Source: a virus
Virus record (IMG/VR): IMGVR_UViG_3300045988_127492
Location: 32,001-96,000 of that record
Length of the DNA: 64,000 nt
Strand: one strand, 5' to 3'
Shown here: positions 1 through 64,000 of the stretch, in pieces
Numbering within the stretch: position 1 is the first letter of the stretch
Layout: each line of letters opens with the position of its first letter
Program-made: the position numbers and the translations under genes
The notes under the pieces: generated by a model
What the model was told of the DNA's origin: nothing
Databases searched by the model: none
Seen by the model: the letters and a program-made list of their open reading frames with translations, nothing else

Positions 1-2
1 AT

Positions 3-410
3 ACATGGAGTAGTACTTTGAAAAATAAAATTCTAAAAGCATATAAATCATATGGTTTTGCTACAGGTGGAATTATCAATAAACTTATTCCCGCTGATAT
101 GAATACCCTTTTAGGTAAGGCTATTATTAGCAATGGTGATCAAGGATTTATTGGAGCCAAAGTTGGCGAGACGGTAATGACCGAAGAGTTTACTCGTCTA
201 TTAAAACCGTCTATTACTGCAATGAATGGTTTTACCAGTATGTTTAGTCCATACACTCCACCTACTACCGCTAATGATTACACCATTAATAATGAAATAA
301 ATATCAATGTAGCAAATATGAATAGTGATTTAGATATTCGGGATGTTGCAAATAAAGTCTCTACAATTATTAATAAGAATATGACCAGAGACTGGAAAAA
401 ACTTAGATAA
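3..410 (+). CDS. Tail tape measure protein, C-terminal fragment (5' end lies outside the window)
   Basis: The reading frame is open from the window edge, with no stop upstream of the TTG at 18. It sits directly upstream of the Dit/Tal genes. Confidence 0.5.
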   Translation, partial: TWSSTLKNKILKAYKSYGFATGGIINKLIPADMNTLLGKAIISNGDQGFIGAKVGETVMTEEFTRLLKPSITAMNGFTSMFSPYTPPTTANDYTINNEININVANMNSDLDIRDVANKVSTIINKNMTRDWKKLR

Positions 411-414
411 TAAA

Positions 415-440
415 AGGACTGCTTCGGCAGTTCTTTTATT
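415..440 (+). terminator. Hairpin with UUCG loop followed by a T-run
   Basis: AGGACTGC-TTCG-GCAGTTCT (8 bp including one G-U pair), then TTTTATTAT. Confidence 0.45.
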
Positions 441-471
441 ATACAAAAATATAAATGAAAGAGGTGAATAA

Positions 472-1308
472 ATGTTACAATTTGAATTCGATGGACACAG
501 TTCTAATGAATACGGAATTATAGTGACTGCTATTACAGACAATGATAATCTTGAAAGCAGGACCTTACAATTAGGAGAAAAAAATAGATATAGAGTAAGA
601 GAGAATCATTTTGGTACGGTATATGAAGGTAATTATAGTTTTACTATTAGCATTATGAAGAATCCTTGCCTTAGCGTAAATATAGAACCTGAATCAACAA
701 ACAATTCTTATTACTTATCTTCCGATGATGTTCGCATTATTAATGGCTGGTTGACCTCTCCTCAAACACCAAGACTACTTAAAATAACTGGTGGAGATTA
801 CTTCTGTGAGAATATAGAATTTTTCGCCACATTTACAGAAGTGGGTACTGATCATGTAATATCTCCATTTGAAATGAATTTTACAGTGACATGCGATAGT
901 CCTTATGGGTATACTCCTGAGATTACACACACTATCACCTCTTCTTCTACTCTTACAAAAAATTATACAATCAATAATACTTCTGACTGTTATGAAGATT
1001 ATATTTATCCTCTCATCAAAATTTCCCCAAAAAGTCACGGATCCATAACACTTCAAAATACAACTGACAACAATGGCACAATGAAAATTAATGCTTTGAA
1101 AAATGATGAATTTTATATTGATTGCCAACATTTAAAAATATATGACATTACTAATTCACTTATAAGTTTTGAAGATTTAGGTGTAAATGATATAGATAAT
1201 ATATATTGGCTTAGATTAGCTCACGGTGAAAATGTTTTAAATTTCACTGGAGATGCATCATTTGAAATTGTTTACAGAGAGCCAAGAAAGGTAGGTGTAT
1301 TTGCTTGA
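472..1308 (+). CDS. Distal tail protein (Dit, siphovirus tail family)
   Basis: GAGGTG RBS. The N-terminus MLQFEFDGHSSNEYGIIV is typical of Sipho_tail/Dit proteins. Gene order is TMP-Dit-Tal. Confidence 0.65.
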   Translation: MLQFEFDGHSSNEYGIIVTAITDNDNLESRTLQLGEKNRYRVRENHFGTVYEGNYSFTISIMKNPCLSVNIEPESTNNSYYLSSDDVRIINGWLTSPQTPRLLKITGGDYFCENIEFFATFTEVGTDHVISPFEMNFTVTCDSPYGYTPEITHTITSSSTLTKNYTINNTSDCYEDYIYPLIKISPKSHGSITLQNTTDNNGTMKINALKNDEFYIDCQHLKIYDITNSLISFEDLGVNDIDNIYWLRLAHGENVLNFTGDASFEIVYREPRKVGVFA

Positions 1309-4300
1309 AAGTAAAGCATAAATATGATATTTATGGACGCACCGAACCTTCTATCATCTATTTAGCTAAACCTGGTAAAAGATTACATTGTGCTCTTAAT
1401 GGAGTTGATACCTCTACTGTTTCACTATCTTTAAAAACCAACAATACAGCGGAATTAACTTTTACTGTAGATAAATATGTAGACAATATTATCACTGATG
1501 GTTATGAAGAATTAGATGAATTAATGGAACTGTATTGCGATGGTATATGGTTTAAGATTGTAGATCCACCTACTATTAATAATGATGGATTACGCGAAAC
1601 TAAAGAAATCACAGCTGAGTCTTATGAAATTATGCTTACCCAATATAGATTAAAAAATTTTAAAATCAATATGGGTGAGAAAGATTCTTATGAGATGATA
1701 TATCAAGCTTCTCATGACGCTGACAAATTTTATCAGATTAAATTTTGCGATCCAGAAAATGAAGATTTAAGTTTTTTACATTTGGTGTTAAAACATGCAG
1801 ATGTTCCAGGCTGGCATATTGGATATGTAGATAATATCACACCAGATGATGATGGAAAATTGCTTCCTGATAATATATGCAATTTTGATGTAGATGATCA
1901 AAATGTATACGCTTTTTTAACTCAAGAGACAGCTCAAGCTTATAAATGTGTATTCGAGTTTGATACCGTAAACATGACTATAAACGTTTATAGACCTGAC
2001 AGTTTAGGTAAAGATACAAATGTAATCTTAGGATTCAGAAATATCCAGAACAGTATATCTATTTCCAGAGAAGAAAATCTAGTTACTCAGTTCTATGTTG
2101 AGGGGCTTGACAGTTATAATATTGATGCAGTTAACTTTGGTGATTCTGTAATTACAGACCTCTCCTATTTTGTGCGTGAGCCGTATATGAACGCTACGCT
2201 ACAAGAAAAATATAATGCATGGCAAGATTATAGAGAATCTCGCAGAGAAGAGTTTATGAATCTATCCAGAGAATATAACCAGAATCTGGAAGTTCTTACT
2301 GAACTGACAAATAGAGTTCCTGTTGATTCTGCTCAGACGAACTGGTTTGGAAAAACAGTTGAAGAATTAAAAGATGCATATGATTCTAATATGGCTATCA
2401 TCAAAGGTTTTGAATCTCTCTATGTTGACGATGAGAAAAACTTTGATTTAGATGCTTTAAAGAAATCATCTGATTGGCCTATGTATGAATCTATTATGAA
2501 CTACACTCTTCCTGCTATTGTTGCTGCATTACAAGCACAAGATGAGACCGTGGATGGATTTGGCAAGGGAAATATTATTTCTTGTGTTAACCCTGTAGTT
2601 CTTGGACAAGATTGGTATACTGTTGGTTCTGGTACTTCTACTTTTAAAGCTGTACAGGTTGATGATGCACCAGCATATGGCATTACTCGTGGTATAGAAA
2701 TAACAGGTACAGATGGTGGCATTTATCAGCATAATATCAACATCGAACCATCTCAGAGATATACTCTTAGTTGTTTTGTAAAAGGTTCTGGTACATTCTA
2801 TCTTGGTTATGGCAATACTGGCGAAGATAGAAAAAACATTTCTTATGACATTACTTCTTCTTGGACAAGAGTCTATACTTCTTTTAAACTCTCTTCTCAT
2901 CTTATTGATGTAGCATTTACTGGAAGTTCTGATTTCACCGTATGTGGTATGCAGCTCGAAATGGGTGATTCACCAAGTCAGTTTGGATATTTCACACAGT
3001 CTGAAAATATCATGAAAGCTTACGAGACAGATTGGAAGCTTTACGGTATTTCAGAACTAAAAGTAAAGATTTCTACATATGATGGTTGTATTAAAGAACT
3101 AAAAAAGAACGGATATGACAATGAATATAACTCTTTAGCTGGCTATGAAGAAGCGTATTTTACACAGATGCATCAGAAATATCTTGATTACCTCAATCTA
3201 AAAGAACAAGCTGAAGCCGCTCTAACGGAACGTCAGGCAGAATATGACGTTGCTGAAAAACCTGAAATTCAGGAAAAGCGAAATCAAATTGCTAAAGATG
3301 TGTTAATTGAAAATTACGGTAAAGTGCAAACTCAGTATCCGGCTTTTACAGATACAGAAATGTATATTATTAAAAGTCTATATAATCAATCTATTTATAC
3401 AAATGAAAACATTATTGTCACCACTCTTGACAGTACTGCTGATGCTGTAGATAAATCCAAAGTTCTTTATGATGATGCAATAGAAGAACTATACGTAGAA
3501 TCACATCCACAGTATACGTACACTGATGATATCGAAAATATATACACTCTTCCTGAGTTCAAAGAGTATCACGAACAGTTAAATGTGAATGATTTTGTAC
3601 GTGTAGGACTTTCTGACACTTCCTATGTTAAACTAAGAGTAATTGAAATTACTTATAATCCTTGTGACTTAGACGAATCAATGGAAATTACTTTTAGCAA
3701 TATGATTCAATATAAAGCTAAAAGAAATGATTATAATTCTCTTTTAAACGATGTGATCAATGCTTCTGATAGAACTGGCGGTCGTATTAACTCAGTCAAT
3801 AAATCTACTACTTCTGATTATGTAATCACTGCGGATGTTATCAAACAGATCTTTTCAAATCCTCTCTTCAACTCTATGCTCGGTGGGGCTACTACTGGAG
3901 GAGCCGGATCAAGCGGAACAGTTACTGCTGATGCAATTGTCGCAGAGCTTGTTAAGGCTAAGGAAGGTGTATTTGATAAACTTACTGTTGATACTGCTTT
4001 CATGACATATTTAGATGCAAACCTCATTTCAGCAGATACTATTACTACAAGGATTCTTAATGCAGAACAGGCCAACATTGAAAAATTATCAGCCACCTTG
4101 ATTGAAGCTAACCAAATTTCAGCTGATATGGCAAACATTAAAAATCTCATTGCAGGTAATGCAGGTGTTGGAGAATTACATACCATTCATCTTACTGCAG
4201 AAAATGTAGAGATTGATCAGGCTGTTATTACTGATCTTATCGCAAAGAAAATTGCTGTTGGAGATTTAATGGCACAAAATGCTCTTGCAAATCAGATTGT

Positions 4301-6854
4301 GCTTGTCTCTAAAAATAATAAACCTACTATTGCATTCCAAGAAAGTACACAGCAGTTCTATGATTCTGCTGGCAATATTCGTGTACAAATTGGTATGGAT
4401 GGCAATGGAAATTTCAACTTCATTGTTAAAAATGGTAATAAAGCCGCTCTCTTCGATGAGAATGGTATTACTCAGACTGGTATCCCAAACAATACAATTC
4501 TTGGAGATATGATTAACAATGCAACAATTACTAAGGATAAACTTGGATTCCAAGTAATAGAGCCTAATAAACAAGGTGGCATTGATATCACAAACATTTA
4601 CGATGGCAAAGGTAATCAATGGTGGGGAATCGAAAAGACTACTATTACAGATGATTACACGAAACAGATCAAAAATGTTACGGATACGCTTACTGGACAG
4701 ATTGAAACGAAGGTAAGCAATACTGATTATCTCAAAGATCAAGAAGCCATTCAAACTGAATTCTCAGACATCAAGCAAGATGTTTCTGGTATTACTTCTA
4801 CTGTAAGCAGTATGAGGACTGACCTTTCTGATGCTCAGGGAAAAATTACTGCAAACTCATCTTCTATCACCCAGAACGCTGACAAAATTTCATTTATGGT
4901 TACAGGCGACAAAGAGTCTGAATTCCAAGTTACAAATAAATTTATTCAGATGATTTCTGACACAATTGGTATTAAAGCAAATAACATCAACATCGACGGT
5001 ATTATTACTGCTATGAACAATAGTATTGATAGTAGTACTACAAGAATCAATGGTGGAATCATTGATACCAATACTGTAAATGCCATGCTTATTGCTGCTC
5101 AGTCATTGCAATCTAAGAATTATCAGGGACCATCTACGGCTGACGGAATTTATGCTCAAGCAGGACTTCAGATTAACATGGAAACTGGATCTATGAAAGC
5201 AAAGAATTTTGCTGTTGATGGTGAAGGTAATGCTTATTTTAAAGGTAACGGTGAATTTGAAGGTAAAATCATTGCTTCTTCTGGTCAGATTGCGGATTGT
5301 ACAATTGATAAAGGAAAATTTACGGTACCTTTTGCAAACATTACTGGTACTTTATCCTCAAATCAAATTGCAGCAAATTCTATTTCTGCTGACAAACTAA
5401 CAACAAATAATATCGTTGGGACAAATGGATGGATCAATCTTGCGACCGGGACGTTTGATTATGGAAATGGAAAGTTTGTATGGGATGGTACAACTGCAAG
5501 TATTGAAGGAAAAATCAAATCCACAATTGGATCAATTGGTTGTTGGACACTTGATGATGATTCAATTTACAGAACTAATAAAGAGTTTGCTGCTTCTGAC
5601 GGAATGTATTTTGGAGTTTCCGGATTATCAATCAGTGATAAGTTCAAAGTAACCTCAGATGGAGTTCTCGCGGCAACAGGAAGTAATATCAGCGGCGATA
5701 TTAATGCTACGAATATGACTGCAAAAGGTAGTTATTCTATCTATTATAATACAACTAATGGTATACCTACGGATTCAGATAAGATAATTACAGCAATTAA
5801 CTGGGAAGATTATAATGATAAGTCTGTTCTATTTGGGTTTGCAGATGATGATCATGTTGAAGTTACAGGAATGTCCGTGACGAAATCAAATAGATCTATT
5901 GTGTTTGGAGGAGAATCTATTCAGCTCAATGGGATAGTCTATGTGACAGGTACAAATGGTTCTATCCCGTACCAAAATATTACCTGGAATCCTCCAAGCT
6001 CCACAGTTTTCTCGTGTAATGGTTATGGACATCATCATACAATCCTTCCTACCGGAACAGGCACGAATGCAATAGGTATAAGTAATACAAGTGATGACCC
6101 TGATGTAAGTGCAGAATGGAGCATTGTTCCTTATATATTAAATACACCAATTGATGACACTGGACGGTACACTGGCGAAAACATCTCAATTTCAAAAGAC
6201 GCCTCAGCGGCTATGAATATCGGTTCAGCAAAATATAATTTCAAATGCGTATATACAAAATCATTGAATCTAAATGGAAAATCATACAGTATTATAGATA
6301 GTATATATAATGCACAAGGATATGGTATTCGTGCTAATTATAATAGTACTGCAAAAGAGCATCGAATTCTGCCATCTCATAATGATGAAAATGCCGACGG
6401 ACTCGTTACTCTTGGATCAAATGGTACGAGTTTTAAATCTATTTGGTGTAGTCAAAGTAGTATTAATTCTAAATCAGATCGGAATATGAAAGAGGACATA
6501 AAAGAATATAATGAGACTATTGAGCAAGCATATATGGAGTTCCAACCAGTTTCTTACAAATTCAAAAACTTCAGCAAAGCGACTAATCATGATCGCACTC
6601 ATTATGGTCTCATCGCCCAGGGTGTTGAAGAGACCTTACATAAGTACGGAATCACTAACGAAGAGGCAGGATTTTTATTAATTGACCAACTTGAAGAACC
6701 TAATGAGGCCGGGAATATGGTGAATTACGGATTAAGATATGGTGAATTTATTCCTTTGAACATGCATATGACCCAGAAAGCACATCGTAGAATTGATTCA
6801 CTTGAAAAAGAAATTCTTTCACTTAAGGATGAAATTAAAAAACTGCAGAAATAA
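1305..6854 (+). CDS. Tail-associated lysin-like / tail-tip fibre protein (Tal-type N-terminus, CBM-like insert, coiled-coil repeats, C-terminal S74 intramolecular chaperone)
   Basis: 1849-aa ORF whose TTG start overlaps the Dit stop (TTGA). The C-terminus SDRNMKEDI...THYGLIAQGVEE...LRYGEFIPL matches the peptidase S74 self-cleaving chaperone of tail spikes and fibres. Confidence 0.8.
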   Translation: MKVKHKYDIYGRTEPSIIYLAKPGKRLHCALNGVDTSTVSLSLKTNNTAELTFTVDKYVDNIITDGYEELDELMELYCDGIWFKIVDPPTINNDGLRETKEITAESYEIMLTQYRLKNFKINMGEKDSYEMIYQASHDADKFYQIKFCDPENEDLSFLHLVLKHADVPGWHIGYVDNITPDDDGKLLPDNICNFDVDDQNVYAFLTQETAQAYKCVFEFDTVNMTINVYRPDSLGKDTNVILGFRNIQNSISISREENLVTQFYVEGLDSYNIDAVNFGDSVITDLSYFVREPYMNATLQEKYNAWQDYRESRREEFMNLSREYNQNLEVLTELTNRVPVDSAQTNWFGKTVEELKDAYDSNMAIIKGFESLYVDDEKNFDLDALKKSSDWPMYESIMNYTLPAIVAALQAQDETVDGFGKGNIISCVNPVVLGQDWYTVGSGTSTFKAVQVDDAPAYGITRGIEITGTDGGIYQHNINIEPSQRYTLSCFVKGSGTFYLGYGNTGEDRKNISYDITSSWTRVYTSFKLSSHLIDVAFTGSSDFTVCGMQLEMGDSPSQFGYFTQSENIMKAYETDWKLYGISELKVKISTYDGCIKELKKNGYDNEYNSLAGYEEAYFTQMHQKYLDYLNLKEQAEAALTERQAEYDVAEKPEIQEKRNQIAKDVLIENYGKVQTQYPAFTDTEMYIIKSLYNQSIYTNENIIVTTLDSTADAVDKSKVLYDDAIEELYVESHPQYTYTDDIENIYTLPEFKEYHEQLNVNDFVRVGLSDTSYVKLRVIEITYNPCDLDESMEITFSNMIQYKAKRNDYNSLLNDVINASDRTGGRINSVNKSTTSDYVITADVIKQIFSNPLFNSMLGGATTGGAGSSGTVTADAIVAELVKAKEGVFDKLTVDTAFMTYLDANLISADTITTRILNAEQANIEKLSATLIEANQISADMANIKNLIAGNAGVGELHTIHLTAENVEIDQAVITDLIAKKIAVGDLMAQNALANQIVLVSKNNKPTIAFQESTQQFYDSAGNIRVQIGMDGNGNFNFIVKNGNKAALFDENGITQTGIPNNTILGDMINNATITKDKLGFQVIEPNKQGGIDITNIYDGKGNQWWGIEKTTITDDYTKQIKNVTDTLTGQIETKVSNTDYLKDQEAIQTEFSDIKQDVSGITSTVSSMRTDLSDAQGKITANSSSITQNADKISFMVTGDKESEFQVTNKFIQMISDTIGIKANNINIDGIITAMNNSIDSSTTRINGGIIDTNTVNAMLIAAQSLQSKNYQGPSTADGIYAQAGLQINMETGSMKAKNFAVDGEGNAYFKGNGEFEGKIIASSGQIADCTIDKGKFTVPFANITGTLSSNQIAANSISADKLTTNNIVGTNGWINLATGTFDYGNGKFVWDGTTASIEGKIKSTIGSIGCWTLDDDSIYRTNKEFAASDGMYFGVSGLSISDKFKVTSDGVLAATGSNISGDINATNMTAKGSYSIYYNTTNGIPTDSDKIITAINWEDYNDKSVLFGFADDDHVEVTGMSVTKSNRSIVFGGESIQLNGIVYVTGTNGSIPYQNITWNPPSSTVFSCNGYGHHHTILPTGTGTNAIGISNTSDDPDVSAEWSIVPYILNTPIDDTGRYTGENISISKDASAAMNIGSAKYNFKCVYTKSLNLNGKSYSIIDSIYNAQGYGIRANYNSTAKEHRILPSHNDENADGLVTLGSNGTSFKSIWCSQSSINSKSDRNMKEDIKEYNETIEQAYMEFQPVSYKFKNFSKATNHDRTHYGLIAQGVEETLHKYGITNEEAGFLLIDQLEEPNEAGNMVNYGLRYGEFIPLNMHMTQKAHRRIDSLEKEILSLKDEIKKLQK

Positions 6855-6856
6855 AG

Positions 6857-6887
6857 AAAGGTCATGAGCATTCATGGCCTTTTCTTA
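6857..6887 (+). terminator. Rho-independent terminator after the tail-tip gene
   Basis: AAAGGTCATGA-GCAT-TCATGGCCTTT stem followed by TTTTCTT. Confidence 0.6.
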
Positions 6888-6904
6888 TGCAAAGAAGGTG
6901 AACT

Positions 6905-7282
6905 ATGACAAATCAAGAATACGAAGATAAATTAAAAAAAATCAAAGAAAAAAATCAACAGATTGAGATGAAACAAAAGCTAAAGGATGCCAAGGTTAAA
7001 AGATTTAATTGGAAGAAACCAAATACAAGTAAACTTATTGTATTTGTAGTCTTTGCTATCAGTTTACAGATACTTTGGTTTAGCGAACACATGATAAGTC
7101 TTACTGGAGATACAAGTTATATGTATGCTCTTATTGGTATTCCAGCGGCGCTTATCCCAACAGTCATCTCATATTTTAATAAGGCTAAAATCGAGAACAT
7201 CTCAGACTCTGGCTACGTTTATGAGGCTCGAATGGCAGAACTTAATCAGCAAGACACTTCAGATGATGAAGCTGTCGGTTAG
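6905..7282 (+). CDS. Membrane protein (two predicted TM helices), function unknown
   Basis: GAAGGTG RBS. Hydrophobic segments LIVFVVFAISLQILWF and YALIGIPAALIPTVISYF. Confidence 0.5.
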   Translation: MTNQEYEDKLKKIKEKNQQIEMKQKLKDAKVKRFNWKKPNTSKLIVFVVFAISLQILWFSEHMISLTGDTSYMYALIGIPAALIPTVISYFNKAKIENISDSGYVYEARMAELNQQDTSDDEAVG

Positions 7283-7291
7283 GAGGAAATT

Positions 7292-7690
7292 ATGAATATT
7301 AAACAGGGTATTCAGGACGTATTATATTTAATCATTACTGGTATTCTCCCATTGCTTATTACTTATGGAGTCCTTTTCCTGAAAGTAAAAATCAAAGAGC
7401 AGGAAAAGAAACTGGAAAATGATCAGCTCGTGAAATATATTGATGCTGCTACTGATGCTATCAGTAAAGCTGTATTGACAGTCAATCAGACCTACGTAGA
7501 TTCTCTAAAGAAACAGGGCAAGTTTGACGCTGAAGCAGCAAAGATAGCAAAACAGATGGCAATTGATAAGGCTAAAGCCCTTATTACAGAGGACTCTAAA
7601 GCAGCTATTGAAACATTATACTCAGATTTCGAAGCATATCTTAATGATGCTATCGAAGAACTTGTCCGTGAGAATAAAATTTCAAAATAA
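7292..7690 (+). CDS. Membrane-anchored protein, possibly an LL-H-family holin
   Basis: AGGAGG RBS. One N-terminal TM helix (VLYLIITGILPLLITYGVLFL) followed by an Ala/Lys-rich helical tail, as in LL-H type holins. Called by eye only. Confidence 0.4.
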   Translation: MNIKQGIQDVLYLIITGILPLLITYGVLFLKVKIKEQEKKLENDQLVKYIDAATDAISKAVLTVNQTYVDSLKKQGKFDAEAAKIAKQMAIDKAKALITEDSKAAIETLYSDFEAYLNDAIEELVRENKISK

Positions 7691-7711
7691 CCTATAAGGA
7701 GTACAAGGATT

Positions 7712-8155
7712 ATGAAGAAAACTATTGTAAATGCAGACATTATGGCAATGTATAAAACATTAAATTCTATGAAGAGTCGTGCGGATTTAATCGCAGGAGA
7801 TGTTGATGTATTTTGGGCGAATACAATGAACCTGAAGACTCTTAAGACTCAGGTAGATAAAATCTCAGAGGTCGAGCAGGAGTTAGTTAATTCTTATTTT
7901 ACAGAAGAAAACTCACATCCTATTGTTGACGAAAACGGTAATGAAACAGGAAATCGTGCTCTGAATGATGACATAAAAGATAAAATCATCCCTGAAATCC
8001 AAGAAAGTCTGCAGAAAATTTATGATAAAACATGTGAACTTGATATTGAGATGATTCCAGAGGAATCTCTCAAGAAAATGCTCAAAGCAAATGAAGACAA
8101 ACTGTCTATGCTTGATATGACAGTCATGTATGAATTTGTAGAAAAAGATAAATAA
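7712..8155 (+). CDS. Hypothetical protein (tail/fibre module)
   Basis: AAGGAG RBS; tight spacing within the operon. Confidence 0.5.
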   Translation: MKKTIVNADIMAMYKTLNSMKSRADLIAGDVDVFWANTMNLKTLKTQVDKISEVEQELVNSYFTEENSHPIVDENGNETGNRALNDDIKDKIIPEIQESLQKIYDKTCELDIEMIPEESLKKMLKANEDKLSMLDMTVMYEFVEKDK

Positions 8156-8191
8156 CCCATTCTACACTGAAAACAATGAAAGGAGGAAGCT

Positions 8192-8902
8192 ATGTATACA
8201 TTAAAAATTACAGATGAAAATACTGTTATAACAACAGTAAAAGAATCTATTGTAGAAAGAAGTAATGCGGTAGATAAGATTCAGATCATAACCAATAAAA
8301 TGTATCGAGATCAGATTGATATGACTGATGCTACTGTATATATGAAATATACACTTCCTGTCACAAAGACAATCAAAATGACAAAGTTGATTGCGCACGA
8401 TACCAATTATGAGACAAATTATATTCAGTATATCATTCCTGCGGATGCTCGAATTACTGCTGAACCGGGAGACATCGAGGTTACTTTTACATTTTATAAA
8501 CTTGTAAAGAATTTAGACGAATCTACAACATCTTATGTGCGTAAAACACAGTCTGGTATTATCAGTATTACTCCTCTTGTTCCATTCGATAAATATATTC
8601 CTGATGAAATGCTAGATGGCTTAGACAAACAGATATTGTCCCTAATGGCAAGACAAAAAGATATTGAGGCGCTAAACGAAGCCATTTACAATGGTCTTGT
8701 AAAAGAGTTAGACATTCGATACGACGCTGAAAACGACAGGATTACATTGACTAATAGAGAAGGTGATACCGGTAAAGGTATTAAAATTGAAGACCTCTCT
8801 TCTATTGTTGCAGAAGGAATGTCAGGAAAAGATCCGGACGGCGAACAAGATGGCGTTGTTAATCTTGATAATGTAGTACAGTTAGATAATTTATTAAAAT
8901 AA
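8192..8902 (+). CDS. Hypothetical structural protein (fibre/baseplate accessory)
   Basis: AAAGGAGG RBS; lies immediately upstream of the tail-fibre gene. Confidence 0.5.
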   Translation: MYTLKITDENTVITTVKESIVERSNAVDKIQIITNKMYRDQIDMTDATVYMKYTLPVTKTIKMTKLIAHDTNYETNYIQYIIPADARITAEPGDIEVTFTFYKLVKNLDESTTSYVRKTQSGIISITPLVPFDKYIPDEMLDGLDKQILSLMARQKDIEALNEAIYNGLVKELDIRYDAENDRITLTNREGDTGKGIKIEDLSSIVAEGMSGKDPDGEQDGVVNLDNVVQLDNLLK

Positions 8903-8917
8903 AGGTAGGTGATTTGT

Positions 8918-11494
8918 ATGGCATTGATTCCTGTATTTTACACTGCATCTACAAAAGATATAGCAGAAAAATCATATGAACAAGGAATTTTAAAATATCC
9001 AGGAATATGCTGGATACAAGATATTGAAACTATTGTATATGTATCATCTGATAATGAGCTACATTATGCAAAAGGAAATGAACAGATTGACAAAGTTATA
9101 GGTGCAGTTTCTGGACATTTGCCAGCACTTAATGATGACGGAAGTTTGGTCGACTCCGGCAAATCGGTTAATGACTTCGAAGCTGCCGGTGCTGCTGCAT
9201 CTGCTTTAGCTGATGCAAAATCATATATAAATAAAAAGATCTCAGAATTAATTAATGGTGCTCCTGAGACGGCAGATACATTAAAAGAATTAAGCGATCT
9301 TGTTTCTCAGAATAAAGACGTAATTACTTCTTTAGATACCTTGCTGTCTAAAAAAGCAGATATAACAGCAATTCCCACCACTCTTCCAAATCCTAATGCA
9401 TTAACATTTTCCGGACTAGTTGAAGGTAATTACGATGGCTCTGAAGCTGTGAATATTGAAGTACCACAGGATATATGGATTCATGTAACTATAGATTCTT
9501 CTGGACATATTAGCGAAAGAGATACAACATTTGAAAAAATTGATAACTATTATACATCTCATCCAAGTAACAATATATTCATGTCATGTTTAATAGATAA
9601 TATTGAATATATTGGGACATTGGAATCTGCTTCTCCGGGAAATAGTTATACGTTTGGAGTTATGTCTTGTCCCACAGTAGATGCAACAGTTAATGGAATA
9701 ACTAAAAAAAGTATTACAATATATGAAAATGATGGTTATGGTATAGATAATGTTATATTAAGCATACCTTCTGTTAGAGTTAGTGGGGGTATTACTTTTG
9801 AAAGAGCTGTGTGTAAACTTCTTGCGAGAGCTAATATTGGTTACGTAATACGCCCAGGTAGTTATGATGGTGGTGATTATTACTTGGTTATCAAAACTAA
9901 TTTTGATAGAGGACGTGGAGGATGCCTAGTATATGATAGATATGGAACATTTAAATCATATAGATACACTTTAATGAACGGTGAGGAGTGGACTATTACT
10001 CCTACCAGTTCTCCTAACATTATCTCAATAACTACAAAAAATGGAAAATATTATAGCTCACATAACTTTAATGAGATAAAAAAAATAAATCCAGAAAATA
10101 TGCTTGTTTGTTATAACAATGCATACGGACGTTTAGTATCAATGGATGATAATAAGGCTATATTTAAGATTCTAAAGTCTACTGTCGTTCCTTTCGACGT
10201 ATATATCCGCATTAATTCTGATGATTCTGTTGAAGTTAAACAAGGAATCCCATATGCTGATTTAAATAAAAGTGATGATAACACATATACTCTTGATCTA
10301 TCAGAGATATTTATGAACTATGACTTTGCTATAATTTATTATGATGATACAACACAATCCTCTTATTTAGGAAAAATGTACAAAAACACAAATGATGGGA
10401 CAATATTTAGAATATGGCTGAAAACTGAAATCATGGATGTTACGGTTAATCTTAGTGAAATAAATGATGATACCGATTTATCAGCGGTGCCTGTTACAGT
10501 AGAAAAGAAAAGTATAGTACCGTCTACTTTACCTAACCCTAATAAACTTACGTTTGAGGGTGCTGTAACTGCTGAATATGATGGTTCTGGTGCTGTAACT
10601 GTATCTATTCCAGAAGTAAATGATGCTGTTATTAATTCATCTGATACTTGGAGTTCCCAAAAGATTTATAATGAGATCGCTCCATTAAAGAAATCCCTAG
10701 AAGACGGTATACAATCCGACTGGAACCAAAACGATGACACTGCTGTTAATTATGTTAAAAACAGACCATTTTACACATATTACGTTGAAGCTACTTTTAA
10801 TTACAATCCAGATGAGGACGACAATATACTCGAAGGATTTGTACCATTTAAAGAAGGGGATAATGTTACCGTCAAGATTGATGGTATAGAATATTCAAAG
10901 AGAGCATGCTCTATGCAAGACGGCGGTGATACAACAATAGTCTATATCGGAGACGATCCGAGTAACCAAGATTCCTTTAACTGGAGTATTGGTTGTGTTT
11001 ATGATCCATTGGAAAATGCAGTAATAGCATTCATCTCGAAAGAACCTCATTCTATAACATATAAAAAAGAACAGTTTCATACAATTGATCCAAGATATAT
11101 CCCTGTTTCAACGAGAATATTACAAACAGACGAGGATGTTTTTGGTAGTAGCATAATATCAGGAACACGAATTGCGTCAACTCGTGCGAATCCATATCCA
11201 AATAAAGAAACATTAACCAAACTGTCCGTGGAAACTTTTAATAAAATGCTGAACAGATCTATAAGACTACCCGATTTTGTCAACGTAGAGGGAAATATAG
11301 CATCTATTAGACGGTCAGGCGGGAAAATATACGTTACATGGTCAAGTGTTGGTTTTTATTATCAAAATAAAGTTGGACTAGCAGGTGCTAATCATAATTT
11401 CTTTGAGGCTGTAATATGCGAAGATGATGCCAATCCAGGTACTATTATATCAAAATATGGATTTGTTACCATTTCTGATAAGACGATATCCTAA
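8918..11494 (+). CDS. Tail fibre / receptor-binding protein
   Basis: The ATG at 8918 is 9 nt downstream of AAAGGTAGG; the track's GTG at 8909 is less likely. It carries the fibre motif GAPETADTLKELSDLV and a duplicated TLPNPNxLTF...YDGS module. Confidence 0.7.
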   Translation: MALIPVFYTASTKDIAEKSYEQGILKYPGICWIQDIETIVYVSSDNELHYAKGNEQIDKVIGAVSGHLPALNDDGSLVDSGKSVNDFEAAGAAASALADAKSYINKKISELINGAPETADTLKELSDLVSQNKDVITSLDTLLSKKADITAIPTTLPNPNALTFSGLVEGNYDGSEAVNIEVPQDIWIHVTIDSSGHISERDTTFEKIDNYYTSHPSNNIFMSCLIDNIEYIGTLESASPGNSYTFGVMSCPTVDATVNGITKKSITIYENDGYGIDNVILSIPSVRVSGGITFERAVCKLLARANIGYVIRPGSYDGGDYYLVIKTNFDRGRGGCLVYDRYGTFKSYRYTLMNGEEWTITPTSSPNIISITTKNGKYYSSHNFNEIKKINPENMLVCYNNAYGRLVSMDDNKAIFKILKSTVVPFDVYIRINSDDSVEVKQGIPYADLNKSDDNTYTLDLSEIFMNYDFAIIYYDDTTQSSYLGKMYKNTNDGTIFRIWLKTEIMDVTVNLSEINDDTDLSAVPVTVEKKSIVPSTLPNPNKLTFEGAVTAEYDGSGAVTVSIPEVNDAVINSSDTWSSQKIYNEIAPLKKSLEDGIQSDWNQNDDTAVNYVKNRPFYTYYVEATFNYNPDEDDNILEGFVPFKEGDNVTVKIDGIEYSKRACSMQDGGDTTIVYIGDDPSNQDSFNWSIGCVYDPLENAVIAFISKEPHSITYKKEQFHTIDPRYIPVSTRILQTDEDVFGSSIISGTRIASTRANPYPNKETLTKLSVETFNKMLNRSIRLPDFVNVEGNIASIRRSGGKIYVTWSSVGFYYQNKVGLAGANHNFFEAVICEDDANPGTIISKYGFVTISDKTIS
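9371..9469 (+). repeat. Copy 1 of the 33-codon intragenic module (IPTTLPNPNALTFSGLVEGNYDGSEAVNIEVPQ)
   Basis: Read directly from the translation of the fibre gene. Confidence 0.8.
10517..10615 (+). repeat. Copy 2 of the 33-codon intragenic module (VPSTLPNPNKLTFEGAVTAEYDGSGAVTVSIPE)
   Basis: Read directly from the translation of the fibre gene. Confidence 0.8.
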
Positions 11495-11600
11495 TATTTT
11501 TAATTAACAGGAGAAATTTGATAGTAATTTGGACGTTTCTGCGTATTAATATATACTAAAATATGTAAGTGAAATTAAAACTACATAAGAATAATAGGAA

Positions 11601-12023
11601 CTATCGAGTTGACTTGATTGATAAACATATAGGCAGGATGGTAACTGCTACTCTCCTGCCTATGAATATCATTTGTGGATTTCTAATAATAAGGTACGAA
11701 TCTGTTTGTAATACATTGAGAGGGCTATCGTTATCTCCGATTGCAACAAATCTATTTGTATCGTTTTCAATAAGTTTTCTGATATAATCAAATGCATGTA
11801 AAGTATGTATAAAGCTTTGCATCTGTTCATATGTGATAACATGTACATCATCTGCCATCTCAAATATAAGAATTTTGAGACCTTTTCGATGCTTATACGT
11901 TTTAATGAAGTCATTAATTTCTTTTTCATCAGAAGTGTTAATTTCATCTACTACATAGCTTTCGATGTGGTCGATTCTTATACAGAGTAACTTGATGTAA
12001 TTTTTAATCTCGTATAACGCCAT
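11601..12023 (-). CDS. Hypothetical protein; accessory gene in reverse orientation
   Basis: Very strong RBS (GAAAGGAGGTGG, then 6 nt, then ATG). It is the only minus-strand gene inside the plus-strand late region. Confidence 0.55.
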   Translation of the reverse strand: MALYEIKNYIKLLCIRIDHIESYVVDEINTSDEKEINDFIKTYKHRKGLKILIFEMADDVHVITYEQMQSFIHTLHAFDYIRKLIENDTNRFVAIGDNDSPLNVLQTDSYLIIRNPQMIFIGRRVAVTILPICLSIKSTR

Positions 12024-12157
12024 TGTTTTCCACCTCCTTTCTGGTCATGGTAGGAAAATTATATATGTAATACGATACAATTTCATTAGTAAACGATTGG
12101 TAAAAATGGAAATGAATGGTAAATAAAAGATAGTTTTCATAACTTAAAGCAAATTAT

Positions 12158-12192
12158 GAGAGTCTTGTGTGATAACAAGGCTCTTTATTTTT
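12158..12192 (+). terminator. Hairpin plus T-run between divergent genes
   Basis: GAGAGTCTTGT...ACAAGGCTCTT followed by TATTTTTAT. Confidence 0.4.
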
Positions 12193-12213
12193 ATAGAAAA
12201 ATGAGGTGAACGA

Positions 12214-12393
12214 ATGAAAAGAGAAACACCTTTATATTGTTGCTATTCTCTTGAACAGAGAAAATTTTTAACTAAGAAAAATATCAAATATGAAATTGTA
12301 GGATTGAATCCAAATAATCAACAAATGTTTTGGGTTTATATCAGAAGTAAGGAATTAAATGATGCTTTGAATTTATGGACTGCTAGGAAATAG
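12214..12393 (+). CDS. Small protein, DUF5659-like (59 aa, below the ORF-track cut-off)
   Basis: GAGGTGAAC RBS. MKRETPLYCCYSLEQRKFLTKKNIKYEIVGLNPNNQQMFWVYIRSKELNDALNLWTARK resembles small clostridial-phage DUF5659 proteins (from memory). Confidence 0.4.
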   Translation: MKRETPLYCCYSLEQRKFLTKKNIKYEIVGLNPNNQQMFWVYIRSKELNDALNLWTARK

Positions 12394-12433
12394 CGGTTCT
12401 TTTTTATGTTTAATTTTGAGGAGGAATTTTATT

Positions 12434-13441
12434 ATGGGAAACGATTGTTATACTGTTTACAAACATACAACACCAAATAATAAATATTACATTGGAATTA
12501 CCGGTCAAAACCCATTAAAACGTTGGCAAAATGGATATGGATATAAAGGCCAAATATTTTTTTATGCTATTCAAAAATATGGTTGGGATAATATCACGCA
12601 TGAAATCATTAAAGAAAATCTCACTGAAGAAGAAGCCCAACAATTAGAAATAGAGTTGATAGCTAAATATAGAAGTAATCAAGCCGATTTTGGATATAAT
12701 GTTTCATCCGGAGGTAAAGGAACTCATCATGCAAATACTGGATGCATGGATGAAAATAATTTAAAACATTATTCTCGTCCTGTAAATCAATATGATATAA
12801 AATTCAATTTTATTTCTAGTTATATAAGCATTGCTGATGCGGCATTAAAGACAAATACAAATCCATATGCATTATCTAACGCATGTAATCAACGTTTATT
12901 AACTGCTAATGGTTATATATGGATACATAAAGATTGTGACAATCTACAATATAGAGAAAAACTAAAACAAAAACTATTTGATAATAAACATTATAATAAT
13001 CAGTCAACATATGCATGCAGACCTGTTATATGTTTTGATTATCAACTAAATTATATCTGTACATACAAAAGTATTAATTCTGCTAAAACAGCAATTAATA
13101 AAAATAACGGGCAACCGATATTTCTTTCTTGTGTTTCTCAGCAATACTCAGCTTACGGATATGTGTGGCGTTTTGCTGATGAAATTTCAGATCTGTCAAT
13201 TTTTCAAAAAGATAATTCTTATCTCATCCCCAATAAATACAAAACCATTCTCAAATTTAATTTAAATAAAGACTTTATTTGTAAATATGAAAATTCTATA
13301 GCTGCTTCAAAAGACGAAGATAATAACATCACGACTAGCAGAGTTATTGAAATATGTAAGCGAAATAGAAACTACTGTAATGGCTATATTTACCGATTTG
13401 AGGATGATTGTGAATTTAACATTCAAAAGGAGGCTGCATAA
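12434..13441 (+). CDS. GIY-YIG homing endonuclease, free-standing (I-TevI/Seg-like)
   Basis: GAGGAGG RBS before the ATG at 12434. Motifs YTVYKHT...KYYIGIT...RWQNGYGY...E(x)ELI. Three C-terminal repeats of the type 'RPV.QYD....Y.S...A......GY.W' (DNA-binding modules). Confidence 0.8.
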   Translation: MGNDCYTVYKHTTPNNKYYIGITGQNPLKRWQNGYGYKGQIFFYAIQKYGWDNITHEIIKENLTEEEAQQLEIELIAKYRSNQADFGYNVSSGGKGTHHANTGCMDENNLKHYSRPVNQYDIKFNFISSYISIADAALKTNTNPYALSNACNQRLLTANGYIWIHKDCDNLQYREKLKQKLFDNKHYNNQSTYACRPVICFDYQLNYICTYKSINSAKTAINKNNGQPIFLSCVSQQYSAYGYVWRFADEISDLSIFQKDNSYLIPNKYKTILKFNLNKDFICKYENSIAASKDEDNNITTSRVIEICKRNRNYCNGYIYRFEDDCEFNIQKEAA

Positions 13442-13442
13442 T

Positions 13443-15128
13443 ATGGCAACAAAATTACTAGATATTAGTTTCTGGCAGGATACTTTAGATTTTGCCAAAA
13501 TCAAAAAAGCTGGATACGATAATATTATTCTTCGTGCAGGATATGGAACTACTATTGATTCCAAATTCAATGAGTATGCTAATGCTTGTAAAAAAAATAA
13601 CATTAATATTGTAGCTGTATATTGGTTTATATATGCTACAAACACTTCCGAAGTAAAAGCCAATGCAAATAAATGCTTAGAAGTAATTAAAGCATATAAA
13701 CCTAAAATCGTATTCGCCGACTTTGAATATGACACTGTTACGAAGGCTGCTAAGAAAGGTGTAAAACTTGGTGCAAAAGAATGTGATAGTTTTACTATTG
13801 AATTTTGCGAAACAGTTAAAAAAGCAGGATATACTCCAGGATACTATGCCAATACAGATTATTACAAGAATATGTACTCTTCTGTAAAAAACAAAGGTTA
13901 TGTATTCTGGTTAGCTCATTATAAATCAGATTATTCATATCATGAACCACCTATTAAATGTGATTTCTTTCAGTACACAGACAGAGGTACTGTACCTGGT
14001 CTAACAGGTAAAAAATTTGATACTAACGTCTGTTTCTCTGAGAAATATCTCTCTAAAACTTCTTCCACTTCTACAAATAAACCCAACACAAAACCTACAA
14101 CATCCTCTATAACAATTGATCAAGCAATTGATGCTCTTATTGCTACTGCTAGAGCTGAAGTTGGGTATTTAGAGAAAAAATCTAATTCTCAGCTTGATAG
14201 TAAGATTGCGAATGCAGGTTCTGCTAACTATACTAAGTACTGGAGAGACGTAAAACCAGAATGGAATGGATATGCGTGGTGTGCAGCGTTCGTCTCTTGG
14301 CTTATGATGAAAACATTCGGCTTAGAAACAGCTAAAAAGCTTCTTAAACATTGGCCTTATACATACTGTCCAGCTATGAAAGACTATTTCACATTATATG
14401 CAAATCCTCAGCGAGGAGATATTGTAATTTTTTATCGCAAAGGTAAATTTGCTCATACAGGATTAGTTACTAAAGTCGAAGGTGATAAATTCTATACTAT
14501 CGAAGGAAATACTTCTTCAGGATCAGAAATTATCCCAAATGGTGGTGCTGTATGTGCCAAAAGTTATTACAATTCTCAGCTTCCGGGTACAAAGTTCTGT
14601 AGACCGGATTACTCTATTGTCACATCTATTCTGACTTCTAATACCACTTCTAACAGTTCCAATCCAGCCTCAAATCCAGTATACGCAGCATGGGTAGGTT
14701 CTTGTACAGCTAACGGAACAGACGTGTTCTCAGGTGCTACAGGAGCTTCTAAGTTAGCTACATATCCTAAGCTGAACAAGGGAAATCTTGTTGATGTTAT
14801 CGGTGAATCCGGATCAAGATATCAGGTTCGTATCGCGGCAAAATATATCGGCTATGTAGAGAAATCTAACATCAAAAATCCTAATGCTGCTACAACAACT
14901 ACTAAGAAATATCCTTTTGTAGGAAAAGTAACTGCAAATGAACTCAATGTTCGTACTGGTGCAGGTAAAAGCTATAGTAATTTATCAGCTTATCCCATAC
15001 TTAAAATGGACAACTTGGTAGATGTCCTCCGTGCTACAAAAGATACCGCCGGTACAAAGTGGTATAAGATCAAAATTGCAGGTAAATATACTGGTTATGT
15101 TTCCGCTCAGTATATTACTAAGGTATAA
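13443..15128 (+). CDS. Endolysin: GH25 muramidase + CHAP/NlpC-P60 peptidase + 2x SH3
   Basis: AGGAGG RBS before the ATG at 13443. LLDISFWQD...ILRAGYG is the GH25 signature; NGYAWCAAFVSW...HTGLV...EGNTS is the CHAP signature. Two C-terminal SH3-like repeats end ...YIGYVEKSNI and ...YTGYVSAQYI. Confidence 0.85.
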   Translation: MATKLLDISFWQDTLDFAKIKKAGYDNIILRAGYGTTIDSKFNEYANACKKNNINIVAVYWFIYATNTSEVKANANKCLEVIKAYKPKIVFADFEYDTVTKAAKKGVKLGAKECDSFTIEFCETVKKAGYTPGYYANTDYYKNMYSSVKNKGYVFWLAHYKSDYSYHEPPIKCDFFQYTDRGTVPGLTGKKFDTNVCFSEKYLSKTSSTSTNKPNTKPTTSSITIDQAIDALIATARAEVGYLEKKSNSQLDSKIANAGSANYTKYWRDVKPEWNGYAWCAAFVSWLMMKTFGLETAKKLLKHWPYTYCPAMKDYFTLYANPQRGDIVIFYRKGKFAHTGLVTKVEGDKFYTIEGNTSSGSEIIPNGGAVCAKSYYNSQLPGTKFCRPDYSIVTSILTSNTTSNSSNPASNPVYAAWVGSCTANGTDVFSGATGASKLATYPKLNKGNLVDVIGESGSRYQVRIAAKYIGYVEKSNIKNPNAATTTTKKYPFVGKVTANELNVRTGAGKSYSNLSAYPILKMDNLVDVLRATKDTAGTKWYKIKIAGKYTGYVSAQYITKV

Positions 15129-15140
15129 AGGAGGCACAAC

Positions 15141-15689
15141 ATGGGAATAGAGCAAATTCAGAAAATCCATGAGTTTGGTGAGATAAATGTTGTCATTGTT
15201 GTGCTTCTTGTTGCTGCATTAGTTATTGCTCTTAAAGCTGGTTGGGAAAAGTTATTAGATGCACTTGGACTTGAAACTAAGTCTTCTCTGGAGAAGAAAG
15301 CTCTGGAAACTAAGATAGCTGAACTTGAAAAAAAGATTGCAGATTTTGAACAAAGTCAGCACACATACCATGATCAGTCTATCAGTATTAGAGATGATCT
15401 AAAGACAAATCAATCTACTCTAAGTGCTCAACTTACTGATCTGACGAACTTAATGCAAAACTTTATTCACAACCAAGATGAATGTACTGTAGCATCATTT
15501 AGAAGTTCTCTCTGGAGAATGCATAGAGATTTTATGTCTCAGGGATATATTACACCAGATGGATTAAAAACATTTCTGGAAATGGGGAAATTGTACGAGA
15601 AGGCCGGTGGAAATGATATTTATCATGAGAAGCTTCTTCCTGATATTGAATCATTGGAGGTTAGATATACAAAAGACAGTGTACTATAG
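15141..15689 (+). CDS. Membrane-anchored coiled-coil protein (possible holin or lysis accessory)
   Basis: AAGGAGG RBS. N-terminal TM helix VVIVVLLVAALVIAL followed by a coiled coil. It lies directly after the endolysin. Confidence 0.45.
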   Translation: MGIEQIQKIHEFGEINVVIVVLLVAALVIALKAGWEKLLDALGLETKSSLEKKALETKIAELEKKIADFEQSQHTYHDQSISIRDDLKTNQSTLSAQLTDLTNLMQNFIHNQDECTVASFRSSLWRMHRDFMSQGYITPDGLKTFLEMGKLYEKAGGNDIYHEKLLPDIESLEVRYTKDSVL

Positions 15690-15706
15690 GGAGATTATGT
15701 GCTAAA

Positions 15707-15940
15707 ATGAAAAAGTATACAAACGAATCAAAGCGAAATGATTATAAATGGTTCACACTTCATAAAGAAGATTTGTACAATAGATACGGACATAAATACA
15801 TTGCTATTCGTAATAAGCGTATACTTGGAGCTTTTAGTAATTCATATGATGCATATACATCTATTAAACCATCAGGAACATATTCTGTATATGAATTACT
15901 TGATCCTAAAGAACCAATAAAAATTTATATTCCGCAGTAA
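15707..15940 (+). CDS. Small protein, DUF5678-like
   Basis: The core W.....DLYNRYGHKYIAIRNKRILG resembles DUF5678 (from memory). It lies 10 nt upstream of the aspartic protease gene. Confidence 0.4.
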   Translation: MKKYTNESKRNDYKWFTLHKEDLYNRYGHKYIAIRNKRILGAFSNSYDAYTSIKPSGTYSVYELLDPKEPIKIYIPQ

Positions 15941-15950
15941 GAGAGACATT

Positions 15951-16415
15951 ATGAAAGCCAAATCGTTTACATATATCACAAGAGAAAAACCACGACAATT
16001 GATAACTATAGTAAAAATACATTCAAAATATGCCAAACAGTATAATGATATTAATAAGCCATGGAGAGCTTTATGGGATACTGGAGCAACAAATTCATGT
16101 ATTTCATCTAATGTTGTTAATTATTTAAATTTAGAAGTAAATGATTCTGCTTCGATTCAAACCGCTGGTGGGATTTATCATACCAAACAATATCTTATAG
16201 ATGTTGAACTAACAAATGGTGTAATTATAGAGGATATTCCTATGTTTAATGCTGAATTAGACGGTTATGACATGTTAATAGGAATGGATATAATATGTCA
16301 AGGTGATTTTTCTATTACTTCATCAAATAGTCTTACAAAATTCTCATTTCGAATACCGCATAAGAAACATGTGGATTATTCAATTAATGAGAAGAAAGCT
16401 TCTTTAAAATTGTAA
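15951..16415 (+). CDS. Retropepsin-like (clan AA) aspartic protease
   Basis: Catalytic-type motif ALWDTGATNSCIS plus the C-terminal MLIGMDII motif. At 154 aa it is the size of a single lobe. Confidence 0.6.
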   Translation: MKAKSFTYITREKPRQLITIVKIHSKYAKQYNDINKPWRALWDTGATNSCISSNVVNYLNLEVNDSASIQTAGGIYHTKQYLIDVELTNGVIIEDIPMFNAELDGYDMLIGMDIICQGDFSITSSNSLTKFSFRIPHKKHVDYSINEKKASLKL

Positions 16416-16422
16416 AGTTTAT

Positions 16423-16459
16423 GGGTAGTCAGGCGTTATGCTTGGCTACCCATTTTTTT
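16423..16459 (+). terminator. Rho-independent terminator closing the late/lysis transcription unit
   Basis: GGGTAGTC...GGCTACCC stem followed by a T7 run. Confidence 0.65.
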
Positions 16460-16857
16460 ACTTTTATGTTATACTACTCTCTCAGAGAGGTGAACAAATG
16501 AAAAGATATGAATATAAACCAGGCTTCTGCAAGCTGCTCCACTATAACGGATTATGGAGAGTTGAATGTCAATGAGTACCTGGACATTTCAGAAAAGTGA
16601 AGATGGTCTGTCCATGTATCAAAGACGGATGTGGTCAGGATTGTGAAGTGTTTGAAACTGTAGCTGATGTTAAGGATCCGAGTATGGAATGGCATATGTG
16701 AAACGAATCGGGAGATATGATTGGATGAGTCCGTTTTTCGTCGATTTATTTCGATAAATATTTAGTATTTGCGACCAATTTCCGACAAAATTTCCTTCTT
16801 AAATAATGTATAGTAAACGTACATTATATATCGAATTTAGAGGAGGAAACATGAATT

Positions 16858-17139
16858 ATGGTGAATTACGGTAACGCAGATTTTATTTATGACCTTATGA
16901 CAGGAGTATATAATCGAAGGATTATAAAAGATTCTTTAAAGGATATTGTTCCGGAAGATAAACTTTTCGAGAGTGCCATGGGTGAGATATACGAAGCCAG
17001 GATTCGGATCTGCGATAAGATGGGATTAGAGTTGGATGAAAATACAGATCTGAATATCATCACGGACAATTATTCCGCGCTCTGTAGATATCTCTGCCGC
17101 AAAATGTTCTTATACGGTACAAACCTGCAGAAAATATAA
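16858..17139 (+). CDS. Hypothetical accessory protein next to attP
   Basis: GAGGAGG RBS upstream, own terminator downstream, and locally less AT-rich sequence. Confidence 0.4.
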   Translation: MVNYGNADFIYDLMTGVYNRRIIKDSLKDIVPEDKLFESAMGEIYEARIRICDKMGLELDENTDLNIITDNYSALCRYLCRKMFLYGTNLQKI

Positions 17140-17187
17140 TTATTTAGTACATACACACTTATTCAGGCGTAAAATTTAAACGAACTA

Positions 17188-17229
17188 AAAAGGACAGTCG
17201 AGCGTAATACTCTTCTGTCCTTTGTTTTT
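17188..17229 (+). terminator. Rho-independent terminator
   Basis: AGGACAG...CTGTCCT stem followed by TTGTTTTT. Confidence 0.55.
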
Positions 17230-17567
17230 ACCGGAATGTTGCTATCAATATATCATCTACCTCCTCTGATAGTTATTTTTAGGAAAATCTTCTCATTGTA
17301 CTGCTTGATTTGTTGACACCATCTGTACACCATTTTGGTGTCAGGTTACGTGAAGATATAATACAATACGTGAATATCAATTCCTTAAATTCAATAGTTG
17401 ATGCTGAAAAGTGGATATGTTACTACGATCTAAAAAACGCTTGTATGAATGTCTTCTACTTATATTTTATTCTGCATAATGCTTGAAGCGCATGGATATG
17501 TAATGACCTGAGATGTGTTTTACACCATTTTTACACCGTTTAATTAAGATAAGCAATTATGAGGCAT
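17230..17567. other. Candidate attP region
   Basis: Non-coding stretch that abuts the 3' end of int. It contains the inverted repeat TGACACCA(14 nt)TGGTGTCA at 17314-17343. TACACCATTTT occurs at 17326 and 17521, and TACACC again at 17532. Confidence 0.35.
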
Positions 17568-18746
17568 TTAGAAGTCTGTAATAGATACCATCATGTTTTC
17601 AAGTAATTTGATATCCGAATTTTTTTTATCTTCTAAAACATCAGTATAAATATCCATTGTCATTTTTAAGGAAGAGTGCCCAAGATATGCCTGTACTGTC
17701 TTAGGTGGAACACCTGCTTCAAAGCAACGTGTAGCAAATGTGTGTCTAAATGTATGAGTAGTAAAATATGGCATAGGCACTTGATTATTTTTTTTTCGTT
17801 CTTCATTAACCTTATTTATTACTCTTTTTATATTGTTTGTGTATGTAGTTGGATGTATTGGACCATTTAAACTTGAAACAAATAATAGATTTCCGACTAT
17901 ATCTTGGTGTTTTGGAGGATACGGGAGTTGTTGAACCTGTTTCATTTGATCTTGAACTGCTTTCCTGCAAATACTATTCATTGGAACTTGGCGGAAACTT
18001 GCTTTTGTTTTTGGTGGATGAATTTCAAATTCTGTAGTTCCGTTTTTACTTAAATATACAATAGTTTTGTTTACATCAATTACATTGTTTGCAAAATCAA
18101 TATCTTCAAATGTTAGTGAACATAATTCACCACAACGTAACCCTGTATTAATTGCTACAACAAATAAGTTATAATAAAAACTTTCTTTAGCAGCTTGGAA
18201 AAAGTCTTTTTGTTCTTTTACAGGTAAAACATATGTGCGTTGCGATTTTGTACCAGTTACTTTAATTCCTCTAACTGGATTCTGACGACATAAATTATTA
18301 TCTATTGCGTAACTAAACATATTAAATAATTCTGATCTTATATATTCAACACGACTTTTAGACATATTTTTTCCTAAAGTGTTAAAAAAATCTGTTATCA
18401 TTATATTTGTTATAGAAGTTAATGGTGTATTTCCAAAAACTGGCTCAATATGATGTTTGTATGTAGATTTTAATGAAAATATAGATGAAGAACGTAATGT
18501 AGGTTCTTTATACACTCTCATCCATTTTTCATACCACTGCCCCAGCGTCATATTTGGATTAGCTACATTATTCATATTATAGTCATCGACAACCTCAGTC
18601 ATCAAAGCATTTTTAACTTCTTTCAAAGTCTTTCCATACACACATTCACGTTTCCCGAACCTATTTACAAATCGGGCTTGATATCTACCGTCCTTTCTCT
18701 GTGTGATACCTTTTCCAAGTTCTTTACCTTTTAAATCTTTTCCCAT
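17568..18746 (-). CDS. int: Tyrosine integrase (phage integrase family with N-terminal arm-binding domain)
   Basis: HTFRHTFATRCFEAG...LGHSSLKMTMDIYTDV carries the R..H-x-x-R...Y catalytic signature. The N-terminus GITQRKDGRYQARF is arm-binding-like. Confidence 0.9.
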   Translation of the reverse strand: MGKDLKGKELGKGITQRKDGRYQARFVNRFGKRECVYGKTLKEVKNALMTEVVDDYNMNNVANPNMTLGQWYEKWMRVYKEPTLRSSSIFSLKSTYKHHIEPVFGNTPLTSITNIMITDFFNTLGKNMSKSRVEYIRSELFNMFSYAIDNNLCRQNPVRGIKVTGTKSQRTYVLPVKEQKDFFQAAKESFYYNLFVVAINTGLRCGELCSLTFEDIDFANNVIDVNKTIVYLSKNGTTEFEIHPPKTKASFRQVPMNSICRKAVQDQMKQVQQLPYPPKHQDIVGNLLFVSSLNGPIHPTTYTNNIKRVINKVNEERKKNNQVPMPYFTTHTFRHTFATRCFEAGVPPKTVQAYLGHSSLKMTMDIYTDVLEDKKNSDIKLLENMMVSITDF

Positions 18747-18762
18747 TATACATCATCCTTTC

Positions 18763-18816
18763 GTCCGTATGTACAATGAGAGACTTTCCCACATTTATCA
18801 TATCATACATACGGAC
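18763..18816. repeat. Perfect 11-bp inverted repeat (GTCCGTATGTA / TACATACGGAC) with a 32-nt spacer, between xis and int
   Basis: Read directly from the sequence. Confidence 0.7.
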
Positions 18817-18825
18817 TTCTTTCAA

Positions 18826-19023
18826 TCATAGATAGACAATACTATCTAGGTATTTCTCAAATCTTTGACGCTTTATTAAACATCTGTTCCCGGAATACAT
18901 TACGAATGTACATCCAGGCTCTTTTACAAGCTCACGAAGCTTGTTCTTTCCTATATTAAAGTATTGAGCAGCCTCATCTATGGTCAGAGCATATTTCTCA
19001 GACAGCTGTATCATTTTGATCAC
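18826..19023 (-). CDS. xis: Excisionase-family helix-turn-helix DNA-binding protein
   Basis: LTIDEAAQYFNIGKNKLRELV is an HTH_17/Xis-type motif. The gene is adjacent to int. Confidence 0.6.
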   Translation of the reverse strand: MIKMIQLSEKYALTIDEAAQYFNIGKNKLRELVKEPGCTFVMYSGNRCLIKRQRFEKYLDSIVYL

Positions 19024-19552
19024 ACTCTTCTAGTTTTACATAAGAAAGTACTATATGAGCCAATGCCTTAGGAGTAGCTGTATATCCCTGATTTTCTATC
19101 ACATAGTCTACTTCATCCTCAATCCCATCAAACTGCCCCACGTCAGACAAATTTCTTCTGTAGGCTTCCTCAATATCATCACCACGCTCCAGAATTTTAA
19201 TAAACCTGTCTCTTCGAGGAACATCAATATAAAAAGACACAATATTTAAATCTTCATTCTTTTTTAATTGTCTAAGCCCATGAGGAGTTAGTACAACTAC
19301 TTTATCATTAGTACAATCTTTTTTAGCTGTTCCATACTGCCAGTCTCTATAAGAAGCATGTTCTGCAAACATGCCTCTTTCTTTCATGGAGTTAAATTGT
19401 TCCTCTGTAACAAAATGGTATGTCTCTCCGTCTATATCTTCTTTTCTCATAGGTCTAGTAGTATATGTAACTATTTTGTTATATCCCATAGTCACGAGTT
19501 CTTTTTCAATGGAAGATTTACCAGATGCTGATTCTCCTACAAGTACAATCAT
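18998..19552 (-). CDS. Guanylate-kinase-like nucleoside monophosphate kinase
   Basis: The internal ATG at 19552 overlaps the upstream stop (ATGA) and is preceded by AGGAGA. Motifs IVLVGESASGKSS (P-loop) and TTRPMRKEDIDGETYHFV...YGT (guanylate kinase signature). Confidence 0.7.
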   Translation of the reverse strand: MIVLVGESASGKSSIEKELVTMGYNKIVTYTTRPMRKEDIDGETYHFVTEEQFNSMKERGMFAEHASYRDWQYGTAKKDCTNDKVVVLTPHGLRQLKKNEDLNIVSFYIDVPRRDRFIKILERGDDIEEAYRRNLSDVGQFDGIEDEVDYVIENQGYTATPKALAHIVLSYVKLEECDQNDTAV

Positions 19553-20235
19553 GCTGCCACCATCTCCTTCTTCGTATAAGTAATTAAATCTTCTGCATAT
19601 GGCAAAGTTAAAATCCAATCACAGAATGTATGCCATTCACTTAATTTATGAGCTTTTCTGTCAAAATACATAGCACGTAGATTCTCATAACTAAAAGTTA
19701 ATGTTCGTGTCTGTAACCAACCATCAGGGAGCCAACGTACTAAAGCCTTCCAATAACGTTTATCTTTAGTTTCAAGAAACTTTTGTCTATAATACTCACA
19801 TTTATTAATAATATCTGTTGGATCCTCAATCTCAGGATCAAAGTCATCAGTTTCAAAGCACTCTAAAGTAATAGGTGTACTAGCAAGTTTATGCATTGTA
19901 CTGGAACTATTCGCTACAGTTCCTACTTTATATGTATCATATTCTTTCCACCAGTAGAGAGGACCTGTAACCGTGACACACACAAGAATCTGTCTCATAA
20001 ATTTTCTATGTGTCGAACCAGCATTAATAAGCCTCTGACATAAATCCATATCATTTGGACCAATAATGTAATCCACCATTCCACACTGATCGTAAGATCC
20101 ATTATCAAATGGACAATCAGCACAATCAGCAAGCATACAGTCAACACTATCACTCTTAGCATGAGACATCATAGGCAATCTCATTCCATAAAGTGCTTCT
20201 TCAAAGTTATATACATGTGTTCTTTCAAATTTCAT
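19549..20235 (-). CDS. ThyX-like protein, divergent (canonical RHR-X7-S motif not evident)
   Basis: By-eye resemblance to flavin-dependent thymidylate synthase: GSTHRKFMRQILV...TGPLYWWKE...NSSSTMH. Sits among nucleotide-metabolism genes. Confidence 0.35.
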   Translation of the reverse strand: MKFERTHVYNFEEALYGMRLPMMSHAKSDSVDCMLADCADCPFDNGSYDQCGMVDYIIGPNDMDLCQRLINAGSTHRKFMRQILVCVTVTGPLYWWKEYDTYKVGTVANSSSTMHKLASTPITLECFETDDFDPEIEDPTDIINKCEYYRQKFLETKDKRYWKALVRWLPDGWLQTRTLTFSYENLRAMYFDRKAHKLSEWHTFCDWILTLPYAEDLITYTKKEMVAA

Positions 20236-20238
20236 ACG

Positions 20239-20466
20239 TTAAACCCTCCAATAGCCAATCTCATCACAAAAAGCATCTACTTCTTTAGTTGGTCCTAAGA
20301 CATTAACTTCCATCTCTTTGGGCAGTCCCAAGGACAACACACCTAAAACAGACTTCATGTCAATGATGTATCTACCAACTTTTGCATCTATATCACAGTT
20401 CTTATATTTATTTGCTATAGAAACTATCTTTGTAGCATCTGATGAATCATTTAGTCGAATTTTCAT
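20239..20466 (-). CDS. HPr-like (PTS phosphocarrier fold) protein
   Basis: Start taken at the internal ATG at 20466 (AAGGA RBS). MKSVLGVLSLGLPKEMEVNV matches the HPr KS(I/L)MG(V)MSLG region. No His at the usual phospho-site position. Confidence 0.55.
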   Translation of the reverse strand: MKIRLNDSSDATKIVSIANKYKNCDIDAKVGRYIIDMKSVLGVLSLGLPKEMEVNVLGPTKEVDAFCDEIGYWRV

Positions 20467-20557
20467 ATTTATCCTTTCTTTTTGTCGAATAAAATGATAT
20501 AGTGCGTATGGTTGTTCTGTATACTTCATTAACACACAACCAACACACATTTTTCTT

Positions 20558-20588
20558 AGAGGTACTATATTAGTACCTCTATTTTTTT
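20558..20588 (+). terminator. Intrinsic terminator oriented for the + strand, inside the minus-strand gene block
   Basis: AGAGGTACTA-TAT-TAGTACCTCT is a perfect 10-bp stem. A T7 run follows on the + strand, whereas an A-rich tract follows on the - strand. Confidence 0.5.
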
Positions 20589-21102
20589 ATTTCCCAGTAC
20601 TTCCAAATCCACCATTACGAGTTTCTTCAGTCTTATCATCTTCTGTAATTCCATAAGGTAAGAAAATCCCCTGACAGAAGCCATCACCTTTAGCTACTTT
20701 CATAGTCTTAGCACCCTCATTAGTTAATTTGACCATGATGTGTCCTTCATTGTCTGAGTAGAAATAATCGCTATCAATAATTCCTACAGTGTTTTCGAGT
20801 CTTACTCTATATTTGAATCCAAGCCCACTTCTTGGGAAAAGCATCAGAACCCAATCATCATTCATGCCACAACGAATACCTGTCGGAATCTTAATTGTTT
20901 CTCCTGGTTCTAACACAAACGACAGTGGAGAATAGAAATCATAACCAGCACTACCCTTAGTCGCTCTCTGAGGAAGTTCAATAGGGTAATATGCATCTTT
21001 AATTGATTTATCAGTAATCATTGATGGCTTACCGAATGAATCTTTCCATGCTGCTTCAAACTGTTCATAAGATACCTTTTCAAATTTTGCTACTCTTTTC
21101 AT
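20587..21102 (-). CDS. dut: dUTP diphosphatase (trimeric dUTPase family)
   Basis: GSAGYDFYSP, FPRSGLG, GIIDSDY and RNGGFGSTGK motifs. Confidence 0.85.
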   Translation of the reverse strand: MKRVAKFEKVSYEQFEAAWKDSFGKPSMITDKSIKDAYYPIELPQRATKGSAGYDFYSPLSFVLEPGETIKIPTGIRCGMNDDWVLMLFPRSGLGFKYRVRLENTVGIIDSDYFYSDNEGHIMVKLTNEGAKTMKVAKGDGFCQGIFLPYGITEDDKTEETRNGGFGSTGK

Positions 21103-21791
21103 TTACAAATCTCCTTTTTTAAATACTCAATATATTTATCCCACTCACCTAATGAGTAGATATATTCTTTAGTTCTCAGACACTTTTTCTTCATATCTTT
21201 TTTCAAGTCAATTGATCTATATTGCTTACTTTTTTGAAGTTTATTGCTCAAAAAAGCGTCAGTTACCCTAGAGACTAACAAGTAATCCTTGTTGTCCATA
21301 GAATCCAAAATGGCATTGTATTTTGTTAAATCTTCCTCAGGAATAGGGTAATCATATTTGGGTAAGTTCTTAGTCGAGAAAGGACTAATATCAGATCCTG
21401 CAGTTGCAGGTTTGAGAAAAGATGCTATGTACTCTAGCTTACGAGCATGGAATTTAAATTCTATCTCTTTATCATTCTCCATAATACTTCGCACAGTACC
21501 TTCATCTTCAAGTGCTTTATATAGTTCTGTATAAGTTTTATACTCCGGTAATCCTACATCTTTAGCTATAGCTTTTAAAATATTATGCCCTCTTCCTATA
21601 GATGGAATATAAGCTACAAGAGTAGAAAAACCATAATGATATATTTGGGCACCTCCATAACATTTGATGTAAATATCATCAAAACTTGGGTCTATTCCTC
21701 CAGAATCATCTCTGGGGTAATCATTAGTACTTTGATCTATTTCGGCTTTTAGCCTGTATGTACCTTTATATTTCATTAAATATTTTGACAT
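21099..21791 (-). CDS. Hypothetical protein
   Basis: 230-aa ORF whose ends overlap both neighbouring genes. Confidence 0.5.
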   Translation of the reverse strand: MSKYLMKYKGTYRLKAEIDQSTNDYPRDDSGGIDPSFDDIYIKCYGGAQIYHYGFSTLVAYIPSIGRGHNILKAIAKDVGLPEYKTYTELYKALEDEGTVRSIMENDKEIEFKFHARKLEYIASFLKPATAGSDISPFSTKNLPKYDYPIPEEDLTKYNAILDSMDNKDYLLVSRVTDAFLSNKLQKSKQYRSIDLKKDMKKKCLRTKEYIYSLGEWDKYIEYLKKEICK

Positions 21792-22534
21792 ACTTTTTCC
21801 TTTTCAAATAATTTCTCAATGCCAGTTACATTGTTACCATGATTCATAGTCTTAGCTAGCTCTTTCTGCCACAGAACTTTCCATTCATCTGGTGCTTGAT
21901 ATTCACTTACTAGGACTATATTTTTTTCACTCATCAATTCAGCCCATGACCAAAACCTGTCATAATCAAAATTTAATGATGTATTGTATTGCTTGGTCCC
22001 TTTATAAGGAATATCACAATAAAACAGACAATTTTCATAGCCTGTATAAAGTTCTTCATAATCCCCAGAAGCAAAATCTATTCCTGAAAGGGTTGGTATT
22101 TGCTTTATAAAATTTCTCTTAGCTTCATCGTAATAATTTCTTTTACTTCTACCATCTAAAAATCCTTGACCATTAAAGCCACCATCATAAAATCTCCCAG
22201 AGTAACTTGCAAAGAAACCTATTACACCTATATACCACTGGGGATAATCAGTAAAATCAGCAGCATAATAAGCTTTTCTACAATCACTGTATAAATCTTT
22301 TGTCACTACATTGGGGAGGTCAGAAAGATGTTCTCTATTTTTGAAAAGTTCTATAAGATATGGATTGTTGTCAGATGCAATTTTTTTATCACACTTAATC
22401 TTATCAATAATATTACAGCCACCACAAAATGGCTCTATATACGTTGTAATCTCATTTTTATCTATTTTATCTTGAATAATTGGAACTATGTCTTTTGCTA
22501 TTCTGGACTTACTGCCCATATATTTCAAATTCAT
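21776..22534 (-). CDS. dam: DNA N6-adenine methyltransferase (Dam/D12 class)
   Basis: KYMGSKSRIAKDI, EPFCGGCN and the DIPY (DPPY-type) motif. Confidence 0.8.
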   Translation of the reverse strand: MNLKYMGSKSRIAKDIVPIIQDKIDKNEITTYIEPFCGGCNIIDKIKCDKKIASDNNPYLIELFKNREHLSDLPNVVTKDLYSDCRKAYYAADFTDYPQWYIGVIGFFASYSGRFYDGGFNGQGFLDGRSKRNYYDEAKRNFIKQIPTLSGIDFASGDYEELYTGYENCLFYCDIPYKGTKQYNTSLNFDYDRFWSWAELMSEKNIVLVSEYQAPDEWKVLWQKELAKTMNHGNNVTGIEKLFEKEKVCQNI

Positions 22535-22620
22535 TTACCAGAAAGTGACATGTCCTTAGTGCGCACCTAACTTTTATCCTTTCTGTTTAAATATTTATTA
22601 ATTTGTCATCGTAATCTGTT

Positions 22621-22809
22621 TTATGATTCTCTTGAATCGGTTCCCTTTTTAAATCCAAAGAAAGAAACATTCTCTTTAAATATATAATCGTCATTGATGT
22701 AGTAACATGGATGTTCTTTTGTCCTAATAAAAAAGCATTCCTCTTGTGTTAACTCGCAACAATTGAACAAGTAACTCTCTCTGTAATAATCACAATTGAG
22801 ACAATCCAT
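22621..22809 (-). CDS. Hypothetical Cys-rich small protein
   Basis: ORF that fits the minus-strand gene packing. Confidence 0.4.
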   Translation of the reverse strand: MDCLNCDYYRESYLFNCCELTQEECFFIRTKEHPCYYINDDYIFKENVSFFGFKKGTDSRES

Positions 22810-22813
22810 TAAA

Positions 22814-23074
22814 TCACTGTCCTATCATTTCTTTAGTAATTTCTTTATATATTGGTCTACTTCCACTTTTATATTTATTTGATTGTAAAATTTCTAAGAT
22901 TAATTCCTCTTTATCTGCATTAAACCCCACTGTAAATTTAGAAAACAGTATACCTCCTGGCACCCAAAACGGAGGGCTAATTTTTACTGATTTAACACTT
23001 TTTAATCTTTTAATACAGTCATGGTATGAATATAGTGGGTTCACTTGATAATACTTTCTATTTCTCCAATCCAC
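22814..23074 (-). CDS. Hypothetical protein
   Basis: ORF that fits the minus-strand gene packing. Confidence 0.4.
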   Translation of the reverse strand: MDWRNRKYYQVNPLYSYHDCIKRLKSVKSVKISPPFWVPGGILFSKFTVGFNADKEELILEILQSNKYKSGSRPIYKEITKEMIGQ

Positions 23075-23075
23075 T

Positions 23076-23567
23076 TTATCTTCTAAACTCCTCTGCTAAG
23101 ATTTCAAATTCCACATCATCATGTAATTTTCCATCCATTAATTTACATATTTGTCTGTGATAAGCACATTCTCTGCCACCATGTTTCTTAATGAAATTCC
23201 TATATCCACGAATAGCAGGATTGTCGGCTACACAGCTCCAACATAATCTATTCAAATGGTACTTCTCGAAAATATCATATATGACCTGATATAAATCTTT
23301 AGCGAATAACATATTACCTTTATCAAAACTGATTGCACCAAAACGATCGGCACTCATTGTTACAAAGCTAACAGAATATGAAATATATCCTAATATATTG
23401 CCGTCTTCATCAACAGAAACAAAATGGTGAGAATCATAATTATTATCTGGAATATCTGGTTCCCCAGTTCCGGCCCAGCCAGAATAATACATATACTCTT
23501 CGTTATACCAAGTTTCTATATACTTCTTTTTTATTTCTTCTCTATATAGTTGTGCTGGTTTAATCAT
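23076..23567 (-). CDS. GNAT-family acetyltransferase-like protein
   Basis: The ATG at 23567 follows GAGGAG and lies 1 nt after the upstream stop. LNRLCWSCVADNPAIRGYRNFIKKHGG resembles the GNAT (RimJ/L-like) core. Confidence 0.5.
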   Translation of the reverse strand: MIKPAQLYREEIKKKYIETWYNEEYMYYSGWAGTGEPDIPDNNYDSHHFVSVDEDGNILGYISYSVSFVTMSADRFGAISFDKGNMLFAKDLYQVIYDIFEKYHLNRLCWSCVADNPAIRGYRNFIKKHGGRECAYHRQICKLMDGKLHDDVEFEILAEEFRR

Positions 23568-23568
23568 G

Positions 23569-23838
23569 TTAATACTCCTCATAGTCAGTCTCATCACTGA
23601 TATTCAATTTATACTTTTCAGCTTCATGCACTTTATTTAGAGCAACTTTTCTACTATCAAATACAACCTCTCCTACGGTGTCAAACCCTAAAAGATACGC
23701 ATGTTTATCTCTTTTGTCTATACCTACAAAGTAGGTGTCTGCGACTGTACGGACAGTCAAGTCACAGACATCATAAACACCTACTGTAGGAAAGATTTTA
23801 GTATAATAGAGTTTGTCACCTTTCTCTATTATCTTCAT
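23569..23838 (-). CDS. Hypothetical protein
   Basis: 89-aa ORF; its start overlaps the nrdJ stop. Confidence 0.45.
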   Translation of the reverse strand: MKIIEKGDKLYYTKIFPTVGVYDVCDLTVRTVADTYFVGIDKRDKHAYLLGFDTVGEVVFDSRKVALNKVHEAEKYKLNISDETDYEEY

Positions 23839-25631
23839 TAGTCACATTTACTCCATCCACAATTTTTACAAGTGTTACAACCACCTTCAAAAACTAATTC
23901 TCCTCCACACTGAGGACATTTAGCTTTAGAAATAGGCATAATCTTAGGTGTAACAACTTCTGATTCTTTCTCTTCAACATCTGGATATCCTACTTCATCC
24001 ATCATTTCTTCATACATTTCAAGGAGAGCATTTCCAATAGCTACAGGACAACTACTTCCTTTAGATGTATCATGTTTAGTAGCAGTTCTTACCGCATATG
24101 ATGGACAAGTACCAGAAGATTTCAACTGATCTACAATAGAATAAACATCAATTCCACCTCTAGCAGCTAATGAAATCATTCTTGATAACCCAATCATGAA
24201 ATTGTTACATCCACCGGAGGAACCTTTACTAAAATAAGTTTCAAGTAACTGTCCATTGTCAGGATCAAAGAATGCTTCACAATGGAGTGTTCCACAACCT
24301 GTTCTAAGAGTTCGTTTCTTACCTACACAATTGTCATCTGCTTTGATAATCATTCCTCTTTCTAAAGAATGAGGTGTTTCAACAGATTCTTCTGTATCAT
24401 TCTTAATAGTAAGAATACCAGCTCTCTTACATCCATCTCTAAAAATGGTCACACCCTTTAGTCCAGCATCCCACGCTGTCATATACAGATCTTCTACCTG
24501 TTCAACTGTAAAATCATTTGGAACATTGACAGTAGAACTAATAGAAGCGTCAATATGTGACTGCCAGATACTCTGCATATAAATTCTGTTTTTATAGTCA
24601 AGTGTTTGAGCTGTTACAAAATAATCTGGTAATTCTAAATCGTCTTTCAGTCCATGTTCGTCCATATATTTCTTTACAATTGGTGTGTATACTTTGTAGT
24701 ATTCATCATGACCTTTAAGGGATTCTGTTTTACGAGTGTAATAATTTGCAAAGATAGGCTCAATACCACCAGACACACCAAGCATTGTTGAAAGTGATCC
24801 GGTTGGTGCAATAGTAAGCAACTGAGAGTTTCTAAGTCCAAAAGACTCAACTAACTCTTTTGTCTTTCCTAAGGCATTCTTACTATAAAATGCAGACTGC
24901 TCAACAGCTTCTGGCTTATATTTTGGATACGGGCCATATGTTTTAGCTAATATAGCAGAAGTTCTAATAGCCGTATCTGCCATTGTATGACCAATCATGT
25001 CACAAAGATCAATAGCTTCTGGACTGCCATATTTGATACCTAATTTAATAAGCAAATCAGCAAGTCCAAAGATTCCAAGCCCAATCTGTCTCCAATCATA
25101 CACTGATTGTCTTTGCTCTTTCAGTGGATGAAGCGGTAGCCCCTCATCTAATACTTCATTAAGAGCAATTACCGATTCTTTCACGCAATATTTAAAGCTA
25201 TTAAAATCAAAGCCTGTATCACATGTAAATTCTGATAAATTGATGCTACCTAAAAGGCACGAACCTCCCGCTGGCAACGGCTCTTCTGCACAAGGATTAG
25301 TTCCTGCATACTCAAACTCATCATCACAGCTAAGTAAGTTCCAGTTATTGATTCTATCCCAGAAAAGCATTCCAGGTTCAGCATAATCCCAGTTCATTTC
25401 GCACATTTTATGAAACATTTCATATGCATCAATCTCTTTAGTAATTGTTTCACCAGTCTCTAATCTGGTGAATGAAAGTGTAAATGGAGTTCTATTCTTT
25501 ACTGCCGCCATAAATTTGTCTGTAATTCTGATAGAGATATTAGCTTTTGTAACTCTATCAAGGTCTGATTTAATTCCAATAAATTCTTCTAAATCTGGAT
25601 GCTCGCAAGATAAACTGAGCATCAAAGCCCC
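23838..25631 (-). CDS. nrdJ: Class II (B12-dependent) ribonucleotide reductase, exon 2
   Basis: Begins GALMLSLSCEHPDLEEFI. Contains NPCAEEPL, TIAPTGS and the C-terminal Zn cluster CPQCGG...CNTCKNCG. It continues in frame from exon 1, which ends ...QSGRR. Confidence 0.85.
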   Translation of the reverse strand, partial: GALMLSLSCEHPDLEEFIGIKSDLDRVTKANISIRITDKFMAAVKNRTPFTLSFTRLETGETITKEIDAYEMFHKMCEMNWDYAEPGMLFWDRINNWNLLSCDDEFEYAGTNPCAEEPLPAGGSCLLGSINLSEFTCDTGFDFNSFKYCVKESVIALNEVLDEGLPLHPLKEQRQSVYDWRQIGLGIFGLADLLIKLGIKYGSPEAIDLCDMIGHTMADTAIRTSAILAKTYGPYPKYKPEAVEQSAFYSKNALGKTKELVESFGLRNSQLLTIAPTGSLSTMLGVSGGIEPIFANYYTRKTESLKGHDEYYKVYTPIVKKYMDEHGLKDDLELPDYFVTAQTLDYKNRIYMQSIWQSHIDASISSTVNVPNDFTVEQVEDLYMTAWDAGLKGVTIFRDGCKRAGILTIKNDTEESVETPHSLERGMIIKADDNCVGKKRTLRTGCGTLHCEAFFDPDNGQLLETYFSKGSSGGCNNFMIGLSRMISLAARGGIDVYSIVDQLKSSGTCPSYAVRTATKHDTSKGSSCPVAIGNALLEMYEEMMDEVGYPDVEEKESEVVTPKIMPISKAKCPQCGGELVFEGGCNTCKNCGWSKCD

Positions 25632-26606
25632 CATTTATGGACTATCTCTTAATTAATTTAAAAATCAATCTTGGATACTATTGCGGTTATTAAGAAAACT
25701 TGCATTTTCTCCGCTAGTCTCTACACCTTCCTACTCTGTAGGCTCGGCACGGTATTATTAAGCAATACGCTTACCTTCACCGTTTTCTTCCAATTCAAGA
25801 CGCAGGGCTTTATATTTTAAATACTTTCGTTTTAATATGATAAATGATTCATTTGGGTAAATATATTCTAGAAATGTTAAGACATCGGATAAATTTGCAA
25901 ATTCTAAGACATAACACTTTTCGTTTCCTTTTGGACGAAGTGTTGTAGAAATATTAAGTTTTTTAATTAAATACTGTTGAACCCCTTCTAATATTTTTAA
26001 TTGTGATGTAAAACTTATTTTTTGCCATAGTCTATTTTTATCTTTTCTACGACCAAAGGTTAAACATCCATCTGCATCAAAGAGTCCTTGTATCAAATAT
26101 CTCTCCAAATCATCCCTTACTCTAGGATAATGTCTATCTACTTTTAATCTTCCACCTGTAAATTTTAATATATCTACAATCTTTTTTTGTAATCTCGCTC
26201 TAGGAAATCTTCTTGTCTTTTTATCAACGGTATGATCATAATTAATATTAGCTTGTAAAATTTTTGATATATATTCTACAATTTCTTTATCATTCATCGT
26301 TGTTGATATTTCAACCGAGTTTTTTTCATCAATTGCTGCGTCAGCAAGTATAAATCCTAATATATATGCCTTTTCTTTTGTGTCAATCTTTTCAAACTTA
26401 TAACTATCATATTTTCTATATTTGGATTTATCATTTAACCCATATTTAGAAATCCAATATGATATAGTTCTGTGATTTAATCCACAATCTTTTTCAATTT
26501 GTCGTGTTGACATTCCTTTATTTAAACATTTTTCCAAATAATCTTTATTCATATGTATTTACTCCTTCTACTTTTACGCATTTCGATGGATAGCATTTAA
26601 TCATTT
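25632..26606 (-). mobile_element. Group I intron in nrdJ (975 nt) carrying a LAGLIDADG ORF
   Basis: Exon 1 ends in U (CGU|) and the intron ends in G (AAAUG|GGG). A GCGU guide-like element could pair with the exon ACGU. P7-like GACUA/UAGUC strands flank a GCGG...CCGC hairpin. The free-standing ORF has its own RBS. Confidence 0.7.
25758..26552 (-). CDS. LAGLIDADG homing endonuclease (intron-encoded, two motifs)
   Basis: YILGFILADAAID and LIQGLFDADGCLTF motifs, an N-terminal HTH-like segment, and a GAAGGAG RBS. Confidence 0.85.
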   Translation of the reverse strand: MNKDYLEKCLNKGMSTRQIEKDCGLNHRTISYWISKYGLNDKSKYRKYDSYKFEKIDTKEKAYILGFILADAAIDEKNSVEISTTMNDKEIVEYISKILQANINYDHTVDKKTRRFPRARLQKKIVDILKFTGGRLKVDRHYPRVRDDLERYLIQGLFDADGCLTFGRRKDKNRLWQKISFTSQLKILEGVQQYLIKKLNISTTLRPKGNEKCYVLEFANLSDVLTFLEYIYPNESFIILKRKYLKYKALRLELEENGEGKRIA

Positions 26607-27056
26607 ACGTCTTCCGCTCTGTCCGATTAGACCAGTAACCATAGAATATAAATCCATAAATGAGACAGAGCCAGTTGTTTCTTTAGCAGCATTATTTACT
26701 CTTGCTCCCCTAGGAGAAAGCTTACTAATATCTACACCGCAACCGCCACCATAACTATATGTACGTGCCAGTTTCTTAGCACAATCAAAGATACTCTCAA
26801 TGTTGTCTTCAGGTGGCTCAATCACATAACAGTTGCTGAGACTAATCTTACGTCCTTTATTTTCAAGACCTCTATTAGCAAGAATACGTCCACCGAATAA
26901 GAACTTTTTCTCTCTAATTAACTGAGCAATTGTTGTATTGCCACCAGACACACGAGAAATCCACTCATCAAAGGTTTCGTTGTTAGATCTGTATTTTCCT
27001 TCCCAGATATCTTTTCCTAACTGATTGTCTTTTCCTAACCATTCCTGTACTGTCAT
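26607..27056 (-). CDS. nrdJ: Class II ribonucleotide reductase, exon 1
   Basis: The ATG at 27056 is 7 nt after AAGGAG. Motifs LSNCYV, SYGGGCGVDISKLSPRGA and TGSVSFMDLY...IGQSGRR. Confidence 0.85.
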
Positions 27057-27067
27057 ACACATTCTCC

Positions 27068-27493
27068 TTAATCATAATAATTAACAATATAATCAATAGC
27101 TTCATTTAATGTCTCAAATACTACGTCGCAATCATCTGGAAGCCATTCATATACATTTTGTTTACCAAAACCAATAATAGGGATTTCTCTATCAACGGCA
27201 TACTGTAATTCCTGTCCAGTTCCAACAGAATTTTCAGTATCATTTAGATTCACTAGAATTAAATCGCAATTCGAAATAAGATACTTTGTGTAGAATGTTT
27301 TAGTTTGTTTACCACTCACACTATTTCCTGTACCTCTAGGGAAATACTGTGTTGGATCGTATAATTTGAATCTAATATCATCTAAATACTTTTCTGCTAG
27401 GATAAACTCTTTTAGTGCATTACCTCTCCAATTAACACCTAAATCAGGAAGTCCCTTACAAGCTCCAGCCAAGTATATTTTTAACTCTTTCAT
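27068..27493 (-). CDS. Nucleoside 2-deoxyribosyltransferase-like protein
   Basis: IYLAG..., LILVNLND...GTGQELQYA and IPIIGF follow the pattern of the NDT/Rcl-like fold (by eye). Confidence 0.45.
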   Translation of the reverse strand: MKELKIYLAGACKGLPDLGVNWRGNALKEFILAEKYLDDIRFKLYDPTQYFPRGTGNSVSGKQTKTFYTKYLISNCDLILVNLNDTENSVGTGQELQYAVDREIPIIGFGKQNVYEWLPDDCDVVFETLNEAIDYIVNYYD

Positions 27494-27494
27494 C

Positions 27495-27731
27495 CTACTC
27501 CTCCATCATATATTTAAGAAATAAAGCTACATCATCCGGATTCTCACAACGAAGTTCTAAGGTATCTAATAACATGTCGCCTGACTGCACTAAAGCAGTC
27601 AAAACAAATCTGCATAGCTGACTATTAAGCACGATGTTGTCACCTTCCGGTGAAATAATATCTACTCTTCCTTTACACTGATCTACTACTTTAAAAAATG
27701 CATCAAAATCTTTAATTCGATTGATTTTCAT
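27495..27731 (-). CDS. Hypothetical protein
   Basis: 78-aa ORF, tightly packed with its neighbours. Confidence 0.45.
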   Translation of the reverse strand: MKINRIKDFDAFFKVVDQCKGRVDIISPEGDNIVLNSQLCRFVLTALVQSGDMLLDTLELRCENPDDVALFLKYMMEE

Positions 27732-27924
27732 TTGTGTCCTCCTTATCTTCTATATATAACTGGTACTCATTTTCTGGACAGCAAGCCGCTTTATACAGTG
27801 TTGCCATAGAGAAAACTTCATCCGGTTTGAATCTATCTATTTCTTTATACCTATAACAAGTTTCTTTCTTATCACATTCCACCGGATTTCCAGTACAAAA
27901 AGTAATATCATGACTAAAACCCAT
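27712..27924 (-). CDS. Hypothetical Cys-containing protein
   Basis: 70-aa ORF in an overlapping gene series. Confidence 0.4.
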   Translation of the reverse strand: MGFSHDITFCTGNPVECDKKETCYRYKEIDRFKPDEVFSMATLYKAACCPENEYQLYIEDKEDTNENQSN

Positions 27925-28219
27925 AACCCATCTCCTTCAACTTTTTAAACCACTTTTGTAATTTTTCTTCCGTATATAAAAAATCATTATCTTGTAACCA
28001 CTTAACAAAATATTCTTCACTATGAAAGCAATTAGTACATCCATAAGAATAACTTGTATGTTCAAATGGAAGACTGGTGTATATACATTCATATATGTTT
28101 TCTCTGCGAAATTCTAACCCACACTTTTTACACTCTCTCCAGAATATGGGTTTTATTTTCTTTACTCGTATAGATTTCAAATACTTTTGTATTTCAACTT
28201 TCCTTGAATCCCTTTTCAT
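27914..28219 (-). CDS. Hypothetical zinc-ribbon-like protein
   Basis: CKKCG...CTNC cysteine pairs. Confidence 0.4.
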   Translation of the reverse strand: MKRDSRKVEIQKYLKSIRVKKIKPIFWRECKKCGLEFRRENIYECIYTSLPFEHTSYSYGCTNCFHSEEYFVKWLQDNDFLYTEEKLQKWFKKLKEMGYGF

Positions 28220-28404
28220 AAGATGTCTCCAATCGGTTCGTTGATAAATTTATCAATTGATCTATAGTCCTTAAGCATCGCAATTGCTCTGCTTAAAATA
28301 CCCTCTATTTCACAATATCGAGCGCTATCAGCAATATCTGATAATCTATCAATCACCTGCGTAACTGTCATATTCCTATATGATGGCTCTTTGTATTCGT
28401 CCAT
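28216..28404 (-). CDS. Hypothetical protein
   Basis: 62-aa ORF with an overlapping stop/start. Confidence 0.4.
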   Translation of the reverse strand: MDEYKEPSYRNMTVTQVIDRLSDIADSARYCEIEGILSRAIAMLKDYRSIDKFINEPIGDIL

Positions 28405-28415
28405 TTCTGTACCTC

Positions 28416-30662
28416 CTAAAAATCAAATTTTTTGTTACATAATTCATCTAAATCATCCATAAGATAAGTCTGTCTATGGATAATTTGTTCTTTAGTAATT
28501 GCATATTGTAAAGCCTTAGTCTGAGCACATAATATAAATTTTTTGCTGGCTCTAGTAATCATGGTATATAGAAGTTCTTTGTTGAGCATAATAAACATTG
28601 AAAAGTCTATCCCGCCAATAACCGTATCAAACTGACTTCCTTGGGCTGAATGACAAGTTATTGCATATCCAAGTTCTATATAAGGAGCATGTGATTTAGG
28701 CACTTCTACATAGCCAATTCCTTGAAAATCTATCAGAATATAATCATCTTTTATATCTTTTATGATGCCTAAGTTCCCATTAAAGATATCTACAACTGAG
28801 CCATCAGAATTAATTATCTGATACTTGTTCAGCTTATTTATAACTTTATCTCCTACTTTTAGAGTCCATTGAACTACTCCGCTTTTCATGATTTTATATT
28901 GTTTTTTTGATTTGGGGTTGTATATCTGTTGAGCTATATGATTTAAAGAAGCTACTGAAGATACTCCCTGTTTACAGGGAACAATGATTTGTACGTCCAG
29001 AATTGACTTGATATGTTTAATTTCTTCTTTAAAATACTTCACTATGTTGTGATATGTATTAGATTTATCAGTATAGCAATTGAGTATCATGTCCTGGAGT
29101 TCTCCTCTAGTTTCTTCTCCAGTCCATCCATTAGCAGTTAATTGTTTTCCTTGTCTTACTCGAATACTTTCGGTAATAATAGCTGATTTCTGAGCTTGTC
29201 TATGAATTTTATCAAGGAAGATTGATGAGATATATTTGGATTCAAGCATGTCTGCGGCTACTGCACAACTACCGATAGATTCTAGTTGTCCAACATCACC
29301 AATAAAGATTACTTTTGTTCCAGTAGCACACGCTTTTAGTAACTGTTTAAAGATATATCCATCAATCATGGACATTTCATCTACAACAATTATGTCGTAT
29401 TCCAGTGGATCTGACTCATAATTAAAAGGTGTTCTTGGATCACCGTATCTAAGTTTCAATAACTTATGAATGGTCTGACTTTCTTTACCAGAGGCTTCAC
29501 TAATTCTAGCGGCAGCTCTACCAGCTAAAGCAACTGTTACACTTTCATAATCTTGTAAAATAGTAAGAATGCCATCAATAATACTTGTTTTACCAGTTCC
29601 TCCGTAGCCGGAGATACAACATATTTGATTGTCAAGTACCATCTTGATGCCTTCAATTTGTTGCTCTGTATATTTCCAACCTTGAGCTCTTTCTTTCTTT
29701 TTTATTATTTCTTTCCAGTTTGAATACTGAAATTTATTCGGAGCATTTTTAAGTCTCATTAAATGCTCTGCAATCGAATATTCGAGGTCATAATACCATT
29801 TTAATCCGATTTTAGTTTTATCTTTATTCCATACGATTGTCCCAGAATCTTTTAGGTCATGCATCGCTTCTGCAATATTTAAATCAGGTACATCTTCACC
29901 GATTTTATCTATCAATTCCTGCATAACTTCTTCTGAATAGCTAAAGGATTTTCCATTCTCACCTTGAGCTCTTAAGAATAACTTAATACAAGTTTTTATA
30001 CGGTCTGTACCATAAGGATCAGCTCCATTCTGTAATGCAATATCATCTGCTGTTTTCCAACCGATTCCTCTTATAATCGTCAAATCATACGGATGATTTT
30101 TAACAACGTCAACAGCTCTATCAACGTCTTCATGATAATATTCAATAATTTTCTCTATTAATCTGTCACTGATAGAATATCTAGCTAGGTCTATATATGC
30201 TTTATGTTTATCATAGGTATCATTAAATTTTTCAATCCACCTAGTAGCTACACTTGGTCCGCATCCTTTTATCTTTGTAAGTTCTTCAATATTGCCTTCT
30301 TTTAAGGCTAAATATGGATTATCTAAGGTTTCGTACATTCTCTGTACATATGCAGGAAACAACTTACAAAGAATATATTTTTGACCTCTAATATCAGTTT
30401 CTGCCAAGTCATTATTCATAGAACATTCAAGGATATTTATCTGTTCGCCCCATGTGGAGCTATAATCCATTTCACCTTTTATGTCATAAACTTTTCCCAT
30501 AATAGGGGTATAGATATTGCCTTTTATACAGTATCTCATGCCTTTTGTCAGATTTCCTATAGATACATCTCTCACTGTTGCATAAAATATACCCCAGTGA
30601 GAAGATTCACTATAGTACTTTTGTTCTTCTAAAAGACCTTTGAACTGTACTTGTTCAATCAC
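28416..30662 (-). CDS. RecD-like SF1 DNA helicase
   Basis: ISGYGGTGKTS (Walker A), IIVVDEMSMID (Walker B), GDVGQLESI and AITCHSAQGSQFD motifs, plus a helix-hairpin-helix-like N-terminal region. GTG start. Confidence 0.8.
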   Translation of the reverse strand: MIEQVQFKGLLEEQKYYSESSHWGIFYATVRDVSIGNLTKGMRYCIKGNIYTPIMGKVYDIKGEMDYSSTWGEQINILECSMNNDLAETDIRGQKYILCKLFPAYVQRMYETLDNPYLALKEGNIEELTKIKGCGPSVATRWIEKFNDTYDKHKAYIDLARYSISDRLIEKIIEYYHEDVDRAVDVVKNHPYDLTIIRGIGWKTADDIALQNGADPYGTDRIKTCIKLFLRAQGENGKSFSYSEEVMQELIDKIGEDVPDLNIAEAMHDLKDSGTIVWNKDKTKIGLKWYYDLEYSIAEHLMRLKNAPNKFQYSNWKEIIKKKERAQGWKYTEQQIEGIKMVLDNQICCISGYGGTGKTSIIDGILTILQDYESVTVALAGRAAARISEASGKESQTIHKLLKLRYGDPRTPFNYESDPLEYDIIVVDEMSMIDGYIFKQLLKACATGTKVIFIGDVGQLESIGSCAVAADMLESKYISSIFLDKIHRQAQKSAIITESIRVRQGKQLTANGWTGEETRGELQDMILNCYTDKSNTYHNIVKYFKEEIKHIKSILDVQIIVPCKQGVSSVASLNHIAQQIYNPKSKKQYKIMKSGVVQWTLKVGDKVINKLNKYQIINSDGSVVDIFNGNLGIIKDIKDDYILIDFQGIGYVEVPKSHAPYIELGYAITCHSAQGSQFDTVIGGIDFSMFIMLNKELLYTMITRASKKFILCAQTKALQYAITKEQIIHRQTYLMDDLDELCNKKFDF

Positions 30663-30670
30663 GGTCTCTA

Positions 30671-33235
30671 TTAATCTTCACCCACTTTCTTTCTATCTGT
30701 TTGAGCCAGTATTGTCCCATCACTATAAATTTCTTCAATTTTATTGGTCGTATGAGTATAAACAGTATCTGCATACTTTGTGACAACAAACTGATCCTCA
30801 CGTCTATAGCCGCAAACAATAATTTTGGAACCTCTTTTAAACCAAGATTCTTCCAAAACCTTTTTCTTATCTGCTTTCTGTTCAGAAATTCTTTTGTTAT
30901 AATAGCTGTACTGACCTTTGTTATATTTACAAGTCACTACACAATGATTAGTGAGTAAAGTTACCAGATGTTTGTTGTTATCAGAATCTAAGACAGTTCC
31001 GGCTAATCGAACTATCTGGAACTTAGGAATATGTTTAATTTCTCCTCTGATTCTCCTCGTGATATATTGATATACTTGAGGACTTTCTGGAAGTGAGTTG
31101 TAGTCTACCACTCCATACTTTGCTTCGTTTAAGTTCCATAACTCATGTCTATCAGGATAATAGCTTAATGACTCCATGTCCCACTGTTCCAACGATCCAG
31201 ATGCATAGGTTGCTATTGTAGAATCAAACTTTTTCTGGTTATATAACTGGAGCGTCTCAGGTAAGGCCATATAATCTTTCAATGGTTGTATAAGAGCATC
31301 CCATTCTTTGTTAAATAGCTTCTCTGAAATAATTACTCCATCTCCTTTTGTTCCTACAATACATGTATTGAAATGTTCCATTAAGAATTCTGTTCCTCTT
31401 TCGTCCAATGCAAAATACCTATCATGATATCCTTTTTTAGGTATCTTTTTACCCTCTTCTATTATGTTTTTTAAGAAGAAACTTTCATGCAGTGCATAAG
31501 CTTTAAAATTCTTAATTCTAATCAATATTTCCATCTCTTTGGGGAAGATATCGTATTCTAATGCAGAATTAAATTGCTGCATAGTCAGTTTGTCTGTAGG
31601 TGCGAATACATTACGAGAAAGAAACTTTTTCATTGTTGCCATACGATCTGGAGAATCAAGTTCGTTGAAACATCCAGCTTTAATTAGAATAATCATTTTA
31701 GCTGTACCAATAATTTTAGTATCTACTAAACGCTTACAAAAATCCTCAAATGCACTATATGGTTGATGCTCTACAATAGCACGAGCTATATCATCACCAA
31801 TTCCACAAAGTCCTTTGAATGAGAAAATGATACGATTGTTCTTTTCATCTGGAACAAAGGAAAACTTTGCTTCATTGATAAGAGGTCTGTCTACTGTGAT
31901 TGAGCGTTGCTTAAAATTAGCAATTGCTGAAGCTATCTTTCCATACTTAGTCGATTTATTATCTTCTATCTCTTCATTGGCACCAGCATCAACAATAAGG
32001 TTAGCTGCATTCCAATAAATTAGTGGATAATGATACGCTAAATTCATCTCTTGTACTGCAATAGTTGAATAAGCAACAATATGAGGGAGACTAAAGCTAT
32101 ATCCAAGCTGTTTTCTTATAACTTCGTTCCATACATAATCAAGCATATTGATTCGTGTACCTATCTCTAATCCATGCTTATAAAATTTATCATGTGCTTC
32201 TTTCTGTAGTTTTTTCTTTTTCTTTGCGATACTTTTACGTAAGTAGTTAGCTTCAGTCATAGTAAAATCTGATATGTGTTTATCCATAGATAGTTGCATT
32301 ACTTCTTCTTGCATTGTTGCCATGCCATGAACAGATTTTAAGTATTTCTCTATAATCCCTATTTCATTGGCATTTAACTGATATTTTTGTTTCATACATT
32401 TGTACCATTCATTGATATTGTTTTTATATCTAACAAAAGTATCAATTGGCTGTTCTTCATCTTCTCCTTGTACCATAAGACGCATGGCAGCATTAGCAGT
32501 TCCCAGCTCAGTTAATGATCTAGGCTTAATTGTTTGGATGGCTTTAGCTCCTACTTGAGTCTGAAACTGAAATAAATTTACAATTTCAAGCTTTTCTGCC
32601 ATTTTCCACATCTCTTCTGAGTCATAATCCAACACATCAGGATGTAGATACTTATTATAGGTATCTCTTAAAGTGCCTTGCCATTCTATATATCCATATT
32701 TGACTAAAAAGTCTAAACATAAATGCATAGCGTCTAAATTCTGAATAGTCAGATAATCAAACTTAAGTCCACCACAATAAGAAGAATTATCCATATCCCA
32801 TTGTGTAACAGGTTGTCCATTAGGAGCCTTCATCATTGCATTGTGTTCTAAGTAAGGAGCATCAAATATGATTACTCCACTGGCATGTATTGATCTGCCG
32901 CAAACTAGACCTTCTATTGCCATAGCAGTATCTAATAAACCAGGATATTTCTTACATTCATTTAGAAACTCTGTCGCAGGCTTTACATTATCTTCTTCGT
33001 TACCATATTTCATTTCAGTCAAAGAAGCTGTCTTTCCTCTGGTAACCGGAATCATTCCTGCTAAATATTGTGCTATGTCGTTGTCTATTTTCAACCCCCT
33101 AGCAGTTGTGAGAATCGCTGATTTACTTCCTTCTGTTTTAAATGTACAAATGTTAAGTACTTTATCATATCCATATCTTTTTCTTGTTGCTTCTATAATC
33201 CTTTGCCTTTTTGAGGCTTCTGTATCAATATCTAC
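30671..33235 (-). CDS. dnaE: DNA polymerase III alpha subunit, exon 2
   Basis: The frame is open upstream of the track's start. It reads VDIDTEASKRQRIIEATRKRYGYDKVLNICTFKTEGSKSAI..., which is the continuation expected after the MPD of exon 1. HASGVIIF and LKFDYLTIQNLD motifs are present. Confidence 0.85.
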   Translation of the reverse strand, partial: VDIDTEASKRQRIIEATRKRYGYDKVLNICTFKTEGSKSAILTTARGLKIDNDIAQYLAGMIPVTRGKTASLTEMKYGNEEDNVKPATEFLNECKKYPGLLDTAMAIEGLVCGRSIHASGVIIFDAPYLEHNAMMKAPNGQPVTQWDMDNSSYCGGLKFDYLTIQNLDAMHLCLDFLVKYGYIEWQGTLRDTYNKYLHPDVLDYDSEEMWKMAEKLEIVNLFQFQTQVGAKAIQTIKPRSLTELGTANAAMRLMVQGEDEEQPIDTFVRYKNNINEWYKCMKQKYQLNANEIGIIEKYLKSVHGMATMQEEVMQLSMDKHISDFTMTEANYLRKSIAKKKKKLQKEAHDKFYKHGLEIGTRINMLDYVWNEVIRKQLGYSFSLPHIVAYSTIAVQEMNLAYHYPLIYWNAANLIVDAGANEEIEDNKSTKYGKIASAIANFKQRSITVDRPLINEAKFSFVPDEKNNRIIFSFKGLCGIGDDIARAIVEHQPYSAFEDFCKRLVDTKIIGTAKMIILIKAGCFNELDSPDRMATMKKFLSRNVFAPTDKLTMQQFNSALEYDIFPKEMEILIRIKNFKAYALHESFFLKNIIEEGKKIPKKGYHDRYFALDERGTEFLMEHFNTCIVGTKGDGVIISEKLFNKEWDALIQPLKDYMALPETLQLYNQKKFDSTIATYASGSLEQWDMESLSYYPDRHELWNLNEAKYGVVDYNSLPESPQVYQYITRRIRGEIKHIPKFQIVRLAGTVLDSDNNKHLVTLLTNHCVVTCKYNKGQYSYYNKRISEQKADKKKVLEESWFKRGSKIIVCGYRREDQFVVTKYADTVYTHTTNKIEEIYSDGTILAQTDRKKVGED

Positions 33236-34492
33236 CGAAATACTTTATGTTTCCATAAGGGCTAGACTATATTTTCACCTTCGTCTTTAGCGGTCAGGTG
33301 TTTCATCTTTCAAGTGGTAGCAATCTCCACCTTACTCTCCTTTGAGATAGTCGTTACACATACATCTTGTATAGCACGGTATTACCACAGCTATCTTACG
33401 AAAGACCTTCAGGTTCTCTTAGTCAGCTTATTCGCCTTTGGACAAATGGCTTATAATTGTCATATAAGCAGTCTTAGTTCACTGATACCGTTAGCAGCTT
33501 ATGCCACACCTCTTTGCAATCAGAGTTTATGAAACTTAACACCAAATATTTCTATTCAGCTCGACCCGTTTTAAAATACTCATTTACTAATAACCTATAT
33601 TTCTGATATTTTCTATTCATATAAGTTGTAGCATGTCCATAAAATCTATAGCACATTTCAATTGTTTGCATCGGACCGCCGATATTGAGCGCAAAAATGT
33701 TATCCTTTCTGTCTTTGTATCTTTTGTCTAATTCTATTTTACTTTTACTAAGATAGTCTTTTAGTCCAATTAAAAACTCTTTCGTGCCAGTAAAGCCAAT
33801 GCAAGCATTAATAACTTTGCCATTCCTTATATCAATGGTTATACTTCCGTCACCATCCAAATAGCCACGTATAAAATCATACTTATATTGTTTCGGTACG
33901 ATAGAATCATCTGGAAAAACAAGTTGTTTGGTTTTTTGTTCGATACATCCTTTTTTAATAAGTTGTTGCGCCATATGTTCACTTGTAACCAATACTCGTC
34001 CATAAACAGTATTTTTCTTATATGAGCTATTAGTACTATATATATTTATAGGTCCGGTAAAATTAATATCTTCTTTAAAAGCTTCCAGTCGTTCTTTATC
34101 TTTAATGCTTAAAGAAAGTCCAACTTTTCTATTTCCACACTTTCTTTTAGACACTATGTATCCATCTGCATATAAGAATCCTAACCAATAAGCTTTATGT
34201 TCATTATCTATCGCATCAAAATAATGTTCATTTACAGAATATTTTAAAGCTTGCTCTCTATCTGTTCTTATATGTATGTTGCTCTCTTTTAATTTTTTAG
34301 AAACAGCTTCTGGAGAAGTTTTAATTTCTTTTGCTATATTTGCTATTGATTTTTTATTATCAACATATTGCTCAATAATGTAATTTACACATTCTTGAGA
34401 CCATATTATTCTATTGTTAGAGGTACGTTTAACTTCCATAAGTATCTACCTCCTTTCTTTAGATTTTTATATGAGTATTTTAAATAAGTTGA
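33236..34492 (-). mobile_element. Group I intron (IA2/td-like core) in dnaE carrying a LAGLIDADG ORF
   Basis: Exon 1 ends GAU| and the intron ends UUUCG|. The 3' core UAACGACUAUCUCAAAGGAGAGUAAGG...GAAAAUAUAGUCUAG closely parallels the phage T4 td intron P7-P3'-P8...P7' strands (recalled from memory). Confidence 0.8.
33552..34439 (-). CDS. LAGLIDADG homing endonuclease (intron-encoded, two motifs)
   Basis: YWLGFLYADGYI and FIRGYLDGDGSI motifs; AAAGGAGG RBS. Confidence 0.85.
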   Translation of the reverse strand: MEVKRTSNNRIIWSQECVNYIIEQYVDNKKSIANIAKEIKTSPEAVSKKLKESNIHIRTDREQALKYSVNEHYFDAIDNEHKAYWLGFLYADGYIVSKRKCGNRKVGLSLSIKDKERLEAFKEDINFTGPINIYSTNSSYKKNTVYGRVLVTSEHMAQQLIKKGCIEQKTKQLVFPDDSIVPKQYKYDFIRGYLDGDGSITIDIRNGKVINACIGFTGTKEFLIGLKDYLSKSKIELDKRYKDRKDNIFALNIGGPMQTIEMCYRFYGHATTYMNRKYQKYRLLVNEYFKTGRAE

Positions 34493-35854
34493 ATCTGGCA
34501 TCTCTGGTCTACTGGCATGCAAATGCCTCCACCAAGGGATGTTATATTTTAAAGGATTAATTTGTTGCAAATTTATAAGATATGATATATAAAAAGAAGC
34601 AATAGATCCTCGTGATGGACCAACTAAAGATCCTCCACCATCTTCTGAGTCGTCCCACATCATATTGATAATATCCAATGCTGTAATATAATAAGAAGAA
34701 ACTCTATCATTTAATTTTTCACTGGTTTCCCAGATAGCTCCTAACTCATCATTAATTCTTAACATCATTGATCTTATCTCTTCTTTCGTAAGTGACTCCG
34801 AATATTGCTTTGACCACCATCCATCTTCGATAAGATATAGCAGATATCTATCACTCTTTTCTTTTGAATAAGCAAAATTCTTAATGTAGGGACAAAAATC
34901 ATAAGCTGTTTCAAAAGAGTGGCTCATTGTAAACTCTGGTATTTTAGCCTTAGGTACAATTTGCGTATGATACAAGTCATATTCTTCAACCTTCTCACCA
35001 ATCTCCAAAGAGCACATCAAAGCCTCTTCCACTTCTTCATACCCAAGATAATCCATCCTCTGATGAATTTGTTCATTAGTCATTAGCCAAGTTGATTCAT
35101 AGAAGTCACCTAACTCTCTTTCTTCATCATCGCGGCTATTAAGATAAGCAGCGTGGATTTCTCTATCTTCTTGTTTCAAATAATGGACATCACAAGCAAC
35201 CGTAGCTTTTATTCCTAACTGATGTTTTAGTTTTATAATTTCTCGATTCAGTTTTATCTGTTCTTCTGACAGCCCCGGTTGCATTTCTAAATAGAAATCT
35301 TTGCCAAATAACTGCTGGTTCCATTCGAGAAAAGGCAGGTAATTTTCTCCTGCAAGTAGAGACTTACCTAATTCTCCCCCTAGACATGCTGTTGTTGAAA
35401 TCAGGTGTCCAGGATTAGATTTAACCACACGTTCCAGATCACTCTTCAATGTAGGAACACGTTCCATTCTTCCTGTATAAAAACTATTGTCCCACGCTAA
35501 GGAGCTGAGTTCTCTCAACTGTTTATGACCTACTTCGTCTTTAGCCAAAAGAATGTAATGATAAAATGGTGATTCACAGGATTTCTTACCGTCTTCTGTT
35601 ACATATAATTTATCAATAAGATAAATTTCATTACCAAGGATACCTTTGAAATCCTCCGGTAATTCACCGGAAGACTTCATGGCTTTAATTGTTTGAATAA
35701 ATCTCACATGACCAGATACAGATTCATGGTCAGTGATAGCAACTCCTGAAAGTCCAAGAGATGCTGCTTGTTTTATTAATTGAGGTACTTTTACAATACA
35801 ATCCAACATACGAAGCTGACTAAATTCTGTATGTGCATGTGTCTCTATTCTCAC
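34493..35854 (-). CDS. dnaE: DNA polymerase III alpha subunit, exon 1 (PHP domain and start of the palm)
   Basis: THAHTEFS...ITDHESVSG is the PHP domain. GPSRGSIASFYISYLINLQQINPLKYNIPWWRHLHASRPEMPD ends at the conserved PD(I/V)DID active-site block. Confidence 0.85.
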
Positions 35855-36840
35855 TAGAACACCAACTTTCTCTTAGTATCTTTCTTTATTTCTTGTCCAT
35901 AAGGATTAAGTACTGCAAATGATTTCTTTTCAGGTGTCCACAAGCTATGATACTGACATAAACCAGCAAACTTAGGATCAGCATTTGGGGAAGTGCTGTG
36001 AAATGGGCACCAATAACATAATGGTGTTGGTTTAGGTGGATACTCACCTTTACCTTCCATTTCATCCATTTCGTTTAAAACCTTGTCCAGTTTCTTAATT
36101 CCTCTATTAAGATAGCCTTTAGTACATACTCCTTCGTCTGCTCCTTGGATAGCATCTATAAGGATAAAGTCATATACATGATCTGCAGCGGGCTGTCCAT
36201 ATAAGTAGATACATGCCAGGTCGTAAATCACATGTTGCATAGGTGTTTTTATGTCTGCATTTCTAAATACAGCTTTCGATGATTTGTAATCAGTAATTCG
36301 CAACTGTTCTTTTGCATTCTTGTCCACTCTATCAATAAAACCATGTATAATAACTCTATCGTCGTACACAAATTCAAATCTCTGTTCTACTGCTACAGGA
36401 GTCCACTCTTTACTATCAATCCTGGATGGTAATACTTTGTTATAAAAAATATCCATCTTCTCTGAATAGTTCATACCAGACTTACTGTCAGCAGTAAAAA
36501 ACTCATCAAAATATTTCTTTTTAAGGTCTTTTATACCGAGAATGTGATTATCCGACTTCTCATCAGTCTCTAAATAGCCCTCTTCTGTAATACTTTTAAG
36601 GTAATCATAATCCACTGTCTTGCCTTCCATTATCATTCTTCCTTTAAGCTCTAATGCTTTATGTAAAATAGAACCAATTTCCATAGGAAGTGATGATTTG
36701 CGTGAAAAATTCTTGTCCACGTATTTTAATTTGTGGCTTAATGGGCAGTGATCAAAGTTACTCTCTTTACTGTAGGAGAGATAAGGTAATCCCCTATCCA
36801 CCTCAGTTACTTGTCGGATTTTCTGACTGAATTCAGTCAA
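35854..36840 (-). CDS. PD-(D/E)XK nuclease, Cas4/RecB-like with Cys cluster
   Basis: HGFIDRVD...ITDYKSSK nuclease core. An N-terminal Cys plus the C-terminal CYWCPF...C cluster suggest an Fe-S type arrangement. Confidence 0.65.
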   Translation of the reverse strand: MTEFSQKIRQVTEVDRGLPYLSYSKESNFDHCPLSHKLKYVDKNFSRKSSLPMEIGSILHKALELKGRMIMEGKTVDYDYLKSITEEGYLETDEKSDNHILGIKDLKKKYFDEFFTADSKSGMNYSEKMDIFYNKVLPSRIDSKEWTPVAVEQRFEFVYDDRVIIHGFIDRVDKNAKEQLRITDYKSSKAVFRNADIKTPMQHVIYDLACIYLYGQPAADHVYDFILIDAIQGADEGVCTKGYLNRGIKKLDKVLNEMDEMEGKGEYPPKPTPLCYWCPFHSTSPNADPKFAGLCQYHSLWTPEKKSFAVLNPYGQEIKKDTKRKLVF

Positions 36841-36851
36841 TCAATGCCTTT

Positions 36852-37988
36852 CTATACATAATACGTTCCCTCCAACGCGATATCTTCCATAGTTATTTCT
36901 ACTTTGTTATCAAGTAGTTTTAATAGTGTTTCTTTGCCTTTATCGGTAGGCGCATCTTTGTAATCTAACAGTCCATCCTTATCCCATAAGATTGACACTT
37001 TACAGTAAGGAATAAGTGGACGTATCTTTTTAAATAATTTATTTTTATACAACTCACCGTCCCATCCATACGGATCTTTGTATTCTTTGTCAAAGCCTAA
37101 AATCAATTCTTCTATCTTCAAATAATCAAGTAATAGTTTGATTTGTTCATCTGAAATTTCACTGCCGCATACAGCTAAAGAAAAGTCATTGTCTCCAAAA
37201 TATGAATGATTCTGCATAACGCCTTTCTCAGACTCAAGTAGTAAGCACTTTCTGCAAGCCTTAATCTTGTTCTGATTAATATGAATACCATAAAGATTAT
37301 GTGATAGTTTATGACTCAGAAATTTTCCTTCTATATAAAGAGGCACATATTTTCCAATGTTTTCTACATCCTCTTCATCAAGATATCTTCCTCTTATACC
37401 AATAAGATTTTGATATCTATCTCTATGAGGAATGACTATCTGATTCGTATTACCCCAATAGGATATTTCAAATGTAGATAGTGTTTCTCTGGAGATATGA
37501 TCGTTCAAGAATACTTCATGCGGGGTATATTCAAACATTTCTAGTACATGTTCATCTATAGGCTCACAATCTGTAATATCTTTGGCTTTATTTTTACCAA
37601 ACTTCTTGAGCCACGACATATCACATATATGTTTTGGCTTTTCAATATGCTCTACAGCTTTCATATCTATTTGATTAGCAACATAAGAAACTGCCTGGTA
37701 CCATGTATAAGTAACTCCCTGCGTTCTCTTAGCTCTAATCACTAATTCAAAAATAGAGAATGATTCGCTACAAGACGTGTAGCAATGAAATGTTCTACCG
37801 GAATATTTGTCTGTCGGCTCATGATAGTAATAAAGCTTATAACTATCTCCACCATGACAAACTGTTTGAAAAATTAGATTTCCAGATGAATCTGTCCTAT
37901 ATCCATTAGATCCTAAACCAGTGACTATTTTGATTACTTGTTCTTTTGTAAGAGCCTTTAATATTGCATTTTTATCATAATAGGGCAT
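36852..37988 (-). CDS. DNA primase (CHC2 zinc finger + Toprim)
   Basis: CHGGDS...FHCYTSC zinc finger; Toprim-like ESEKGVMQ...GFDKE. Confidence 0.7.
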   Translation of the reverse strand: MPYYDKNAILKALTKEQVIKIVTGLGSNGYRTDSSGNLIFQTVCHGGDSYKLYYYHEPTDKYSGRTFHCYTSCSESFSIFELVIRAKRTQGVTYTWYQAVSYVANQIDMKAVEHIEKPKHICDMSWLKKFGKNKAKDITDCEPIDEHVLEMFEYTPHEVFLNDHISRETLSTFEISYWGNTNQIVIPHRDRYQNLIGIRGRYLDEEDVENIGKYVPLYIEGKFLSHKLSHNLYGIHINQNKIKACRKCLLLESEKGVMQNHSYFGDNDFSLAVCGSEISDEQIKLLLDYLKIEELILGFDKEYKDPYGWDGELYKNKLFKKIRPLIPYCKVSILWDKDGLLDYKDAPTDKGKETLLKLLDNKVEITMEDIALEGTYYV

Positions 37989-37997
37989 TTATCTCAC

Positions 37998-39614
37998 CTA
38001 AAAATCAAATGGTAAGGCCCCAAATAAAGTGCTCGTAGCTTCCTGTTGCTCATCATCAGTAATCTGGATATCATCAAGGCTCTCAGAATGTTCCTCAATT
38101 ACCTTTTCAATTTGAGCTACCGCTACTTCCGTTTCAATTAGGTTGTAATAGTTGTCTGTGATAAATAAATCTTTCGTTCTGCCAGTAGATAAATCAGCAT
38201 ATTGCCATAAACGAATTTTTGTCAGCTTTCCTCTTCGAACTTTGTAGATGTGTCTTACAAGATTAGGTGTTGGAACTCCATACATATTATGCATAAGTTT
38301 CTTTACGCACTCTAGCTCCGCACTCGATGGTCTCAATGAGATTTCACCTAAGTCAATTCTATCAGCCAAAGATTTTGCTCCTCGAAGCATTGTTTCATCT
38401 TTAATCTGACTATCTTTGTATGTTCCATTTAGCTGTGTCATCGTCAGAATAAAAATACCTAATTTCATAGCTAAATTTTTGAGAGTATCCATAAATAAGA
38501 ATAATGTCTGATCCTCTCTCAGTTTCATTCCCTTACTCATAGAAGCAACTTCTGCAATCAATTTAGCTGACATATGTATGTAATCGAATACGAAATAATG
38601 GCATCCTTTTTCTCTTTTATAGGTCTTTATGATATTTGATATATCTTCTATACCAAAATCATTTATAATCTCTATATACAAAGGATATGTAGAGATATAT
38701 TCAATAGCTTTATCTACTCGCTCCTCTTCGTCTCCTTCATATTCACCATCAAGAATCTTGTTCTCTGGAACTCCGGAAACGTATGCCATAATAATTGTCT
38801 GTACTTCATCTTCCTCTAACTCGGTAGAGATAAATAATGATGGTTCTTCACATCCGGTGTATATCCATTCTTTTTTATCTGTATCGTAGAAATAAGGAAT
38901 TGAAATATTACAAATATCTGCCAAAGCAGTTCTGGTTTTACCACCACCACTGTCTGCTGAACGAAGATAAACCTTTTTTAGTCTAGCTCCTCTGGCGATA
39001 GTAGTCATCATTGGACTTTGTAGAGGAATGCCAAACTCCGGTTCCTCTTTTAATCTTTCTTTCAACTCTTTCATTCCCTTACCAGCAAGCTGACCTCTTC
39101 TGGAAGAATCCATTCCATAAAGCATTTTAGCTTTTGTAATAAGTAAATCCTCTTCTTCCAGAATCATGTCATTTATTGAAGTCGCATCTAACTTAGCTGC
39201 TTGCTGCTCTTGTCTACTAGGGTCAATGATTGACTGATCGTAGATGTTTCTTATATCTACCCCACATGAATCCCAGTATCTCAAGAGACTGAATTTTTTC
39301 AAACGTTCAAGGTAATAACTGAAATTGTCCAACTCTGCCAATCGAATAGCATCATCACAATAATCAATCCCCTGATTGTCATTGAAAATCTTATATTGTT
39401 TCTCGTATCTTGAAAGAAAGCTATCTATAGCGAATGTATCTATAACCTCTACACCTTGGTTGTAGAGATTATATACACATGAAAACAATATTGCATAAAA
39501 CTGTTCTTCTTCAAAGTCGTATTGTGTAAGTGTATACTCTTCCAAAAGGGAAGGTTTTTTCATAATACATCCTAAACATTGAAGAGTGGCATGTTTGTCA
39601 ATTAGCATATTCAC
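37998..39614 (-). CDS. Replicative DNA helicase (DnaB-like)
   Basis: DnaB-type N-terminal domain, the SGGGKT P-loop, and a RecA-like C-terminal half. Confidence 0.7.
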   Translation of the reverse strand: MNMLIDKHATLQCLGCIMKKPSLLEEYTLTQYDFEEEQFYAILFSCVYNLYNQGVEVIDTFAIDSFLSRYEKQYKIFNDNQGIDYCDDAIRLAELDNFSYYLERLKKFSLLRYWDSCGVDIRNIYDQSIIDPSRQEQQAAKLDATSINDMILEEEDLLITKAKMLYGMDSSRRGQLAGKGMKELKERLKEEPEFGIPLQSPMMTTIARGARLKKVYLRSADSGGGKTRTALADICNISIPYFYDTDKKEWIYTGCEEPSLFISTELEEDEVQTIIMAYVSGVPENKILDGEYEGDEEERVDKAIEYISTYPLYIEIINDFGIEDISNIIKTYKREKGCHYFVFDYIHMSAKLIAEVASMSKGMKLREDQTLFLFMDTLKNLAMKLGIFILTMTQLNGTYKDSQIKDETMLRGAKSLADRIDLGEISLRPSSAELECVKKLMHNMYGVPTPNLVRHIYKVRRGKLTKIRLWQYADLSTGRTKDLFITDNYYNLIETEVAVAQIEKVIEEHSESLDDIQITDDEQQEATSTLFGALPFDF

Positions 39615-40204
39615 TCTCCTATTTTGCTTATGTCAATCAAATCTACGTCTTTCTTTTTAGGTGATACTTTTATATATTTCTTCTTATACAGCTTATCCAA
39701 GCTTACTTTTGAAGACTCTATACTATCTAATTGGGTATAGAATGCTTGAGCCTGATCATAATACCAAGGGATCAATCCAACAATATCACTATCTTCCTCT
39801 TTCCTGACCTCTAATCCAACTATAGAAAAGCAGTAGTCTAAGGTCTGTTCCATTCCTTCCCAAGTAAACTCTTCGTACATTTTCTTATACTTATAAGCTA
39901 TTGCTGAACTTTTAGCTGTACATTTTCCCTGTATCTGTTCCACTTTATTAAAAAATTTCTCAGCAGCTTGCGCTTCTGATTCTGGTACTGCTTCTGGGAT
40001 TGTGGGGAGAGCACTTTGTTTCAGCGCTCTCTCATATTGTTCCCTTTGTTTTTTAGTCAGCTTATCATTCTCGATTTTCTCTTTTTCTTTCTTGATTTTT
40101 TTATCAAGACAAGCTTTATGGTAGTATCTCGTTTTTATATGAATAGCTTTAGAAGCAAGTACATTTTTATGGCATACAGGGCAAATATACATTGCCCTTG
40201 GCAT
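39611..40204 (-). CDS. Hypothetical protein with an N-terminal zinc-finger-like motif (possible replication accessory)
   Basis: CPVCHK...HKAC motif; lies upstream of the helicase and is translationally coupled to it. Confidence 0.45.
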   Translation of the reverse strand: MPRAMYICPVCHKNVLASKAIHIKTRYYHKACLDKKIKKEKEKIENDKLTKKQREQYERALKQSALPTIPEAVPESEAQAAEKFFNKVEQIQGKCTAKSSAIAYKYKKMYEEFTWEGMEQTLDYCFSIVGLEVRKEEDSDIVGLIPWYYDQAQAFYTQLDSIESSKVSLDKLYKKKYIKVSPKKKDVDLIDISKIGE

Positions 40205-41202
40205 CAGGCAACTCCTAATTCAGCGCAAGCATCTTTGATGTCTTCGAGAATAATGCTCATAGCCTCAGTCTGCTTTTTAGTACACTGAGATACTTTCTTT
40301 CCAACACCAAGAGTCTGTTCTACAATGTCTGTCAGTGTTTCCATGTGATCAGAAGTTGCTAATTTTCCTCCCCAAACAGCAATTTCTTCCTGAAGCTGTT
40401 CAAAGGACATAGTTTCTTTCTCTTCGTACATGGACTGCTGCTCATCATAAGATACAGATTTAATACCATCTGCTTCTTCCTGTTTAGTAATTGCATCAGA
40501 GATTGCCTTCTCTAAATTGTCTGCTGTAAATTCTTCAATCTTCGTTACCATGAAGTCATATCTTGAACGAGCGAAAAATTTATCAGTCTGTGCAAAATAG
40601 GCGGAAGATTTAATCACATGACCTTCCTCATCTACGCCGTTCGGTTCAAGATAGGCTACTACATCGCAGTTGTCTACGATTGGCTTAATGCAACGTTTGT
40701 CTCCTTTTGGCTGAATAAAGCCATCTTTTTCGTCTGCATGAGCAACGAATACTACTGTATACCCAGAGGTTACTAATTTCTGAATCTGCTCCCAATAAAT
40801 ACGTTCATAAATCTGATAAAGATTTACTTTACTGTTTTCATTGGCTCCGAGAGAAATGCATCCTCCACCGTATGTATCACATACGAATTTCTGGCAAAAC
40901 AGGGATGAAGCATATACTTCGTCAATAACGATGGTAGAATAAATTGCTTTAGCTCTTTCTACTGTCTTAGGATCGGTAAGCTCTTTGATGTACTTAGTGA
41001 ACATTCTCCAGTTATTAATCATTTTATGTTTAACCCCTGCCTGGGCACCCAATCCATTTTCACACATGAAGAACAAAGCATTCTTCATTTTTGCGCAGTT
41101 ATAAGTTTTACCTGTGTTATTGGTTCCATAGAGCATAATTACTTTTCCTTCAAGACCATGTGCTACAACACTTACTTCTGGTTCAAAAATACTATCTGTC
41201 AT
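40204..41202 (-). CDS. AAA_24 / Sak4-like RecA-fold ATPase
   Basis: IMLYGTNNTGKTY (Walker A) and TIVIDEV (Walker B); sits in the recombination module. Confidence 0.6.
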   Translation of the reverse strand: MTDSIFEPEVSVVAHGLEGKVIMLYGTNNTGKTYNCAKMKNALFFMCENGLGAQAGVKHKMINNWRMFTKYIKELTDPKTVERAKAIYSTIVIDEVYASSLFCQKFVCDTYGGGCISLGANENSKVNLYQIYERIYWEQIQKLVTSGYTVVFVAHADEKDGFIQPKGDKRCIKPIVDNCDVVAYLEPNGVDEEGHVIKSSAYFAQTDKFFARSRYDFMVTKIEEFTADNLEKAISDAITKQEEADGIKSVSYDEQQSMYEEKETMSFEQLQEEIAVWGGKLATSDHMETLTDIVEQTLGVGKKVSQCTKKQTEAMSIILEDIKDACAELGVA

Positions 41203-41255
41203 GTATAGTCTCCTTTATATTTGTTCTTTTAGGTTTTACAAAATGGTTTATAGAA

Positions 41256-42176
41256 TTAAAAATTAGGAAGTTTCGGTCTAGCTTTAGTTGTTGCAGCAGA
41301 GTTTCCTGTCTCTGGCTGTTTAGCTTTTGCTTTCTCTTCTTCCAGACGAACTTCTCTATCAGTAATTGCCTGAGAAATTGCACTAAGATCATATGGTTCT
41401 GGAGTCGGTGTTTCACTATCTTCACCATATGCATCAGATGCATTGGTAATAATCATTTCGTTTTTGTAAATAGTTTTCTTTTCGAATCTTGGTTTTCCAA
41501 TTTTTACAGGAATCTCTTTTGTGATTTCTGCACGACTATTTACAATATCGCCATAGAATTTAACAGTCTGATTCGGTGCATAATCATCTAAGATTGCTTC
41601 TGCAATTCCATCTTCTGCCGGAGCAATCAGAGTCATTGGTTCAATACCTGAGTATGTAGGAACCCATCCTTTTACAACAACTCTACCTGTCTCTTCTCCT
41701 CTATTTTCACCAGTTGTATAAAGCTCTGGAGTAATAGAAGCAATTGCCATTTCTATTTCAAACCAAGCGTGAGGCTCAAATTTCTCTGGATCTCCATCAT
41801 AACGATTGAAGAACATTGTCTGATAAGAAACACCCACATGTACCTGTTTGTCTCTCCCAACATAGGAACGAGGTCTAATCTGTCCATTAGTAACAATTAC
41901 TCTTGTAGCAGCATCTTTACCAACTTTAGCAATAGATTGATATTCTCTCATTACTGTTTCAATTCCTGCATAGCAACCATTATCTGTACCATCATTCTTT
42001 TTCTCATTGACGTACTCTCTAAAAGTTACAAAGTTAATATCTCCTGTCTGTATAGTAATATCTCCACTAATAACTTTTTTCCCGTCTCTCACTGACTCTT
42101 CCAGTGTGTTTTCGCTTACAATACCAACTACTTCTACTTTTGAATCTGCCTGTCTTAAGTTTGTTTTTTCGTTCAT
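41256..42176 (-). CDS. Putative single-stranded DNA-binding protein
   Basis: Position next to the Sak4-like ATPase, and a C-terminal ...KLPNF tail reminiscent of SSB tips. Weak call. Confidence 0.35.
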   Translation of the reverse strand: MNEKTNLRQADSKVEVVGIVSENTLEESVRDGKKVISGDITIQTGDINFVTFREYVNEKKNDGTDNGCYAGIETVMREYQSIAKVGKDAATRVIVTNGQIRPRSYVGRDKQVHVGVSYQTMFFNRYDGDPEKFEPHAWFEIEMAIASITPELYTTGENRGEETGRVVVKGWVPTYSGIEPMTLIAPAEDGIAEAILDDYAPNQTVKFYGDIVNSRAEITKEIPVKIGKPRFEKKTIYKNEMIITNASDAYGEDSETPTPEPYDLSAISQAITDREVRLEEEKAKAKQPETGNSAATTKARPKLPNF

Positions 42177-42242
42177 AAATAATGTCTCCTCTTTATAAAT
42201 AATATTATTTGGTATATTGATAAGCGTTCATAGTTGAACGAC

Positions 42243-42416
42243 TTATTCACTAAATCTCATGCTGATCTCATCTAAGTATTTTTCATCTGATGGATTAGCA
42301 AATCTAATAATTGTATATGTACCTCTGCACTCTGGACATTTATTATTTTTTCTTTCACTCCATTCAAATACTGAAGCACAACGAGTGCACTGGCATAATG
42401 TTGTTCTTGTCTCCAT
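42243..42416 (-). CDS. Zinc-ribbon small protein (57 aa, below the ORF-track cut-off)
   Basis: METRTTLCQCTRC...CPEC; AAGGGGG RBS. Confidence 0.45.
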   Translation of the reverse strand: METRTTLCQCTRCASVFEWSERKNNKCPECRGTYTIIRFANPSDEKYLDEISMRFSE

Positions 42417-42427
42417 CTCAAGCCCCC

Positions 42428-43189
42428 TTATTCAAAAATACTTCCACTAATGCCTAGTGCATCAGCTAGCAATGATTTCAGAGGTTCTGATGGATTCTGA
42501 TCGTTCAACCATCCTAAATAACTATCTGGAATATTGGAGAGTAGTTCTCCTTTATATTTGCCGAATGGCATAAGATATGTTTCTGGCGTAGGTTTGAACT
42601 CCTCAATAAGTTCTTCTACTTCAGTTTCATCAAAAGATACGGTCAAATCCTTTCTTGAAGCTAAGTAATCTGCTAAGTGAACTATCATCTGACCTTTTGT
42701 TTCTGGTAGTGGTAGGTCATCTTTGCTTCTTTTATCAGTATTCCACTGCCCCATGTGTGAGGCACAACAATCTGCAATATAATCTAATTCTTCATCTGGC
42801 AACCATTCATATCCCTTGTAAGCTTTTACTCTCTCAGCTATAAGTAAAGGATGTTTGAATAAAGTATACTGACTGCCATTACGTCCTAGTTTTTCATCAT
42901 CATGATTCATAATTGCCGTTCGTAATAAGTCTCTTTCCCTTGATGTGAACAGGTTCTTTATACAGTCAATAGCTAACATATGATTTAAAAATCTAGTTGC
43001 TCCTTTTACATGTTTGGCAAGTCCCATAAATCCAACTGTATAATCAGGGTGGTATTTATTCGTACTTGAAGCAGACACTTGCCAGAAATATGTAGGTGCA
43101 GTCTCTAATAATTCAATACAAAATTCTTGGATATCATCGTTTTCAAACAGCTCTAGCTCTTCCTTAAAAAATCTCTCTGCTAATGTCAT
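42428..43189 (-). CDS. HD-domain phosphohydrolase with a DUF3820-like C-terminus
   Basis: KYHPDY...NHDDEK (the H...HD...D pattern). C-terminal MPFGKYKGELLSNIPDSYLGWL. Confidence 0.55.
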   Translation of the reverse strand: MTLAERFFKEELELFENDDIQEFCIELLETAPTYFWQVSASSTNKYHPDYTVGFMGLAKHVKGATRFLNHMLAIDCIKNLFTSRERDLLRTAIMNHDDEKLGRNGSQYTLFKHPLLIAERVKAYKGYEWLPDEELDYIADCCASHMGQWNTDKRSKDDLPLPETKGQMIVHLADYLASRKDLTVSFDETEVEELIEEFKPTPETYLMPFGKYKGELLSNIPDSYLGWLNDQNPSEPLKSLLADALGISGSIFE

Positions 43190-44481
43190 ACAGCTTCCTC
43201 CTCAATAATTTCTTGTGCTTCTTCCATATCTGGTGCATCAGAGGAATCTTTGATCAATCCTTCAAGAACCTTGAAAGTGAAGTTCTTGTGTTTATAAGCT
43301 TTAAAGCTGCTTCTATTATCAATTCTTACAACTACACCTTCTCTAACATGTGTCGCTCCTATTGGATCAGGCCCGTCATAGTATTTCTCTACTCGAGCCA
43401 TTAAGTCTTCCTTAGTAGTAAACAAGAATTTGTCAAATTCAGGTACGTGTTCTACTGCTAAACGATTACACCAATTCTTTACTTCTTCCCACGGAATCTC
43501 TGTTACAACTCCGTCTTCATTGGTCATGGTCATTCTATAGACATAAATATCAGAAGTGCCTGGTGTACATCCATAAGAGAATATTGTTTCATCTCCGTAA
43601 AGTTTTCTAACCTCTTTATCTTTGATTTTAGTATTAGAGCAAGTTCCCATAATAGTCTGATCGGTTCCATCAACCCATCCTACTATTTCATAGAATATTT
43701 CCATTCCTTTAGGGAGTCTGCTAGAAAAGTAATCATGATATTTTTCTCTAAATTTATTAGATCCATAATATCCACCCTCATATTCTTCTAACACAACTCT
43801 TCTCGTACCAGAAACAGGCTTCCATCCTTTAATGATAGGTGCTGGTTTATGGAATAACTTCTGTAAGAAAGTTCTCTTGCCCTCAGTGACTTTAATAGAG
43901 TTTCCGGTACGACCTGATGTTCCATGCATTTTTAAAGTAATGTAGCAAGTGTCTCCTGGTTTAAAGGCATCAAGATTATAAGCTAATTGCTCTGTATCTA
44001 CATGTTCCATAAAATATGGGAAGTTGTCTTTTAGATTTTTACTTTTATGTTTTGGATAATTAGACTTTCTATGATTTGATTTAGGAATATATTTTTGACA
44101 GATAACAGTACCATCAAGTACAGTAATTTGATCGCCTAAAGATAATTCATCTACATTTGTCCATTTATTAAGGGATTCTACGGGTAATACTAATCCTTCT
44201 GATTTCTCACCTCGAAGTCTCATTGCTTTGATGTTTCTTTTTACAGGATCAAGATACCCACCTGTAGTTGTCCCATCTTCGTTTTTAATACGCAGTAAGT
44301 TGTTTTCTTTTGCAAATTCTTCACCAAGCTGTCCGTCAACCGGGAAGAACACAACTTTCTGCCCTTCGTAATAACTTAAATCAACAATAACCGTATTTCC
44401 AAAGACGGTCGCAAGCTGGAGCCTATCAGCATTGTTGTGTTTACGAAGTTGCTTTAGCTCAGTAATGTAAGCGCAATACAT
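43186..44481 (-). CDS. RNA ligase, DraRnl/Rnl5-like (N-terminal OB domain + adenylyltransferase)
   Basis: ITLKMHGTSGR is a motif I K-x-H-G nucleotidyltransferase lysine. The N-terminal domain ADRLQLATVFGNTVIV...GEKSEGLVLP is as in DRB0094-type ligases. Confidence 0.6.
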   Translation of the reverse strand: MYCAYITELKQLRKHNNADRLQLATVFGNTVIVDLSYYEGQKVVFFPVDGQLGEEFAKENNLLRIKNEDGTTTGGYLDPVKRNIKAMRLRGEKSEGLVLPVESLNKWTNVDELSLGDQITVLDGTVICQKYIPKSNHRKSNYPKHKSKNLKDNFPYFMEHVDTEQLAYNLDAFKPGDTCYITLKMHGTSGRTGNSIKVTEGKRTFLQKLFHKPAPIIKGWKPVSGTRRVVLEEYEGGYYGSNKFREKYHDYFSSRLPKGMEIFYEIVGWVDGTDQTIMGTCSNTKIKDKEVRKLYGDETIFSYGCTPGTSDIYVYRMTMTNEDGVVTEIPWEEVKNWCNRLAVEHVPEFDKFLFTTKEDLMARVEKYYDGPDPIGATHVREGVVVRIDNRSSFKAYKHKNFTFKVLEGLIKDSSDAPDMEEAQEIIEEEAV

Positions 44482-44636
44482 TAAGTATTGAATACCTCTT
44501 TCTCACTCATAATTCTTTTGCACAGACCAATTACATCTGTGTTACCTCCTTTTACTTCGTTGTATATTTGTGTAACCCCATAAAGTTTTCCTATGTGAAA
44601 ACCTTTATTGTATGTATCTGTAATTTTCTTTTTCAT
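44481..44636 (-). CDS. Small hypothetical protein (51 aa)
   Basis: Its stop overlaps the ligase start (TAATG). Weak RBS. Confidence 0.3.
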   Translation of the reverse strand: MKKKITDTYNKGFHIGKLYGVTQIYNEVKGGNTDVIGLCKRIMSEKEVFNT

Positions 44637-44647
44637 TCTCTTCTTAG

Positions 44648-44827
44648 TTATAAACACACGGTTCCTCCTACTGTTATATTTTCAACAGCTATGATAGTTG
44701 TTGTTGCAGAGATAAGAGCTATAATTATTAATAATATGAACCAATGCAATGTCTTCATTTTTATTTTTGCAGCAAATATCCCTAATACAGCCCAACATAC
44801 CAAGTTTAAAATTCGCATTGTACTCAT
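44648..44827 (-). CDS. Small membrane protein (59 aa, two hydrophobic segments)
   Basis: ATGA overlap with the upstream gene. Sequence MSTMRILNLVCWAVLGIFAAK...WFILLIIIALISATTTIIAV. Confidence 0.4.
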   Translation of the reverse strand: MSTMRILNLVCWAVLGIFAAKIKMKTLHWFILLIIIALISATTTIIAVENITVGGTVCL

Positions 44828-45057
44828 AAAGCACCCCCATCTCTTATATAATCTTCATATATAAAATCAGTTGTAGTTTCTATATCGTCGTGCAGTGTTT
44901 CTTCTGGGTAATAAACAAGAGAATCTATTATATAAGAAGTCATAACTAAATTTGATGCTTTACTGTCTGACAACTGATATTTTCTTTTTAATGTATCTTT
45001 TAATGCCTTAATATAGCTCTTGGCACTTTCTGTAAGTTTTAATGTGTCTGCTATCAT
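44824..45057 (-). CDS. Hypothetical protein
   Basis: 77-aa ORF whose ends overlap both neighbours. Confidence 0.45.
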   Translation of the reverse strand: MIADTLKLTESAKSYIKALKDTLKRKYQLSDSKASNLVMTSYIIDSLVYYPEETLHDDIETTTDFIYEDYIRDGGAL

Positions 45058-45791
45058 GCAATCCTCACAATCTGGTCATATAAAAGCAAATCTTTTGTTG
45101 TTATAGCTTTGCTGTCATGATAATGGCCAAACAGCCAACGTCCATAATCAACATTGCATTTTATTTCTTCAAAATAATCAGTTAATTTATCCGGTTTATA
45201 AAGTCCATGTGATAACAATGCTGCTGTAGAAGATGCAGTACAATGTGTGAGAATAAAATCTACTTTATTACCATTCTTTGCCAAGTTCCTTATGCCTTCA
45301 TCCATTTCATCCTGATTTGGCATTTCTCTTTCCCACCAAGATATATGATTGATTCGGTACATTTTATCTGGATCATCTCTCCATTCTTTTACTCTTGGAT
45401 CGTCAATCTCTAATACTCCATCTGAAATATCATGACTGGCAGCTCCACCAAAAGTAAAAAATTTTAAACCGTCTATATCAAATATCTGTCCTCTCATAAG
45501 ATGAATTATAGATGGCTTAATAAAATGTACCTTGCCACCATGCCATTCTTTTACCGGATAAGCATCTAATATATCGTAACATTCATGATTACCGTCAATA
45601 AAGAGTGTAGTAAAGTTTCTCTCTTCAAGCCAATTCAGATACCATCTCTGTTGTGGCGTATCTCTCCATATTCCAAAATCTCCAAGAACTATCACATAAT
45701 CATCTTTTGTCATTTCCTTTTGTTCTGGGAAAGAGTCCATATTGACTCTATGAACCCAATCCCCATGCGTATCTCCAGTTACCCAAATCAA
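45054..45791 (-). CDS. Calcineurin-like metallophosphoesterase
   Basis: The TTG start at 45791 follows GGAGGTGG and overlaps the upstream stop (TTGA). Motifs VTGDTHGD, LGDFG, GNHE and GHYH. Confidence 0.75.
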   Translation of the reverse strand: MIWVTGDTHGDWVHRVNMDSFPEQKEMTKDDYVIVLGDFGIWRDTPQQRWYLNWLEERNFTTLFIDGNHECYDILDAYPVKEWHGGKVHFIKPSIIHLMRGQIFDIDGLKFFTFGGAASHDISDGVLEIDDPRVKEWRDDPDKMYRINHISWWEREMPNQDEMDEGIRNLAKNGNKVDFILTHCTASSTAALLSHGLYKPDKLTDYFEEIKCNVDYGRWLFGHYHDSKAITTKDLLLYDQIVRIA

Positions 45792-46033
45792 TCCCACCAC
45801 CTCCAACAATATGTAGTGATTGAAAAACCAATAAGAAGAATTAAATAAGCAACAGGGATTGCAAACAACATTTTTATTAATGAAACTAATAAGATAGACC
45901 AATTAAATGTCTTAGTTGCCAGTGCGTCCAATATTCTTATTATAGAAAGAAGTAATAGTTTCCATCCGCCTACATACATAGCTCCAAAGACTCCACCTGC
46001 AGCAGAAATCCATCCTATAATTTGCTTAATCAC
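45788..46033 (-). CDS. Membrane protein
   Basis: Three hydrophobic segments. Confidence 0.45.
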   Translation of the reverse strand: MIKQIIGWISAAGGVFGAMYVGGWKLLLLSIIRILDALATKTFNWSILLVSLIKMLFAIPVAYLILLIGFSITTYCWRWWD

Positions 46034-46392
46034 TTAACTCCTCCTAAACTAACAATCCACTTTTTTACTTTTCCATTATCATAGGTTTTAGTGATTAGTG
46101 TAGCCTGAACAGTTTCACCAATTCTTCCATGGTACTTTTTATATGTATCTGAGTCTGTTAATGAATATTCAACACCATCATAATTAACAGTTATTTCGTA
46201 TTCAGCATAATCTGTGTATAATTGAGGTTTCCCAGCGATAAACGTAATATGACTTTCTTCTGGTTTATAGTATTCATTTGTAATAGTTGCCTTTACAGTT
46301 TCAGTTTTCTTATTAATACACTTAGTACATCCAGTTAATGTTGAAATGCTTACTAACAAGACTCCTAAAATGTTAATAAATTTCTTTTTCAT
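46030..46392 (-). CDS. Lipoprotein
   Basis: Signal peptide with the lipobox LTGC. Confidence 0.6.
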   Translation of the reverse strand: MKKKFINILGVLLVSISTLTGCTKCINKKTETVKATITNEYYKPEESHITFIAGKPQLYTDYAEYEITVNYDGVEYSLTDSDTYKKYHGRIGETVQATLITKTYDNGKVKKWIVSLGGVK

Positions 46393-46577
46393 AGTTTTAT
46401 ACCTGTATTAGAACTTGGTGTTACATTAGTTAAAGTCCAATCTTTTTGATCTCCATAAGGATAAGGGCTATATTTTACAACATTATCCTCAGTAGTCTCT
46501 GTTCTTGTTGTTTCTTCAATAAGATGACCTTCCTTGTCATATTTCTTAGTTGTTTCAGTAACCGTAGTTTTTGTCAT
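46389..46577 (-). CDS. Small Thr/Glu-rich hypothetical protein
   Basis: The ATG at 46577 follows AAGGAGGACAGT. Confidence 0.45.
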   Translation of the reverse strand: MTKTTVTETTKKYDKEGHLIEETTRTETTEDNVVKYSPYPYGDQKDWTLTNVTPSSNTGIKL

Positions 46578-46592
46578 ACTGTCCTCCTTATA

Positions 46593-46621
46593 TTGACAAA
46601 TCACCTCACCTAAAGTACAAT
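46593..46621 (+). promoter_or_regulatory. Near-consensus sigma-A-type promoter on the + strand
   Basis: TTGACA (46593-46598), a 17-nt spacer, then TACAAT (46616-46621). Confidence 0.5.
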
Positions 46622-46720
46622 ATACTTACCGGTCCCAGAGTGGATTCGGGTGAGGATCTTCTGAATGGGTAATGTGACATGGGACCGTTCCACACATTAT
46701 TTTTGAAGGAGGTGTTGCCT

Positions 46721-46861
46721 ATGGCAGCAGATATTATAACTATTCTTACTTGCTTTGGCCCTACATTACAATTTATAGCTATTAACGTTATCCTTGCCTT
46801 ACGCACCCACCTACTTCATTTACTGACGCAAAATACCTACACTACCGTCAATATGGTATAG
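46721..46861 (+). CDS. 46-aa hydrophobic peptide, candidate type I toxin (holin-like-toxin type)
   Basis: GAAGGAGGTG RBS 7 nt before the ATG. Sequence MAADIITILTCFGPTLQFIAINVILALRTHLLHLLTQNTYTTVNMV. It runs opposite to all flanking genes, and its roughly 90-nt leader can form the ACCGGUCCCA/UGGGACCGUU stem. Confidence 0.4.
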   Translation: MAADIITILTCFGPTLQFIAINVILALRTHLLHLLTQNTYTTVNMV

Positions 46862-46896
46862 ATCCACTGTTCTGTTACTATACGTTACCCTCATTC

Positions 46897-47862
46897 TTAT
46901 TTATTCTCAACAGTTGCTACATCATCAGATGTCAAATCACCTGCATCAATGATAGTCGCGGCATTTCCACCCTGTACTTTTGGCACACTACCATTCCACT
47001 TATCAATTTTCTGTTTTTCAATAAGTTCTGGAGTAAGTGATTCTGCAATCTTTTTATTTGCTTCCGCTTCGGCAGCGGCTTTAATACGTGTTGCTTCAGC
47101 TTTACCTTCGGCAGTGATCTTAGTCTGTTCTGCTTCAATAGCAGCTTTCTCTTTATCTTGCTCTGCCGCAATAAGAGCTACTTCTTTATCCTTATCAGCC
47201 TGTACTTTTGCAGTTTTTGCTTCAATGTTTGCAAGTTCCAATTCCTGCTGTGCATTTACTTTCTTCTGAATTGCTGCTTGAGTTTCATCATCAGTAGAAA
47301 TTGAAGTAAAGTTTACAGTGTCAATAATAATTCCGTATGGCTCAAACTTCTGTTTCAGGTATACATCGAGCGCCTCATTCAGTTCCTGTCTTTTATCTCC
47401 AAATACATCTGTAACTGGATATTTCGCTGTTACTTCCTGTGTCCAAGCTTTCATTTTAGGTTTAATAAAAGTATTCTTAACTGATTCTCCGGACTGGCCT
47501 TTAAACTGAGTAAATACATCAGTTACACGATCCTGATCAAACTTGTAAGAAAACTCTAAGTTCACAAGTAAAGATTTACCATCAGCTGTGGGGGTTTTAA
47601 AACTCTCATCTTTTGGGGAATCACCTTTATCTTCCGATGTCAGATAAGACTGTTCAATACCAATTGAATACAAAGAAGTACTAATTGTTGGTGAGATTAC
47701 ATGCCAACCTTGACTAAGAGTATCTCCACTGATACCACCATTTAAGTGATATTCAACTGCCACATAACCTGCCGGAACTCTCACACTACATTTTGCTACA
47801 CAAATCAATCCAGCTACAATTGCCACTGCTAATCCTACGCCGCCTAATAATCCTCTTTTCAT
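46897..47862 (-). CDS. SPFH/band-7 (prohibitin-like) membrane protein
   Basis: N-terminal TM helix, a band-7 core (VRVPAGYVAV...IIIDTVNFTSI) and a C-terminal Ala/Glu/Lys coiled coil. Confidence 0.8.
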   Translation of the reverse strand: MKRGLLGGVGLAVAIVAGLICVAKCSVRVPAGYVAVEYHLNGGISGDTLSQGWHVISPTISTSLYSIGIEQSYLTSEDKGDSPKDESFKTPTADGKSLLVNLEFSYKFDQDRVTDVFTQFKGQSGESVKNTFIKPKMKAWTQEVTAKYPVTDVFGDKRQELNEALDVYLKQKFEPYGIIIDTVNFTSISTDDETQAAIQKKVNAQQELELANIEAKTAKVQADKDKEVALIAAEQDKEKAAIEAEQTKITAEGKAEATRIKAAAEAEANKKIAESLTPELIEKQKIDKWNGSVPKVQGGNAATIIDAGDLTSDDVATVENK

Positions 47863-48020
47863 TAATCTTCTTTCTCCTTTTTATCATCTCTTGTAATTTC
47901 GTCATAAGCATCATCCCAAAGCTTTTTTAAAATTCTACCAAGAGGATAGAACACCCCAGCTAAAAGGAACCATAATGCAATAGCTGCTAATATTACTAAA
48001 AATATAAATACCGGATTCAT
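47862..48020 (-). CDS. Small membrane protein (52 aa)
   Basis: AAGGAGAG RBS. Sequence MNPVFIFLVILAAIALWFLLAGVFYPLG.... Its stop overlaps the SPFH start. Confidence 0.45.
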   Translation of the reverse strand: MNPVFIFLVILAAIALWFLLAGVFYPLGRILKKLWDDAYDEITRDDKKEKED

Positions 48021-48030
48021 ATTCTCTCCT

Positions 48031-48282
48031 TTATAATTCGATGCCTTCCATAACAGCTCTAGCTTCTAAGATAGCTAAATAATTTGCCATAGCATCAATC
48101 TGAATGTTATATGTACTCCTTGGGCATATCGGCTCAAAGTTAAGAGTTCCATTGTCCCATCTGAAGAGTATAGACTGTAGGCTTCTGAATCTAATCATTA
48201 ACTGATAATACTCAGCTTTGAATCTCTCTTTATAATCTGGGCTAACCATCATTTCTGTTGTTTCTTTTAATGTTTTTACCAT
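48031..48282 (-). CDS. Hypothetical protein
   Basis: The ATG at 48282 follows AAGGAGATAAATAGC. Confidence 0.45.
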   Translation of the reverse strand: MVKTLKETTEMMVSPDYKERFKAEYYQLMIRFRSLQSILFRWDNGTLNFEPICPRSTYNIQIDAMANYLAILEARAVMEGIEL

Positions 48283-48283
48283 G

Positions 48284-48442
48284 CTATTTATCTCCTTTAT
48301 GTTCTTTAATATCATTTACGAGTGTCCAAGTGAAAAAGATTACCAACATGAAACAAAGTAAATTTTTATAAGTAATAAGATCTACTAATGATATTGCTAT
48401 AAAAATAGCATCAAGGATGATAAAAAATTTGTCAAACTTCAT
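48284..48442 (-). CDS. Small membrane protein (52 aa)
   Basis: MKFDKFFIILDAIFIAISLVDLITYKNLLCFMLVIFFTWTLV... Confidence 0.4.
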   Translation of the reverse strand: MKFDKFFIILDAIFIAISLVDLITYKNLLCFMLVIFFTWTLVNDIKEHKGDK

Positions 48443-48857
48443 TTAATTCATCCCTTACTCTCATAAGTATCTTCCCAAGCCTATTTTCTCCAACTCCATC
48501 TACGGTTCCCCAAATGGCATCTCCCCAAGTATTACCCTCTTCCAGGTGCTCGTCACCTGTGGCAAGTAATTTTTCCTTAAGGTCTGGATTCTGAGTAAAT
48601 TTAGCCAGTACGATTTCATACATTACTTTATCTTTTACTTCTTCCCAATCTGATCTCAAATCAATCTTTCTACCTACTGCCTTTGCCTCTGATGGACTAG
48701 CTTGAGAAAATAACTGGAATTTTAGTCTACGATTTTTTGTTTTCTGTGCTTGAAAAGCTGCTTCATTATTTGTATAGTCCCATCCGTTATAACTTACCGG
48801 TGCCATATAAAAGTTACTTAAAAAGTAATAATCTCCAGTAAAACTATTAATCATTCT
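48432..48857 (-). CDS. NADAR (YbiA/DUF1768) family protein
   Basis: The ATG at 48857 follows GGAAGGAG. Motifs FLSNFY...NNEAAFQAQK...GDAIWG. Confidence 0.7.
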   Translation of the reverse strand, partial: RMINSFTGDYYFLSNFYMAPVSYNGWDYTNNEAAFQAQKTKNRRLKFQLFSQASPSEAKAVGRKIDLRSDWEEVKDKVMYEIVLAKFTQNPDLKEKLLATGDEHLEEGNTWGDAIWGTVDGVGENRLGKILMRVRDELNEV

Positions 48858-48867
48858 TTCTCCTTCC

Positions 48868-49050
48868 CTAATAATCACTACAAGTTACTGTTAAACTTAC
48901 GAATCCATCATCTTGTTCAAAAGATGCCATAAGCTCATCTTTTACCAATTCTTCTACTATGTCTCTATCAGTTATTTTTACTCCAATCAATTCAGGATCA
49001 GTCAAGTTGTATTCAGCTTCTACAGTGATCACTCTTTTTGTTGGTATCAA
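48868..49050 (-). CDS. Hypothetical protein (start uncertain)
   Basis: The frame stays open for about 40 codons upstream of the TTG start and contains no ATG. Confidence 0.3.
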   Translation of the reverse strand: MIPTKRVITVEAEYNLTDPELIGVKITDRDIVEELVKDELMASFEQDDGFVSLTVTCSDY

Positions 49051-49198
49051 AATTTCTTTCTCACATGCATCATCAATTGGTTTATTTAATATTCTTTTTC
49101 CTCTTTGCGTAATACCACCTCCATATTTTATTTCATTGTTTAACCTCCTTAAGTGTAGGTGAGGAATTGAACCTCACCTTAACCTTTTGTTACTACAC

Positions 49199-49282
49199 TT
49201 ATTTTCTTTTCCCTACAAAGAACCCAACTAAAAAACAGGTTAATAAGCATACCGCAAACACGCCTATATTCAACACTATCAT
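49199..49282 (-). CDS. 27-aa hydrophobic peptide
   Basis: MIVLNIGVFAVCLLTCFLVGFFVGKRK, starting 1 nt after the PspA-like stop. Confidence 0.3.
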   Translation of the reverse strand: MIVLNIGVFAVCLLTCFLVGFFVGKRK

Positions 49283-49283
49283 T

Positions 49284-50033
49284 TTATTTGCCTTTCTTTG
49301 CCTTTAATTCCTGCAACTTTTTATCAATTTCATCATCTTTCATTTTCTTATCCAGACGCTGTTTCTGTACAATAGTAGAACTTTCATAGACGATCCTAGC
49401 TCCATCAGCAGCTTCTTTCTGCTTTTTAACTCCGTCACGTATTTTCTCTAACATCTTTTCTTCTTCACTGGAACATACTCCTGGCGTTACATTAAAAGCT
49501 TTTGATGCCTGAGCAGTCTCCAAAGTTAAAACAGCACTTTCTTTTTCTGCTTTTAAATCATTAAGTTGCTGCTGTAATACTTCTACTTTTTCTTTCTGTA
49601 CATCAGCATTTTCTTTCCATTCTTTTAATGTACTCTTAATAAAATCAATCTTATCATTCAGCTCCTGTTGTTCTTTTAAGTAGACTTTTGCCGCTTCGTC
49701 ATCTCCTCGATCCACACAAACATTTACATTTACATCTGCTTTCATGGCATCTTTCTTCAAATGGAACAAATCATCTTCATAATTAGAAATCTTACCAAGC
49801 ATCTGCTGATATCTTACATTTTCCTGCTGAAGTTCATCTTCTTTTTTCTCAATAGCGGCATTATAATATGCTTTAGCTCCTTCAGGTGTAGACGCATCTT
49901 TCTGAATCGCTTCGTTTGCCGTGCCAGATGCTCTTATCCTTACTCTTTTTCCAATTTTACTATTAAAAAAGAAACAAAGTCCTACGAGTACTAAAATAAC
50001 AATTATAATAATTGCTCCAGCTGTAATATTCAT
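49284..50033 (-). CDS. PspA/IM30-like coiled-coil protein with an N-terminal TM anchor
   Basis: N-terminal TM helix. ANEAIQKDASTPEGAKAYYNAAIEKKEDEL... and ...RGDDEAAKVYLKEQQE parallel conserved PspA helices (by eye). Confidence 0.45.
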   Translation of the reverse strand: MNITAGAIIIIVILVLVGLCFFFNSKIGKRVRIRASGTANEAIQKDASTPEGAKAYYNAAIEKKEDELQQENVRYQQMLGKISNYEDDLFHLKKDAMKADVNVNVCVDRGDDEAAKVYLKEQQELNDKIDFIKSTLKEWKENADVQKEKVEVLQQQLNDLKAEKESAVLTLETAQASKAFNVTPGVCSSEEEKMLEKIRDGVKKQKEAADGARIVYESSTIVQKQRLDKKMKDDEIDKKLQELKAKKGK

Positions 50034-50671
50034 TAGTCTCTCCCCTCATCAATATCAAGCCCAAAGTTTTTAAACAGTTCTGTCATACCTCCCACATAAC
50101 CGGAACCTAATGCCTGGAATTTGAATCCATCTCCGTAACGGTATAATTTACCCATTTCTACTGCATTCAATTTTTCAAAGTTTTCATTCTCAGACAGATC
50201 ATATTCATACTTATCACCATCTGGATTGTCGTAATCACAAATTGTCATAACTGCATTGGAGACCATTCCAAAATTCTGCATACGCTGTAAGGCCCTAAAA
50301 ATTGTTAAGCAGATAGTAAATTCTGTTTTATCTTTCGGGAAAGTATCGGCATGCACAATGAAATATTCGTCATAATGCTTTCCATTGAAAATCATTCCCT
50401 GAGAATCGTCACCAGTTTTATTGTCTCCTGAATAATCTACCCAGGGATATGCAGAGCCATCTTCATAGGTTTTATAGTTTACTAAATCTTCTGGGTATAC
50501 TACTTTGCGACTTGAATCTGTTAAAAATCCATTGATATCAAAGTCAATGTCTGCTTCACCAGCATAACGGTTCTGATCCCAATTGACTCCAATAAAGAAA
50601 TTCTTAATGCCTGTGCCATCTTCTTTTACCATACTAATTTTCTGATTTTTGCTCATGTTGATTACTGCCAT
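50033..50671 (-). CDS. terD: TerD-family (Ca2+-binding stress) protein
   Basis: FIGVNWD...DIDFDINGFL...YSGDNKTGDD...EMGKLYRYGDGFKFQALG is the TerD domain pattern. Confidence 0.7.
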   Translation of the reverse strand: MAVINMSKNQKISMVKEDGTGIKNFFIGVNWDQNRYAGEADIDFDINGFLTDSSRKVVYPEDLVNYKTYEDGSAYPWVDYSGDNKTGDDSQGMIFNGKHYDEYFIVHADTFPKDKTEFTICLTIFRALQRMQNFGMVSNAVMTICDYDNPDGDKYEYDLSENENFEKLNAVEMGKLYRYGDGFKFQALGSGYVGGMTELFKNFGLDIDEGRD

Positions 50672-50688
50672 ATTTCTTTATCTCCTTT

Positions 50689-51456
50689 TTATTTATTATT
50701 CAGCCAGTCTTTATACTGACGAAGAATCTCTGTATATAACTGTTCATCAGACATTTTATTCATGTCTTTTACTGCTGTAAAACCGGTGTTGTCATGTTTT
50801 CTACCTTTCATATTGTCAAGGGATTTTAAATAACCAAAATCTTCATCTCCAATTCCTATGAACTGCACGAAGATGTTGTACTCTGAAAGCTCTTTAATAA
50901 CTGCATTGGTGGCAAAAGTATCACTGTTTTCACCATCTGTAATAAAGATGATAAATGCTGGAATCTCACTTGGCTCAATATCTTTATAATATGTAACCAT
51001 TTCTTTCAATACAGGAGCATAATTAGTACCACCCATATACATATGAGCTTTTTTCATAACATTTTTAACATAACTACTATAATTATCAGCGTTAGCAGCT
51101 TTTAAGCGCTCTGCTCCATTTGAGAACAGCCAACTCTCAAGTTCTCCATTATCGTCAAATCTTAGAGCAATAGGCAACAAACGAGAAATGGTTTCCTGTA
51201 CAGATCCATTATCATACAGCCAATCCATACTTCCTGAATAATCCATTGCAAGAGCTACTCTAGCCGTATGTTTTGTCATATCAATCTTGCTTCCCTTAGA
51301 CATATCAATAAGTACTTTGCCAAGATTTTCATTGTGCTTAGACATATCAATTGTCTGTAACTTTTCTTCATATACAGGTTGCGGAGTTACAGCAGAAGAT
51401 AACTCTACTGCTGCTTTCTCATCTTTTTTTCCGAATAGTTTTCCCAAAAATCCCAT
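50689..51456 (-). CDS. vWA-domain protein (TerF-C / TerY-like)
   Basis: MIDAS-type site ALAMDYSGSM. LLPIALRFDDNGELESWLF and IIFITDGENSD motifs. Confidence 0.7.
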   Translation of the reverse strand: MGFLGKLFGKKDEKAAVELSSAVTPQPVYEEKLQTIDMSKHNENLGKVLIDMSKGSKIDMTKHTARVALAMDYSGSMDWLYDNGSVQETISRLLPIALRFDDNGELESWLFSNGAERLKAANADNYSSYVKNVMKKAHMYMGGTNYAPVLKEMVTYYKDIEPSEIPAFIIFITDGENSDTFATNAVIKELSEYNIFVQFIGIGDEDFGYLKSLDNMKGRKHDNTGFTAVKDMNKMSDEQLYTEILRQYKDWLNNK

Positions 51457-51457
51457 T

Positions 51458-54079
51458 TTAGTTACTTCCTTTCTTACAAATTGCTTTTCTAGTCCAATCT
51501 ACAGGCACAACCATAAATGCTGTCACTAAGACTACAATCCACTGTTTAGCATCCATTGGAGTTGTCTGTACTAGATTTCCTACAAAGTTACACAAAACTA
51601 CAGTCATTGCAAAAATACCCAATGCGATATATACAAATAATTTGTTATTTTTAATTCCTTTGAAAAGATTCATACTATCTGTTCTAATAGTGAATCCATT
51701 AAATACTGCCATTAAACACAATAAAGCGAATCTCGCTGTCATAGCCGAAAGTTTTGTTGCAAACATATTTCCAACTGGACCAAATGTAATTACACCAAAT
51801 AAAGCAATAAATACAATTGAACTTAATGCAATTCTTCCTTTCGCTCCACGGATAAATAATCCGGATCCTTTCATGATAGGCTCTTCATTCATATATTCCT
51901 CTTTTGGCGGTTCCCCACCAAAGCTTAATGAGTTAAGTGAATCCATGATGATATTTACAATAAGAATCTGAACTGCTGCTAAGAGAGCTGATCCGCCAGA
52001 AATAATTGGAAATACCATACTTAAGATCAACAATGAAATATTGATAGGTAACTGGAATTCAAGGAACATCATAATGTTATGCATAAATGTTCTACCAAGT
52101 TCGACTGCCTTTACCACACTTGCAAAATTATTGTCTGTCAAAACAATATCTGCTGCTTCTTTTGCTACATCAGATCCGTCTTGCATTCCAAAGCCTACAT
52201 CTGCTTTCTTTAGTGCAGGAGCATCGTTCACACCGTCACCTGTCATTGCTACAGACATTCCAATTTCTTGTGCTAATGTTACAAGGCGAAGCTTCGTATT
52301 CGGTGAGCATCTGGAAATTACTCTTAACTGTGGAATAATCTCTTTTACCTTTTCATCTGACATTGCCTCAAACTCATCATTGGTAACTGCTAAGTCTCCA
52401 GGCTTATAAATTCCAGCTTCCATAGCAACAGCCTTAGCAGTCTCCATGCAATCGCCAGTAATTTCAATTACCTGAATTCCAGCTTTATGAGCAATTTTTA
52501 CTGCTTCTGGAACTTCATTCCTAACCGGGTCAACAACTCCAATGACTCCAAGGAGATTCATTTCATCGGGGAGACCATCATCAGTTTTATCTGAGATAGT
52601 CAATGCAATACATCTCATTGCCTTCTCTGTTAATCCTTTAATATGGCTCTTTAAAGCTTTTCTTTTTTCTTCTGTCAGCTCAGTTACAATGCCATCATTA
52701 TCAAGATAAAATTTACACTTCTCAATTAATTTCTCTGGTGCGCCTTTATAAACAGTAAAATCATTTGCTCCATTATTTAAAGTAACTGCAGAGAATTTAT
52801 TTTCACTACTAAATGGAACACGTTTCTTCATGATAGCTTTATTCTGTATTTTTTGTGCATCTTCAGGAGAAAGCATATCAAGTACTGCTCGATCAATTGA
52901 ATTACCACCAGTGATATTTCCGTTAGAATCGAACACTGCACTATTATTCATGCAGATATTTAAATCAATTAGCTCGTTGAGCGGACTTTCCTTATTAAAA
53001 ATATCCTGACAGTTACCGTTAATCATAACTGTAGAAGTCATTTCACCTGTTGTGAGAGTTCCTGTCTTATCTGTGCAAATTAAATTAACATATGCTAATT
53101 CAGGAATTTTACCAGTATTCTTTGCAAGAATATTGAATTTTTCCATTGTTGATACATTTTGTTTAGTGACAAGTTTTACAATGAGTGGTAAGCCTTCTGG
53201 TACAGCAGCAACAATAATTGTCAATGCATTTGAGACATTCTGTGCTACTTTCTGAATACTTTCAAGAATACTTCCTGAGAAATACTGATTTAAGCTTCCA
53301 GCATTTAAGATACCTGTAATTGTCATAATTACAAATGCTAATGCTGCCGCAATTGTTCCCCATTTTGAAATAAAATCACACAAATGATCCAGAGCAATAT
53401 CAAGAGCTGTCTTAGGTGGTTCTAAAGTCTGCATTTTGACAAGAGTATCACCATTAACTGTATTAACACCAACATCTGTAACAATCATTTTTCCTTCACC
53501 AGACATAATAACTGTTCCTGCAAAGAGAGAACACTGGTCCGTATATGCAGTAGTTGATGTTGTTTTAACATGCTTATAATCAATACTAGGAATCTTTCTA
53601 CATTCTTTTGTTTCTCCATTGATAGCGGCATTATTAACAGAAATTTCCCCTTCAACAATAAAACCATCTGCAAAAATCTCTTGTCCAGTTCTCAATAGAA
53701 CTAAATCACCTACTACCAGATCATCTTTATTAATTGTCTGTATGCTTCCGTCTCGGACAACATCACAATATCTAACTGCCGTTTTTGCTCTTAGTTCTGC
53801 TGCAGATTTCTGTACACCTAGACCTGTCTTAATAGCAATTCCAGTAACAATAGCCAAAACCACTATAATCATCACAGGCTCAGAAAGAGACATTACTCCC
53901 ATAGCTCCTAAAACTAACTGGAATAAAGCAATTATTATTAGAATCATAGTAATTGGTTCAGTTAATGCTTCCTTAGCAAAATGATACCATTTTTTCAATT
54001 CAGACTCCGGAAGCTTATTACTTCCATATGTAGCCCTGCTAACCTCTACTTCGTTACTTTTTAATCCATTAAATTTCAT
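51458..54079 (-). CDS. P-type ATPase, Ca2+-transporting (P2-type)
   Basis: ICTDKTGTLT phosphorylation motif, TGDGVNDAPALKKADVG, PEGLP, and about 10 TM helices. The ATG at 54079 follows AGGAGA. Confidence 0.9.
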   Translation of the reverse strand: MKFNGLKSNEVEVSRATYGSNKLPESELKKWYHFAKEALTEPITMILIIIALFQLVLGAMGVMSLSEPVMIIVVLAIVTGIAIKTGLGVQKSAAELRAKTAVRYCDVVRDGSIQTINKDDLVVGDLVLLRTGQEIFADGFIVEGEISVNNAAINGETKECRKIPSIDYKHVKTTSTTAYTDQCSLFAGTVIMSGEGKMIVTDVGVNTVNGDTLVKMQTLEPPKTALDIALDHLCDFISKWGTIAAALAFVIMTITGILNAGSLNQYFSGSILESIQKVAQNVSNALTIIVAAVPEGLPLIVKLVTKQNVSTMEKFNILAKNTGKIPELAYVNLICTDKTGTLTTGEMTSTVMINGNCQDIFNKESPLNELIDLNICMNNSAVFDSNGNITGGNSIDRAVLDMLSPEDAQKIQNKAIMKKRVPFSSENKFSAVTLNNGANDFTVYKGAPEKLIEKCKFYLDNDGIVTELTEEKRKALKSHIKGLTEKAMRCIALTISDKTDDGLPDEMNLLGVIGVVDPVRNEVPEAVKIAHKAGIQVIEITGDCMETAKAVAMEAGIYKPGDLAVTNDEFEAMSDEKVKEIIPQLRVISRCSPNTKLRLVTLAQEIGMSVAMTGDGVNDAPALKKADVGFGMQDGSDVAKEAADIVLTDNNFASVVKAVELGRTFMHNIMMFLEFQLPINISLLILSMVFPIISGGSALLAAVQILIVNIIMDSLNSLSFGGEPPKEEYMNEEPIMKGSGLFIRGAKGRIALSSIVFIALFGVITFGPVGNMFATKLSAMTARFALLCLMAVFNGFTIRTDSMNLFKGIKNNKLFVYIALGIFAMTVVLCNFVGNLVQTTPMDAKQWIVVLVTAFMVVPVDWTRKAICKKGSN

Positions 54080-54081
54080 TT

Positions 54082-55113
54082 TCAAATTTCTCCTAAAATA
54101 ATTCTTTCATTGACAGATGCCACAAACGCTTCTATGGATTTATAATCTGGTTTATCTGGTAACGCAGTATTTTCCGCATCATATTTAAGTCTTTTCTCTA
54201 ACTCATCTATCATTTCAAAAAACTCTGGAATAGGCTGATAATTTTCATCCAAATATTTTCCATTGCGTAAATCCATAAGAAGTTCATGATCATCTTCTCT
54301 ATATGTAATAATTTTTCCTTTCTCAAGAATGTCAAAACACATAAGATACAGTCTCACTAAATGACACATATGCTTTCCCAACTTATTGTGATCTATAGCA
54401 TGTTTGTTTCTCTTCCCAATTTTAGAATAGTCTTTAACAATACTTTTCATTTCAGCCCACATTCCTTGATAATCATTCAAAGGATAGTGCTTTAGGTGAA
54501 TATCCATAAACACTTCTGTTTCATAGTCTTCCTGAACACCTTTATCTACATAAAGCTTTATTGCATCTTCTGGAAAATTGAAATACTTTTCAGGGAAAGT
54601 ATAAAAAGCATTCATAATACTATTAAGAACATGCTGCATTCTTTCTTCTTGTCCCAATTTCCTGGCAGCTTTATTATCGAGCCTTCTTAGCTGACTTGTA
54701 GCATAGCCTCCAAAAGAATAGATCGCTTTCTTAGATAAAAACATTTCAGCATTATCAAGAAGTTCTTGACCAATTGGATGAATATAAAGATAATGTTCTG
54801 GCTTCAATCCTATCAGCTCAATTGTGTTTGGGTTGCAGTTTGACAATAGAGTTATCAATTTATTAAAAGAATAGATTGTTGTATCTGTTGTTTCTTCCGT
54901 TACCTGATCAAAATTATGTGTAGGAATCAGGATTTCTTCTCTTTTATTTAAAGCACAACCCCTAATATCCAGATCGGAGTTTTCTGTATCTGTACCATAA
55001 GCATGAGACCCACCTAAGCCTAATAGAATTATGTTACTCCCCAGGTGCTCGTTCGCTCTTAAGAAATCATAGTGTTCACTTTTCAACAATTTTTTGATTT
55101 TCTCTATTTTCAT
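54082..55113 (-). CDS. Pol-beta superfamily nucleotidyltransferase (RlaP-like)
   Basis: LLGLGGSHAYGTDTENSDLDIRG is the GS...D.D motif of Pol-beta NTases. The family assignment is from memory. Confidence 0.5.
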   Translation of the reverse strand: MKIEKIKKLLKSEHYDFLRANEHLGSNIILLGLGGSHAYGTDTENSDLDIRGCALNKREEILIPTHNFDQVTEETTDTTIYSFNKLITLLSNCNPNTIELIGLKPEHYLYIHPIGQELLDNAEMFLSKKAIYSFGGYATSQLRRLDNKAARKLGQEERMQHVLNSIMNAFYTFPEKYFNFPEDAIKLYVDKGVQEDYETEVFMDIHLKHYPLNDYQGMWAEMKSIVKDYSKIGKRNKHAIDHNKLGKHMCHLVRLYLMCFDILEKGKIITYREDDHELLMDLRNGKYLDENYQPIPEFFEMIDELEKRLKYDAENTALPDKPDYKSIEAFVASVNERIILGEI

Positions 55114-55594
55114 CAATTTCTCCTGTTGAATAATAATAATTTACTATATCATCTAAGTTCCTTATCTCTTTTTCTAACTCTGCACACTTTTTCTTGCTAT
55201 CACATGCCCATAACTGTTTTCGTAGCTTCGTTGCAACCTCAGATACCTTTTCTGCTTCTTCTGTTTTATCAATGGTTTCTATGACATCAACTTCAATTGG
55301 TTCTCCGCAAAATGGACAGAATTTAAGAGGGTAATAATAGTCATCAGGCCATGTATCTCCCCAGTCTTGGACTTCTTCGCTTACGTAAAAGAAAATTCCA
55401 AAAGTTTCATTACTTTCGTAATCACAGTCTTGGCATACTACACTTTCACAAGTTCTACATAGGTAGGCATCAGGGTATTCATTAGAAATAATTATTCTAG
55501 GATTTTCTTCCAATGCCTTACAGCAGAACTTTGGTTTATAATACTTATAAGATGTGTTGCCATCTACAATTATTTCCTTTGCTTTTATTTTCAT
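55076..55594 (-). CDS. Cys-rich hypothetical protein (zinc-ribbon-like)
   Basis: Multiple CxxC pairs: CRTC, CQDC, CPFC. Confidence 0.5.
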   Translation of the reverse strand: MKIKAKEIIVDGNTSYKYYKPKFCCKALEENPRIIISNEYPDAYLCRTCESVVCQDCDYESNETFGIFFYVSEEVQDWGDTWPDDYYYPLKFCPFCGEPIEVDVIETIDKTEEAEKVSEVATKLRKQLWACDSKKKCAELEKEIRNLDDIVNYYYSTGEIDENRENQKIVEK

Positions 55595-55603
55595 GTTTAC
55601 ACC

Positions 55604-55987
55604 TCAGATAATCTGTAAGTTTTCGTCACCAATAAGCCATGCAGAATCTAAAATAAAATTTTCATATGGATCACCATTGTCGTTCCAGAATTCATCTGAT
55701 CCAACTTCCCAATCACCCAATGTTCCAGCATTAAAGTTACCGTATAAATAATCTGCCACATATTCTAAAAACGCATCTACAGCCTTATCATAATCTTCTT
55801 TTCTTATTGACTCTTCTACATCTGGCTCAAGATCAATCCATTTATGCTGCTCAATCAAAAAAGATTTAGCATTGTCTCTTACTTTCAACAGTGAGTTTTT
55901 AATGTCTGTCAATGTTGCATCTTTCTTTTTTGCAATGATGTAACTTGAAGATGAGCTATTAGTAACAAACCCTCTTCTTATTTTCAT
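55604..55987 (-). CDS. Hypothetical acidic protein with the N-terminal motif MKIRRGFVTNSSSSSY
   Basis: ORF; paralogous N-terminus with the next gene upstream. Confidence 0.5.
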   Translation of the reverse strand: MKIRRGFVTNSSSSSYIIAKKKDATLTDIKNSLLKVRDNAKSFLIEQHKWIDLEPDVEESIRKEDYDKAVDAFLEYVADYLYGNFNAGTLGDWEVGSDEFWNDNGDPYENFILDSAWLIGDENLQII

Positions 55988-56383
55988 TATCCATCTCTCC
56001 CTTCTCCTTCAGCAACTTCTATATCAGCAAATCCATTTTCTTCCGTAATGGCATCAATCGCTTCATTCATAGAAAAATTATAATTATAATTAACATCACC
56101 CCACTCATCTTCATAGGCCTCATTGCTATCCATAATTACAATATATTCTCCATCAGGATGCTTTTCTAAAATGTCATCAACTCCATAAATTGTTGCTCCG
56201 CACCAGCTAGCCCCGAGACCACCACACCAATCTTTTTCATCATTTACGCCGGCAACATCTAATACATTAAGATTAAATTGATCAATTATCTTCTGAACTT
56301 TTTTCTTTGTCAGCGATTCTTGCAAAACAGATAATGAAACTGCTAGAGCTTGAATTAGTGACAAATCCTTTCCGTATTTTCAT
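55987..56383 (-). pseudogene. Paralogue of 55604..55987, interrupted by a frameshift at an A6 tract (could be a sequencing error, a real pseudogene or recoding)
   Basis: The ATG at 56383 (GGGAGG RBS) gives MKIRKGFVTNSSSSSFIICFARIADKEK..., which stops at 56282. The long ORF 55987..56364 is in the +1 frame. Removing one A at 56299-56304 joins the two. Confidence 0.55.
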
Positions 56384-56394
56384 GGTCCTCCCTT

Positions 56395-56583
56395 CTAGTG
56401 GCTTTCGCCACTAGATTTCTTATTCCAATTTGGTTTGTTAGTTTTCATTTTATTTACATGTTTAGAAAACGCTAGGGACTTCTTAGATGGCTTTAATCCA
56501 TGCTTAGTCATTCTGGTGTGTTCTTTTCCGTTTTTATCTACTCTCGTTGTATACTCTTTGTTCCAAGAATTCTTTGATTTCAT
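56395..56583 (-). CDS. Small, highly basic protein
   Basis: 62-aa Lys/Asn/Ser-rich ORF. Confidence 0.4.
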   Translation of the reverse strand: MKSKNSWNKEYTTRVDKNGKEHTRMTKHGLKPSKKSLAFSKHVNKMKTNKPNWNKKSSGESH

Positions 56584-56584
56584 A

Positions 56585-57730
56585 TTACATATCCTCCATT
56601 GAATAAATTACTCTCTCTAAGCTTCTTTTGGATTTAAAGCATTTCTTAAGTAAACACCACATAATTGCCTTTTCAACATCGTCTTCATCTTCCCAATCAT
56701 TTAAGACTACAGAAGTTTGAGTTCCATCTTTAAAGCCAACAGTTGTTCTAATCTTTTCTGTAGAAATATCTCTTGTTCTTCCTACAAATGCAATATCGTC
56801 TTTCGATAAGGTTTTACAAACGTGTTTATCAGTTTTGTTTTTAGGTACAATATATACATCAATACCCAAAGCATCTTTAATCTGACGTTCGCAACTTCTA
56901 AGCTCCTCTCCAATAGTATGTTCTTTTTCTTTTTTCGCTACTACTTTTTCAAGTGCTTTTAAGATTTCATCTGGTGACATGTTCATATCTGTTTTCTCCT
57001 CTTTATAATCAAAATATGGCATTGGTTTCAGTTTAAACTCATTCTTCTCATGTAAACGATCAATTCGTCTTTTTACTTCTGGATCGTCACATACTCCTGT
57101 ACGAATATATCTATCTAATACTGCATAGGTGAATCCAAAGTTATCTTCATCTGACTTGCCGCATAAACCATCTGCTGGCGTTTTCTCTACATATTTTTTA
57201 GGCAATCTTAAATAATGACCAATTGCTACAACTTCCTTTTTTACAAAAGGAGCTAATGGAGCTAAATCTCCTGCTCCGTCACCATCACGAGTAAAATATC
57301 CAATATATATTTCACTAAGATTTCCAGTATTGACTACTCTTCCATTATGAGACTGTGCTACCCCGCGTAAAACAGCCATTCTTAATCTTGGAGCAAGATT
57401 AATCAGGGTCTGATCTGATACATCCAGTGCAAGATCAATCTGATCAATGATATCATCATAAGCATATCCAATATTAATAGTAAGATAATCAATACCTAAT
57501 ACGTGCTGGCAGATATCATACGCCACATCTATATCATCCTGTTTGTAATTTGGCATAATTACTCCGAGGACTTTGCTTGGTCCGACAGCTTCCACACATA
57601 ACTTAGCAGCTACTAAAGAGTCAACACCGCCGGAAATACCTACTATAAAGTTACATTCTGGGCCATTTTTCTCTCTCCAATCTCTGATCCACTGAATGCA
57701 ATCATTTGTTGCTTTTTCTACATTAAACAT
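56585..57730 (-). CDS. nadE: NH3-dependent NAD+ synthetase with a C-terminal extension of about 130 aa of unknown function
   Basis: VGISGGVDSLV PP-loop; NTGNLSEIYIGYFTRDGDGAGDLAPL; PADGL...SDEDNFGFTYAVLD. Confidence 0.8.
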   Translation of the reverse strand: MFNVEKATNDCIQWIRDWREKNGPECNFIVGISGGVDSLVAAKLCVEAVGPSKVLGVIMPNYKQDDIDVAYDICQHVLGIDYLTINIGYAYDDIIDQIDLALDVSDQTLINLAPRLRMAVLRGVAQSHNGRVVNTGNLSEIYIGYFTRDGDGAGDLAPLAPFVKKEVVAIGHYLRLPKKYVEKTPADGLCGKSDEDNFGFTYAVLDRYIRTGVCDDPEVKRRIDRLHEKNEFKLKPMPYFDYKEEKTDMNMSPDEILKALEKVVAKKEKEHTIGEELRSCERQIKDALGIDVYIVPKNKTDKHVCKTLSKDDIAFVGRTRDISTEKIRTTVGFKDGTQTSVVLNDWEDEDDVEKAIMWCLLKKCFKSKRSLERVIYSMEDM

Positions 57731-58223
57731 TCTGTTCCTCCAATTTCCATAATTCTACTTCAAAGTTACACAATTCTTCTTCTATAATTTTGTAAATCAC
57801 ATCCCAATCTGCGCCTCCTCTTCCGCAGCCTATTTTATATGGGAGTGCAATGCTTGTCTTGTGAGGCCTATTATCAACATCAAACCAATAAATAGGTATC
57901 TGTTGCCGAATGAAATTTAATCCCTCTCGAAAAGCTTTAAGATCTGTATATTGCTTACCATCATATCCATACTTGTCTTGTGCAAATAAAGACAATATTA
58001 CTTGATTTTTCCATCTGATAAAGTACTCGTCATATGTTCCAAGAAGTAATTCTGGATTAAACTCACGTAATTTACAGACGTTTCTATAATGTATATAAAT
58101 ACTTTCGTCATAATCTCTTAATGCTTTAGCAACACCAGTATTCATTTCTCCTTGGCAGTTAACTTGATGAATTATATAATCGGTCTTTGCATCTACAATG
58201 TTGCCTTCAATAATTCTAATCAT
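57723..58223 (-). CDS. Macro-domain protein (ADP-ribose binding/hydrolase)
   Basis: IIEGNIVDAKTDYIIHQVNCQGEMNTGVAKAL and a later GCGRGGADW motif. Confidence 0.7.
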   Translation of the reverse strand: MIRIIEGNIVDAKTDYIIHQVNCQGEMNTGVAKALRDYDESIYIHYRNVCKLREFNPELLLGTYDEYFIRWKNQVILSLFAQDKYGYDGKQYTDLKAFREGLNFIRQQIPIYWFDVDNRPHKTSIALPYKIGCGRGGADWDVIYKIIEEELCNFEVELWKLEEQNV

Positions 58224-58764
58224 TTTTTACCTCTTTATAATTTGCATCTCCTACGTCATACATACTAAAATGGAAATCCATATAATCTTTATCATCTATA
58301 TCTTCTTTGTCAAAGAAATCTTCAATCTGCTTTCCATCTGCAATTACAATATAGAGATTTCCATCTTTGCTTATGTACGTTTTTTGAGCTTCGTTTGTAT
58401 AATCACTATCACCTGTCCAATCTGTATAATACTCATAAGATTCTACCGGTTCGTCAGGATGATATTCGTCTTCTAGTTCAAACTTAATTTTTGTAATGTC
58501 ATTATACATAGACAATGTATCAAATATCATTTCTGAAAAACCTTCTGGTACCGCAAAACAACCAAACTGATTTCTCTTTTTATTTGCATCTTTATGAATT
58601 TCAATGGCAATAATGTTAGCTGACACCATTTTACAAATAGCGTTACATGCTATTCTTCTTACAGAAGTGTCTATATCCTCTACTATAAAATCTCCTATGT
58701 ATTTACCATCAATGGTCACATAATCACAATTTTCTAAAATGAAGGTAATTGATTTTAGTCTCAT
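58216..58764 (-). CDS. Hypothetical protein
   Basis: The internal ATG at 58764 follows GGAGAAAAA and avoids a long overlap with the upstream gene. Confidence 0.4.
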   Translation of the reverse strand: MRLKSITFILENCDYVTIDGKYIGDFIVEDIDTSVRRIACNAICKMVSANIIAIEIHKDANKKRNQFGCFAVPEGFSEMIFDTLSMYNDITKIKFELEDEYHPDEPVESYEYYTDWTGDSDYTNEAQKTYISKDGNLYIVIADGKQIEDFFDKEDIDDKDYMDFHFSMYDVGDANYKEVKND

Positions 58765-58772
58765 TTTTTCTC

Positions 58773-59186
58773 CTATAAATCCTGGAACGTAAACTTCTCG
58801 CCACAAGAGCAAATCACTTCTCCAATAGTTCCAATTGATGTAGGTGTGAAGCACCATGTAAGAGATCCACCTATGCAGCCATGTCCCATTGCTCTCTGTT
58901 TAGAAGTTTTAAGTCCATGTTTTTCTGCATCATGTTTCAACTGCCACTCTCTAATTTTCTTTTCTTCCTTTTCAGAAATTGGGAATCCTCTGTACAGATC
59001 TTCTTTTGCTTTTTTCAATTCAGCTTCCATTCTCTGCATTTCAGAATCTTTATAATGCTCATCTTTGAGATTTTTATTTTCTTCACTCAGATACTTAATT
59101 CGTCTTTCATAAGAATCTGCCTTATCAATAATTCCCTGACAAAGTTCTGAAACCGAATCAGTAAAATATGTTTTTCTCATTTTCAT
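58773..59186 (-). CDS. Hypothetical coiled-coil / Cys-containing protein
   Basis: 137-aa ORF. Confidence 0.45.
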   Translation of the reverse strand: MKMRKTYFTDSVSELCQGIIDKADSYERRIKYLSEENKNLKDEHYKDSEMQRMEAELKKAKEDLYRGFPISEKEEKKIREWQLKHDAEKHGLKTSKQRAMGHGCIGGSLTWCFTPTSIGTIGEVICSCGEKFTFQDL

Positions 59187-59187
59187 C

Positions 59188-60654
59188 TTAATGTTCTCCG
59201 TTTAATCTGTTTCTGATTTTTTCAAAACACTCATCATCATATGTTCCCCCATTAATGAACACTGTCCTTAATGCATCATCATATACAAGACTGTCATATC
59301 CATCTGCACACTGTAGTTCTCCATTTTCATCATAATAGATATAACAACATCCTTTATGAGATTTCTTTAAATGACTTGTATCAGTCTTCGGATCCTTATA
59401 AATCATGACTGGTTGTCCATTAACTTCTCCGAACGTAGCTTTCATAGCAATTCCAAACATATCTCTAGTTACAACGACCATACGTCCATCAGGTTCTACG
59501 ACCGCTGAAAAACAAAAAGCTCCCACACCAAAAACAATATTGTTCGCGGCGAATCCTTTCTTCTCAAGTTCCTCCCATACCTGCCTTACATTATTAAGAG
59601 TACAGCCATCTCCATAGATAATTCCAATATGAGGGTCCAGTACTTTATATCCTTTGCTATTCACTGATCCTTCAAATGTGTTCCAGAGTTTTTCAATTGT
59701 CTTTACTGAAATTTCTACCATATTTCCACTGTCCGGACGAACCAGAAGCTTACCGTTATGCTGCATAATTTCTTCTTTACAAGCTGGAAGAATGTTGTCA
59801 ATCATATTCCAGTAATCATATGTATCAGATACCATACTGAATGATGCATTAGGATAAAGCTCTGTAAGCAGTCTCTTCACAAATGTAATTTCATCTCCGT
59901 CTACGGCGAAGTTTGAAGCCATAACTGAGTGTTCTGTTGAGATTGCTCCAATTCCAATACCTTCTGTATAACAATCAGCATCGTAATATTTGTCCAAATA
60001 ATCAATTGCTGGGATTGTGCTGGTTTTATCGAATGATAATAACCATGCGGCAGAACATCTTTTAGCTTCTTCAATACAGGACATTCCTCTCATTCCAAAG
60101 TCAGAGCAAGCTAAATTGGGTTTTAAAGAGTCATCACAAGTCTTTTTGTAATAGAAATTAGCCAACTCTCTGTACATATGTCCGATTGTCGCATGAGCAC
60201 ATGGCTTCCAGAGTTCTACCTGCAGGATACATTCAATCCACTGTACAACCCATGCAAAGTCTGGATGTGTATTTGTGATCTCGATACACGGTACCCCCAT
60301 CGGAACCAGTGTTCCCTCCGGTAATGCGCGGATTTGAATTGGAAGATATCCTAATTCGTGGAGTTTAAGGATTGGAGAAATATCGTAATTTCTTTCCCCT
60401 AACTGGATATCCATACTATATGTATAGAGTTCCTGAATTTCGTCAGTATTCAACTTGAAAAAATCCCTTTTGAAATATTTAACAAGATACTCTTTAATAA
60501 AAGCCTGCAGTCCGAAGAAAACCATATGATCTTGCTCCTTTAACATTGATCTTCTCGGAGTCCAATAAGAGACTAACTTCGTAAGTCCCTTCGGATAGAT
60601 TTTATTATGGATTTGCTTATAAGTGTCACTTAATAAAATTGCAAGTGTATTCAT
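59188..60654 (-). CDS. nadV: Nicotinamide phosphoribosyltransferase family protein (NadV/NAMPT, or the Namat paralogue of the NARP1 pathway)
   Basis: LLSDTYKQIH... (DSYK-type N-terminus), 488 aa, with NAMPT-like core blocks. Confidence 0.75.
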   Translation of the reverse strand: MNTLAILLSDTYKQIHNKIYPKGLTKLVSYWTPRRSMLKEQDHMVFFGLQAFIKEYLVKYFKRDFFKLNTDEIQELYTYSMDIQLGERNYDISPILKLHELGYLPIQIRALPEGTLVPMGVPCIEITNTHPDFAWVVQWIECILQVELWKPCAHATIGHMYRELANFYYKKTCDDSLKPNLACSDFGMRGMSCIEEAKRCSAAWLLSFDKTSTIPAIDYLDKYYDADCYTEGIGIGAISTEHSVMASNFAVDGDEITFVKRLLTELYPNASFSMVSDTYDYWNMIDNILPACKEEIMQHNGKLLVRPDSGNMVEISVKTIEKLWNTFEGSVNSKGYKVLDPHIGIIYGDGCTLNNVRQVWEELEKKGFAANNIVFGVGAFCFSAVVEPDGRMVVVTRDMFGIAMKATFGEVNGQPVMIYKDPKTDTSHLKKSHKGCCYIYYDENGELQCADGYDSLVYDDALRTVFINGGTYDDECFEKIRNRLNGEH

Positions 60655-61043
60655 TATTTTTTATTCTCCTCTTTGTTGTTTACAACTTTATCAATCTGGT
60701 CAGTAATGTAATCAATAACATCCTTGCCGGTTTTCCCAACTGCTTGAATGTTATCTGTCGTTACATTATCTAATACAATCATTGTATACATTGTATCTTT
60801 CGATGGAGTTACTGCAAAAAGTAAACTACTAACGCAAAGCCAGATAACTGATTTCTTTAAATACTTTTTACATGCAACAACAGGTTCCTCATCCTGTTCA
60901 TAATCCATAGAACTAAGAAACCAAATAATTGATAATACCACCGCTGCACATCCAAGTAAAAATAATACAACACTAAATAATCCCTTTAAATCATCAAATA
61001 AATCAATTAAATAAATCAACCATGGGTTAATAATCGGTTTCAT
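60654..61043 (-). CDS. Membrane protein
   Basis: Two TM helices. Confidence 0.45.
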   Translation of the reverse strand: MKPIINPWLIYLIDLFDDLKGLFSVVLFLLGCAAVVLSIIWFLSSMDYEQDEEPVVACKKYLKKSVIWLCVSSLLFAVTPSKDTMYTMIVLDNVTTDNIQAVGKTGKDVIDYITDQIDKVVNNKEENKK

Positions 61044-61056
61044 ATTTTTATCTCCT

Positions 61057-61446
61057 TTATAACTTTCCTATCAAACAGCTCCAAGTAAAACCAATCTGAA
61101 ACATATGAGTTATTTGATCTTGAATTAAATTAATTTTCTTTTTATTGGCTTTCATATCATCTACTAACATATGTATCAATAAATTCATAACCAATAATAA
61201 AGGATTCCATTTACCACCAATAATCATAAGCGCAATTGTTGGTGGTAACATAATCATAAATGACCAACTAAAGCTATGCATAAACAATGCTGCTAAATAA
61301 TCATATTTATATAATTTTCCTGGTGCATTCTTTTCCCACCATGATTTTTGCTTTGCAGATGCTAACCATCCTTGCAAGTAATAATCATCTACAATATGAC
61401 AGAAAATCATAGTAAATAAGATAAATATTTTATATGCAATATTCAT
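61057..61446 (-). CDS. DUF3307-like membrane protein
   Basis: HIVDDYYLQ motif plus several TM helices. Confidence 0.45.
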   Translation of the reverse strand: MNIAYKIFILFTMIFCHIVDDYYLQGWLASAKQKSWWEKNAPGKLYKYDYLAALFMHSFSWSFMIMLPPTIALMIIGGKWNPLLLVMNLLIHMLVDDMKANKKKINLIQDQITHMFQIGFTWSCLIGKL

Positions 61447-62249
61447 TATCTAAACCTCTCAATCAGTTCAATCTTAGGACTTTCAAGATTTGTCAAAATC
61501 GTATCTGTCGTATAAATCTTCTCAATCAGTCCATTATTCTTCAGAAGCTCTCCATCATAAATAGTGTTTTCACAATGAGTAACATAGAGATAAATCTTAC
61601 CTACACCGGCCTCCTTTAGCTTTTTAGCACTATGATAAAAAGTACCGCCTCTGCTACAGATATCATCTACTATAAGGATATCTTTACCTGGGAGTTGATT
61701 AATTTCACCTGATAGATCAAGACCTTTGATTTCTCCTGTCTCCCAGTCTCTATTCTTAATACCAAACGCATATGGAAGATGTACCATGGAAGAATATCTC
61801 TTCATAGATCCTGCGTCTGGATAAAACATCATGAGATTATCACTCGCAATCTTCTTGACAGTAGCTTCAATCATTCGATTCGGTGACTCTACATGCACTT
61901 TATTAAATAACGCAACAGATACATCAGAGTGAGGATCTAAAACTTCTACCTTATTAAAATGCAATGAATTAATAATCTGAGCAAAATATTTTAAAGTAAA
62001 TAATTCGTTCTCATGCTTAACTCGATCCATACGAGCATCTGGGATATAAGGCATGTATAAACTAGGTACTACTCTATGGTCCCAACAATATCTAGCTATA
62101 TATTCAACTGCTGTTAACTCTTCCATTGATTCAAAGAACCATTCAATATTATCTCTACTCCATCCACCGATGGGTGGGAGATTCTTAAATAAGAATGTCC
62201 CATCCGGATATTTATCAAGTTTGATTTCTACACCGTTTAATTTAATCAT
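61446..62249 (-). CDS. prs: Ribose-phosphate pyrophosphokinase family protein (Prs, or the Adps paralogue of the NARP1 pathway)
   Basis: YMPYIPDARMDR, LDPHS and ILIVDDICSRGGT, which is the PRPP-binding loop. Confidence 0.7.
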   Translation of the reverse strand: MIKLNGVEIKLDKYPDGTFLFKNLPPIGGWSRDNIEWFFESMEELTAVEYIARYCWDHRVVPSLYMPYIPDARMDRVKHENELFTLKYFAQIINSLHFNKVEVLDPHSDVSVALFNKVHVESPNRMIEATVKKIASDNLMMFYPDAGSMKRYSSMVHLPYAFGIKNRDWETGEIKGLDLSGEINQLPGKDILIVDDICSRGGTFYHSAKKLKEAGVGKIYLYVTHCENTIYDGELLKNNGLIEKIYTTDTILTNLESPKIELIERFR

Positions 62250-62604
62250 TCCAAATCTCCTTGTAATTTATTTCTCGCTGCTCAATGATGTTATTTCTTG
62301 TGAAAACAATCTCAAAATCTGAAATCTGTTTCGTTCCAACAAGCTGAAATTCATAAACTTTATATCCAAGTTTCTTCAGTTCAAGAACATCAGTAAGGCT
62401 GAACCAGTGTTTTAATGTTTCCTTTGATGGTGCTGCTGAGAACCACTGTTTCCCACCTTCTCTGTATAATTCACTATCTTCCATTGGCAGGTTTCTACTT
62501 AATCCTTCTGAGAGCTGGTCGAATACAGGATTCCATGTTCCATCAAAATTCCGCCACAGTCCATGTTTCTCAATTTGGTCTTCTACTCTATATCCGAAAA
62601 TCAT
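62242..62604 (-). CDS. Hypothetical protein
   Basis: 120-aa ORF that overlaps the prs-family start. Confidence 0.45.
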   Translation of the reverse strand: MIFGYRVEDQIEKHGLWRNFDGTWNPVFDQLSEGLSRNLPMEDSELYREGGKQWFSAAPSKETLKHWFSLTDVLELKKLGYKVYEFQLVGTKQISDFEIVFTRNNIIEQREINYKEIWND

Positions 62605-62622
62605 TTCTTTTCTCCTATCACA

Positions 62623-63318
62623 CTAATCTGACAACTTTTCATTGTATTTTTCTTTTAGTTTTTCATAAGCGAGATGTGCTTCATATTCTGTTTCATATCT
62701 TCCACCATATATATTTTTACTATTGTGAACATATGTGACCTGCCATTTTCCATCTTTTAGTCTTGTTACACCTACATATCTTGATGTTGTTGTTAATTTT
62801 CTCCTGCCAAGCATTTCATCGAAATTAATTCTATTTGGTAAAAACATGCATGTCTCTATTGAGTATATTTTATTATTACTTCCAATATATGACATATCTT
62901 TATCTAATTGAATTTCTCCTTTTAAAAATTTTTGTTCATTATACCCTTTTATATTAGGGATATCTTTATAGAAATATTCAAAACACAACCATCTGTCGCA
63001 TACCCGTATTCCCTTCTCCCCGTACAATTTATATCCCTTATGATTTTTGTTGTAACATCTTTCAATCATAAATTTCCATAAATTAAATTCTTTCTTATGA
63101 TTGGATTTTTTTATATCGCCTTGACAGGCAACGCCATAATAAATAGGATAGTAAGGATCTCTTATTTCTCCATATATAACGCAAGATGCACATATATCTT
63201 TTTCATAATTAGTTAATAAAAATCTCACTCTATATTTCTGAGAATTATATCTTTTTATAATCTCATAATCTCCATATTTATTGGATTTTCTTATATCTCC
63301 AACTTTAATTTTACTCAT
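62623..63318 (-). CDS. AP2-domain DNA-binding protein, probable free-standing homing-endonuclease-like gene
   Basis: C-terminal YVGVTRLKDGKWQVTYVHNSKNIYGGRYETEYEAHLAYE is an AP2 fold signature. GIRVCDRWLCFEYFYKDI is common in phage endonuclease-like proteins (from memory). Confidence 0.45.
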   Translation of the reverse strand: MSKIKVGDIRKSNKYGDYEIIKRYNSQKYRVRFLLTNYEKDICASCVIYGEIRDPYYPIYYGVACQGDIKKSNHKKEFNLWKFMIERCYNKNHKGYKLYGEKGIRVCDRWLCFEYFYKDIPNIKGYNEQKFLKGEIQLDKDMSYIGSNNKIYSIETCMFLPNRINFDEMLGRRKLTTTSRYVGVTRLKDGKWQVTYVHNSKNIYGGRYETEYEAHLAYEKLKEKYNEKLSD

Positions 63319-63877
63319 TTATGGCCTCAATCTGAAGTGATTTTAAAATTAACACCGTATTTTTATACATTTCTGTAGTAGTTGCAGCAGTACATTTTAA
63401 ATCAATAAATATATTTGCTTCTGGAAAAGCTGTTTTTAATAATACCAAATTAGTAATAACACATACATCCAAGCACAAACCACAAAGCTCTATGAAATAT
63501 TCGCCCTGAATTTCCTTATTTTCCGTTATAAATGGCTTTAAATATTCAATGAGTTCAAGAGATCCGAATGTATGTTTTAATATAGGTTTGTAATAACTGT
63601 ATCCTCTTAAACAATTGTAAATACTATCTTCAATTTGCCAACCATCTGAACTAACAATACAGTGCTTTATAGGTAATTTTTTACCTTCATTTGTCTCTAA
63701 GTAATCAGCATAATGAGTATCTTGTGTAGATATAATAATGCCATTATTTGATTTATACTCTTCAATTTTTTTCACTATATTTGGTACAACTGCCTGAGCT
63801 TCCGGTGTACCTAGCGAACCTGTCACAAAATCATTCTGCACATCAACTACAATCAGAACTTTCTTTTTACTTTCCAC
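63311..63877 (-). CDS. pncA: Isochorismatase-family nicotinamidase
   Basis: GTG start after GGAGGT. Motifs LIVVDVQNDF, TQDTH, KHC and CGLCLDVCV (catalytic Cys region). Confidence 0.7.
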   Translation of the reverse strand: MESKKKVLIVVDVQNDFVTGSLGTPEAQAVVPNIVKKIEEYKSNNGIIISTQDTHYADYLETNEGKKLPIKHCIVSSDGWQIEDSIYNCLRGYSYYKPILKHTFGSLELIEYLKPFITENKEIQGEYFIELCGLCLDVCVITNLVLLKTAFPEANIFIDLKCTAATTTEMYKNTVLILKSLQIEAINE

Positions 63878-64000
63878 AAATATTACCTCCGATAATCATT
63901 TTCCCAAATGGATACTCGACAATTCCATAGCTGCATAGGACTTCCATTTCTTTAGTTGGATCATTTCCACACACCTCTAACAATGCCTCAACTTCTTCTA
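63867..64000 (-). CDS. Hypothetical protein, C-terminal fragment (5' end lies outside the window)
   Basis: Open frame from the window edge ending ...GKMIIGGNICGK*. It overlaps the pncA start by 11 nt. Confidence 0.3.
   Translation of the reverse strand, partial: EEVEALLEVCGNDPTKEMEVLCSYGIVEYPFGKMIIGGNICGK

What the first reader, a model, noticed from the sequence alone, without database searches (positions are those of the whole stretch)
15707..16459. Terminal two-gene cassette: a small DUF5678-like protein plus a single-lobe retropepsin-like aspartic protease
Seen in the sequence:
- A 77-aa ORF and a 154-aa ORF lie 10 nt apart.
- They are the last genes before a strong terminator (16423-16459) and the attP region, which is the slot where temperate phages usually carry lysogenic-conversion or defence cargo.
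- The larger protein has ALWDTGATNSCIS (a D-T-G-A catalytic signature) and MLIGMDII, and it is the size of one retropepsin lobe. It would therefore have to dimerise to be active.

The small partner resembles DUF5678 (W...L...Y.GKYIAI...), a recollection that needs checking. Inference: retropepsin-like proteases are rare and functionally uncharacterised in phages. A small protein paired with a protease suggests an inhibitor/protease or substrate/protease switch, meaning a toxin-antitoxin-like, exclusion or defence module. It does not look like a virion maturation protease, because it sits far from the head genes.
Basis: partly seen in the sequence, partly recalled or inferred. Interest (0 to 1): 0.65.

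Follow-up and report, generated by a model that had tools for sequence, protein, structure and literature searches.

The report
Small partner plus retropepsin-like protease cassette
A large gut phage carries, after its lysis genes, a two-gene cassette (a small DUF5678-like protein plus a retrovirus-type aspartic protease) that recurs as a tightly coupled, mobile gene pair across many bacterial phyla and phages, has no reported function, and behaves like an antidote/toxin pair.

Summary
ORF-A (15707-15940, 77 aa) and ORF-B (15951-16415, 154 aa) lie 10 nt apart and are followed by a strong terminator.

- **Protease:** ORF-B passes Pfam thresholds for retropepsin-like aspartic proteases. Its AF2 model (pLDDT 89) matches Rickettsia APRc, EIAV protease and DDI1.
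- **Partner:** ORF-A is a divergent member of a family that overlaps Pfam DUF5678. The window copy scores below the Pfam cut-off, but many relatives hit it and its fold matches DUF5678 proteins.
- **Co-occurrence:** 164 of 165 loci with a protease homologue, from viral contigs and many bacterial phyla, have a partner homologue directly upstream on the same strand. The median gap is 2 nt and 4- or 1-nt overlaps are the most frequent spacing.
- **Reciprocal test:** partners are paired in 73 of 75 metagenome loci and 41 of 49 viral loci. Orphan partners are therefore enriched in phages (p=0.014), while only one orphan protease was seen.
- **Cargo status:** the cassette is variable cargo, absent from a related 176-kb phage.

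Best reading, which is inferred and untested: a mobile toxin-antitoxin-like or exclusion module, with the protease as effector and the partner as its inhibitor. I found no literature on the pair. PADLOC's untested candidate PDC-M08 is only a distant relative.

The parts
15707..15940 (+). Partner gene: 77-aa DUF5678-like small protein, a divergent and basic member of the partner family (long N-terminal helix, then beta-beta-alpha-beta-beta)
   Evidence: ORF. Pfam DUF5678 E 0.012, below the cut-off. A family HMM built from ORFs upstream of protease homologues matches it at E 6.7e-20. AF2 pLDDT 87.4. Best fold match is a Pandoravirus DUF5678 protein, TM 0.66.
15951..16415 (+). Retropepsin-like (clan AA) single-lobe aspartic protease, 154 aa. 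Catalytic D43-T-G-A codons at 16077-16088; LIGMDII at 16275-16295. No signal peptide or TM segment by inspection, and no SEC-C or polybasic tail.
   Evidence: Pfam PF13975, PF13650 and RVP all above cut-off. W42, D43, T44 and A46 are invariant and G45 nearly invariant in 37 homologues. AF2 pLDDT 89.4. Foldseek top hits are APRc 5c9f at E 1e-6, EIAV protease and the DDI1 RVP domain.
15941..15950 (+). 10-nt intergenic spacer with a purine-rich ribosome-binding stretch (tight coupling of the two genes)
   Evidence: Sequence. Across 161 homologous pairs the median gap is 2 nt, with modes at -4 and -1.
16421..16460 (+). Intrinsic terminator that ends the late/lysis/cassette transcription unit
   Evidence: 15-bp stem with 7 G-C pairs, 3-nt loop and a T run. 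In relative L002 a 717-bp insertion with two small minus-strand ORFs sits right after it, at 16462/16465.
15141..15689 (+). Context, not part of the module: 182-aa ORF with an apparent N-terminal hydrophobic segment and only weak family hits (spanin/holin-like PHROGs). It lies directly after the endolysin (13347-15128) and 17 nt before the partner gene.

Best explanation
The two genes form one self-contained, horizontally mobile operon. A cytoplasmic retropepsin-like aspartic protease must homodimerise to build its two-aspartate active site. The small DUF5678-like protein encoded just upstream is made with it through translational coupling and acts as its cognate regulator. I think the most likely role of the partner is to bind and hold the protease inactive, as an antidote or inhibitor. 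When the partner is lost, titrated or triggered, the protease would then cleave essential cell or phage proteins. That would make the pair a toxin-antitoxin-like, abortive-infection or exclusion module. In this phage it is accessory cargo placed after the lysis genes at the end of the late operon. Shown here: both genes are real and conserved; the protease has an intact catalytic motif and a retropepsin fold; the pair co-occurs almost obligatorily with overlapping or abutting reading frames; the distribution is patchy across many phyla and phages with variable insertion sites; the cassette is missing from a related phage. Inferred: physical interaction, inhibition, toxicity, the trigger and the substrates.
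For: Protease identity and intact active site. WDTGA[T/S/N/M] is present in 158 of 166 homologues, three more carry one-residue variants of the D-[TS]-G motif, and the remaining five are truncated ORFs. Obligate pairing: 164 of 165 protease loci carry a partner homologue immediately upstream on the same strand, giving 136 unique pairs. The median gap is 2 nt with modes at -4 and -1. Reciprocal test: 73 paired versus 2 orphan partners in metagenome loci, and 41 versus 8 in viral contigs. The asymmetry matches a dangerous effector plus a safe antidote: only 1 of 165 proteases is orphan, while orphan partners occur and are enriched in phages (Fisher p=0.014). This parallels phage-borne orphan antitoxins. 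Charge complementarity typical of type II pairs: partner median pI 5.5, protease 8.7. Tandemly duplicated partners exist (P0243, P0329, P0367), which is compatible with a dimeric partner binding a dimeric enzyme. Mobility: the pair lies between tail genes, at a prophage end beside a serine recombinase, before HNH/terminase, after Mor in a Mu-like prophage, and among glycosidase genes in Verrucomicrobiota. Two copies occur in one Treponema MAG. Cargo status in the window: the cassette is absent from MT835469, whose homology stops at 15128; it is kept in L001 next to a different integrase; an insertion hot spot follows the terminator in L002. A distant retropepsin family is the second gene of PADLOC's two-gene candidate PDC-M08, which was found embedded in defence systems.
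Against: There is no functional data anywhere: searches on DUF5678, PDC-M08 and retropepsin with toxin-antitoxin, phage or anti-phage found nothing on this pair. The partner has no detectable DNA-binding domain, unlike most type II antitoxins. No PADLOC model matches the partner. The protease family matches PDC-M08B only weakly, best E 2e-7. Ten neighbours scanned at 4 chromosomal loci showed no defence genes. The window's partner is atypical: pI 9.5, and the otherwise highly conserved C-terminal tail YTQTFHSRVAF is replaced by IKIYIPQ. In the window the cassette has no room for its own promoter because the upstream gap is 17 nt. That suggests late lytic expression rather than expression from a prophage. 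No partner-protease fusion was seen.
Confidence: 0.45

Rival explanations
1. A processing pair rather than a toxin/antidote pair. The small protein is the protease's dedicated substrate or precursor (for example, its conserved C-terminal tail is removed or released), or it is an obligatory activator or adaptor that delivers substrates. The system has a benign regulatory role.
For: The most conserved part of the partner family is its C-terminal tail, GTFLIQxCxPGxxxYTQTFHSRVxF, as expected for a recognition or cleavage element. Near-obligate co-occurrence and translational coupling fit an enzyme with its substrate or cofactor equally well. Known bacterial retropepsin-like enzymes such as RimB act as specific regulators rather than toxins (PMC11957791, found; title and abstract only). 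No defence neighbours were seen in the small sample.
Against: Orphan partners in phages (8 of 49) make little sense for a substrate that needs its protease. The protease is almost never found without the partner, which fits a need for protection better than a need for a substrate. The patchy, mobile, multi-copy distribution is typical of selfish or conflict modules.
Confidence: 0.25
2. A phage offensive factor. The protease is made late in infection and cleaves host proteins (defence proteins, or envelope or translation components) to help the phage, with the partner acting as a specificity factor or a timer.
For: In the window the cassette abuts the lysis genes with a 17-nt gap and shares their terminator. 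At least 195 relatives occur in IMG/VR viral contigs, including several phages of about 170 kb from the same kind of sample. A Mu-like prophage has the pair just before its endolysin.
Against: The same pair is common in bacterial chromosomes with no phage genes nearby, for example among glycosidase or central-metabolism genes. It was found in at least 562 loci of GTDB species genomes. Elsewhere the pair usually has its own upstream intergenic region of 200-800 nt. Its position in phages is not tied to any one module.
Confidence: 0.15
3. A virion (prohead) maturation protease with a scaffold-like partner.
For: A weak PHROG hit to a 'minor head protein' family at E 0.08. Retroviral proteases are maturation enzymes.
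Against: No head genes are nearby; the neighbours are tail-fibre, endolysin and integrase genes. Phages that carry the pair have their own ClpP-type or Mu-type prohead proteases. The pair occurs in non-phage chromosomal contexts and is absent from a close relative of this phage.
Confidence: 0.02

Closest known systems
Pfam PF13975 (gag-asp_proteas) / PF13650 (Asp_protease_2): bacterial retropepsin-like clan AA aspartic proteases. Solved examples are Rickettsia APRc (5c9f) and the DDI1 RVP domain (2i1a, 3s8i).
   Same: D-T-G-A catalytic motif, a hydrophobic-hydrophobic-Gly motif (LIGMD), single-lobe size and a retropepsin fold. By analogy it must dimerise to be active.
   Different: Sequence identity to the solved structures is only 10-25%. 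By inspection it is cytoplasmic, with no membrane or periplasmic targeting, unlike APRc or RloA2, and no UBL/UBA domains, unlike DDI1. It has a roughly 40-residue N-terminal extension of two strands and a conserved C-terminal hairpin, GDFSITNxNGxTxFSFRIPS. About a third of the family carries a SEC-C zinc motif and more than a quarter a polybasic tail. It is always encoded with a dedicated small partner.
Pfam PF18929, DUF5678 (function unknown)
   Same: The partner family overlaps it. 20 of 36 members hit at E <= 0.01, best 1.4e-8. Some relatives are pre-annotated or named DUF5678. The best viral fold match is a DUF5678 protein.
   Different: The Pfam model (49 positions) covers only the N-terminal half, Y.GK.IAI...V.G. 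The window copy is below the gathering score (15.9 versus 23.2 bits). The conserved C-terminal tail and the obligate link to a protease were not mentioned in anything I could search.
PADLOC PDC-M08, an untested two-gene 'phage defence candidate' found by guilt-by-embedding (bioRxiv 10.1101/2024.01.29.577857, cassette FAM_03167>>FAM_00414)
   Same: It is a two-gene cassette whose second gene (PDC-M08B, profiles of 93-128 positions) is a retropepsin-like protein weakly similar to this protease (E 4e-6).
   Different: The similarity is at superfamily level only: the best family member scores E 2e-7. No partner-family member matches any PDC-M08A model. PDC-M08 has itself not been tested.
Type II toxin-antitoxin and abortive-infection modules with protease effectors (from general knowledge, for example Lit cleaving EF-Tu, and CHAT or metallo-protease effectors)
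   Same: Two small, tightly coupled genes with the small acidic protein upstream of a basic enzyme, a patchy mobile distribution, presence on prophages, and orphan 'antidote' copies in phages.
   Different: No aspartic protease toxin or effector turned up in my literature searches. The partner lacks an HTH or RHH DNA-binding domain. Toxicity and neutralisation have not been shown.

Membership tests
Retropepsin-like clan AA aspartic protease (PF13975 / PF13650 / PF00077) | HMM score above the curated gathering threshold | tested here: met
   PF13975 38.8 bits (cut-off 28.2), PF13650 29.5 (24.3), PF00077 22.2 (20.7)
Retropepsin-like clan AA aspartic protease (PF13975 / PF13650 / PF00077) | Catalytic D-T/S-G-A motif and a downstream hydrophobic-hydrophobic-Gly motif, conserved in relatives | tested here: met
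   D43, T44 and A46 are invariant and G45 nearly invariant, and L109-G111-M-D-I-I is invariant, in 37 sequences. 161 of 166 homologous ORFs carry a D-[TS]-G-[AS] motif, and the rest are truncated.
Retropepsin-like clan AA aspartic protease (PF13975 / PF13650 / PF00077) | Single-lobe retropepsin fold | tested here: met
   AF2 pLDDT 89.4. Foldseek hits: APRc E 1e-6, EIAV protease TMt 0.70, DDI1 RVP and FIV/RSV proteases.
Retropepsin-like clan AA aspartic protease (PF13975 / PF13650 / PF00077) | Homodimerisation to form the active site; proteolytic activity | not testable with these tools
   No multimer prediction or assay was available. This is inferred from the family.
NCBIfam TIGR02281 / TIGR03698 clan AA subfamilies | Score above the subfamily cut-off | tested here: not met
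   17.8 and 15.5 bits against cut-offs of about 57-58. It is a different subfamily.
Pfam DUF5678 (PF18929) | HMM score above the gathering threshold for the window protein | tested here: not met
   15.9 bits against 23.2, E 0.012
Pfam DUF5678 (PF18929) | Homology through intermediate sequences or fold | tested here: met
   The window protein matches the partner-family HMM at E 6.7e-20. 20 of 36 family members hit PF18929. Precomputed PF18929 labels and NCBI 'DUF5678' names appear among the profile hits. Fold match to a Pandoravirus DUF5678 protein: probability 1.00, TM 0.66.
PADLOC PDC-M08 (candidate defence system) | Both components (A and B) match the system's models | tested here: not met
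   The B component matches only weakly (E 4e-6; best in family 2e-7). The A component has no match for the window protein or for 36 relatives.
Type II toxin-antitoxin system | Adjacent, co-oriented, tightly coupled small genes that co-occur across genomes | tested here: met
   164 of 165 loci paired; median gap 2 nt with modes at -4 and -1; the reciprocal test gives 73/75 and 41/49.
Type II toxin-antitoxin system | Antitoxin carries a DNA-binding domain (HTH, RHH, AbrB) for autoregulation | tested here: not met
   No such Pfam domain in the window partner, in 36 relatives or in the extended variants. No PDB fold match.
Type II toxin-antitoxin system | The toxin arrests growth and the antitoxin neutralises it by direct binding | not testable with these tools
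   This needs expression assays or complex prediction. The only indirect support is the orphan asymmetry and the acidic/basic charge pattern.
Phage prohead maturation protease | Encoded in the head module between portal and major capsid genes, and belonging to a known prohead protease family | tested here: not met
   It lies after the endolysin. Other phages with the pair have separate ClpP-like or Mu-type prohead proteases. PHROG hits are only to a generic 'protease' family at E 5.7e-4.

The most novel reading that the evidence does not exclude
The DUF5678-like partner plus retropepsin-like protease pair is a previously unrecognised, widespread class of toxin-antitoxin or abortive-infection system whose effector is an aspartic protease. 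This protease class did not appear as a prokaryotic conflict-system effector in my literature searches. Phages would both carry the full module, for exclusion or addiction, and carry orphan partner genes as antidotes against host copies.
Probability: 0.3. Interest if true: 0.8.

Novelty: new variant of a known kind. Interest (0 to 1): 0.66.

Why it matters
Retropepsin-like proteases are abundant in bacteria and phages but almost none has a known role, and DUF5678 is a pure 'domain of unknown function'.

Showing that the two form one obligate, mobile operon gives both families a concrete and testable functional frame. That operon was seen in roughly 280 partly overlapping loci, across many phyla and at least 195 viral contigs.

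If the protease is a regulated toxin or immune effector, it would add aspartic proteases to the repertoire of prokaryotic conflict systems. It would also offer a bacterial model for regulated retropepsin dimer activity, and it would explain the orphan partner genes in phages as candidate counter-defences.

The pair is also present, with the protease ORF unannotated, in deposited Leptospira LE1-like phage genomes.

Tried and rejected
- **Tail mimicry:** I considered whether the partner's tail (TQTFHSRV) mimics the protease's C-terminal strand (TxFSFRIP). hhalign of the two family profiles found nothing, so this stays pure speculation.
- **Partner fold and sequence against the PDB:** no significant match; the ubiquitin-variant hits at E about 1 are noise.
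- **PADLOC:** no known defence system matches. There is only a weak hit to PDC-M08B, and the partner matches nothing.
- **Extended partner variants:** from memory I suspected HicB-like or RHH-like extensions in P0330 and P0367. Pfam does not support this.
- **Defence-island context:** 10 neighbours at 4 chromosomal loci gave no PADLOC hits. The Pfam hints (DruA-like, weak PglZ) were not confirmed.
- **Partner-protease fusions:** none found in the fetched loci.
- **41-bp element:** the segment shared with L001 near both integrases (17189-17229) looked like a possible att core but is simply a terminator hairpin.
- **RNA genes:** Rfam and tRNA scans of the window found nothing.
- **Inter-protein covariation (DCA/MI):** considered and not run. 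With fewer than about 300 related pairs, phylogeny would dominate the signal.
- **Single-sequence search with the 77-aa protein:** it found only one near-identical relative. The family emerged only from the neighbourhood survey.

Full report
**1. Observation**

The window has ORF-A at 15707-15940 (+, 77 aa) and ORF-B at 15951-16415 (+, 154 aa), separated by 10 nt.
- ORF-B contains ALWDTGATNSCIS, with the D-T-G-A codons at 16077-16088, and MLIGMDII.
- ORF-A contains YKWFTLHKEDLYNRYGHKYIAI.
- The strongest terminator-like hairpin in 12-19.5 kb follows directly: stem 16421-16453 with 15 pairs, then a T run.
- Upstream on the same strand are a GIY-YIG-like ORF (12416-13441), an endolysin with GH25, CHAP and SH3 domains (13347-15128), and a 182-aa ORF with a hydrophobic N-terminal stretch and weak spanin/holin-like hits (15141-15689). 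That ORF ends 17 nt before ORF-A.
- Downstream are a 93-aa ORF (16858-17139) with its own terminator hairpin (17189-17229), then an integrase (17568-18746, minus strand) and an Xis-like ORF.

The rest of the window encodes a tail fibre or spike with a Peptidase_S74 chaperone domain on the plus strand. The minus strand carries DNA polymerase III alpha, RecD2- and DnaB-like helicases, ribonucleotide reductase, RNA ligase, NAMPT/NAPRTase, NAD synthase and a P-type ATPase. The element is therefore a large phage. It is related to a 176-kb human-faecal phage, MT835469, at 84% identity over 12400-15118. 'attP region' could not be verified.

**2. What the two proteins are**

*ORF-B (protease).*
- It passes the curated thresholds of PF13975 (38.8 versus 28.2 bits), PF13650 and PF00077.
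- It does not reach the NCBIfam clan-AA subfamily cut-offs.
- It has 609 relatives in the large protein database, mostly 145-200 aa.
- In an alignment of 37 relatives, W42, D43, T44, A46 and L109-G-M-D-I-I, plus a C-terminal T.FSFR.PS...D motif, are invariant or nearly so.
- The AF2 model is confident (pLDDT 89.4). Its best PDB matches are all retropepsin-like: Rickettsia APRc (E 1e-6), EIAV protease, the DDI1 RVP domain and FIV/RSV proteases. The sequence profile also reaches DDI1.
- By inspection it has no signal peptide or transmembrane segment.

*ORF-A (partner).*
- On its own it hits only DUF5678, below threshold (15.9 versus 23.2 bits).
- It has just one near-identical database relative.
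- Its family became visible only through the neighbourhood survey in section 3.
- 20 of 36 family members hit DUF5678, best E 1.4e-8.
- A profile search finds 4703 proteins, some labelled PF18929 or named 'DUF5678 domain-containing'.
- An exhaustive profile search finds 2498 clusters at 50% identity with E <= 1e-3, and 966 with E <= 1e-10.
- The AF2 model (pLDDT 87.4; helix 6-27, beta hairpin, helix, two strands) has no PDB match. Its best viral match is a Pandoravirus DUF5678 protein (probability 1.00, TM 0.66).

The window copy is an outlier in its family. It is basic (pI 9.5, against a family median of 5.5), and the very conserved tail ...GTFLIQxCxPGxxxYTQTFHSRVxF is replaced by GTYSVYELLDPKEPIKIYIPQ.

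**3. The pair is a conserved operon**

I fetched 80 viral loci (IMG/VR) and 80 loci from species-representative genomes using the protease profile, plus loci from exact-protein look-ups. I then called ORFs and searched them with HMMs.
- Of 165 loci with a protease homologue, 164 have a homologue of the 77-aa protein immediately upstream on the same strand. These give 136 unique pairs.
- The only exception is L104.
- The gap between the genes has a median of 2 nt. The commonest values are -4 (21 loci), -1 (21), -8 (13) and +2 (13).
- Hosts span Firmicutes, Bacteroidota, Dehalococcoidia, Verrucomicrobiota, Acidobacteriota, Nitrospirota, Spirochaetota, several Proteobacteria, Omnitrophota, CPR and others. 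At least 562 loci exist in the genome collection and at least 195 in viral contigs.

For the reciprocal test I seeded with a canonical partner profile.
- In metagenome loci, 73 partners were paired, 2 were orphan and 5 lay too close to a contig end.
- In viral contigs, 41 were paired, 8 were orphan and 1 was at a contig end.
- Orphan partners are therefore enriched in phages (Fisher p = 0.014).
- By my reading of its sequence, one 'orphan' (L236) is followed by a decayed protease.
- The sets overlap in some contigs, so the counts are not fully independent.

A D-[TS]-G-[AS] catalytic motif is present in 161 of 166 protease ORFs, and the other five are truncated. Of 141 unique proteases, 51 end in a SEC-C-like zinc motif and 39 in a polybasic tail. 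The window copy has neither. Partners are typically acidic and proteases basic (median pI 5.5 versus 8.7). No fusion of the two proteins was found, but tandem-duplicated partners exist.

**4. Mobility and cargo status**

The pair sits in quite different places:
- between tail genes (L169, L170);
- at a prophage end next to a serine recombinase (L171);
- before HNH/terminase (L173);
- after Mor and before the endolysin in a Mu-like prophage (L177);
- beside ribonucleotide reductase and dUTPase in large gut phages (L003);
- among glycosidase genes in Verrucomicrobiota (L174);
- between central-metabolism genes in Dehalococcoidia.

Around the window:
- MT835469 shares the GIY-YIG and endolysin genes but lacks the cassette. 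Its DNA homology ends at 15128.
- L001 shares 14639-17149 at 93% identity, covering the cassette and the 93-aa ORF, but has a different integrase and repressor module.
- L002 has a 717-bp insertion with two small minus-strand ORFs exactly after the terminator.

So the cassette occupies a variable accessory locus. Between the window and L001 the differing codons are mostly synonymous: 11/1 in the protease and 4/2 in the partner.

**5. How it most likely works**

*Shown.* This is an intact, conserved retropepsin-type enzyme that is essentially never encoded without its small upstream partner. The two reading frames are coupled. The unit is mobile.

*Inferred from knowledge of retropepsins.* The protease must dimerise to be active.

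*Inferred from the genomic pattern.* The partner is a protective regulator (inhibitor or antidote) of a potentially harmful protease. The basis for this is:
- the protease is almost never orphan (1 of 165), while the partner can be, especially in phages;
- the charge pattern is acidic partner and basic enzyme;
- the small gene lies upstream;
- the distribution is patchy and multi-copy (two copies in one Treponema MAG).

These are the hallmarks of toxin-antitoxin and abortive-infection modules. Orphan partners in phages would then be analogous to phage-encoded antitoxins. The SEC-C or polybasic tails hint at targeting to ribosomes, nucleic acids or membranes, but that is speculation.

*Against this reading.*
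- The partner has no DNA-binding domain.
- No PADLOC system matches.
- Ten neighbours scanned at four chromosomal loci included no defence genes.
- In the window the cassette looks co-transcribed with late lysis genes.
- The window partner is atypical.

I put the antidote/toxin-like mechanism at about 0.45. The substrate or cofactor alternative is at about 0.25, a phage offensive factor at about 0.15, and a maturation protease at about 0.02.

**6. Comparison with what is known**

- The protease is a member of the Pfam retropepsin-like families, but of none of the characterised bacterial subfamilies.
- The partner belongs to the wider DUF5678 family by transitive and fold evidence, although the window copy fails the Pfam threshold.
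- The closest 'system' is PADLOC's PDC-M08. This is a two-gene cassette (FAM_03167>>FAM_00414) proposed by guilt-by-embedding and untested (bioRxiv 10.1101/2024.01.29.577857). Only its B component is weakly similar and its A component does not match. The window pair is therefore not a member.
- Literature searches on DUF5678, PDC-M08, retropepsin with toxin-antitoxin, phage or anti-phage, and PF13975 with defence found nothing on this pair.

**7. Verdict**

The cassette is one instance of a widespread, apparently undescribed two-gene module. Its function remains inferred. I rate it as a new variant of a known kind: a TA-like or conflict module with an unusual aspartic-protease effector. Interest is about 0.66.

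Noticed in passing
L274, L277, L278 (=L187), L279, L293, L294, L301 (=L184), L319 (IMG/VR contigs); partner match at about 2500-2740 in most of these loci (about 1200-1540 in L293, about 1825-2325 in L301): Phage contigs carry a canonical partner gene with no protease downstream. In L293 and L301 the partner has a C-terminal extension, and in L301 also an N-terminal hydrophobic segment. These are possible phage-borne 'antidote-only' genes.
   Followed up: partly
L322 2244-2486 and 2474-3034 (Leptospira phage vB_LbrZ_5399-LE1, KF114879.1; also KX656785 and KF114880): The deposited LE1-like Leptospira phage genomes contain the pair. The partner is annotated as hypothetical protein AGS80773.1, but the protease ORF (AIWDTGAM...LIGMDII) is not annotated at all (HMM E 2e-39).
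   Followed up: yes
L002 863-1581, corresponding to window 16462/16465: A close relative has a 717-bp insertion with two small minus-strand ORFs (67 and 112 aa) exactly after the cassette's terminator. This suggests a hot spot for small two-gene cargo.
   Followed up: no
window 56585-57730 (-), 59188-60654 (-), 51458-54085 (-): The phage encodes an NAD synthase, a NAMPT/NAPRTase-family enzyme and a full-length P-type cation ATPase. The NAD genes could form an NAD-replenishing counter-defence pathway. A P-type ATPase is unusual in a phage.
   Followed up: no
window 12416-13441 (+): A 341-aa GIY-YIG-like ORF lies immediately upstream of the endolysin and is conserved in MT835469 and L001. The Pfam GIY-YIG/NUMOD1 hits are on record for the L001 homologue. 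It looks like a homing endonuclease.
   Followed up: no
window 15141-15689 (+): A 182-aa protein after the endolysin has a hydrophobic N-terminal stretch and only weak hits to Rz-like spanin and 'hol-like' PHROGs. It may be a lysis accessory protein. MT835469 has a divergent 188-aa counterpart.
   Followed up: partly
window 1305-6854 (+): An 1849-aa protein ends in a Peptidase_S74 intramolecular chaperone domain. It is therefore a tail fibre or spike rather than a tape-measure protein.
   Followed up: no
P0243, P0329, P0367, P0330, P0328 (partner-family proteins): Some partner homologues are tandem duplications or carry extra N- or C-terminal regions. I suspected HicB-like and RHH-like extensions, but Pfam found neither.
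   Followed up: partly
BFVD hits A0A2U7UG46, S4VV29, A0A4D6EFX0, A0A2U7UD66 (Pandoravirus): Giant viruses of amoebae (Pandoravirus) encode proteins with the DUF5678 fold. I did not check whether they are paired with a protease.
   Followed up: no
L099 and L100 (Treponema sp. MAG JAAVAM01, two contigs): One genome carries two identical-looking copies of the pair on different contigs, so the module is multi-copy.
   Followed up: no
window 17189-17229: A 41-bp segment 97.6% identical to one next to the unrelated integrase of L001 turned out to be a hairpin terminator (AAAGGACAG...CTGTCCTTT plus a T run) after the 93-aa ORF. It is not an obvious att core.
   Followed up: yes

Follow-up and report, generated by a model that had tools for sequence, protein, structure and literature searches.

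The phage SPbeta harbours the type I toxin–antitoxin loci bsrG/SR4 and yonT/SR6 (PMC5848175, PMC3531473). The membrane-associated toxins of type I systems are small (<60 aa) and hydrophobic, with a predicted alpha-helical transmembrane (TM) domain (PMC8309996), and the systems themselves typically have long 5' UTRs, sequestration of the ribosome-binding site (RBS) and toxin families that share no homology with one another (PMC8309996, PMC6563280). The locus described here is a 306-base cassette in a 64,000-nucleotide stretch of viral DNA (the window). Like bsrG/SR4 and yonT/SR6, it lies in a large temperate SPbeta-like phage (PMC5848175, PMC3531473, PMC8309996); it likewise has a small hydrophobic peptide with a single TM segment, a SigA-type promoter of its own and a Shine–Dalgarno (SD) sequence in a predicted base-paired region, and an overlapping antisense transcript would be expected here too as a substrate of RNase III. 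Unlike the two SPbeta loci, it has no sequence similarity to them and no separate antitoxin promoter or gene, the end and tail of its open reading frame (ORF) are not conserved, and it is placed antisense within an operon.

The modules of the C. difficile prophages phiCD630-1 and phiCD630-2 resemble the cassette in their setting (gut Firmicute prophages), in their orphan toxins and long 5' UTRs and in their long complementarity with a convergent RNA (PMC7699646, PMC6563280). Their toxins differ in being 34–53 aa long with defined ends and in each being matched by a convergent antitoxin sRNA that is dedicated to it and has its own promoter (PMC7699646, PMC6563280), whereas the only candidate antisense RNA of the cassette is a polycistronic mRNA. 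A further possible likeness is to hok/Sok and aapA1/IsoA1, in translation controlled by mRNA folding and in a possible pairing of the 5' and 3' ends (PMC8309996, PMC6563280); these systems are Gram-negative and unrelated in sequence, and the 5'–3' pairing of the cassette is without covariation. In our analysis, the architecture of the cassette appears to match that of the membrane-type type I toxins. The class is further marked by an antisense antitoxin RNA from a gene of its own, either overlapping in cis or located in trans, by arrest or killing of cells on toxin expression that this RNA relieves, and by a toxin mRNA that is stable beside a labile antitoxin. Membership in this class is not established, because there is no family match, no antitoxin gene and no conserved ORF end.

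Morons of lambdoid and HK97-type phages are autonomous promoter–gene–terminator units inserted between operon genes and often deviate in composition. The cassette is similar to these in that it has a host-type promoter, sits between conserved genes, is patchily present and would encode a small membrane protein. In contrast to morons, it has no terminator, is oriented against the operon and has a long, conserved, structured leader.

Here, we report that positions 46588–46893 of the window form a discrete plus-strand module, an autonomous small gene opposite to the phage operon. We consider it probable that the cassette is a transcribed and translated gene for a small membrane peptide, an orphan whose design resembles that of a type I toxin.

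Results

The cassette and its borders

A spacer of ~320 nt separates the stop codon of an SPFH-domain gene from the start of a small downstream gene, p62. Both genes are on the minus strand, and the cassette is wedged antisense between them, with its -35 box 4 nt from the p62 SD and its right border 3 nt from the SPFH stop codon. The elements that define the locus are as follows.

46389–46577, minus strand: p62 (62 aa), the downstream operon gene; its SD (46582–46589) abuts the cassette -35 box
46588–46893, plus strand: conserved cassette (306 bases) with constant borders, falling between CTCC and TTATATTGACA on the left and directly after ACGTTACCCTCA on the right
46897–47862, minus strand: SPFH/Band 7 protein gene, upstream in the operon (Pfam PF01145, E 9e-21)

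The neighbouring genes are envelope-related: besides the SPFH protein they encode a PspA/IM30-like protein, a lipoprotein with a lipobox and small TM proteins. The initial annotation stated that the minus-strand block has no other sizeable non-coding gap, which is incorrect: minus-strand ORFs are also absent from 33095–33551 (457 nt, a group I intron) and from 49051–49283 (233 nt). It also regarded the island as visibly richer in GC than its surroundings; with a GC content of 0.42–0.43, the island is modestly richer than the left side (~0.33), but the SPFH gene on the right reaches 0.38–0.42. No border repeats were seen at the cassette ends. A miniature transposable element was considered and rejected, as there are neither terminal inverted repeats nor a target-site duplication at the borders.

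The phage and the relatives of the cassette

The phage is a temperate, SPbeta-like phage of the human gut. It is large and encodes both an integrase (17568–18746; phrog_1, E 3e-77) and replication genes of its own; the nearest relative of its DNA polymerase is YorL of the SPbeta/phi3T Bacillus phages (43.6% amino-acid identity). Synteny with SPbeta yonS–yonT was considered and rejected, because the best matches of the SPFH protein are in Bastille-like Bacillus phages and in Staphylococcus phages, not in SPbeta. The phosphoesterase encoded in the operon has no SPbeta homologue.

Homologues of the island occur in 18 viral contigs and 32 metagenome contigs, which reduce to ~33 distinct sequences that are 84–100% identical, the window copy being the most divergent. 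These relatives are human-gut contigs of 80–310 kb from IMG/VR and ENA, among them metagenome records of 250–310 kb such as OAUS01000001.1 and OLRQ01000007.1. A blastn search of the locus against GenBank phages gave no match, and neither the peptide patterns nor a 23-mer from the leader core occurs in any of 185,579 GTDB species-representative genomes; owing to this absence, no host or prophage assignment is made.

The cassette keeps its limits when its neighbours change. The left flank is replaced in L001/L083 and in L179, and the island and its borders are unchanged. On the right, the SPFH gene is missing from seven contigs (L086, L089, L091, L095, L154, L159 and L171), in which a crAss001_48-like gene ends at the border instead; this replacement also leaves the island and borders unchanged. 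The differences in the flanks stem from replacement of the adjacent genes and not from movement of the cassette. In more distant phages that share the SPFH or the lipoprotein gene, the island is absent and the neighbouring genes abut directly; no divergent island copies were found near the SPFH or lipoprotein homologues of these phages.

Between the window and contig L010, identity is 97% in the promoter, 83% in the leader, 86% in the ORF and 90% at the 3' end of the island. For the flanking genes the corresponding values are 68% (p52), 73% (lipo120), 73% (p81), 80% (p62), 82% (SPFH), 85% (phosphoesterase) and 90% (crAss001_48-like gene). Conservation of the spacer is therefore similar to that of its flanking genes.

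Promoter, leader and translation start

The predicted expression signals lie in the left half of the cassette.

46593–46621, plus strand: SigA/sigma-70-type promoter, TTGACA, 17-nt spacer and TACAAT (score 11/12)
46647–46675, plus strand: invariant leader core of 29 nt, CGGGTGAGGATCTTCTGAATGGGTAATGT (columns invariant in alignment A2)
46705–46723, plus strand: SD GAAGGAGGTG (46705–46714), 6-nt spacer and ATG (46721)

The promoter that had been recognized earlier is present as described, with TTGACA at 46593–46598 and TACAAT at 46616–46621. It is the best-ranking promoter-like site in the 44–50 kb interval of the window, and it is the only site in the 64 kb that matches TTGACA-N17-TANAAT with zero mismatches. 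Taken alone, an exact match in a sequence of 64 kb is without significance; it is the conservation pattern across the ~33 variants that shows these features to be real. Both hexamers are invariant in the 31 unique variants, while three positions of the promoter spacer vary. The promoter is deleted in one natural allele, that of L163. The SD and the ATG are likewise invariant in 31 unique sequences, while the SD–ATG spacer takes the forms TTGCCT, TTACCT and TTGCTT. Invariant hexamers, SD and ATG with variable spacers are what a functional promoter and translation start should show. The RBS had been correctly recognized in the initial annotation, except that it lies 6 nt and not 7 nt before the ATG.

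Transcription is predicted to start at ~46628, leaving a leader of ~92 nt before the ORF. The 29-nt core of this leader is the most conserved stretch of the cassette. A CACCUC motif complementary to the RBS core had been noted just outside the transcript, at 46601–46606; the motif lies at 46602–46607, in the promoter spacer, and is indeed outside the predicted RNA.

A short transmembrane segment with a coding signature

The SD is followed by the only ORF of the cassette for which a coding signature was found.

46721–46861, plus strand: ORF, 46 aa in the window; only codons 1–32 (46721–46816, one TM helix) are conserved

The ORF encodes exactly the 46 residues quoted in the initial annotation, and its best 19-residue Kyte–Doolittle window (1.84) fits the single TM helix that was proposed there. 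The consensus of the conserved peptide core is MAADIITILTCFGPTLQF[IV][AV][IV]NVIL[AT]LR[TS]HL. The net charge of the peptide is 0 and a conserved cationic C-terminus is absent, which counts against reading it as a type I toxin.

Within codons 1–31, the distinct differences from the consensus comprise 11 synonymous, 11 non-synonymous and 0 stop changes, and the non-synonymous changes are mostly conservative (mean BLOSUM62 +0.8). The ORF frame is the best of the six, all five others scoring worse over the same codons. With transition-matched random changes as the null, at least 11 synonymous changes arose in 1.3% of cases (P = 0.013) and the observed BLOSUM mean in 0.5% (P = 0.005). Codons 1–32 are also without indels, save in one contig at 1.6x coverage. 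Past codon 32 the picture is different: indels (2 and 3 nt) and insertions (16 and 36–37 nt) spread the ORF tail over three frames, giving lengths of 45, 46, 51, 61, 100 and 182–184 aa. Because the stop is not conserved, the ORFs that begin at this start are 100–184 aa long in most relatives, and the long versions run antisense through the SPFH gene. The pattern of changes indicates that a TM segment of ~32 aa is under protein-level selection and that the remaining ORF is not.

In public protein sets, the peptide appears as five unrelated-looking clusters of 51–182 aa. A phmmer search against 1.84 billion representatives returned these five clusters only, all of the same cassette, and a search of 5.8 billion proteins with the peptide likewise gave nothing but copies of the same cassette. 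Four peptide variants had no match in Pfam or NCBIfam at E ≤ 10, the peptide had none in PHROGs or PADLOC, and tblastn against 50,697 GenBank phage records including SPbeta (E ≤ 10) gave nothing relevant. No relative of the peptide was therefore found outside this clade in these protein sets and phage records. The resemblance of the N-terminus to holin-like toxins that had been suggested is not borne out by the Pfam and NCBIfam searches.

A minus-strand ORF of 66 aa (46606–46806) shares wobble positions with the plus-strand ORF. It was considered as a coding candidate and rejected, as its start is absent in relatives (CTG) and its replacements are non-conservative.

RNA structure on both strands

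Comparison of the variants pointed to the following paired elements.

46630–46637 and 46680–46687, plus strand: P1, the 5'-terminal stem that encloses the leader core (CGGTCCCA / TGGGACCG), 8 contiguous pairs
46808–46818, plus strand: internal anti-SD (CACCT...), which pairs with 46704–46714
46822–46852: hairpin H1 (ACTGACG, 46822–46828 / CGTCAAT, 46846–46852), whose loop takes a 16-nt insertion in some variants
46856–46883: hairpin H2 (GTATAG / CTATAC), whose loop takes a 36–37-nt insertion

The leader stem of the initial annotation is upheld as P1, although it has 8 contiguous pairs and not 9–10. Across the variants, P1 is paired in 100% of cells on the plus strand versus 76.6% on the minus strand; five of its pairs vary, including a change from G-C to A-U and several changes via G-U, so that covariation supports the stem. 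It lies at the extreme 5' end of the predicted RNA, a geometry that is retained despite a 3-nt indel separating variants between the stem and the -10 box. The SD/anti-SD helix, which was also recovered by RNAalifold, is paired in 97.6% of cells on the plus strand versus 78.6% on the minus strand. Both P1 and the SD helix are kept paired via G-U pairs that work only on the plus strand. H1 behaves in the opposite way, with 96.8% pairing on the plus strand versus 100% on the minus strand, owing to three G-to-A changes that are mismatches on the plus strand and G-U pairs on the minus strand. This pattern hints that the operon-sense RNA may also be structured here. H2 shows two Watson–Crick compensatory changes, G-C to U-A and G-C to A-U, and the large insertions in H1 and H2 are confined to the loops.

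Folding of single sequences is weak (z = -1.2 on the plus strand and -1.7 on the minus strand) and is counted against the type I reading. The proposed structured island is thus supported by comparative pairing in P1 and the SD helix, but its single-sequence folding is unexceptional. The SD of the window copy has a predicted accessibility of 0.28, which ranks at the 26th percentile among 19 control genes, and in the relatives the value is lower (0.06–0.1); occlusion of the SD is plausible on these predictions, but not distinctive. A possible pairing between the two ends of the RNA, GGGUAAUGU (46667–46675) with ACGUUACCC (46882–46890), was recovered by RNAalifold, shows no covariation and is broken in L089/L159. 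An alternative leader hairpin, TGTGATA/TATCACA, is favoured by free energy in the relatives but is broken in the window and in L151, and was rejected; P1 is better supported by comparison.

A search of Rfam with the whole 64 kb gave no match on either strand at the gathering threshold, and a search with the region, also on both strands, gave at E ≤ 10 only two matches to eukaryotic lncRNAs (E 3.1 and 9.3), which we take as chance; an insertion-bearing variant gave nothing. These results bear on a reading that the initial annotation offered as its alternative, namely that the region is a cis-regulatory leader or riboswitch on the minus strand for the downstream envelope genes. The spacer is indeed part of the operon mRNA, directly ahead of p62, H1 is fully paired on the minus strand, and a pairing of CCUCACCC with AGGUGAGG is possible just upstream of the p62 SD. 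Nevertheless, no Rfam family explains either strand, and the strand-specific pairing of the leader contradicts this reading, both P1 and the SD helix being less fully paired when read on the minus strand; H1 is the exception. In L001/L083 and L179, moreover, the downstream gene differs while the cassette is unchanged, and the invariant plus-strand -35, -10, SD and ATG with their variable spacers would be left unexplained. We therefore disfavour the riboswitch reading and consider it very improbable.

The initial annotation further set conservation of the peptide against conservation of RNA structure. Both are seen in the relatives, as the coding signature of codons 1–31 and as plus-strand pairing of P1 and the SD helix. 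This combination also bears on the reading that the plus-strand RNA, or the act of its transcription, acts in cis as an antisense brake, uncoupling the lipoprotein and phosphoesterase genes downstream from the SPFH part of the operon, with the ORF serving only to load ribosomes and stabilize the RNA. Such a regulator would fit the fact that the most conserved parts of the cassette are non-coding (the promoter at 97%, the 29-nt core and the 3' hairpins), the freedom of the ORF tail to frameshift, the position of the -35 box beside the p62 SD and the structure-preserving changes on both strands (P1 on the plus, H1 on the minus strand). The reading is weakened by the protein-level signature, which is found in no other frame, by the near-complete lack of indels in codons 1–32 and by a canonical SD–ATG spacing, and we regard it as decidedly unlikely.

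Search for an antisense RNA and an antitoxin

Scans for sigma-70-type motifs, which would miss promoters specific to the phage, for example those of a YonO-type polymerase, detected no promoter-like site on the operon strand, either within the island or next to it, in any of three flank contexts (the window and two others). In the same three contexts, no terminator was found on either strand in or beside the island. There is no terminator-like site after the SPFH gene and no minus-strand promoter-like site for p62. Elsewhere in the 64 kb, sequences complementary in trans are limited to chance 10–12-mers. An antitoxin gene belonging to the cassette was thus found neither in cis, in the three flank contexts, nor in trans, in the 64-kb window, and the only candidate antisense partner would be the read-through operon mRNA.

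Since there is no sigma-70-type site between the cassette and the downstream genes, the transcripts of these genes would cross the island and be fully antisense to it. Operon read-through across the island, and hence full antisense overlap, is plausible, as the initial annotation had proposed; no operon-strand promoter or terminator motif in or next to the island speaks against it.

Discussion

The preferred reading of the cassette as a gene for a small membrane peptide of type I toxin-like design suggests the following mechanism. A host SigA-type promoter would produce an RNA from ~46628, whose first bases would form P1 as a terminal stem that protects the 5' end. The conserved leader of ~90 nt would be followed by a near-perfect SD and by the ORF, the first ~32 codons of which would encode one selected TM helix. 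The SD may be occluded by an upstream AUCUUC and by the internal CACCU anti-SD. Because the cassette fills the inter-gene spacer and there is a terminator on neither strand, an operon transcript that reaches the downstream genes would be fully complementary to the cassette mRNA. The two RNAs should then control one another by duplex formation, RNase III cleavage and transcriptional interference, and the antitoxin role would fall to the operon read-through RNA or to one of its stable fragments, with H1 and H2.

Several features favour a type I reading in our analysis: the succession of promoter, SD, ATG and ORF, the conservation among ~33 variants, the fixed borders, the coding signature and the plus-strand pairing, together with the single TM helix, the lack of a terminator or minus-strand promoter and the temperate SPbeta-like phage. 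Against it stand the missing antitoxin gene, an ORF of up to 184 aa with an unconserved end, an ordinary SD accessibility and the better pairing of H1 on the minus strand. The type I toxin–antitoxin locus of the initial annotation is accordingly retained in part: the plus-strand gene, its coding signature and its structured leader stand, but an antitoxin gene, similarity to TxpA/BsrG and a conserved stop were not found. That the peptide works as a toxin under the control of the antisense operon RNA is a tentative proposal, to which we would give somewhat less than an even chance.

The timing of expression may also be considered. Should the surrounding operon be silent during lysogeny, antisense RNA would be missing at exactly the time when activity of the SigA promoter is expected, and this would fit a harmless protein expressed in lysogeny better than a toxin. 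Such a protein is what a moron would provide: a harmless small inner-membrane protein, made by the host polymerase from the prophage and shut off by convergent lytic transcription, with neither toxin nor antitoxin. Its role could be, for example, superinfection exclusion, membrane protection or lysogenic conversion. The autonomous SigA promoter with its strong SD, the integrase of a temperate phage and the varying presence of the cassette among related phages are all in line with this, as are a GC content slightly above that of the left neighbours (a modest shift), the envelope-related nature of all neighbouring genes and the tolerance of long junk C-terminal extensions; no promoter for an antitoxin, found in none of the three flank contexts, is called for. 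A moron would, however, be expected to bring a terminator of its own, which the cassette lacks. Its ~90-nt leader is conserved as much as the peptide or more, and this leader, the SD/anti-SD pairing and the 5'-terminal stem would be an unusual investment for a simple constitutive moron. Nor did the 185,579 species-representative genomes, of which 0 contain the leader-core 23-mer, give evidence of carriage as a prophage. We call the moron an equally live reading, and one that taken singly is rather unlikely.

Returning to the type I-like design, a more far-reaching form of it would dispense with an antitoxin gene altogether. The polycistronic mRNA, or a stable SPFH 3'-UTR fragment with H1 and H2, whose pairing is perfect on the operon strand alone, would serve as the antitoxin, and the peptide would be made only when operon transcription stops, so that its synthesis would be tied to the state of lysogeny or lysis of a large gut prophage. 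Both strands of the 306-nt spacer would then encode selected RNA structures. This specific form is speculative, and we think it unlikely.

If the peptide is toxic, the cassette would represent an orphan family of type I toxins in uncultured SPbeta-like phages of the human gut, controlled by operon read-through and not by a dedicated sRNA; annotation pipelines would then have a wider range of loci to look for. If it is not toxic, the cassette would still be a well-delimited and conserved gene for a small membrane protein that gene callers have mis-annotated. It would also represent an obligatory sense/antisense overlap inside a phage operon.

Variation in the cassette among related contigs

In H1, a hairpin at the 3' end of the conserved cassette (46822–46852), three independent G-to-A changes have occurred, one in the window copy, one in the related contigs L002 and L180 and one in L089 and L159. 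These changes break pairing on the plus strand and form G–U pairs on the minus strand; since they pair only on the latter, H1 may have a function in the operon-sense RNA, the minus-strand transcript that would be antisense to the plus-strand RNA of the cassette, in contrast to the leader stem.

In a variant subgroup (L001, L083, L086, L091, L095 and others), a 16-nt insertion, TATTCGCTGTTTTTTC, lies in the H1 loop (equivalent to ~46839), and an insertion of 36–37 nt containing the palindrome CTGTAATTACAG lies in the loop of H2, the second hairpin (equivalent to ~46871). Owing to these two insertions, the ORF is shortened to 51 aa.

A natural deletion of ~95 nt was found in L163 (OHCZ01014662.1, 516–520), matching ~46535–46631 of the window and represented by one short contig only. 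The plus-strand promoter is lost, together with the leader's opening bases and the beginning of p62; the ORF and the remainder of the cassette are intact. The allele resembles a spontaneous knock-out of the promoter.

Other gaps and the apparently split polymerase gene

The initial annotation regarded the island as the only sizeable non-coding stretch of the minus-strand block, which is contradicted by a gap of 457 nt, arranged as follows.

33095–33551, the gap
30671–33094, minus strand, flanking the gap
33552–34439, minus strand, flanking the gap
34406–35854, minus strand

A group I intron appears to interrupt the phage DNA polymerase gene here: Rfam model RF00028 matches 33243–33494 on the minus strand (29.5 bits, E = 1.7e-5), below its gathering score of 50. 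The adjoining 295-aa ORF carries two LAGLIDADG-like motifs, LGFLYADGYI and IRGYLDGDGSI, and is probably a homing endonuclease.

Elsewhere, no minus-strand ORF is present in the 233 nt (49051–49283) that separate a PspA/IM30-like gene from the small gene following it. For the NADAR-domain protein (48432–48878, minus strand), PADLOC gives a hit to its candidate defence model PDC-M42C at E = 1e-15.

Lifestyle and affinity of the phage

The phage is temperate, since it encodes a tyrosine-type integrase (17568–18746, minus strand; phrog_1, E = 2.9e-77). Its polymerase shares 43.6% identity with YorL of the SPbeta/phi3T Bacillus phages. Sequence evidence of this kind points to an uncultured SPbeta-like phage whose host would be a gut Firmicute.

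What the first reader, a model, noticed from the sequence alone, without database searches (positions are those of the whole stretch)
56585..64000. NAD+/ADP-ribose island: NadE, macro domain, NAMPT-family, Prs-family and nicotinamidase genes (NARP-type counter-defence?)
Seen in the sequence, all on one strand within 7.4 kb:
- An NAD+ synthetase (PP-loop SGGVDS).
- A macro-domain protein.
- A 488-aa NAMPT-family protein.
- A 267-aa ribose-phosphate pyrophosphokinase-family protein.
- An isochorismatase-type nicotinamidase.
- Interspersed among these: two membrane proteins, three unknowns and an endonuclease-like gene.

From established knowledge, many bacterial defences (Thoeris, DSR, SIR2-containing systems, some CBASS and prokaryotic Argonaute systems) kill by depleting NAD+. 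Phage NAD+ reconstitution pathways have been described that use either NAMPT plus NMNAT, or a Prs homologue (Adps) plus a NAMPT homologue (Namat) that rebuild NAD+ from ADP-ribose and nicotinamide. Inference: the Prs-family/NAMPT-family pair here could be either pathway. The added NadE, PncA and macro genes suggest a broader salvage network than the two-enzyme versions, covering both amidated and deamidated routes plus processing of ADP-ribose derivatives. The gene cut by the window end (63867..64000) may be the missing adenylyltransferase or Nudix component.
Basis: partly seen in the sequence, partly recalled or inferred. Interest (0 to 1): 0.65.

Follow-up and report, generated by a model that had tools for sequence, protein, structure and literature searches.

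The report
Phage NAD+ rebuilding pathway, nicotinate variant
A gut phage carries a conserved gene set that most likely rebuilds NAD+ from ADP-ribose by way of nicotinic acid instead of nicotinamide, a version of the known phage counter-defence pathway NARP1 that I could not find described anywhere.

Summary
Five NAD/ADP-ribose enzymes lie on the minus strand of window 56585-63877, packed with gaps of -8 to +18 nt, in a 152-kb phage contig. The Prs-like and NAMPT-like genes belong to the Adps/Namat (NARP1) lineage, not to housekeeping Prs/NadV. The macro protein belongs to the Poa1p-like class that includes the Adpp phosphatase of NARP1-AP.

The new point concerns the Namat-like enzyme. The Asp that recognises the nicotinamide amide (SPbetaL1 D215, human NAMPT D219) is Ser212 here. 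A242 is Ser, and the adenine clamp carries a 10-residue insertion. I surveyed about 300 phage and bacterial loci:
- None of 91 loci with Asp-type Namat has NadE or a nicotinamidase nearby.
- 110 of 121 loci with Ser/Ala-type Namat have PncA, Adps and NadE together.

My best explanation (confidence 0.55) is a deamidated NARP1. PncA converts nicotinamide to nicotinate. Adps makes ADPR-PP. The transferase joins the two into NaAD. NadE amidates NaAD to NAD+. The macro enzyme adds ADPR-1''-phosphate as a feedstock.

No adenylyltransferase or Nudix motif occurs in the 66.4 kb I could read, and the gene cut by the window end is neither. Biochemistry is untested.

The parts
63311..63877 (-). Nicotinamidase (PncA-like isochorismatase), 188 aa. 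Proposed step 1: nicotinamide to nicotinate plus NH3.
   Evidence: PF00857 at 52.6 bits. Best PDB match is P. horikoshii pyrazinamidase/nicotinamidase 1ilw. D12, K101, C139 and the metal triad D53/H55/H72 are invariant in 84 family members. It scores below the NCBIfam PncA equivalog cut-off (28 vs 174 bits). Present in 89 of 90 related viral loci.
62623..63318 (-). HNH-type homing endonuclease, 231 aa. A mobile insertion between PncA and the rest of the module, not part of the pathway.
   Evidence: phrog_2081 and phrog_953 HNH endonuclease, E=3e-41. Absent from nearly all related loci; a 61%-identical copy sits at the same place only in L096.
62242..62604 (-). 120-aa protein of unknown function. 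Variable accessory gene.
   Evidence: phrog_23161. Found in only 12 related loci.
61446..62249 (-). Adps-like Prs homologue, 267 aa. Proposed step 2: ADP-ribose plus ATP to ADPR-PP plus AMP.
   Evidence: On the Prs model TIGR01251 it scores 92 bits, below the cut-off of 113. Characterised ICP1 Adps scores 98 and E. coli Prs scores 423. On a profile of Adps proteins that neighbour canonical Namats it scores 246 bits, against 138 for E. coli Prs. The catalytic Lys (ICP1 K185), R87, H121, D161 and DD212-213 are conserved. The PP loop reads DDICSRGGTF, against ICP1 DDICDGAASF and Prs DDMIDTGGTL. It is short (267 aa vs 315 aa), consistent with loss of the Prs C-terminal regulatory helices (PMC13586617).
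61057..61446 (-). Small membrane protein, DUF3307, 129 aa. Role unknown; variable.
   Evidence: PF11750 at 23.7 bits and phrog_2470. Found in 18 related loci.
60654..61043 (-). Small membrane protein, 129 aa. Role unknown; frequent between Adps and the transferase.
   Evidence: phrog_3878 at 9e-19. Found in 65 related loci.
59188..60654 (-). Namat-like transferase, 488 aa, with an altered base pocket. Proposed step 3: nicotinate plus ADPR-PP to NaAD plus PPi.
   Evidence: Best PDB match is SPbetaL1 Namat 9w5x at 385 bits, against human NAMPT at about 191 bits. It falls in a monophyletic subclade nested among Namats in an NJ tree. The catalytic core is kept: D10, Y12, F186, R189, H242, R306, D308, G348-D349, T396-R397-D398.
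60019..60021 (-). Codon for Ser212, at the position of the nicotinamide-recognising Asp (SPbetaL1 D215, human NAMPT D219).
   Evidence: Alignments give Ser in 92 and Ala in 4 of 96 distinct viral family members. Asp is present in all 74 canonical Namats examined. D215 hydrogen-bonds nicotinamide and D215A lowers NAD+ output 8-fold (PMC12774641). D219S switches human NAMPT substrate (PMC4919578 Table 2, citing Khan 2006).
59476..59505 (-). Ten-residue insertion (AVVEPDGRMV) in the adenine selectivity-clamp helix motif.
   Evidence: The window reads GAFCFS[AVVEPDGRMV]VVTRD, against the Namat consensus GS[FY]TYQ[YF]NTRD. The insertion is in all 96 viral family members. The aromatic residue at F392 (window F380) is kept in all; the residue at Y396 is not.
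58773..59186 (-). 137-aa protein of unknown function. Commonly sits between the transferase and the macro gene.
   Evidence: No Pfam or PHROG hit. Homologues in 78 related loci.
58216..58764 (-). 182-aa protein of unknown function (213 aa from the first start codon). Specific to this window.
   Evidence: phrog_2349. The gene call in the source contig is 182 aa. No homologue in any related locus.
57723..58223 (-). Macro-domain protein, 166 aa, candidate Adpp (ADPR-1''-phosphate phosphatase). Proposed feeder step: ADPR-1''-P to ADPR.
   Evidence: phrog_335 'phosphatase' at 1e-35. About 30% identical (E=3e-23) to the macro gene inside the Adps-macro-Namat operon of Vibrio phage 184E37.1. The family profile hits Poa1p 6lfq/6lfu at about 1e-17 over its full length. 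Present in 76 of 90 related viral loci, against 10 of 55 canonical NARP1 loci.
56585..57730 (-). NH3-dependent NAD+ synthetase NadE, 381 aa. Proposed step 4: NaAD plus NH3 plus ATP to NAD+. Carries a C-terminal extension of about 140 aa (56588-57004) of unknown function.
   Evidence: PF02540 at 158 bits; TIGR00552 at 161 bits, above its cut-off. PDB matches 2e18 and 3fiu at 121 bits each. Present in 87 of 90 related viral loci. The extension occurs only in 24 close relatives and is always fused.
63867..64000 (-). 3' end of a 207-aa gene cut by the window end. Not an adenylyltransferase or Nudix protein.
   Evidence: The full gene was read from the source contig (L001:1913-2536). No Pfam, PHROG or NCBIfam family reaches threshold, and it has no HxGH or Nudix motif.

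Best explanation
The island is a NARP1-type NAD+ reconstitution module rewired to run through the deamidated branch. After a host NADase splits NAD+ into ADP-ribose and nicotinamide, four steps follow:
1. The phage nicotinamidase converts nicotinamide to nicotinate and ammonia.
2. The Adps homologue pyrophosphorylates ADP-ribose to ADPR-PP.
3. The Namat homologue, whose base pocket has lost the amide-binding Asp, joins nicotinate to ADPR-PP and gives nicotinate adenine dinucleotide (NaAD) directly.
4. NadE amidates NaAD to NAD+.

The macro-domain enzyme (Adpp-like) dephosphorylates ADPR-1''-phosphate, so RES-type NAD+ phosphorolysis products can also enter. No adenylyltransferase is needed.

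Shown here: the identity and intactness of the five enzymes, their lineage, the pocket substitutions, and the near-perfect co-occurrence.

Inferred: the substrates of steps 2 to 4 and the counter-defence role.
For: 1. Lineage.
- The transferase is closest to crystallised SPbetaL1 Namat (385 bits, against about 191 for human NAMPT). It sits in a monophyletic clade nested among Adps-linked Namats.
- The Prs-like protein fails the Prs model exactly as characterised ICP1 Adps does (92 and 98 bits against a cut-off of 113; E. coli Prs scores 423). It scores 246 bits on an Adps profile, against 138 for E. coli Prs.

2. Pocket.
- D215 becomes Ser212, A242 becomes Ser239 and S190 becomes Gly187.
- D215 hydrogen-bonds nicotinamide, and D215A costs 8-fold activity (PMC12774641).
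- The equivalent human D219 sets substrate specificity, and D219S switches it (PMC7096376; PMC4919578).

3. Co-occurrence, counted on non-redundant loci with at least 3 kb on both sides.
- Ser/Ala-type, viral, n=90: PncA 89, Adps 89, NadE 87.
- Ser/Ala-type, bacterial, n=31: PncA 29, Adps 31, NadE 27.
- Asp-type, viral n=55 and bacterial n=36: no PncA and no NadE in any.

4. An informative intermediate form. Chromosomal Clostridium operons read Adps-PncA-transferase-NadE. Their transferase has Ala215/Ser242 but keeps the canonical Namat adenine-clamp motif GSYTYQYNTRD, which is the signature of ADPR-PP use (PMC12774641).

5. Module logic.
- PncA and NadE are the steps just before and just after the proposed reaction.
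- The canonical C. acetobutylicum operon is nrtR-pncA-pncB-nadD-nadE (PMC2330246). Here pncB plus nadD are replaced by adps plus transferase.
- The C. sartagoforme operon is followed by NrtR, a regulator whose effector is ADP-ribose.

6. An ADPR-1''-P phosphatase-like macro gene lies inside the module in 84% of phage versions. That only makes sense if ADP-ribose is the feedstock.

7. No NMNAT HxGH motif occurs in the window or in any of the viral Ser/Ala-type loci. Among the bacterial ones only one MAG locus (L235) has it, a NadR-like gene.
Against: - No biochemistry exists for any member of this clade.
- In the window's subclade the adenine clamp is remodelled. There is a 10-residue insertion, the Tyr396 and Arg40 equivalents are lost (Met37 replaces Arg40), and Ser190 and Ser391 are lost. 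ADPR-PP use is therefore less secure here than in the Clostridium forms.
- All Ser/Ala-type enzymes form one clade, so the co-occurrence reflects one origin followed by long retention, not many independent events.
- NadE scores equally well against F. tularensis NMN synthetase (3fiu), which prefers NaMN (that preference is from my own knowledge; one search gives only the score).
- The isochorismatase scores below NCBI's PncA equivalog cut-off.
- Only 66.4 kb of the 152-kb genome could be read, so an adenylyltransferase elsewhere cannot be excluded.
- The route costs one more ATP than NARP1, and its advantage is unexplained.
- The bacterial chromosomal copies show the module is not phage-specific.
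- The tree is a neighbour-joining tree rooted on a single close NAMPT.
Confidence: 0.55

Rival explanations
1. Preiss-Handler booster that works through PRPP. The Prs-like enzyme makes PRPP. The Ser-type NAMPT-like enzyme acts as a nicotinate phosphoribosyltransferase and makes NaMN. The host's essential NadD makes NaAD, and phage NadE finishes. PncA feeds nicotinate into the route. The macro gene acts independently, for example by reversing ADP-ribosylation.
For: - The pocket substitution and the PncA/NadE linkage fit any nicotinate-using transferase.
- Namat retains PRPP activity in vitro (PMC12774641).
- The window's clamp is remodelled, with the Arg40 and Tyr396 equivalents lost.
- The PP loop keeps a Prs-like GGT.
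- NadD is universal in bacteria, so a phage could rely on it (my own knowledge).
Against: - The Prs-like protein is on the Adps side by score.
- SPbetaL1 Adps gave no product from ribose-5-phosphate.
- Clostridium members keep the intact adenine-clamp motif.
- Phe392, an adenine and ribose stacking residue, is invariant in the clade, whereas the nearest NAMPT (9ke8) has Gln there.
- The macro/Adpp gene lies inside the module in 84% of phage versions.
- The module would lack one step, whereas canonical Preiss-Handler operons include nadD.
Confidence: 0.2
2. Ordinary NARP1-AP plus unrelated helpers. Adps and the transferase still rebuild NAD+ from nicotinamide. PncA and NadE separately boost the host's own deamidated salvage. 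The pocket changes are neutral or tune affinity.
For:
- A Ser at this position might keep some nicotinamide activity, because the human D219S mutant is reported as a switch of substrate affinity, not a loss.
- All core catalytic residues are intact.
Against: - A nicotinamidase in the same operon would destroy the transferase's own substrate.
- D215A lowers SPbetaL1 Namat output 8-fold, and D219A inactivates human NAMPT, yet Ala is the natural residue in the bacterial members.
- None of 91 Asp-type loci carries PncA or NadE, while 110 of 121 Ser/Ala-type loci carry both together with Adps. Independent helpers would not sort this cleanly.
Confidence: 0.1
3. Housekeeping metabolic cargo. The module is a Clostridial NrtR-controlled ADP-ribose/niacin recycling operon picked up by phages. 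It raises NAD+ supply for replication in general, not specifically against NAD+-depleting defence.
For: - Chromosomal copies sit next to NrtR in Clostridium species on Mb-scale contigs.
- Gut jumbo phages are known to carry NAD+ synthesis genes, including nadE and pncA (PMC11662467).
Against: - This concerns purpose, not chemistry, and is compatible with the best explanation.
- Phage versions add the Adpp-like macro gene in 84% of loci, against 6% of bacterial ones. That points to defence products as substrate.
- ADP-ribose is scarce unless NAD+ is being cleaved.
Confidence: 0.1

Closest known systems
NARP1 (Adps plus Namat; Osterman et al., bioRxiv 10.1101/2024.02.11.579819)
   Same: - A Prs-derived enzyme of the Adps lineage is paired with a NAMPT-derived enzyme of the Namat lineage in one co-oriented block in a phage.
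- The catalytic residues of both are intact.
- Expected feedstock: the ADP-ribose released by NADase defences.
   Different: - The base pocket lacks the nicotinamide-binding Asp (Ser212), and A242 is Ser.
- The adenine clamp carries a 10-residue insertion.
- A nicotinamidase and an NAD+ synthetase are constant partners, so the predicted product of the transferase is NaAD, not NAD+.
- The module has four core enzymes instead of two.
- Two small membrane-protein genes separate Adps and the transferase here.
NARP1-AP (Adps-Adpp-Namat of Vibrio phage Gary; bioRxiv 10.64898/2026.01.28.702374)
   Same: - A Poa1p-like macro-domain protein is embedded in the module.
- It is homologous (about 30% identity) to the macro gene of the same three-gene operon in Vibrio phage 184E37.1.
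   Different: - The macro gene lies after the transferase and before NadE, not between Adps and Namat.
- It occurs in 84% of this clade's phage loci, against 15-18% of canonical NARP1 loci.
- Phosphatase activity was not tested.
- The family also resembles DarG and TARG1 ADP-ribosyl hydrolases.
[quoted passage not shown]
   Same: - PncA is the first enzyme and NadE the last.
- The route is deamidated.
- NrtR, which senses ADP-ribose, is linked to the bacterial copies.
   Different: - PncB and NadD are absent.
- Their place is taken by Adps and a Namat-type transferase.
NARP2 (Nampt plus Nmnat/Nudix of phage KVP40) and NARP3 (PnuC plus NadR; PMC13464706)
   Same: Phage-encoded NAD+ restoration. 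NARP2 also uses a NAMPT-family enzyme.
   Different: - No adenylyltransferase, Nudix, NadR or PnuC was found in the 66.4 kb read.
- The NAMPT-family enzyme here groups with Namat and is linked to Adps.

Membership tests
NARP1 | A Prs homologue of the Adps clade, separate from housekeeping Prs | tested here: met
   TIGR01251 92 bits, below the cut-off of 113, like ICP1 Adps at 98; E. coli Prs 423. Adps-profile score 246 against 138 for E. coli Prs. Short form of 267 aa. Cys and Phe of the Adps PP loop are present. No maximum-likelihood tree with many Prs outgroups was made.
NARP1 | A Namat homologue next to adps | tested here: met
   The two genes are 791 nt apart on the same strand, separated by two small genes. 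The transferase nests within Adps-linked Namats in the NJ tree.
NARP1 | [quoted passage not shown] | tested here: not met
   The window has GAFCFS+10 aa+VVTRD. The aromatic at position 3 (F380) is kept, the position-7 aromatic is lost, and Arg40 is Met37. Basal bacterial members of the same clade do keep GSYTYQYNTRD.
NARP1 | Nicotinamide-binding Asp (SPbetaL1 D215) in the transferase | tested here: not met
   Ser212 in the window. Ser or Ala in all 96 distinct viral clade members, Asp in all 74 canonical Namats.
NARP1 | Enzyme activities: ADPR to ADPR-PP, and ADPR-PP plus nicotinamide to NAD+ | not testable with these tools
   Needs purified proteins and LC-MS.
NARP1-AP | Poa1p-like macro-domain phosphatase (Adpp) in the NARP1 operon | tested here: met
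   The profile hits Poa1p 6lfq/6lfu at about 1e-17 over its full length. E=3e-23 to the macro gene of an Adps-macro-Namat operon. The activity itself is untested, and DarG/TARG1-type hydrolase activity is not excluded.
NARP2 | An Nmnat (HxGH nucleotidyltransferase, often with Nudix) encoded with a PRPP-preferring Nampt | tested here: not met
   No HxGH or Nudix-box motif in six frames of the window plus 2.4 kb upstream. No HxGH motif in any related viral locus. The remaining 86 kb of the genome were not readable.
NARP3 | PnuC-like transporter plus NadR-like bifunctional enzyme | tested here: not met
   Neither membrane protein hits PnuC, and no NadR domains were found in the island.
Housekeeping Prs (ribose-phosphate diphosphokinase) | Score above the curated TIGR01251 / NCBIfam cut-offs | tested here: not met
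   92 bits against a cut-off of 113. All equivalog models fall far below their cut-offs.
NAMPT/NadV family (NCBIfam NF006629) | Score above the curated cut-off | tested here: met
   462 bits against a cut-off of 405. The model is named 'nicotinate phosphoribosyltransferase' but also captures SPbetaL1 Namat (592 bits) and Bas62 Namat, so its name says nothing about substrate.
NH3-dependent NAD+ synthetase (NadE) | TIGR00552 above cut-off and an SGGxDS PP-loop | tested here: met
   161 bits against a cut-off of 64; SGGVDS at residues 33-38. Preference for NaAD versus NaMN was not testable.
Nicotinamidase (PncA) | Asp-Lys-Cys catalytic triad and Asp-His-His metal site on the isochorismatase fold | tested here: met
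   D12, K101 and C139 plus D53, H55 and H72 are invariant in 84 relatives and align to P. horikoshii PncA. The NCBIfam PncA equivalog cut-off is not reached (28 vs 174 bits).

The most novel reading that the evidence does not exclude
The Ser/Ala-type Namat homologues are a new enzyme, a nicotinate ADP-ribose transferase that makes NaAD directly from nicotinate and ADPR-PP. With PncA, Adps and NadE they would form a self-contained fourth NAD+ reconstitution route that needs no adenylyltransferase. This route would be widespread in human-gut phages of Clostridia, usually with an Adpp-like macro phosphatase. It would also be present as an NrtR-linked chromosomal operon in Clostridium species, from which, or to which, it was exchanged.
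Probability: 0.5. Interest if true: 0.85.

Novelty: new variant of a known kind. Interest (0 to 1): 0.75.

Why it matters
NAD+ depletion is one of the commonest bacterial anti-phage strategies, and NARP1 is the main known phage answer to it. This module would add a reaction not yet described, nicotinate plus ADPR-PP giving NaAD. It would show that the pathway has been re-plumbed in a large, uncultured group of gut phages.

It also gives a simple sequence rule for annotating NAMPT-family genes: Asp versus Ser/Ala at the D215 position, together with neighbouring PncA and NadE. At present these genes are all labelled alike.

It offers an explanation for Prs-NadV-type operons with pncA and nadE in Clostridia. 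Finally, GenBank phage isolates contain no example, so earlier surveys of sequenced isolates would have missed it.

Tried and rejected
- A megablast of the island against GenBank phages found only a 381-bp match. The phage has no sequenced close relative there.
- Promoter and terminator scans gave no more sites than shuffled sequence, so operon boundaries rest on gene spacing alone.
- The AlphaFold2 model of the transferase had mean pLDDT 63.5, with the active site and clamp below 50. The alignment allowed was too shallow. I did not use the model and ran no fold search.
- The NCBIfam name 'nicotinate phosphoribosyltransferase' for the transferase looked like support. I rejected it because the same model captures characterised Namats.
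- The search for homologous proteins returned only unnamed close relatives (67% identity or more), and the cluster look-up gave no names. Host assignment therefore rests on the nearest bacterial loci: Lachnospiraceae, Roseburia and Thomasclavelia.
- PDB 9ke8, used as tree root, is labelled NAMPT. It is not a phage protein in GenBank, and its source stayed unidentified.
- NARP2 and NARP3 readings were rejected because no NMNAT, Nudix, NadR or PnuC was found.
- The cut gene as an adenylyltransferase was rejected.
- SPbetaL8's macro homologue is not adjacent to a NARP1 operon, so I did not use it as an Adpp reference.

Full report
**Setting**

The window is the reverse complement of positions about 2403-66402 of a 152,097-bp metagenomic contig, ENA ERZ27229669:k119_71578. 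It is a phage. It encodes an endolysin, a tyrosine integrase, ribonucleotide reductase, a DnaB-like helicase, a split DNA polymerase and an RNA ligase. G+C is about 34%, and almost all genes from 17.5 kb onward lie on the minus strand. GenBank phages hold no close relative. IMG/VR holds more than 100 related contigs of 90-250 kb.

**Checking the observation**

- NadE (56585-57730) passes Pfam and TIGR00552 and has the SGGVDS loop.
- The 488-aa protein (59188-60654) has the NAMPT N-terminal and NAPRTase domains.
- The 267-aa protein (61446-62249) is a Prs homologue.
- The 188-aa protein (63311-63877) is an isochorismatase. It has the nicotinamidase Asp-Lys-Cys triad and the Asp-His-His metal site, all invariant in 84 relatives.
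- The 166-aa protein (57723-58223) gives no Pfam hit alone but is a macro domain. It matches phrog_335 and DarG macro domains. A profile of it with relatives matches BT1257 at 1e-37 and yeast Poa1p, the ADP-ribose 1''-phosphate phosphatase, at about 1e-17 over its full length.

Between these lie two small membrane proteins, three unknowns and an HNH endonuclease. Gaps between genes are -8 to +18 nt. Consensus promoter and terminator scans were uninformative.

The gene cut at 64000 was read in full from the contig. It is a 207-aa protein without any adenylyltransferase or Nudix signature, and the contig ends 2.4 kb further on.

**Which known pathway**

The literature held here describes three pathways and one extension:
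- NARP1: Adps plus Namat, which rebuild NAD+ from ADP-ribose and nicotinamide via ADPR-PP.
- NARP2: Nampt plus Nmnat.
- NARP3: PnuC plus NadR.
- NARP1-AP: NARP1 extended by a Poa1p-like macro phosphatase, Adpp, which lets the pathway use the ADPR-1''-phosphate made by aRES.

The window's transferase matches crystallised SPbetaL1 Namat at 385 bits. It matches another NAMPT-labelled structure (9ke8) at 308 bits and human NAMPT at about 191 bits.

The Prs-like protein scores 92 bits on the Prs model TIGR01251, below the cut-off of 113. Experimentally characterised ICP1 Adps scores 98, and E. coli Prs scores 423. On a profile built from Adps proteins that sit beside canonical Namats it scores 246 bits, against 138 for E. 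coli Prs. It keeps the catalytic Lys and the acceptor-site residues described for ICP1 Adps. It shares the Cys and Phe of the Adps PP loop and has the short Adps length.

The macro protein is about 30% identical (E=3e-23) to the macro gene inside the Adps-macro-Namat operon of Vibrio phage 184E37.1, the architecture published for Vibrio phage Gary.

Six-frame motif scans found no NMNAT HxGH motif and no Nudix box in the window or the 2.4 kb beyond it. No PnuC or NadR is present. The island is therefore of NARP1/NARP1-AP ancestry, not NARP2 or NARP3.

**What is different**

I aligned the transferase to SPbetaL1 Namat using the residue roles given in PMC12774641. The catalytic core is intact. 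Three pocket positions differ:
- D215, which hydrogen-bonds nicotinamide, is Ser212.
- A242, which lines the nicotinamide pocket, is Ser239.
- S190 is Gly187.

The helix part of the adenine selectivity clamp, consensus GS[FY]TYQ[YF]NTRD, reads GAFCFS-AVVEPDGRMV-VVTRD. This is a 10-residue insertion that keeps the first aromatic residue but not the second. The loop residue Arg40 is Met37.

D215A lowers NAD+ output of SPbetaL1 Namat 8-fold. The equivalent Asp219 of human NAMPT is the recognised determinant of substrate specificity. D219S is listed as switching substrate and D219A as inactivating. My own recollection of Khan et al. 2006 is that D219S admits nicotinic acid.

**The survey**

I collected loci in four ways:
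- around relatives of the window's transferase in IMG/VR;
- around relatives of SPbetaL1 Namat and Bas62 Namat in IMG/VR;
- around relatives in one genome per GTDB species;
- from reference phages.

I annotated them with profiles of the five enzymes. I then typed each transferase at position 215 and at the clamp.

Counts for non-redundant loci with at least 3 kb on both sides:

| Transferase type | Source | n | PncA | Adps | NadE | Macro |
|---|---|---|---|---|---|---|
| Ser/Ala | viral | 90 | 89 | 89 | 87 | 76 |
| Ser/Ala | bacterial | 31 | 29 | 31 | 27 | 2 |
| Asp | viral | 55 | 0 | 55 | 0 | 10 |
| Asp | bacterial | 36 | 0 | 33 | 0 | 5 |

The Ser/Ala enzymes form one clade nested among Asp-type, Adps-linked Namats in a neighbour-joining tree. 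The association is therefore a single origin retained over deep divergence, not repeated convergence. Within the clade, partner identities fall to about 41% (Adps), 37% (PncA) and 40% (NadE) relative to the window.

Within the clade there is a graded series:
1. Clostridium chromosomal operons with Ala215/Ser242 and a canonical clamp.
2. Other Clostridia, and the metagenomic phage scaffold MT835544.1, with Ala215 plus a clamp insertion.
3. The gut-phage group with Ser215/Gly190 plus the insertion, to which the window belongs.

**Bacterial copies**

In Clostridium sartagoforme the operon Adps-PncA-transferase-NadE lies on a 1.5-Mb contig. It is followed by an NrtR regulator (Nudix plus NrtR winged helix). 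NrtR regulators respond to ADP-ribose and control NAD salvage operons, including prs-nadV pairs whose dedicated Prs paralogue was an acknowledged puzzle. The canonical C. acetobutylicum operon is nrtR-pncA-pncB-nadD-nadE. The new operon has the same first and last enzymes, with adps plus transferase in place of pncB plus nadD.

The nearest bacterial loci to the window's gene are in Roseburia and Lachnospiraceae MAGs, Lachnospiraceae bacterium A4 and Thomasclavelia cocleata. This suggests a Clostridia host. The A4 locus has phage-like flanks and a NADAR domain where the macro gene usually sits.

**Interpretation**

The simplest reading that uses every conserved gene is a deamidated NARP1:
1. 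PncA makes nicotinate.
2. Adps makes ADPR-PP.
3. The transferase makes NaAD.
4. NadE makes NAD+.
5. The macro enzyme feeds in ADPR-1''-phosphate.

Four points support it: the enzyme lineages, the pocket change at the one residue known to set base specificity, the near-perfect linkage with the enzymes acting just before and after, and the intact adenine-clamp motif in basal members. Further support comes from the macro gene inside the module and the absence of any adenylyltransferase motif in all viral Ser/Ala-type loci. Among bacterial ones, one MAG locus has a NadR-like gene.

The main rival keeps nicotinate but uses PRPP and the host NadD. It gains weight from the remodelled clamp in the window's own subclade. 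A nicotinamide-using NARP1 with unrelated helpers is unlikely, because an operon-encoded nicotinamidase would remove the transferase's substrate and because the sorting of loci is so clean.

The purpose in the phage (counter-defence against NADases) is inferred from NARP1 and NARP1-AP. It is also suggested by macro genes being enriched in phage versions (84%) compared with bacterial versions (6%). Why the costlier route is favoured is unknown. One possibility is that hosts with active nicotinamidase keep nicotinamide low while nicotinate is plentiful.

**Novelty**

None of the following mention nicotinate, NaAD, NadE or PncA in connection with NARP1:
- the two NARP1 structural papers;
- the NARP1 and aRES papers, including the aRES supplements;
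- the 2022 survey of viral NAD+-ADPr systems.

No paper in the library combines NARP1 with NadE or with nicotinamidase. A study of gut jumbo phages lists phage nadE and pncA as parts of standard pathways. Among 50,697 GenBank phage records the only Ser/Ala-type example is one unannotated metagenomic scaffold, and all isolates are 43% identical or less. I therefore rate this as a new variant of a known kind, with an untested new reaction at its centre.

**Limits**

- All functional statements beyond domain identity are inference.
- The tree is neighbour-joining with one close NAMPT root.
- Only one full Prs and one partial Prs were used as outgroups.
- The structure model failed.
- 86 kb of the genome were out of reach.

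Noticed in passing
window 51458-54085 (-): An 875-aa P-type cation-transporting ATPase (E1-E2 ATPase, with the cation ATPase N- and C-terminal domains) encoded by the phage. It is 97-98% conserved in close relatives and 62% identical in a distant one. This is an unusual auxiliary gene for a phage.
   Followed up: partly
window 30671-33094, 33552-34439, 34406-35854 (-): The DNA polymerase is split into two ORFs that match the N- and C-terminal parts of phrog_405. A 295-aa LAGLIDADG-type endonuclease ORF lies between them.
   Followed up: partly
window 62623-63318 (-): An HNH-type homing endonuclease is inserted between the nicotinamidase and the rest of the module. Only this window and L096 have it at this spot.
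   Followed up: partly
window 56588-57004 (-): NadE carries a C-terminal extension of about 140 residues with no detectable family. It is present only in 24 close relatives and is always fused; other relatives have NadE of 245-270 aa.
   Followed up: partly
related loci such as L012, L018, L020-L023; protein P0010: In many relatives the transferase is 646-649 aa, because of a C-terminal extension of about 158 residues that starts with a DVDGVL motif reminiscent of HAD phosphatases. One such cluster has 2,406 member sequences. There is no Pfam hit and no counterpart in the window.
   Followed up: partly
L237:9462-9890 (Lachnospiraceae bacterium A4): A NADAR-domain protein occupies the position between transferase and NadE where phage versions usually have the macro gene. 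An IS605 OrfB transposase and phage-like genes flank the module.
   Followed up: no
L264:10206-11114 and many bacterial loci (L236, L238, L242, L272, L280 and others): Nudix proteins of 230-300 aa, shown to be NrtR in L264, sit next to both Asp-type and Ala-type Adps-transferase operons in bacteria. Bacterial NARP1-like operons may therefore generally be ADP-ribose-regulated.
   Followed up: partly
window 54082-55116 and 43186-44481 (-): A RlaP-type (Pol-beta fold) nucleotidyltransferase lies just downstream of the island, and an RNA ligase lies 10 kb further on. The relative MT835544.1 has an RNA ligase directly upstream of its Adps. This may be an RNA-repair set.
   Followed up: no
window 17568-18746 (-): A tyrosine integrase sits at the point where coding strand and GC skew switch. 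A temperate or integrative lifestyle is possible for this 152-kb phage.
   Followed up: no
window 60654-61446 (-): Two small membrane proteins (phrog_3878 and DUF3307) sit between Adps and the transferase. The first recurs at this position in 65 loci. Whether either transports a pyridine precursor is unknown.
   Followed up: partly
L251 (Candidatus Nanosyncoccus MAG) and L274 (Nanoarchaeia MAG): Ala-type modules also occur in contigs binned to ultra-small CPR and DPANN organisms: Adps-transferase-NadE in L251, and PncA-Adps-transferase-NadE in L274. Binning errors or phage contigs are possible.
   Followed up: no
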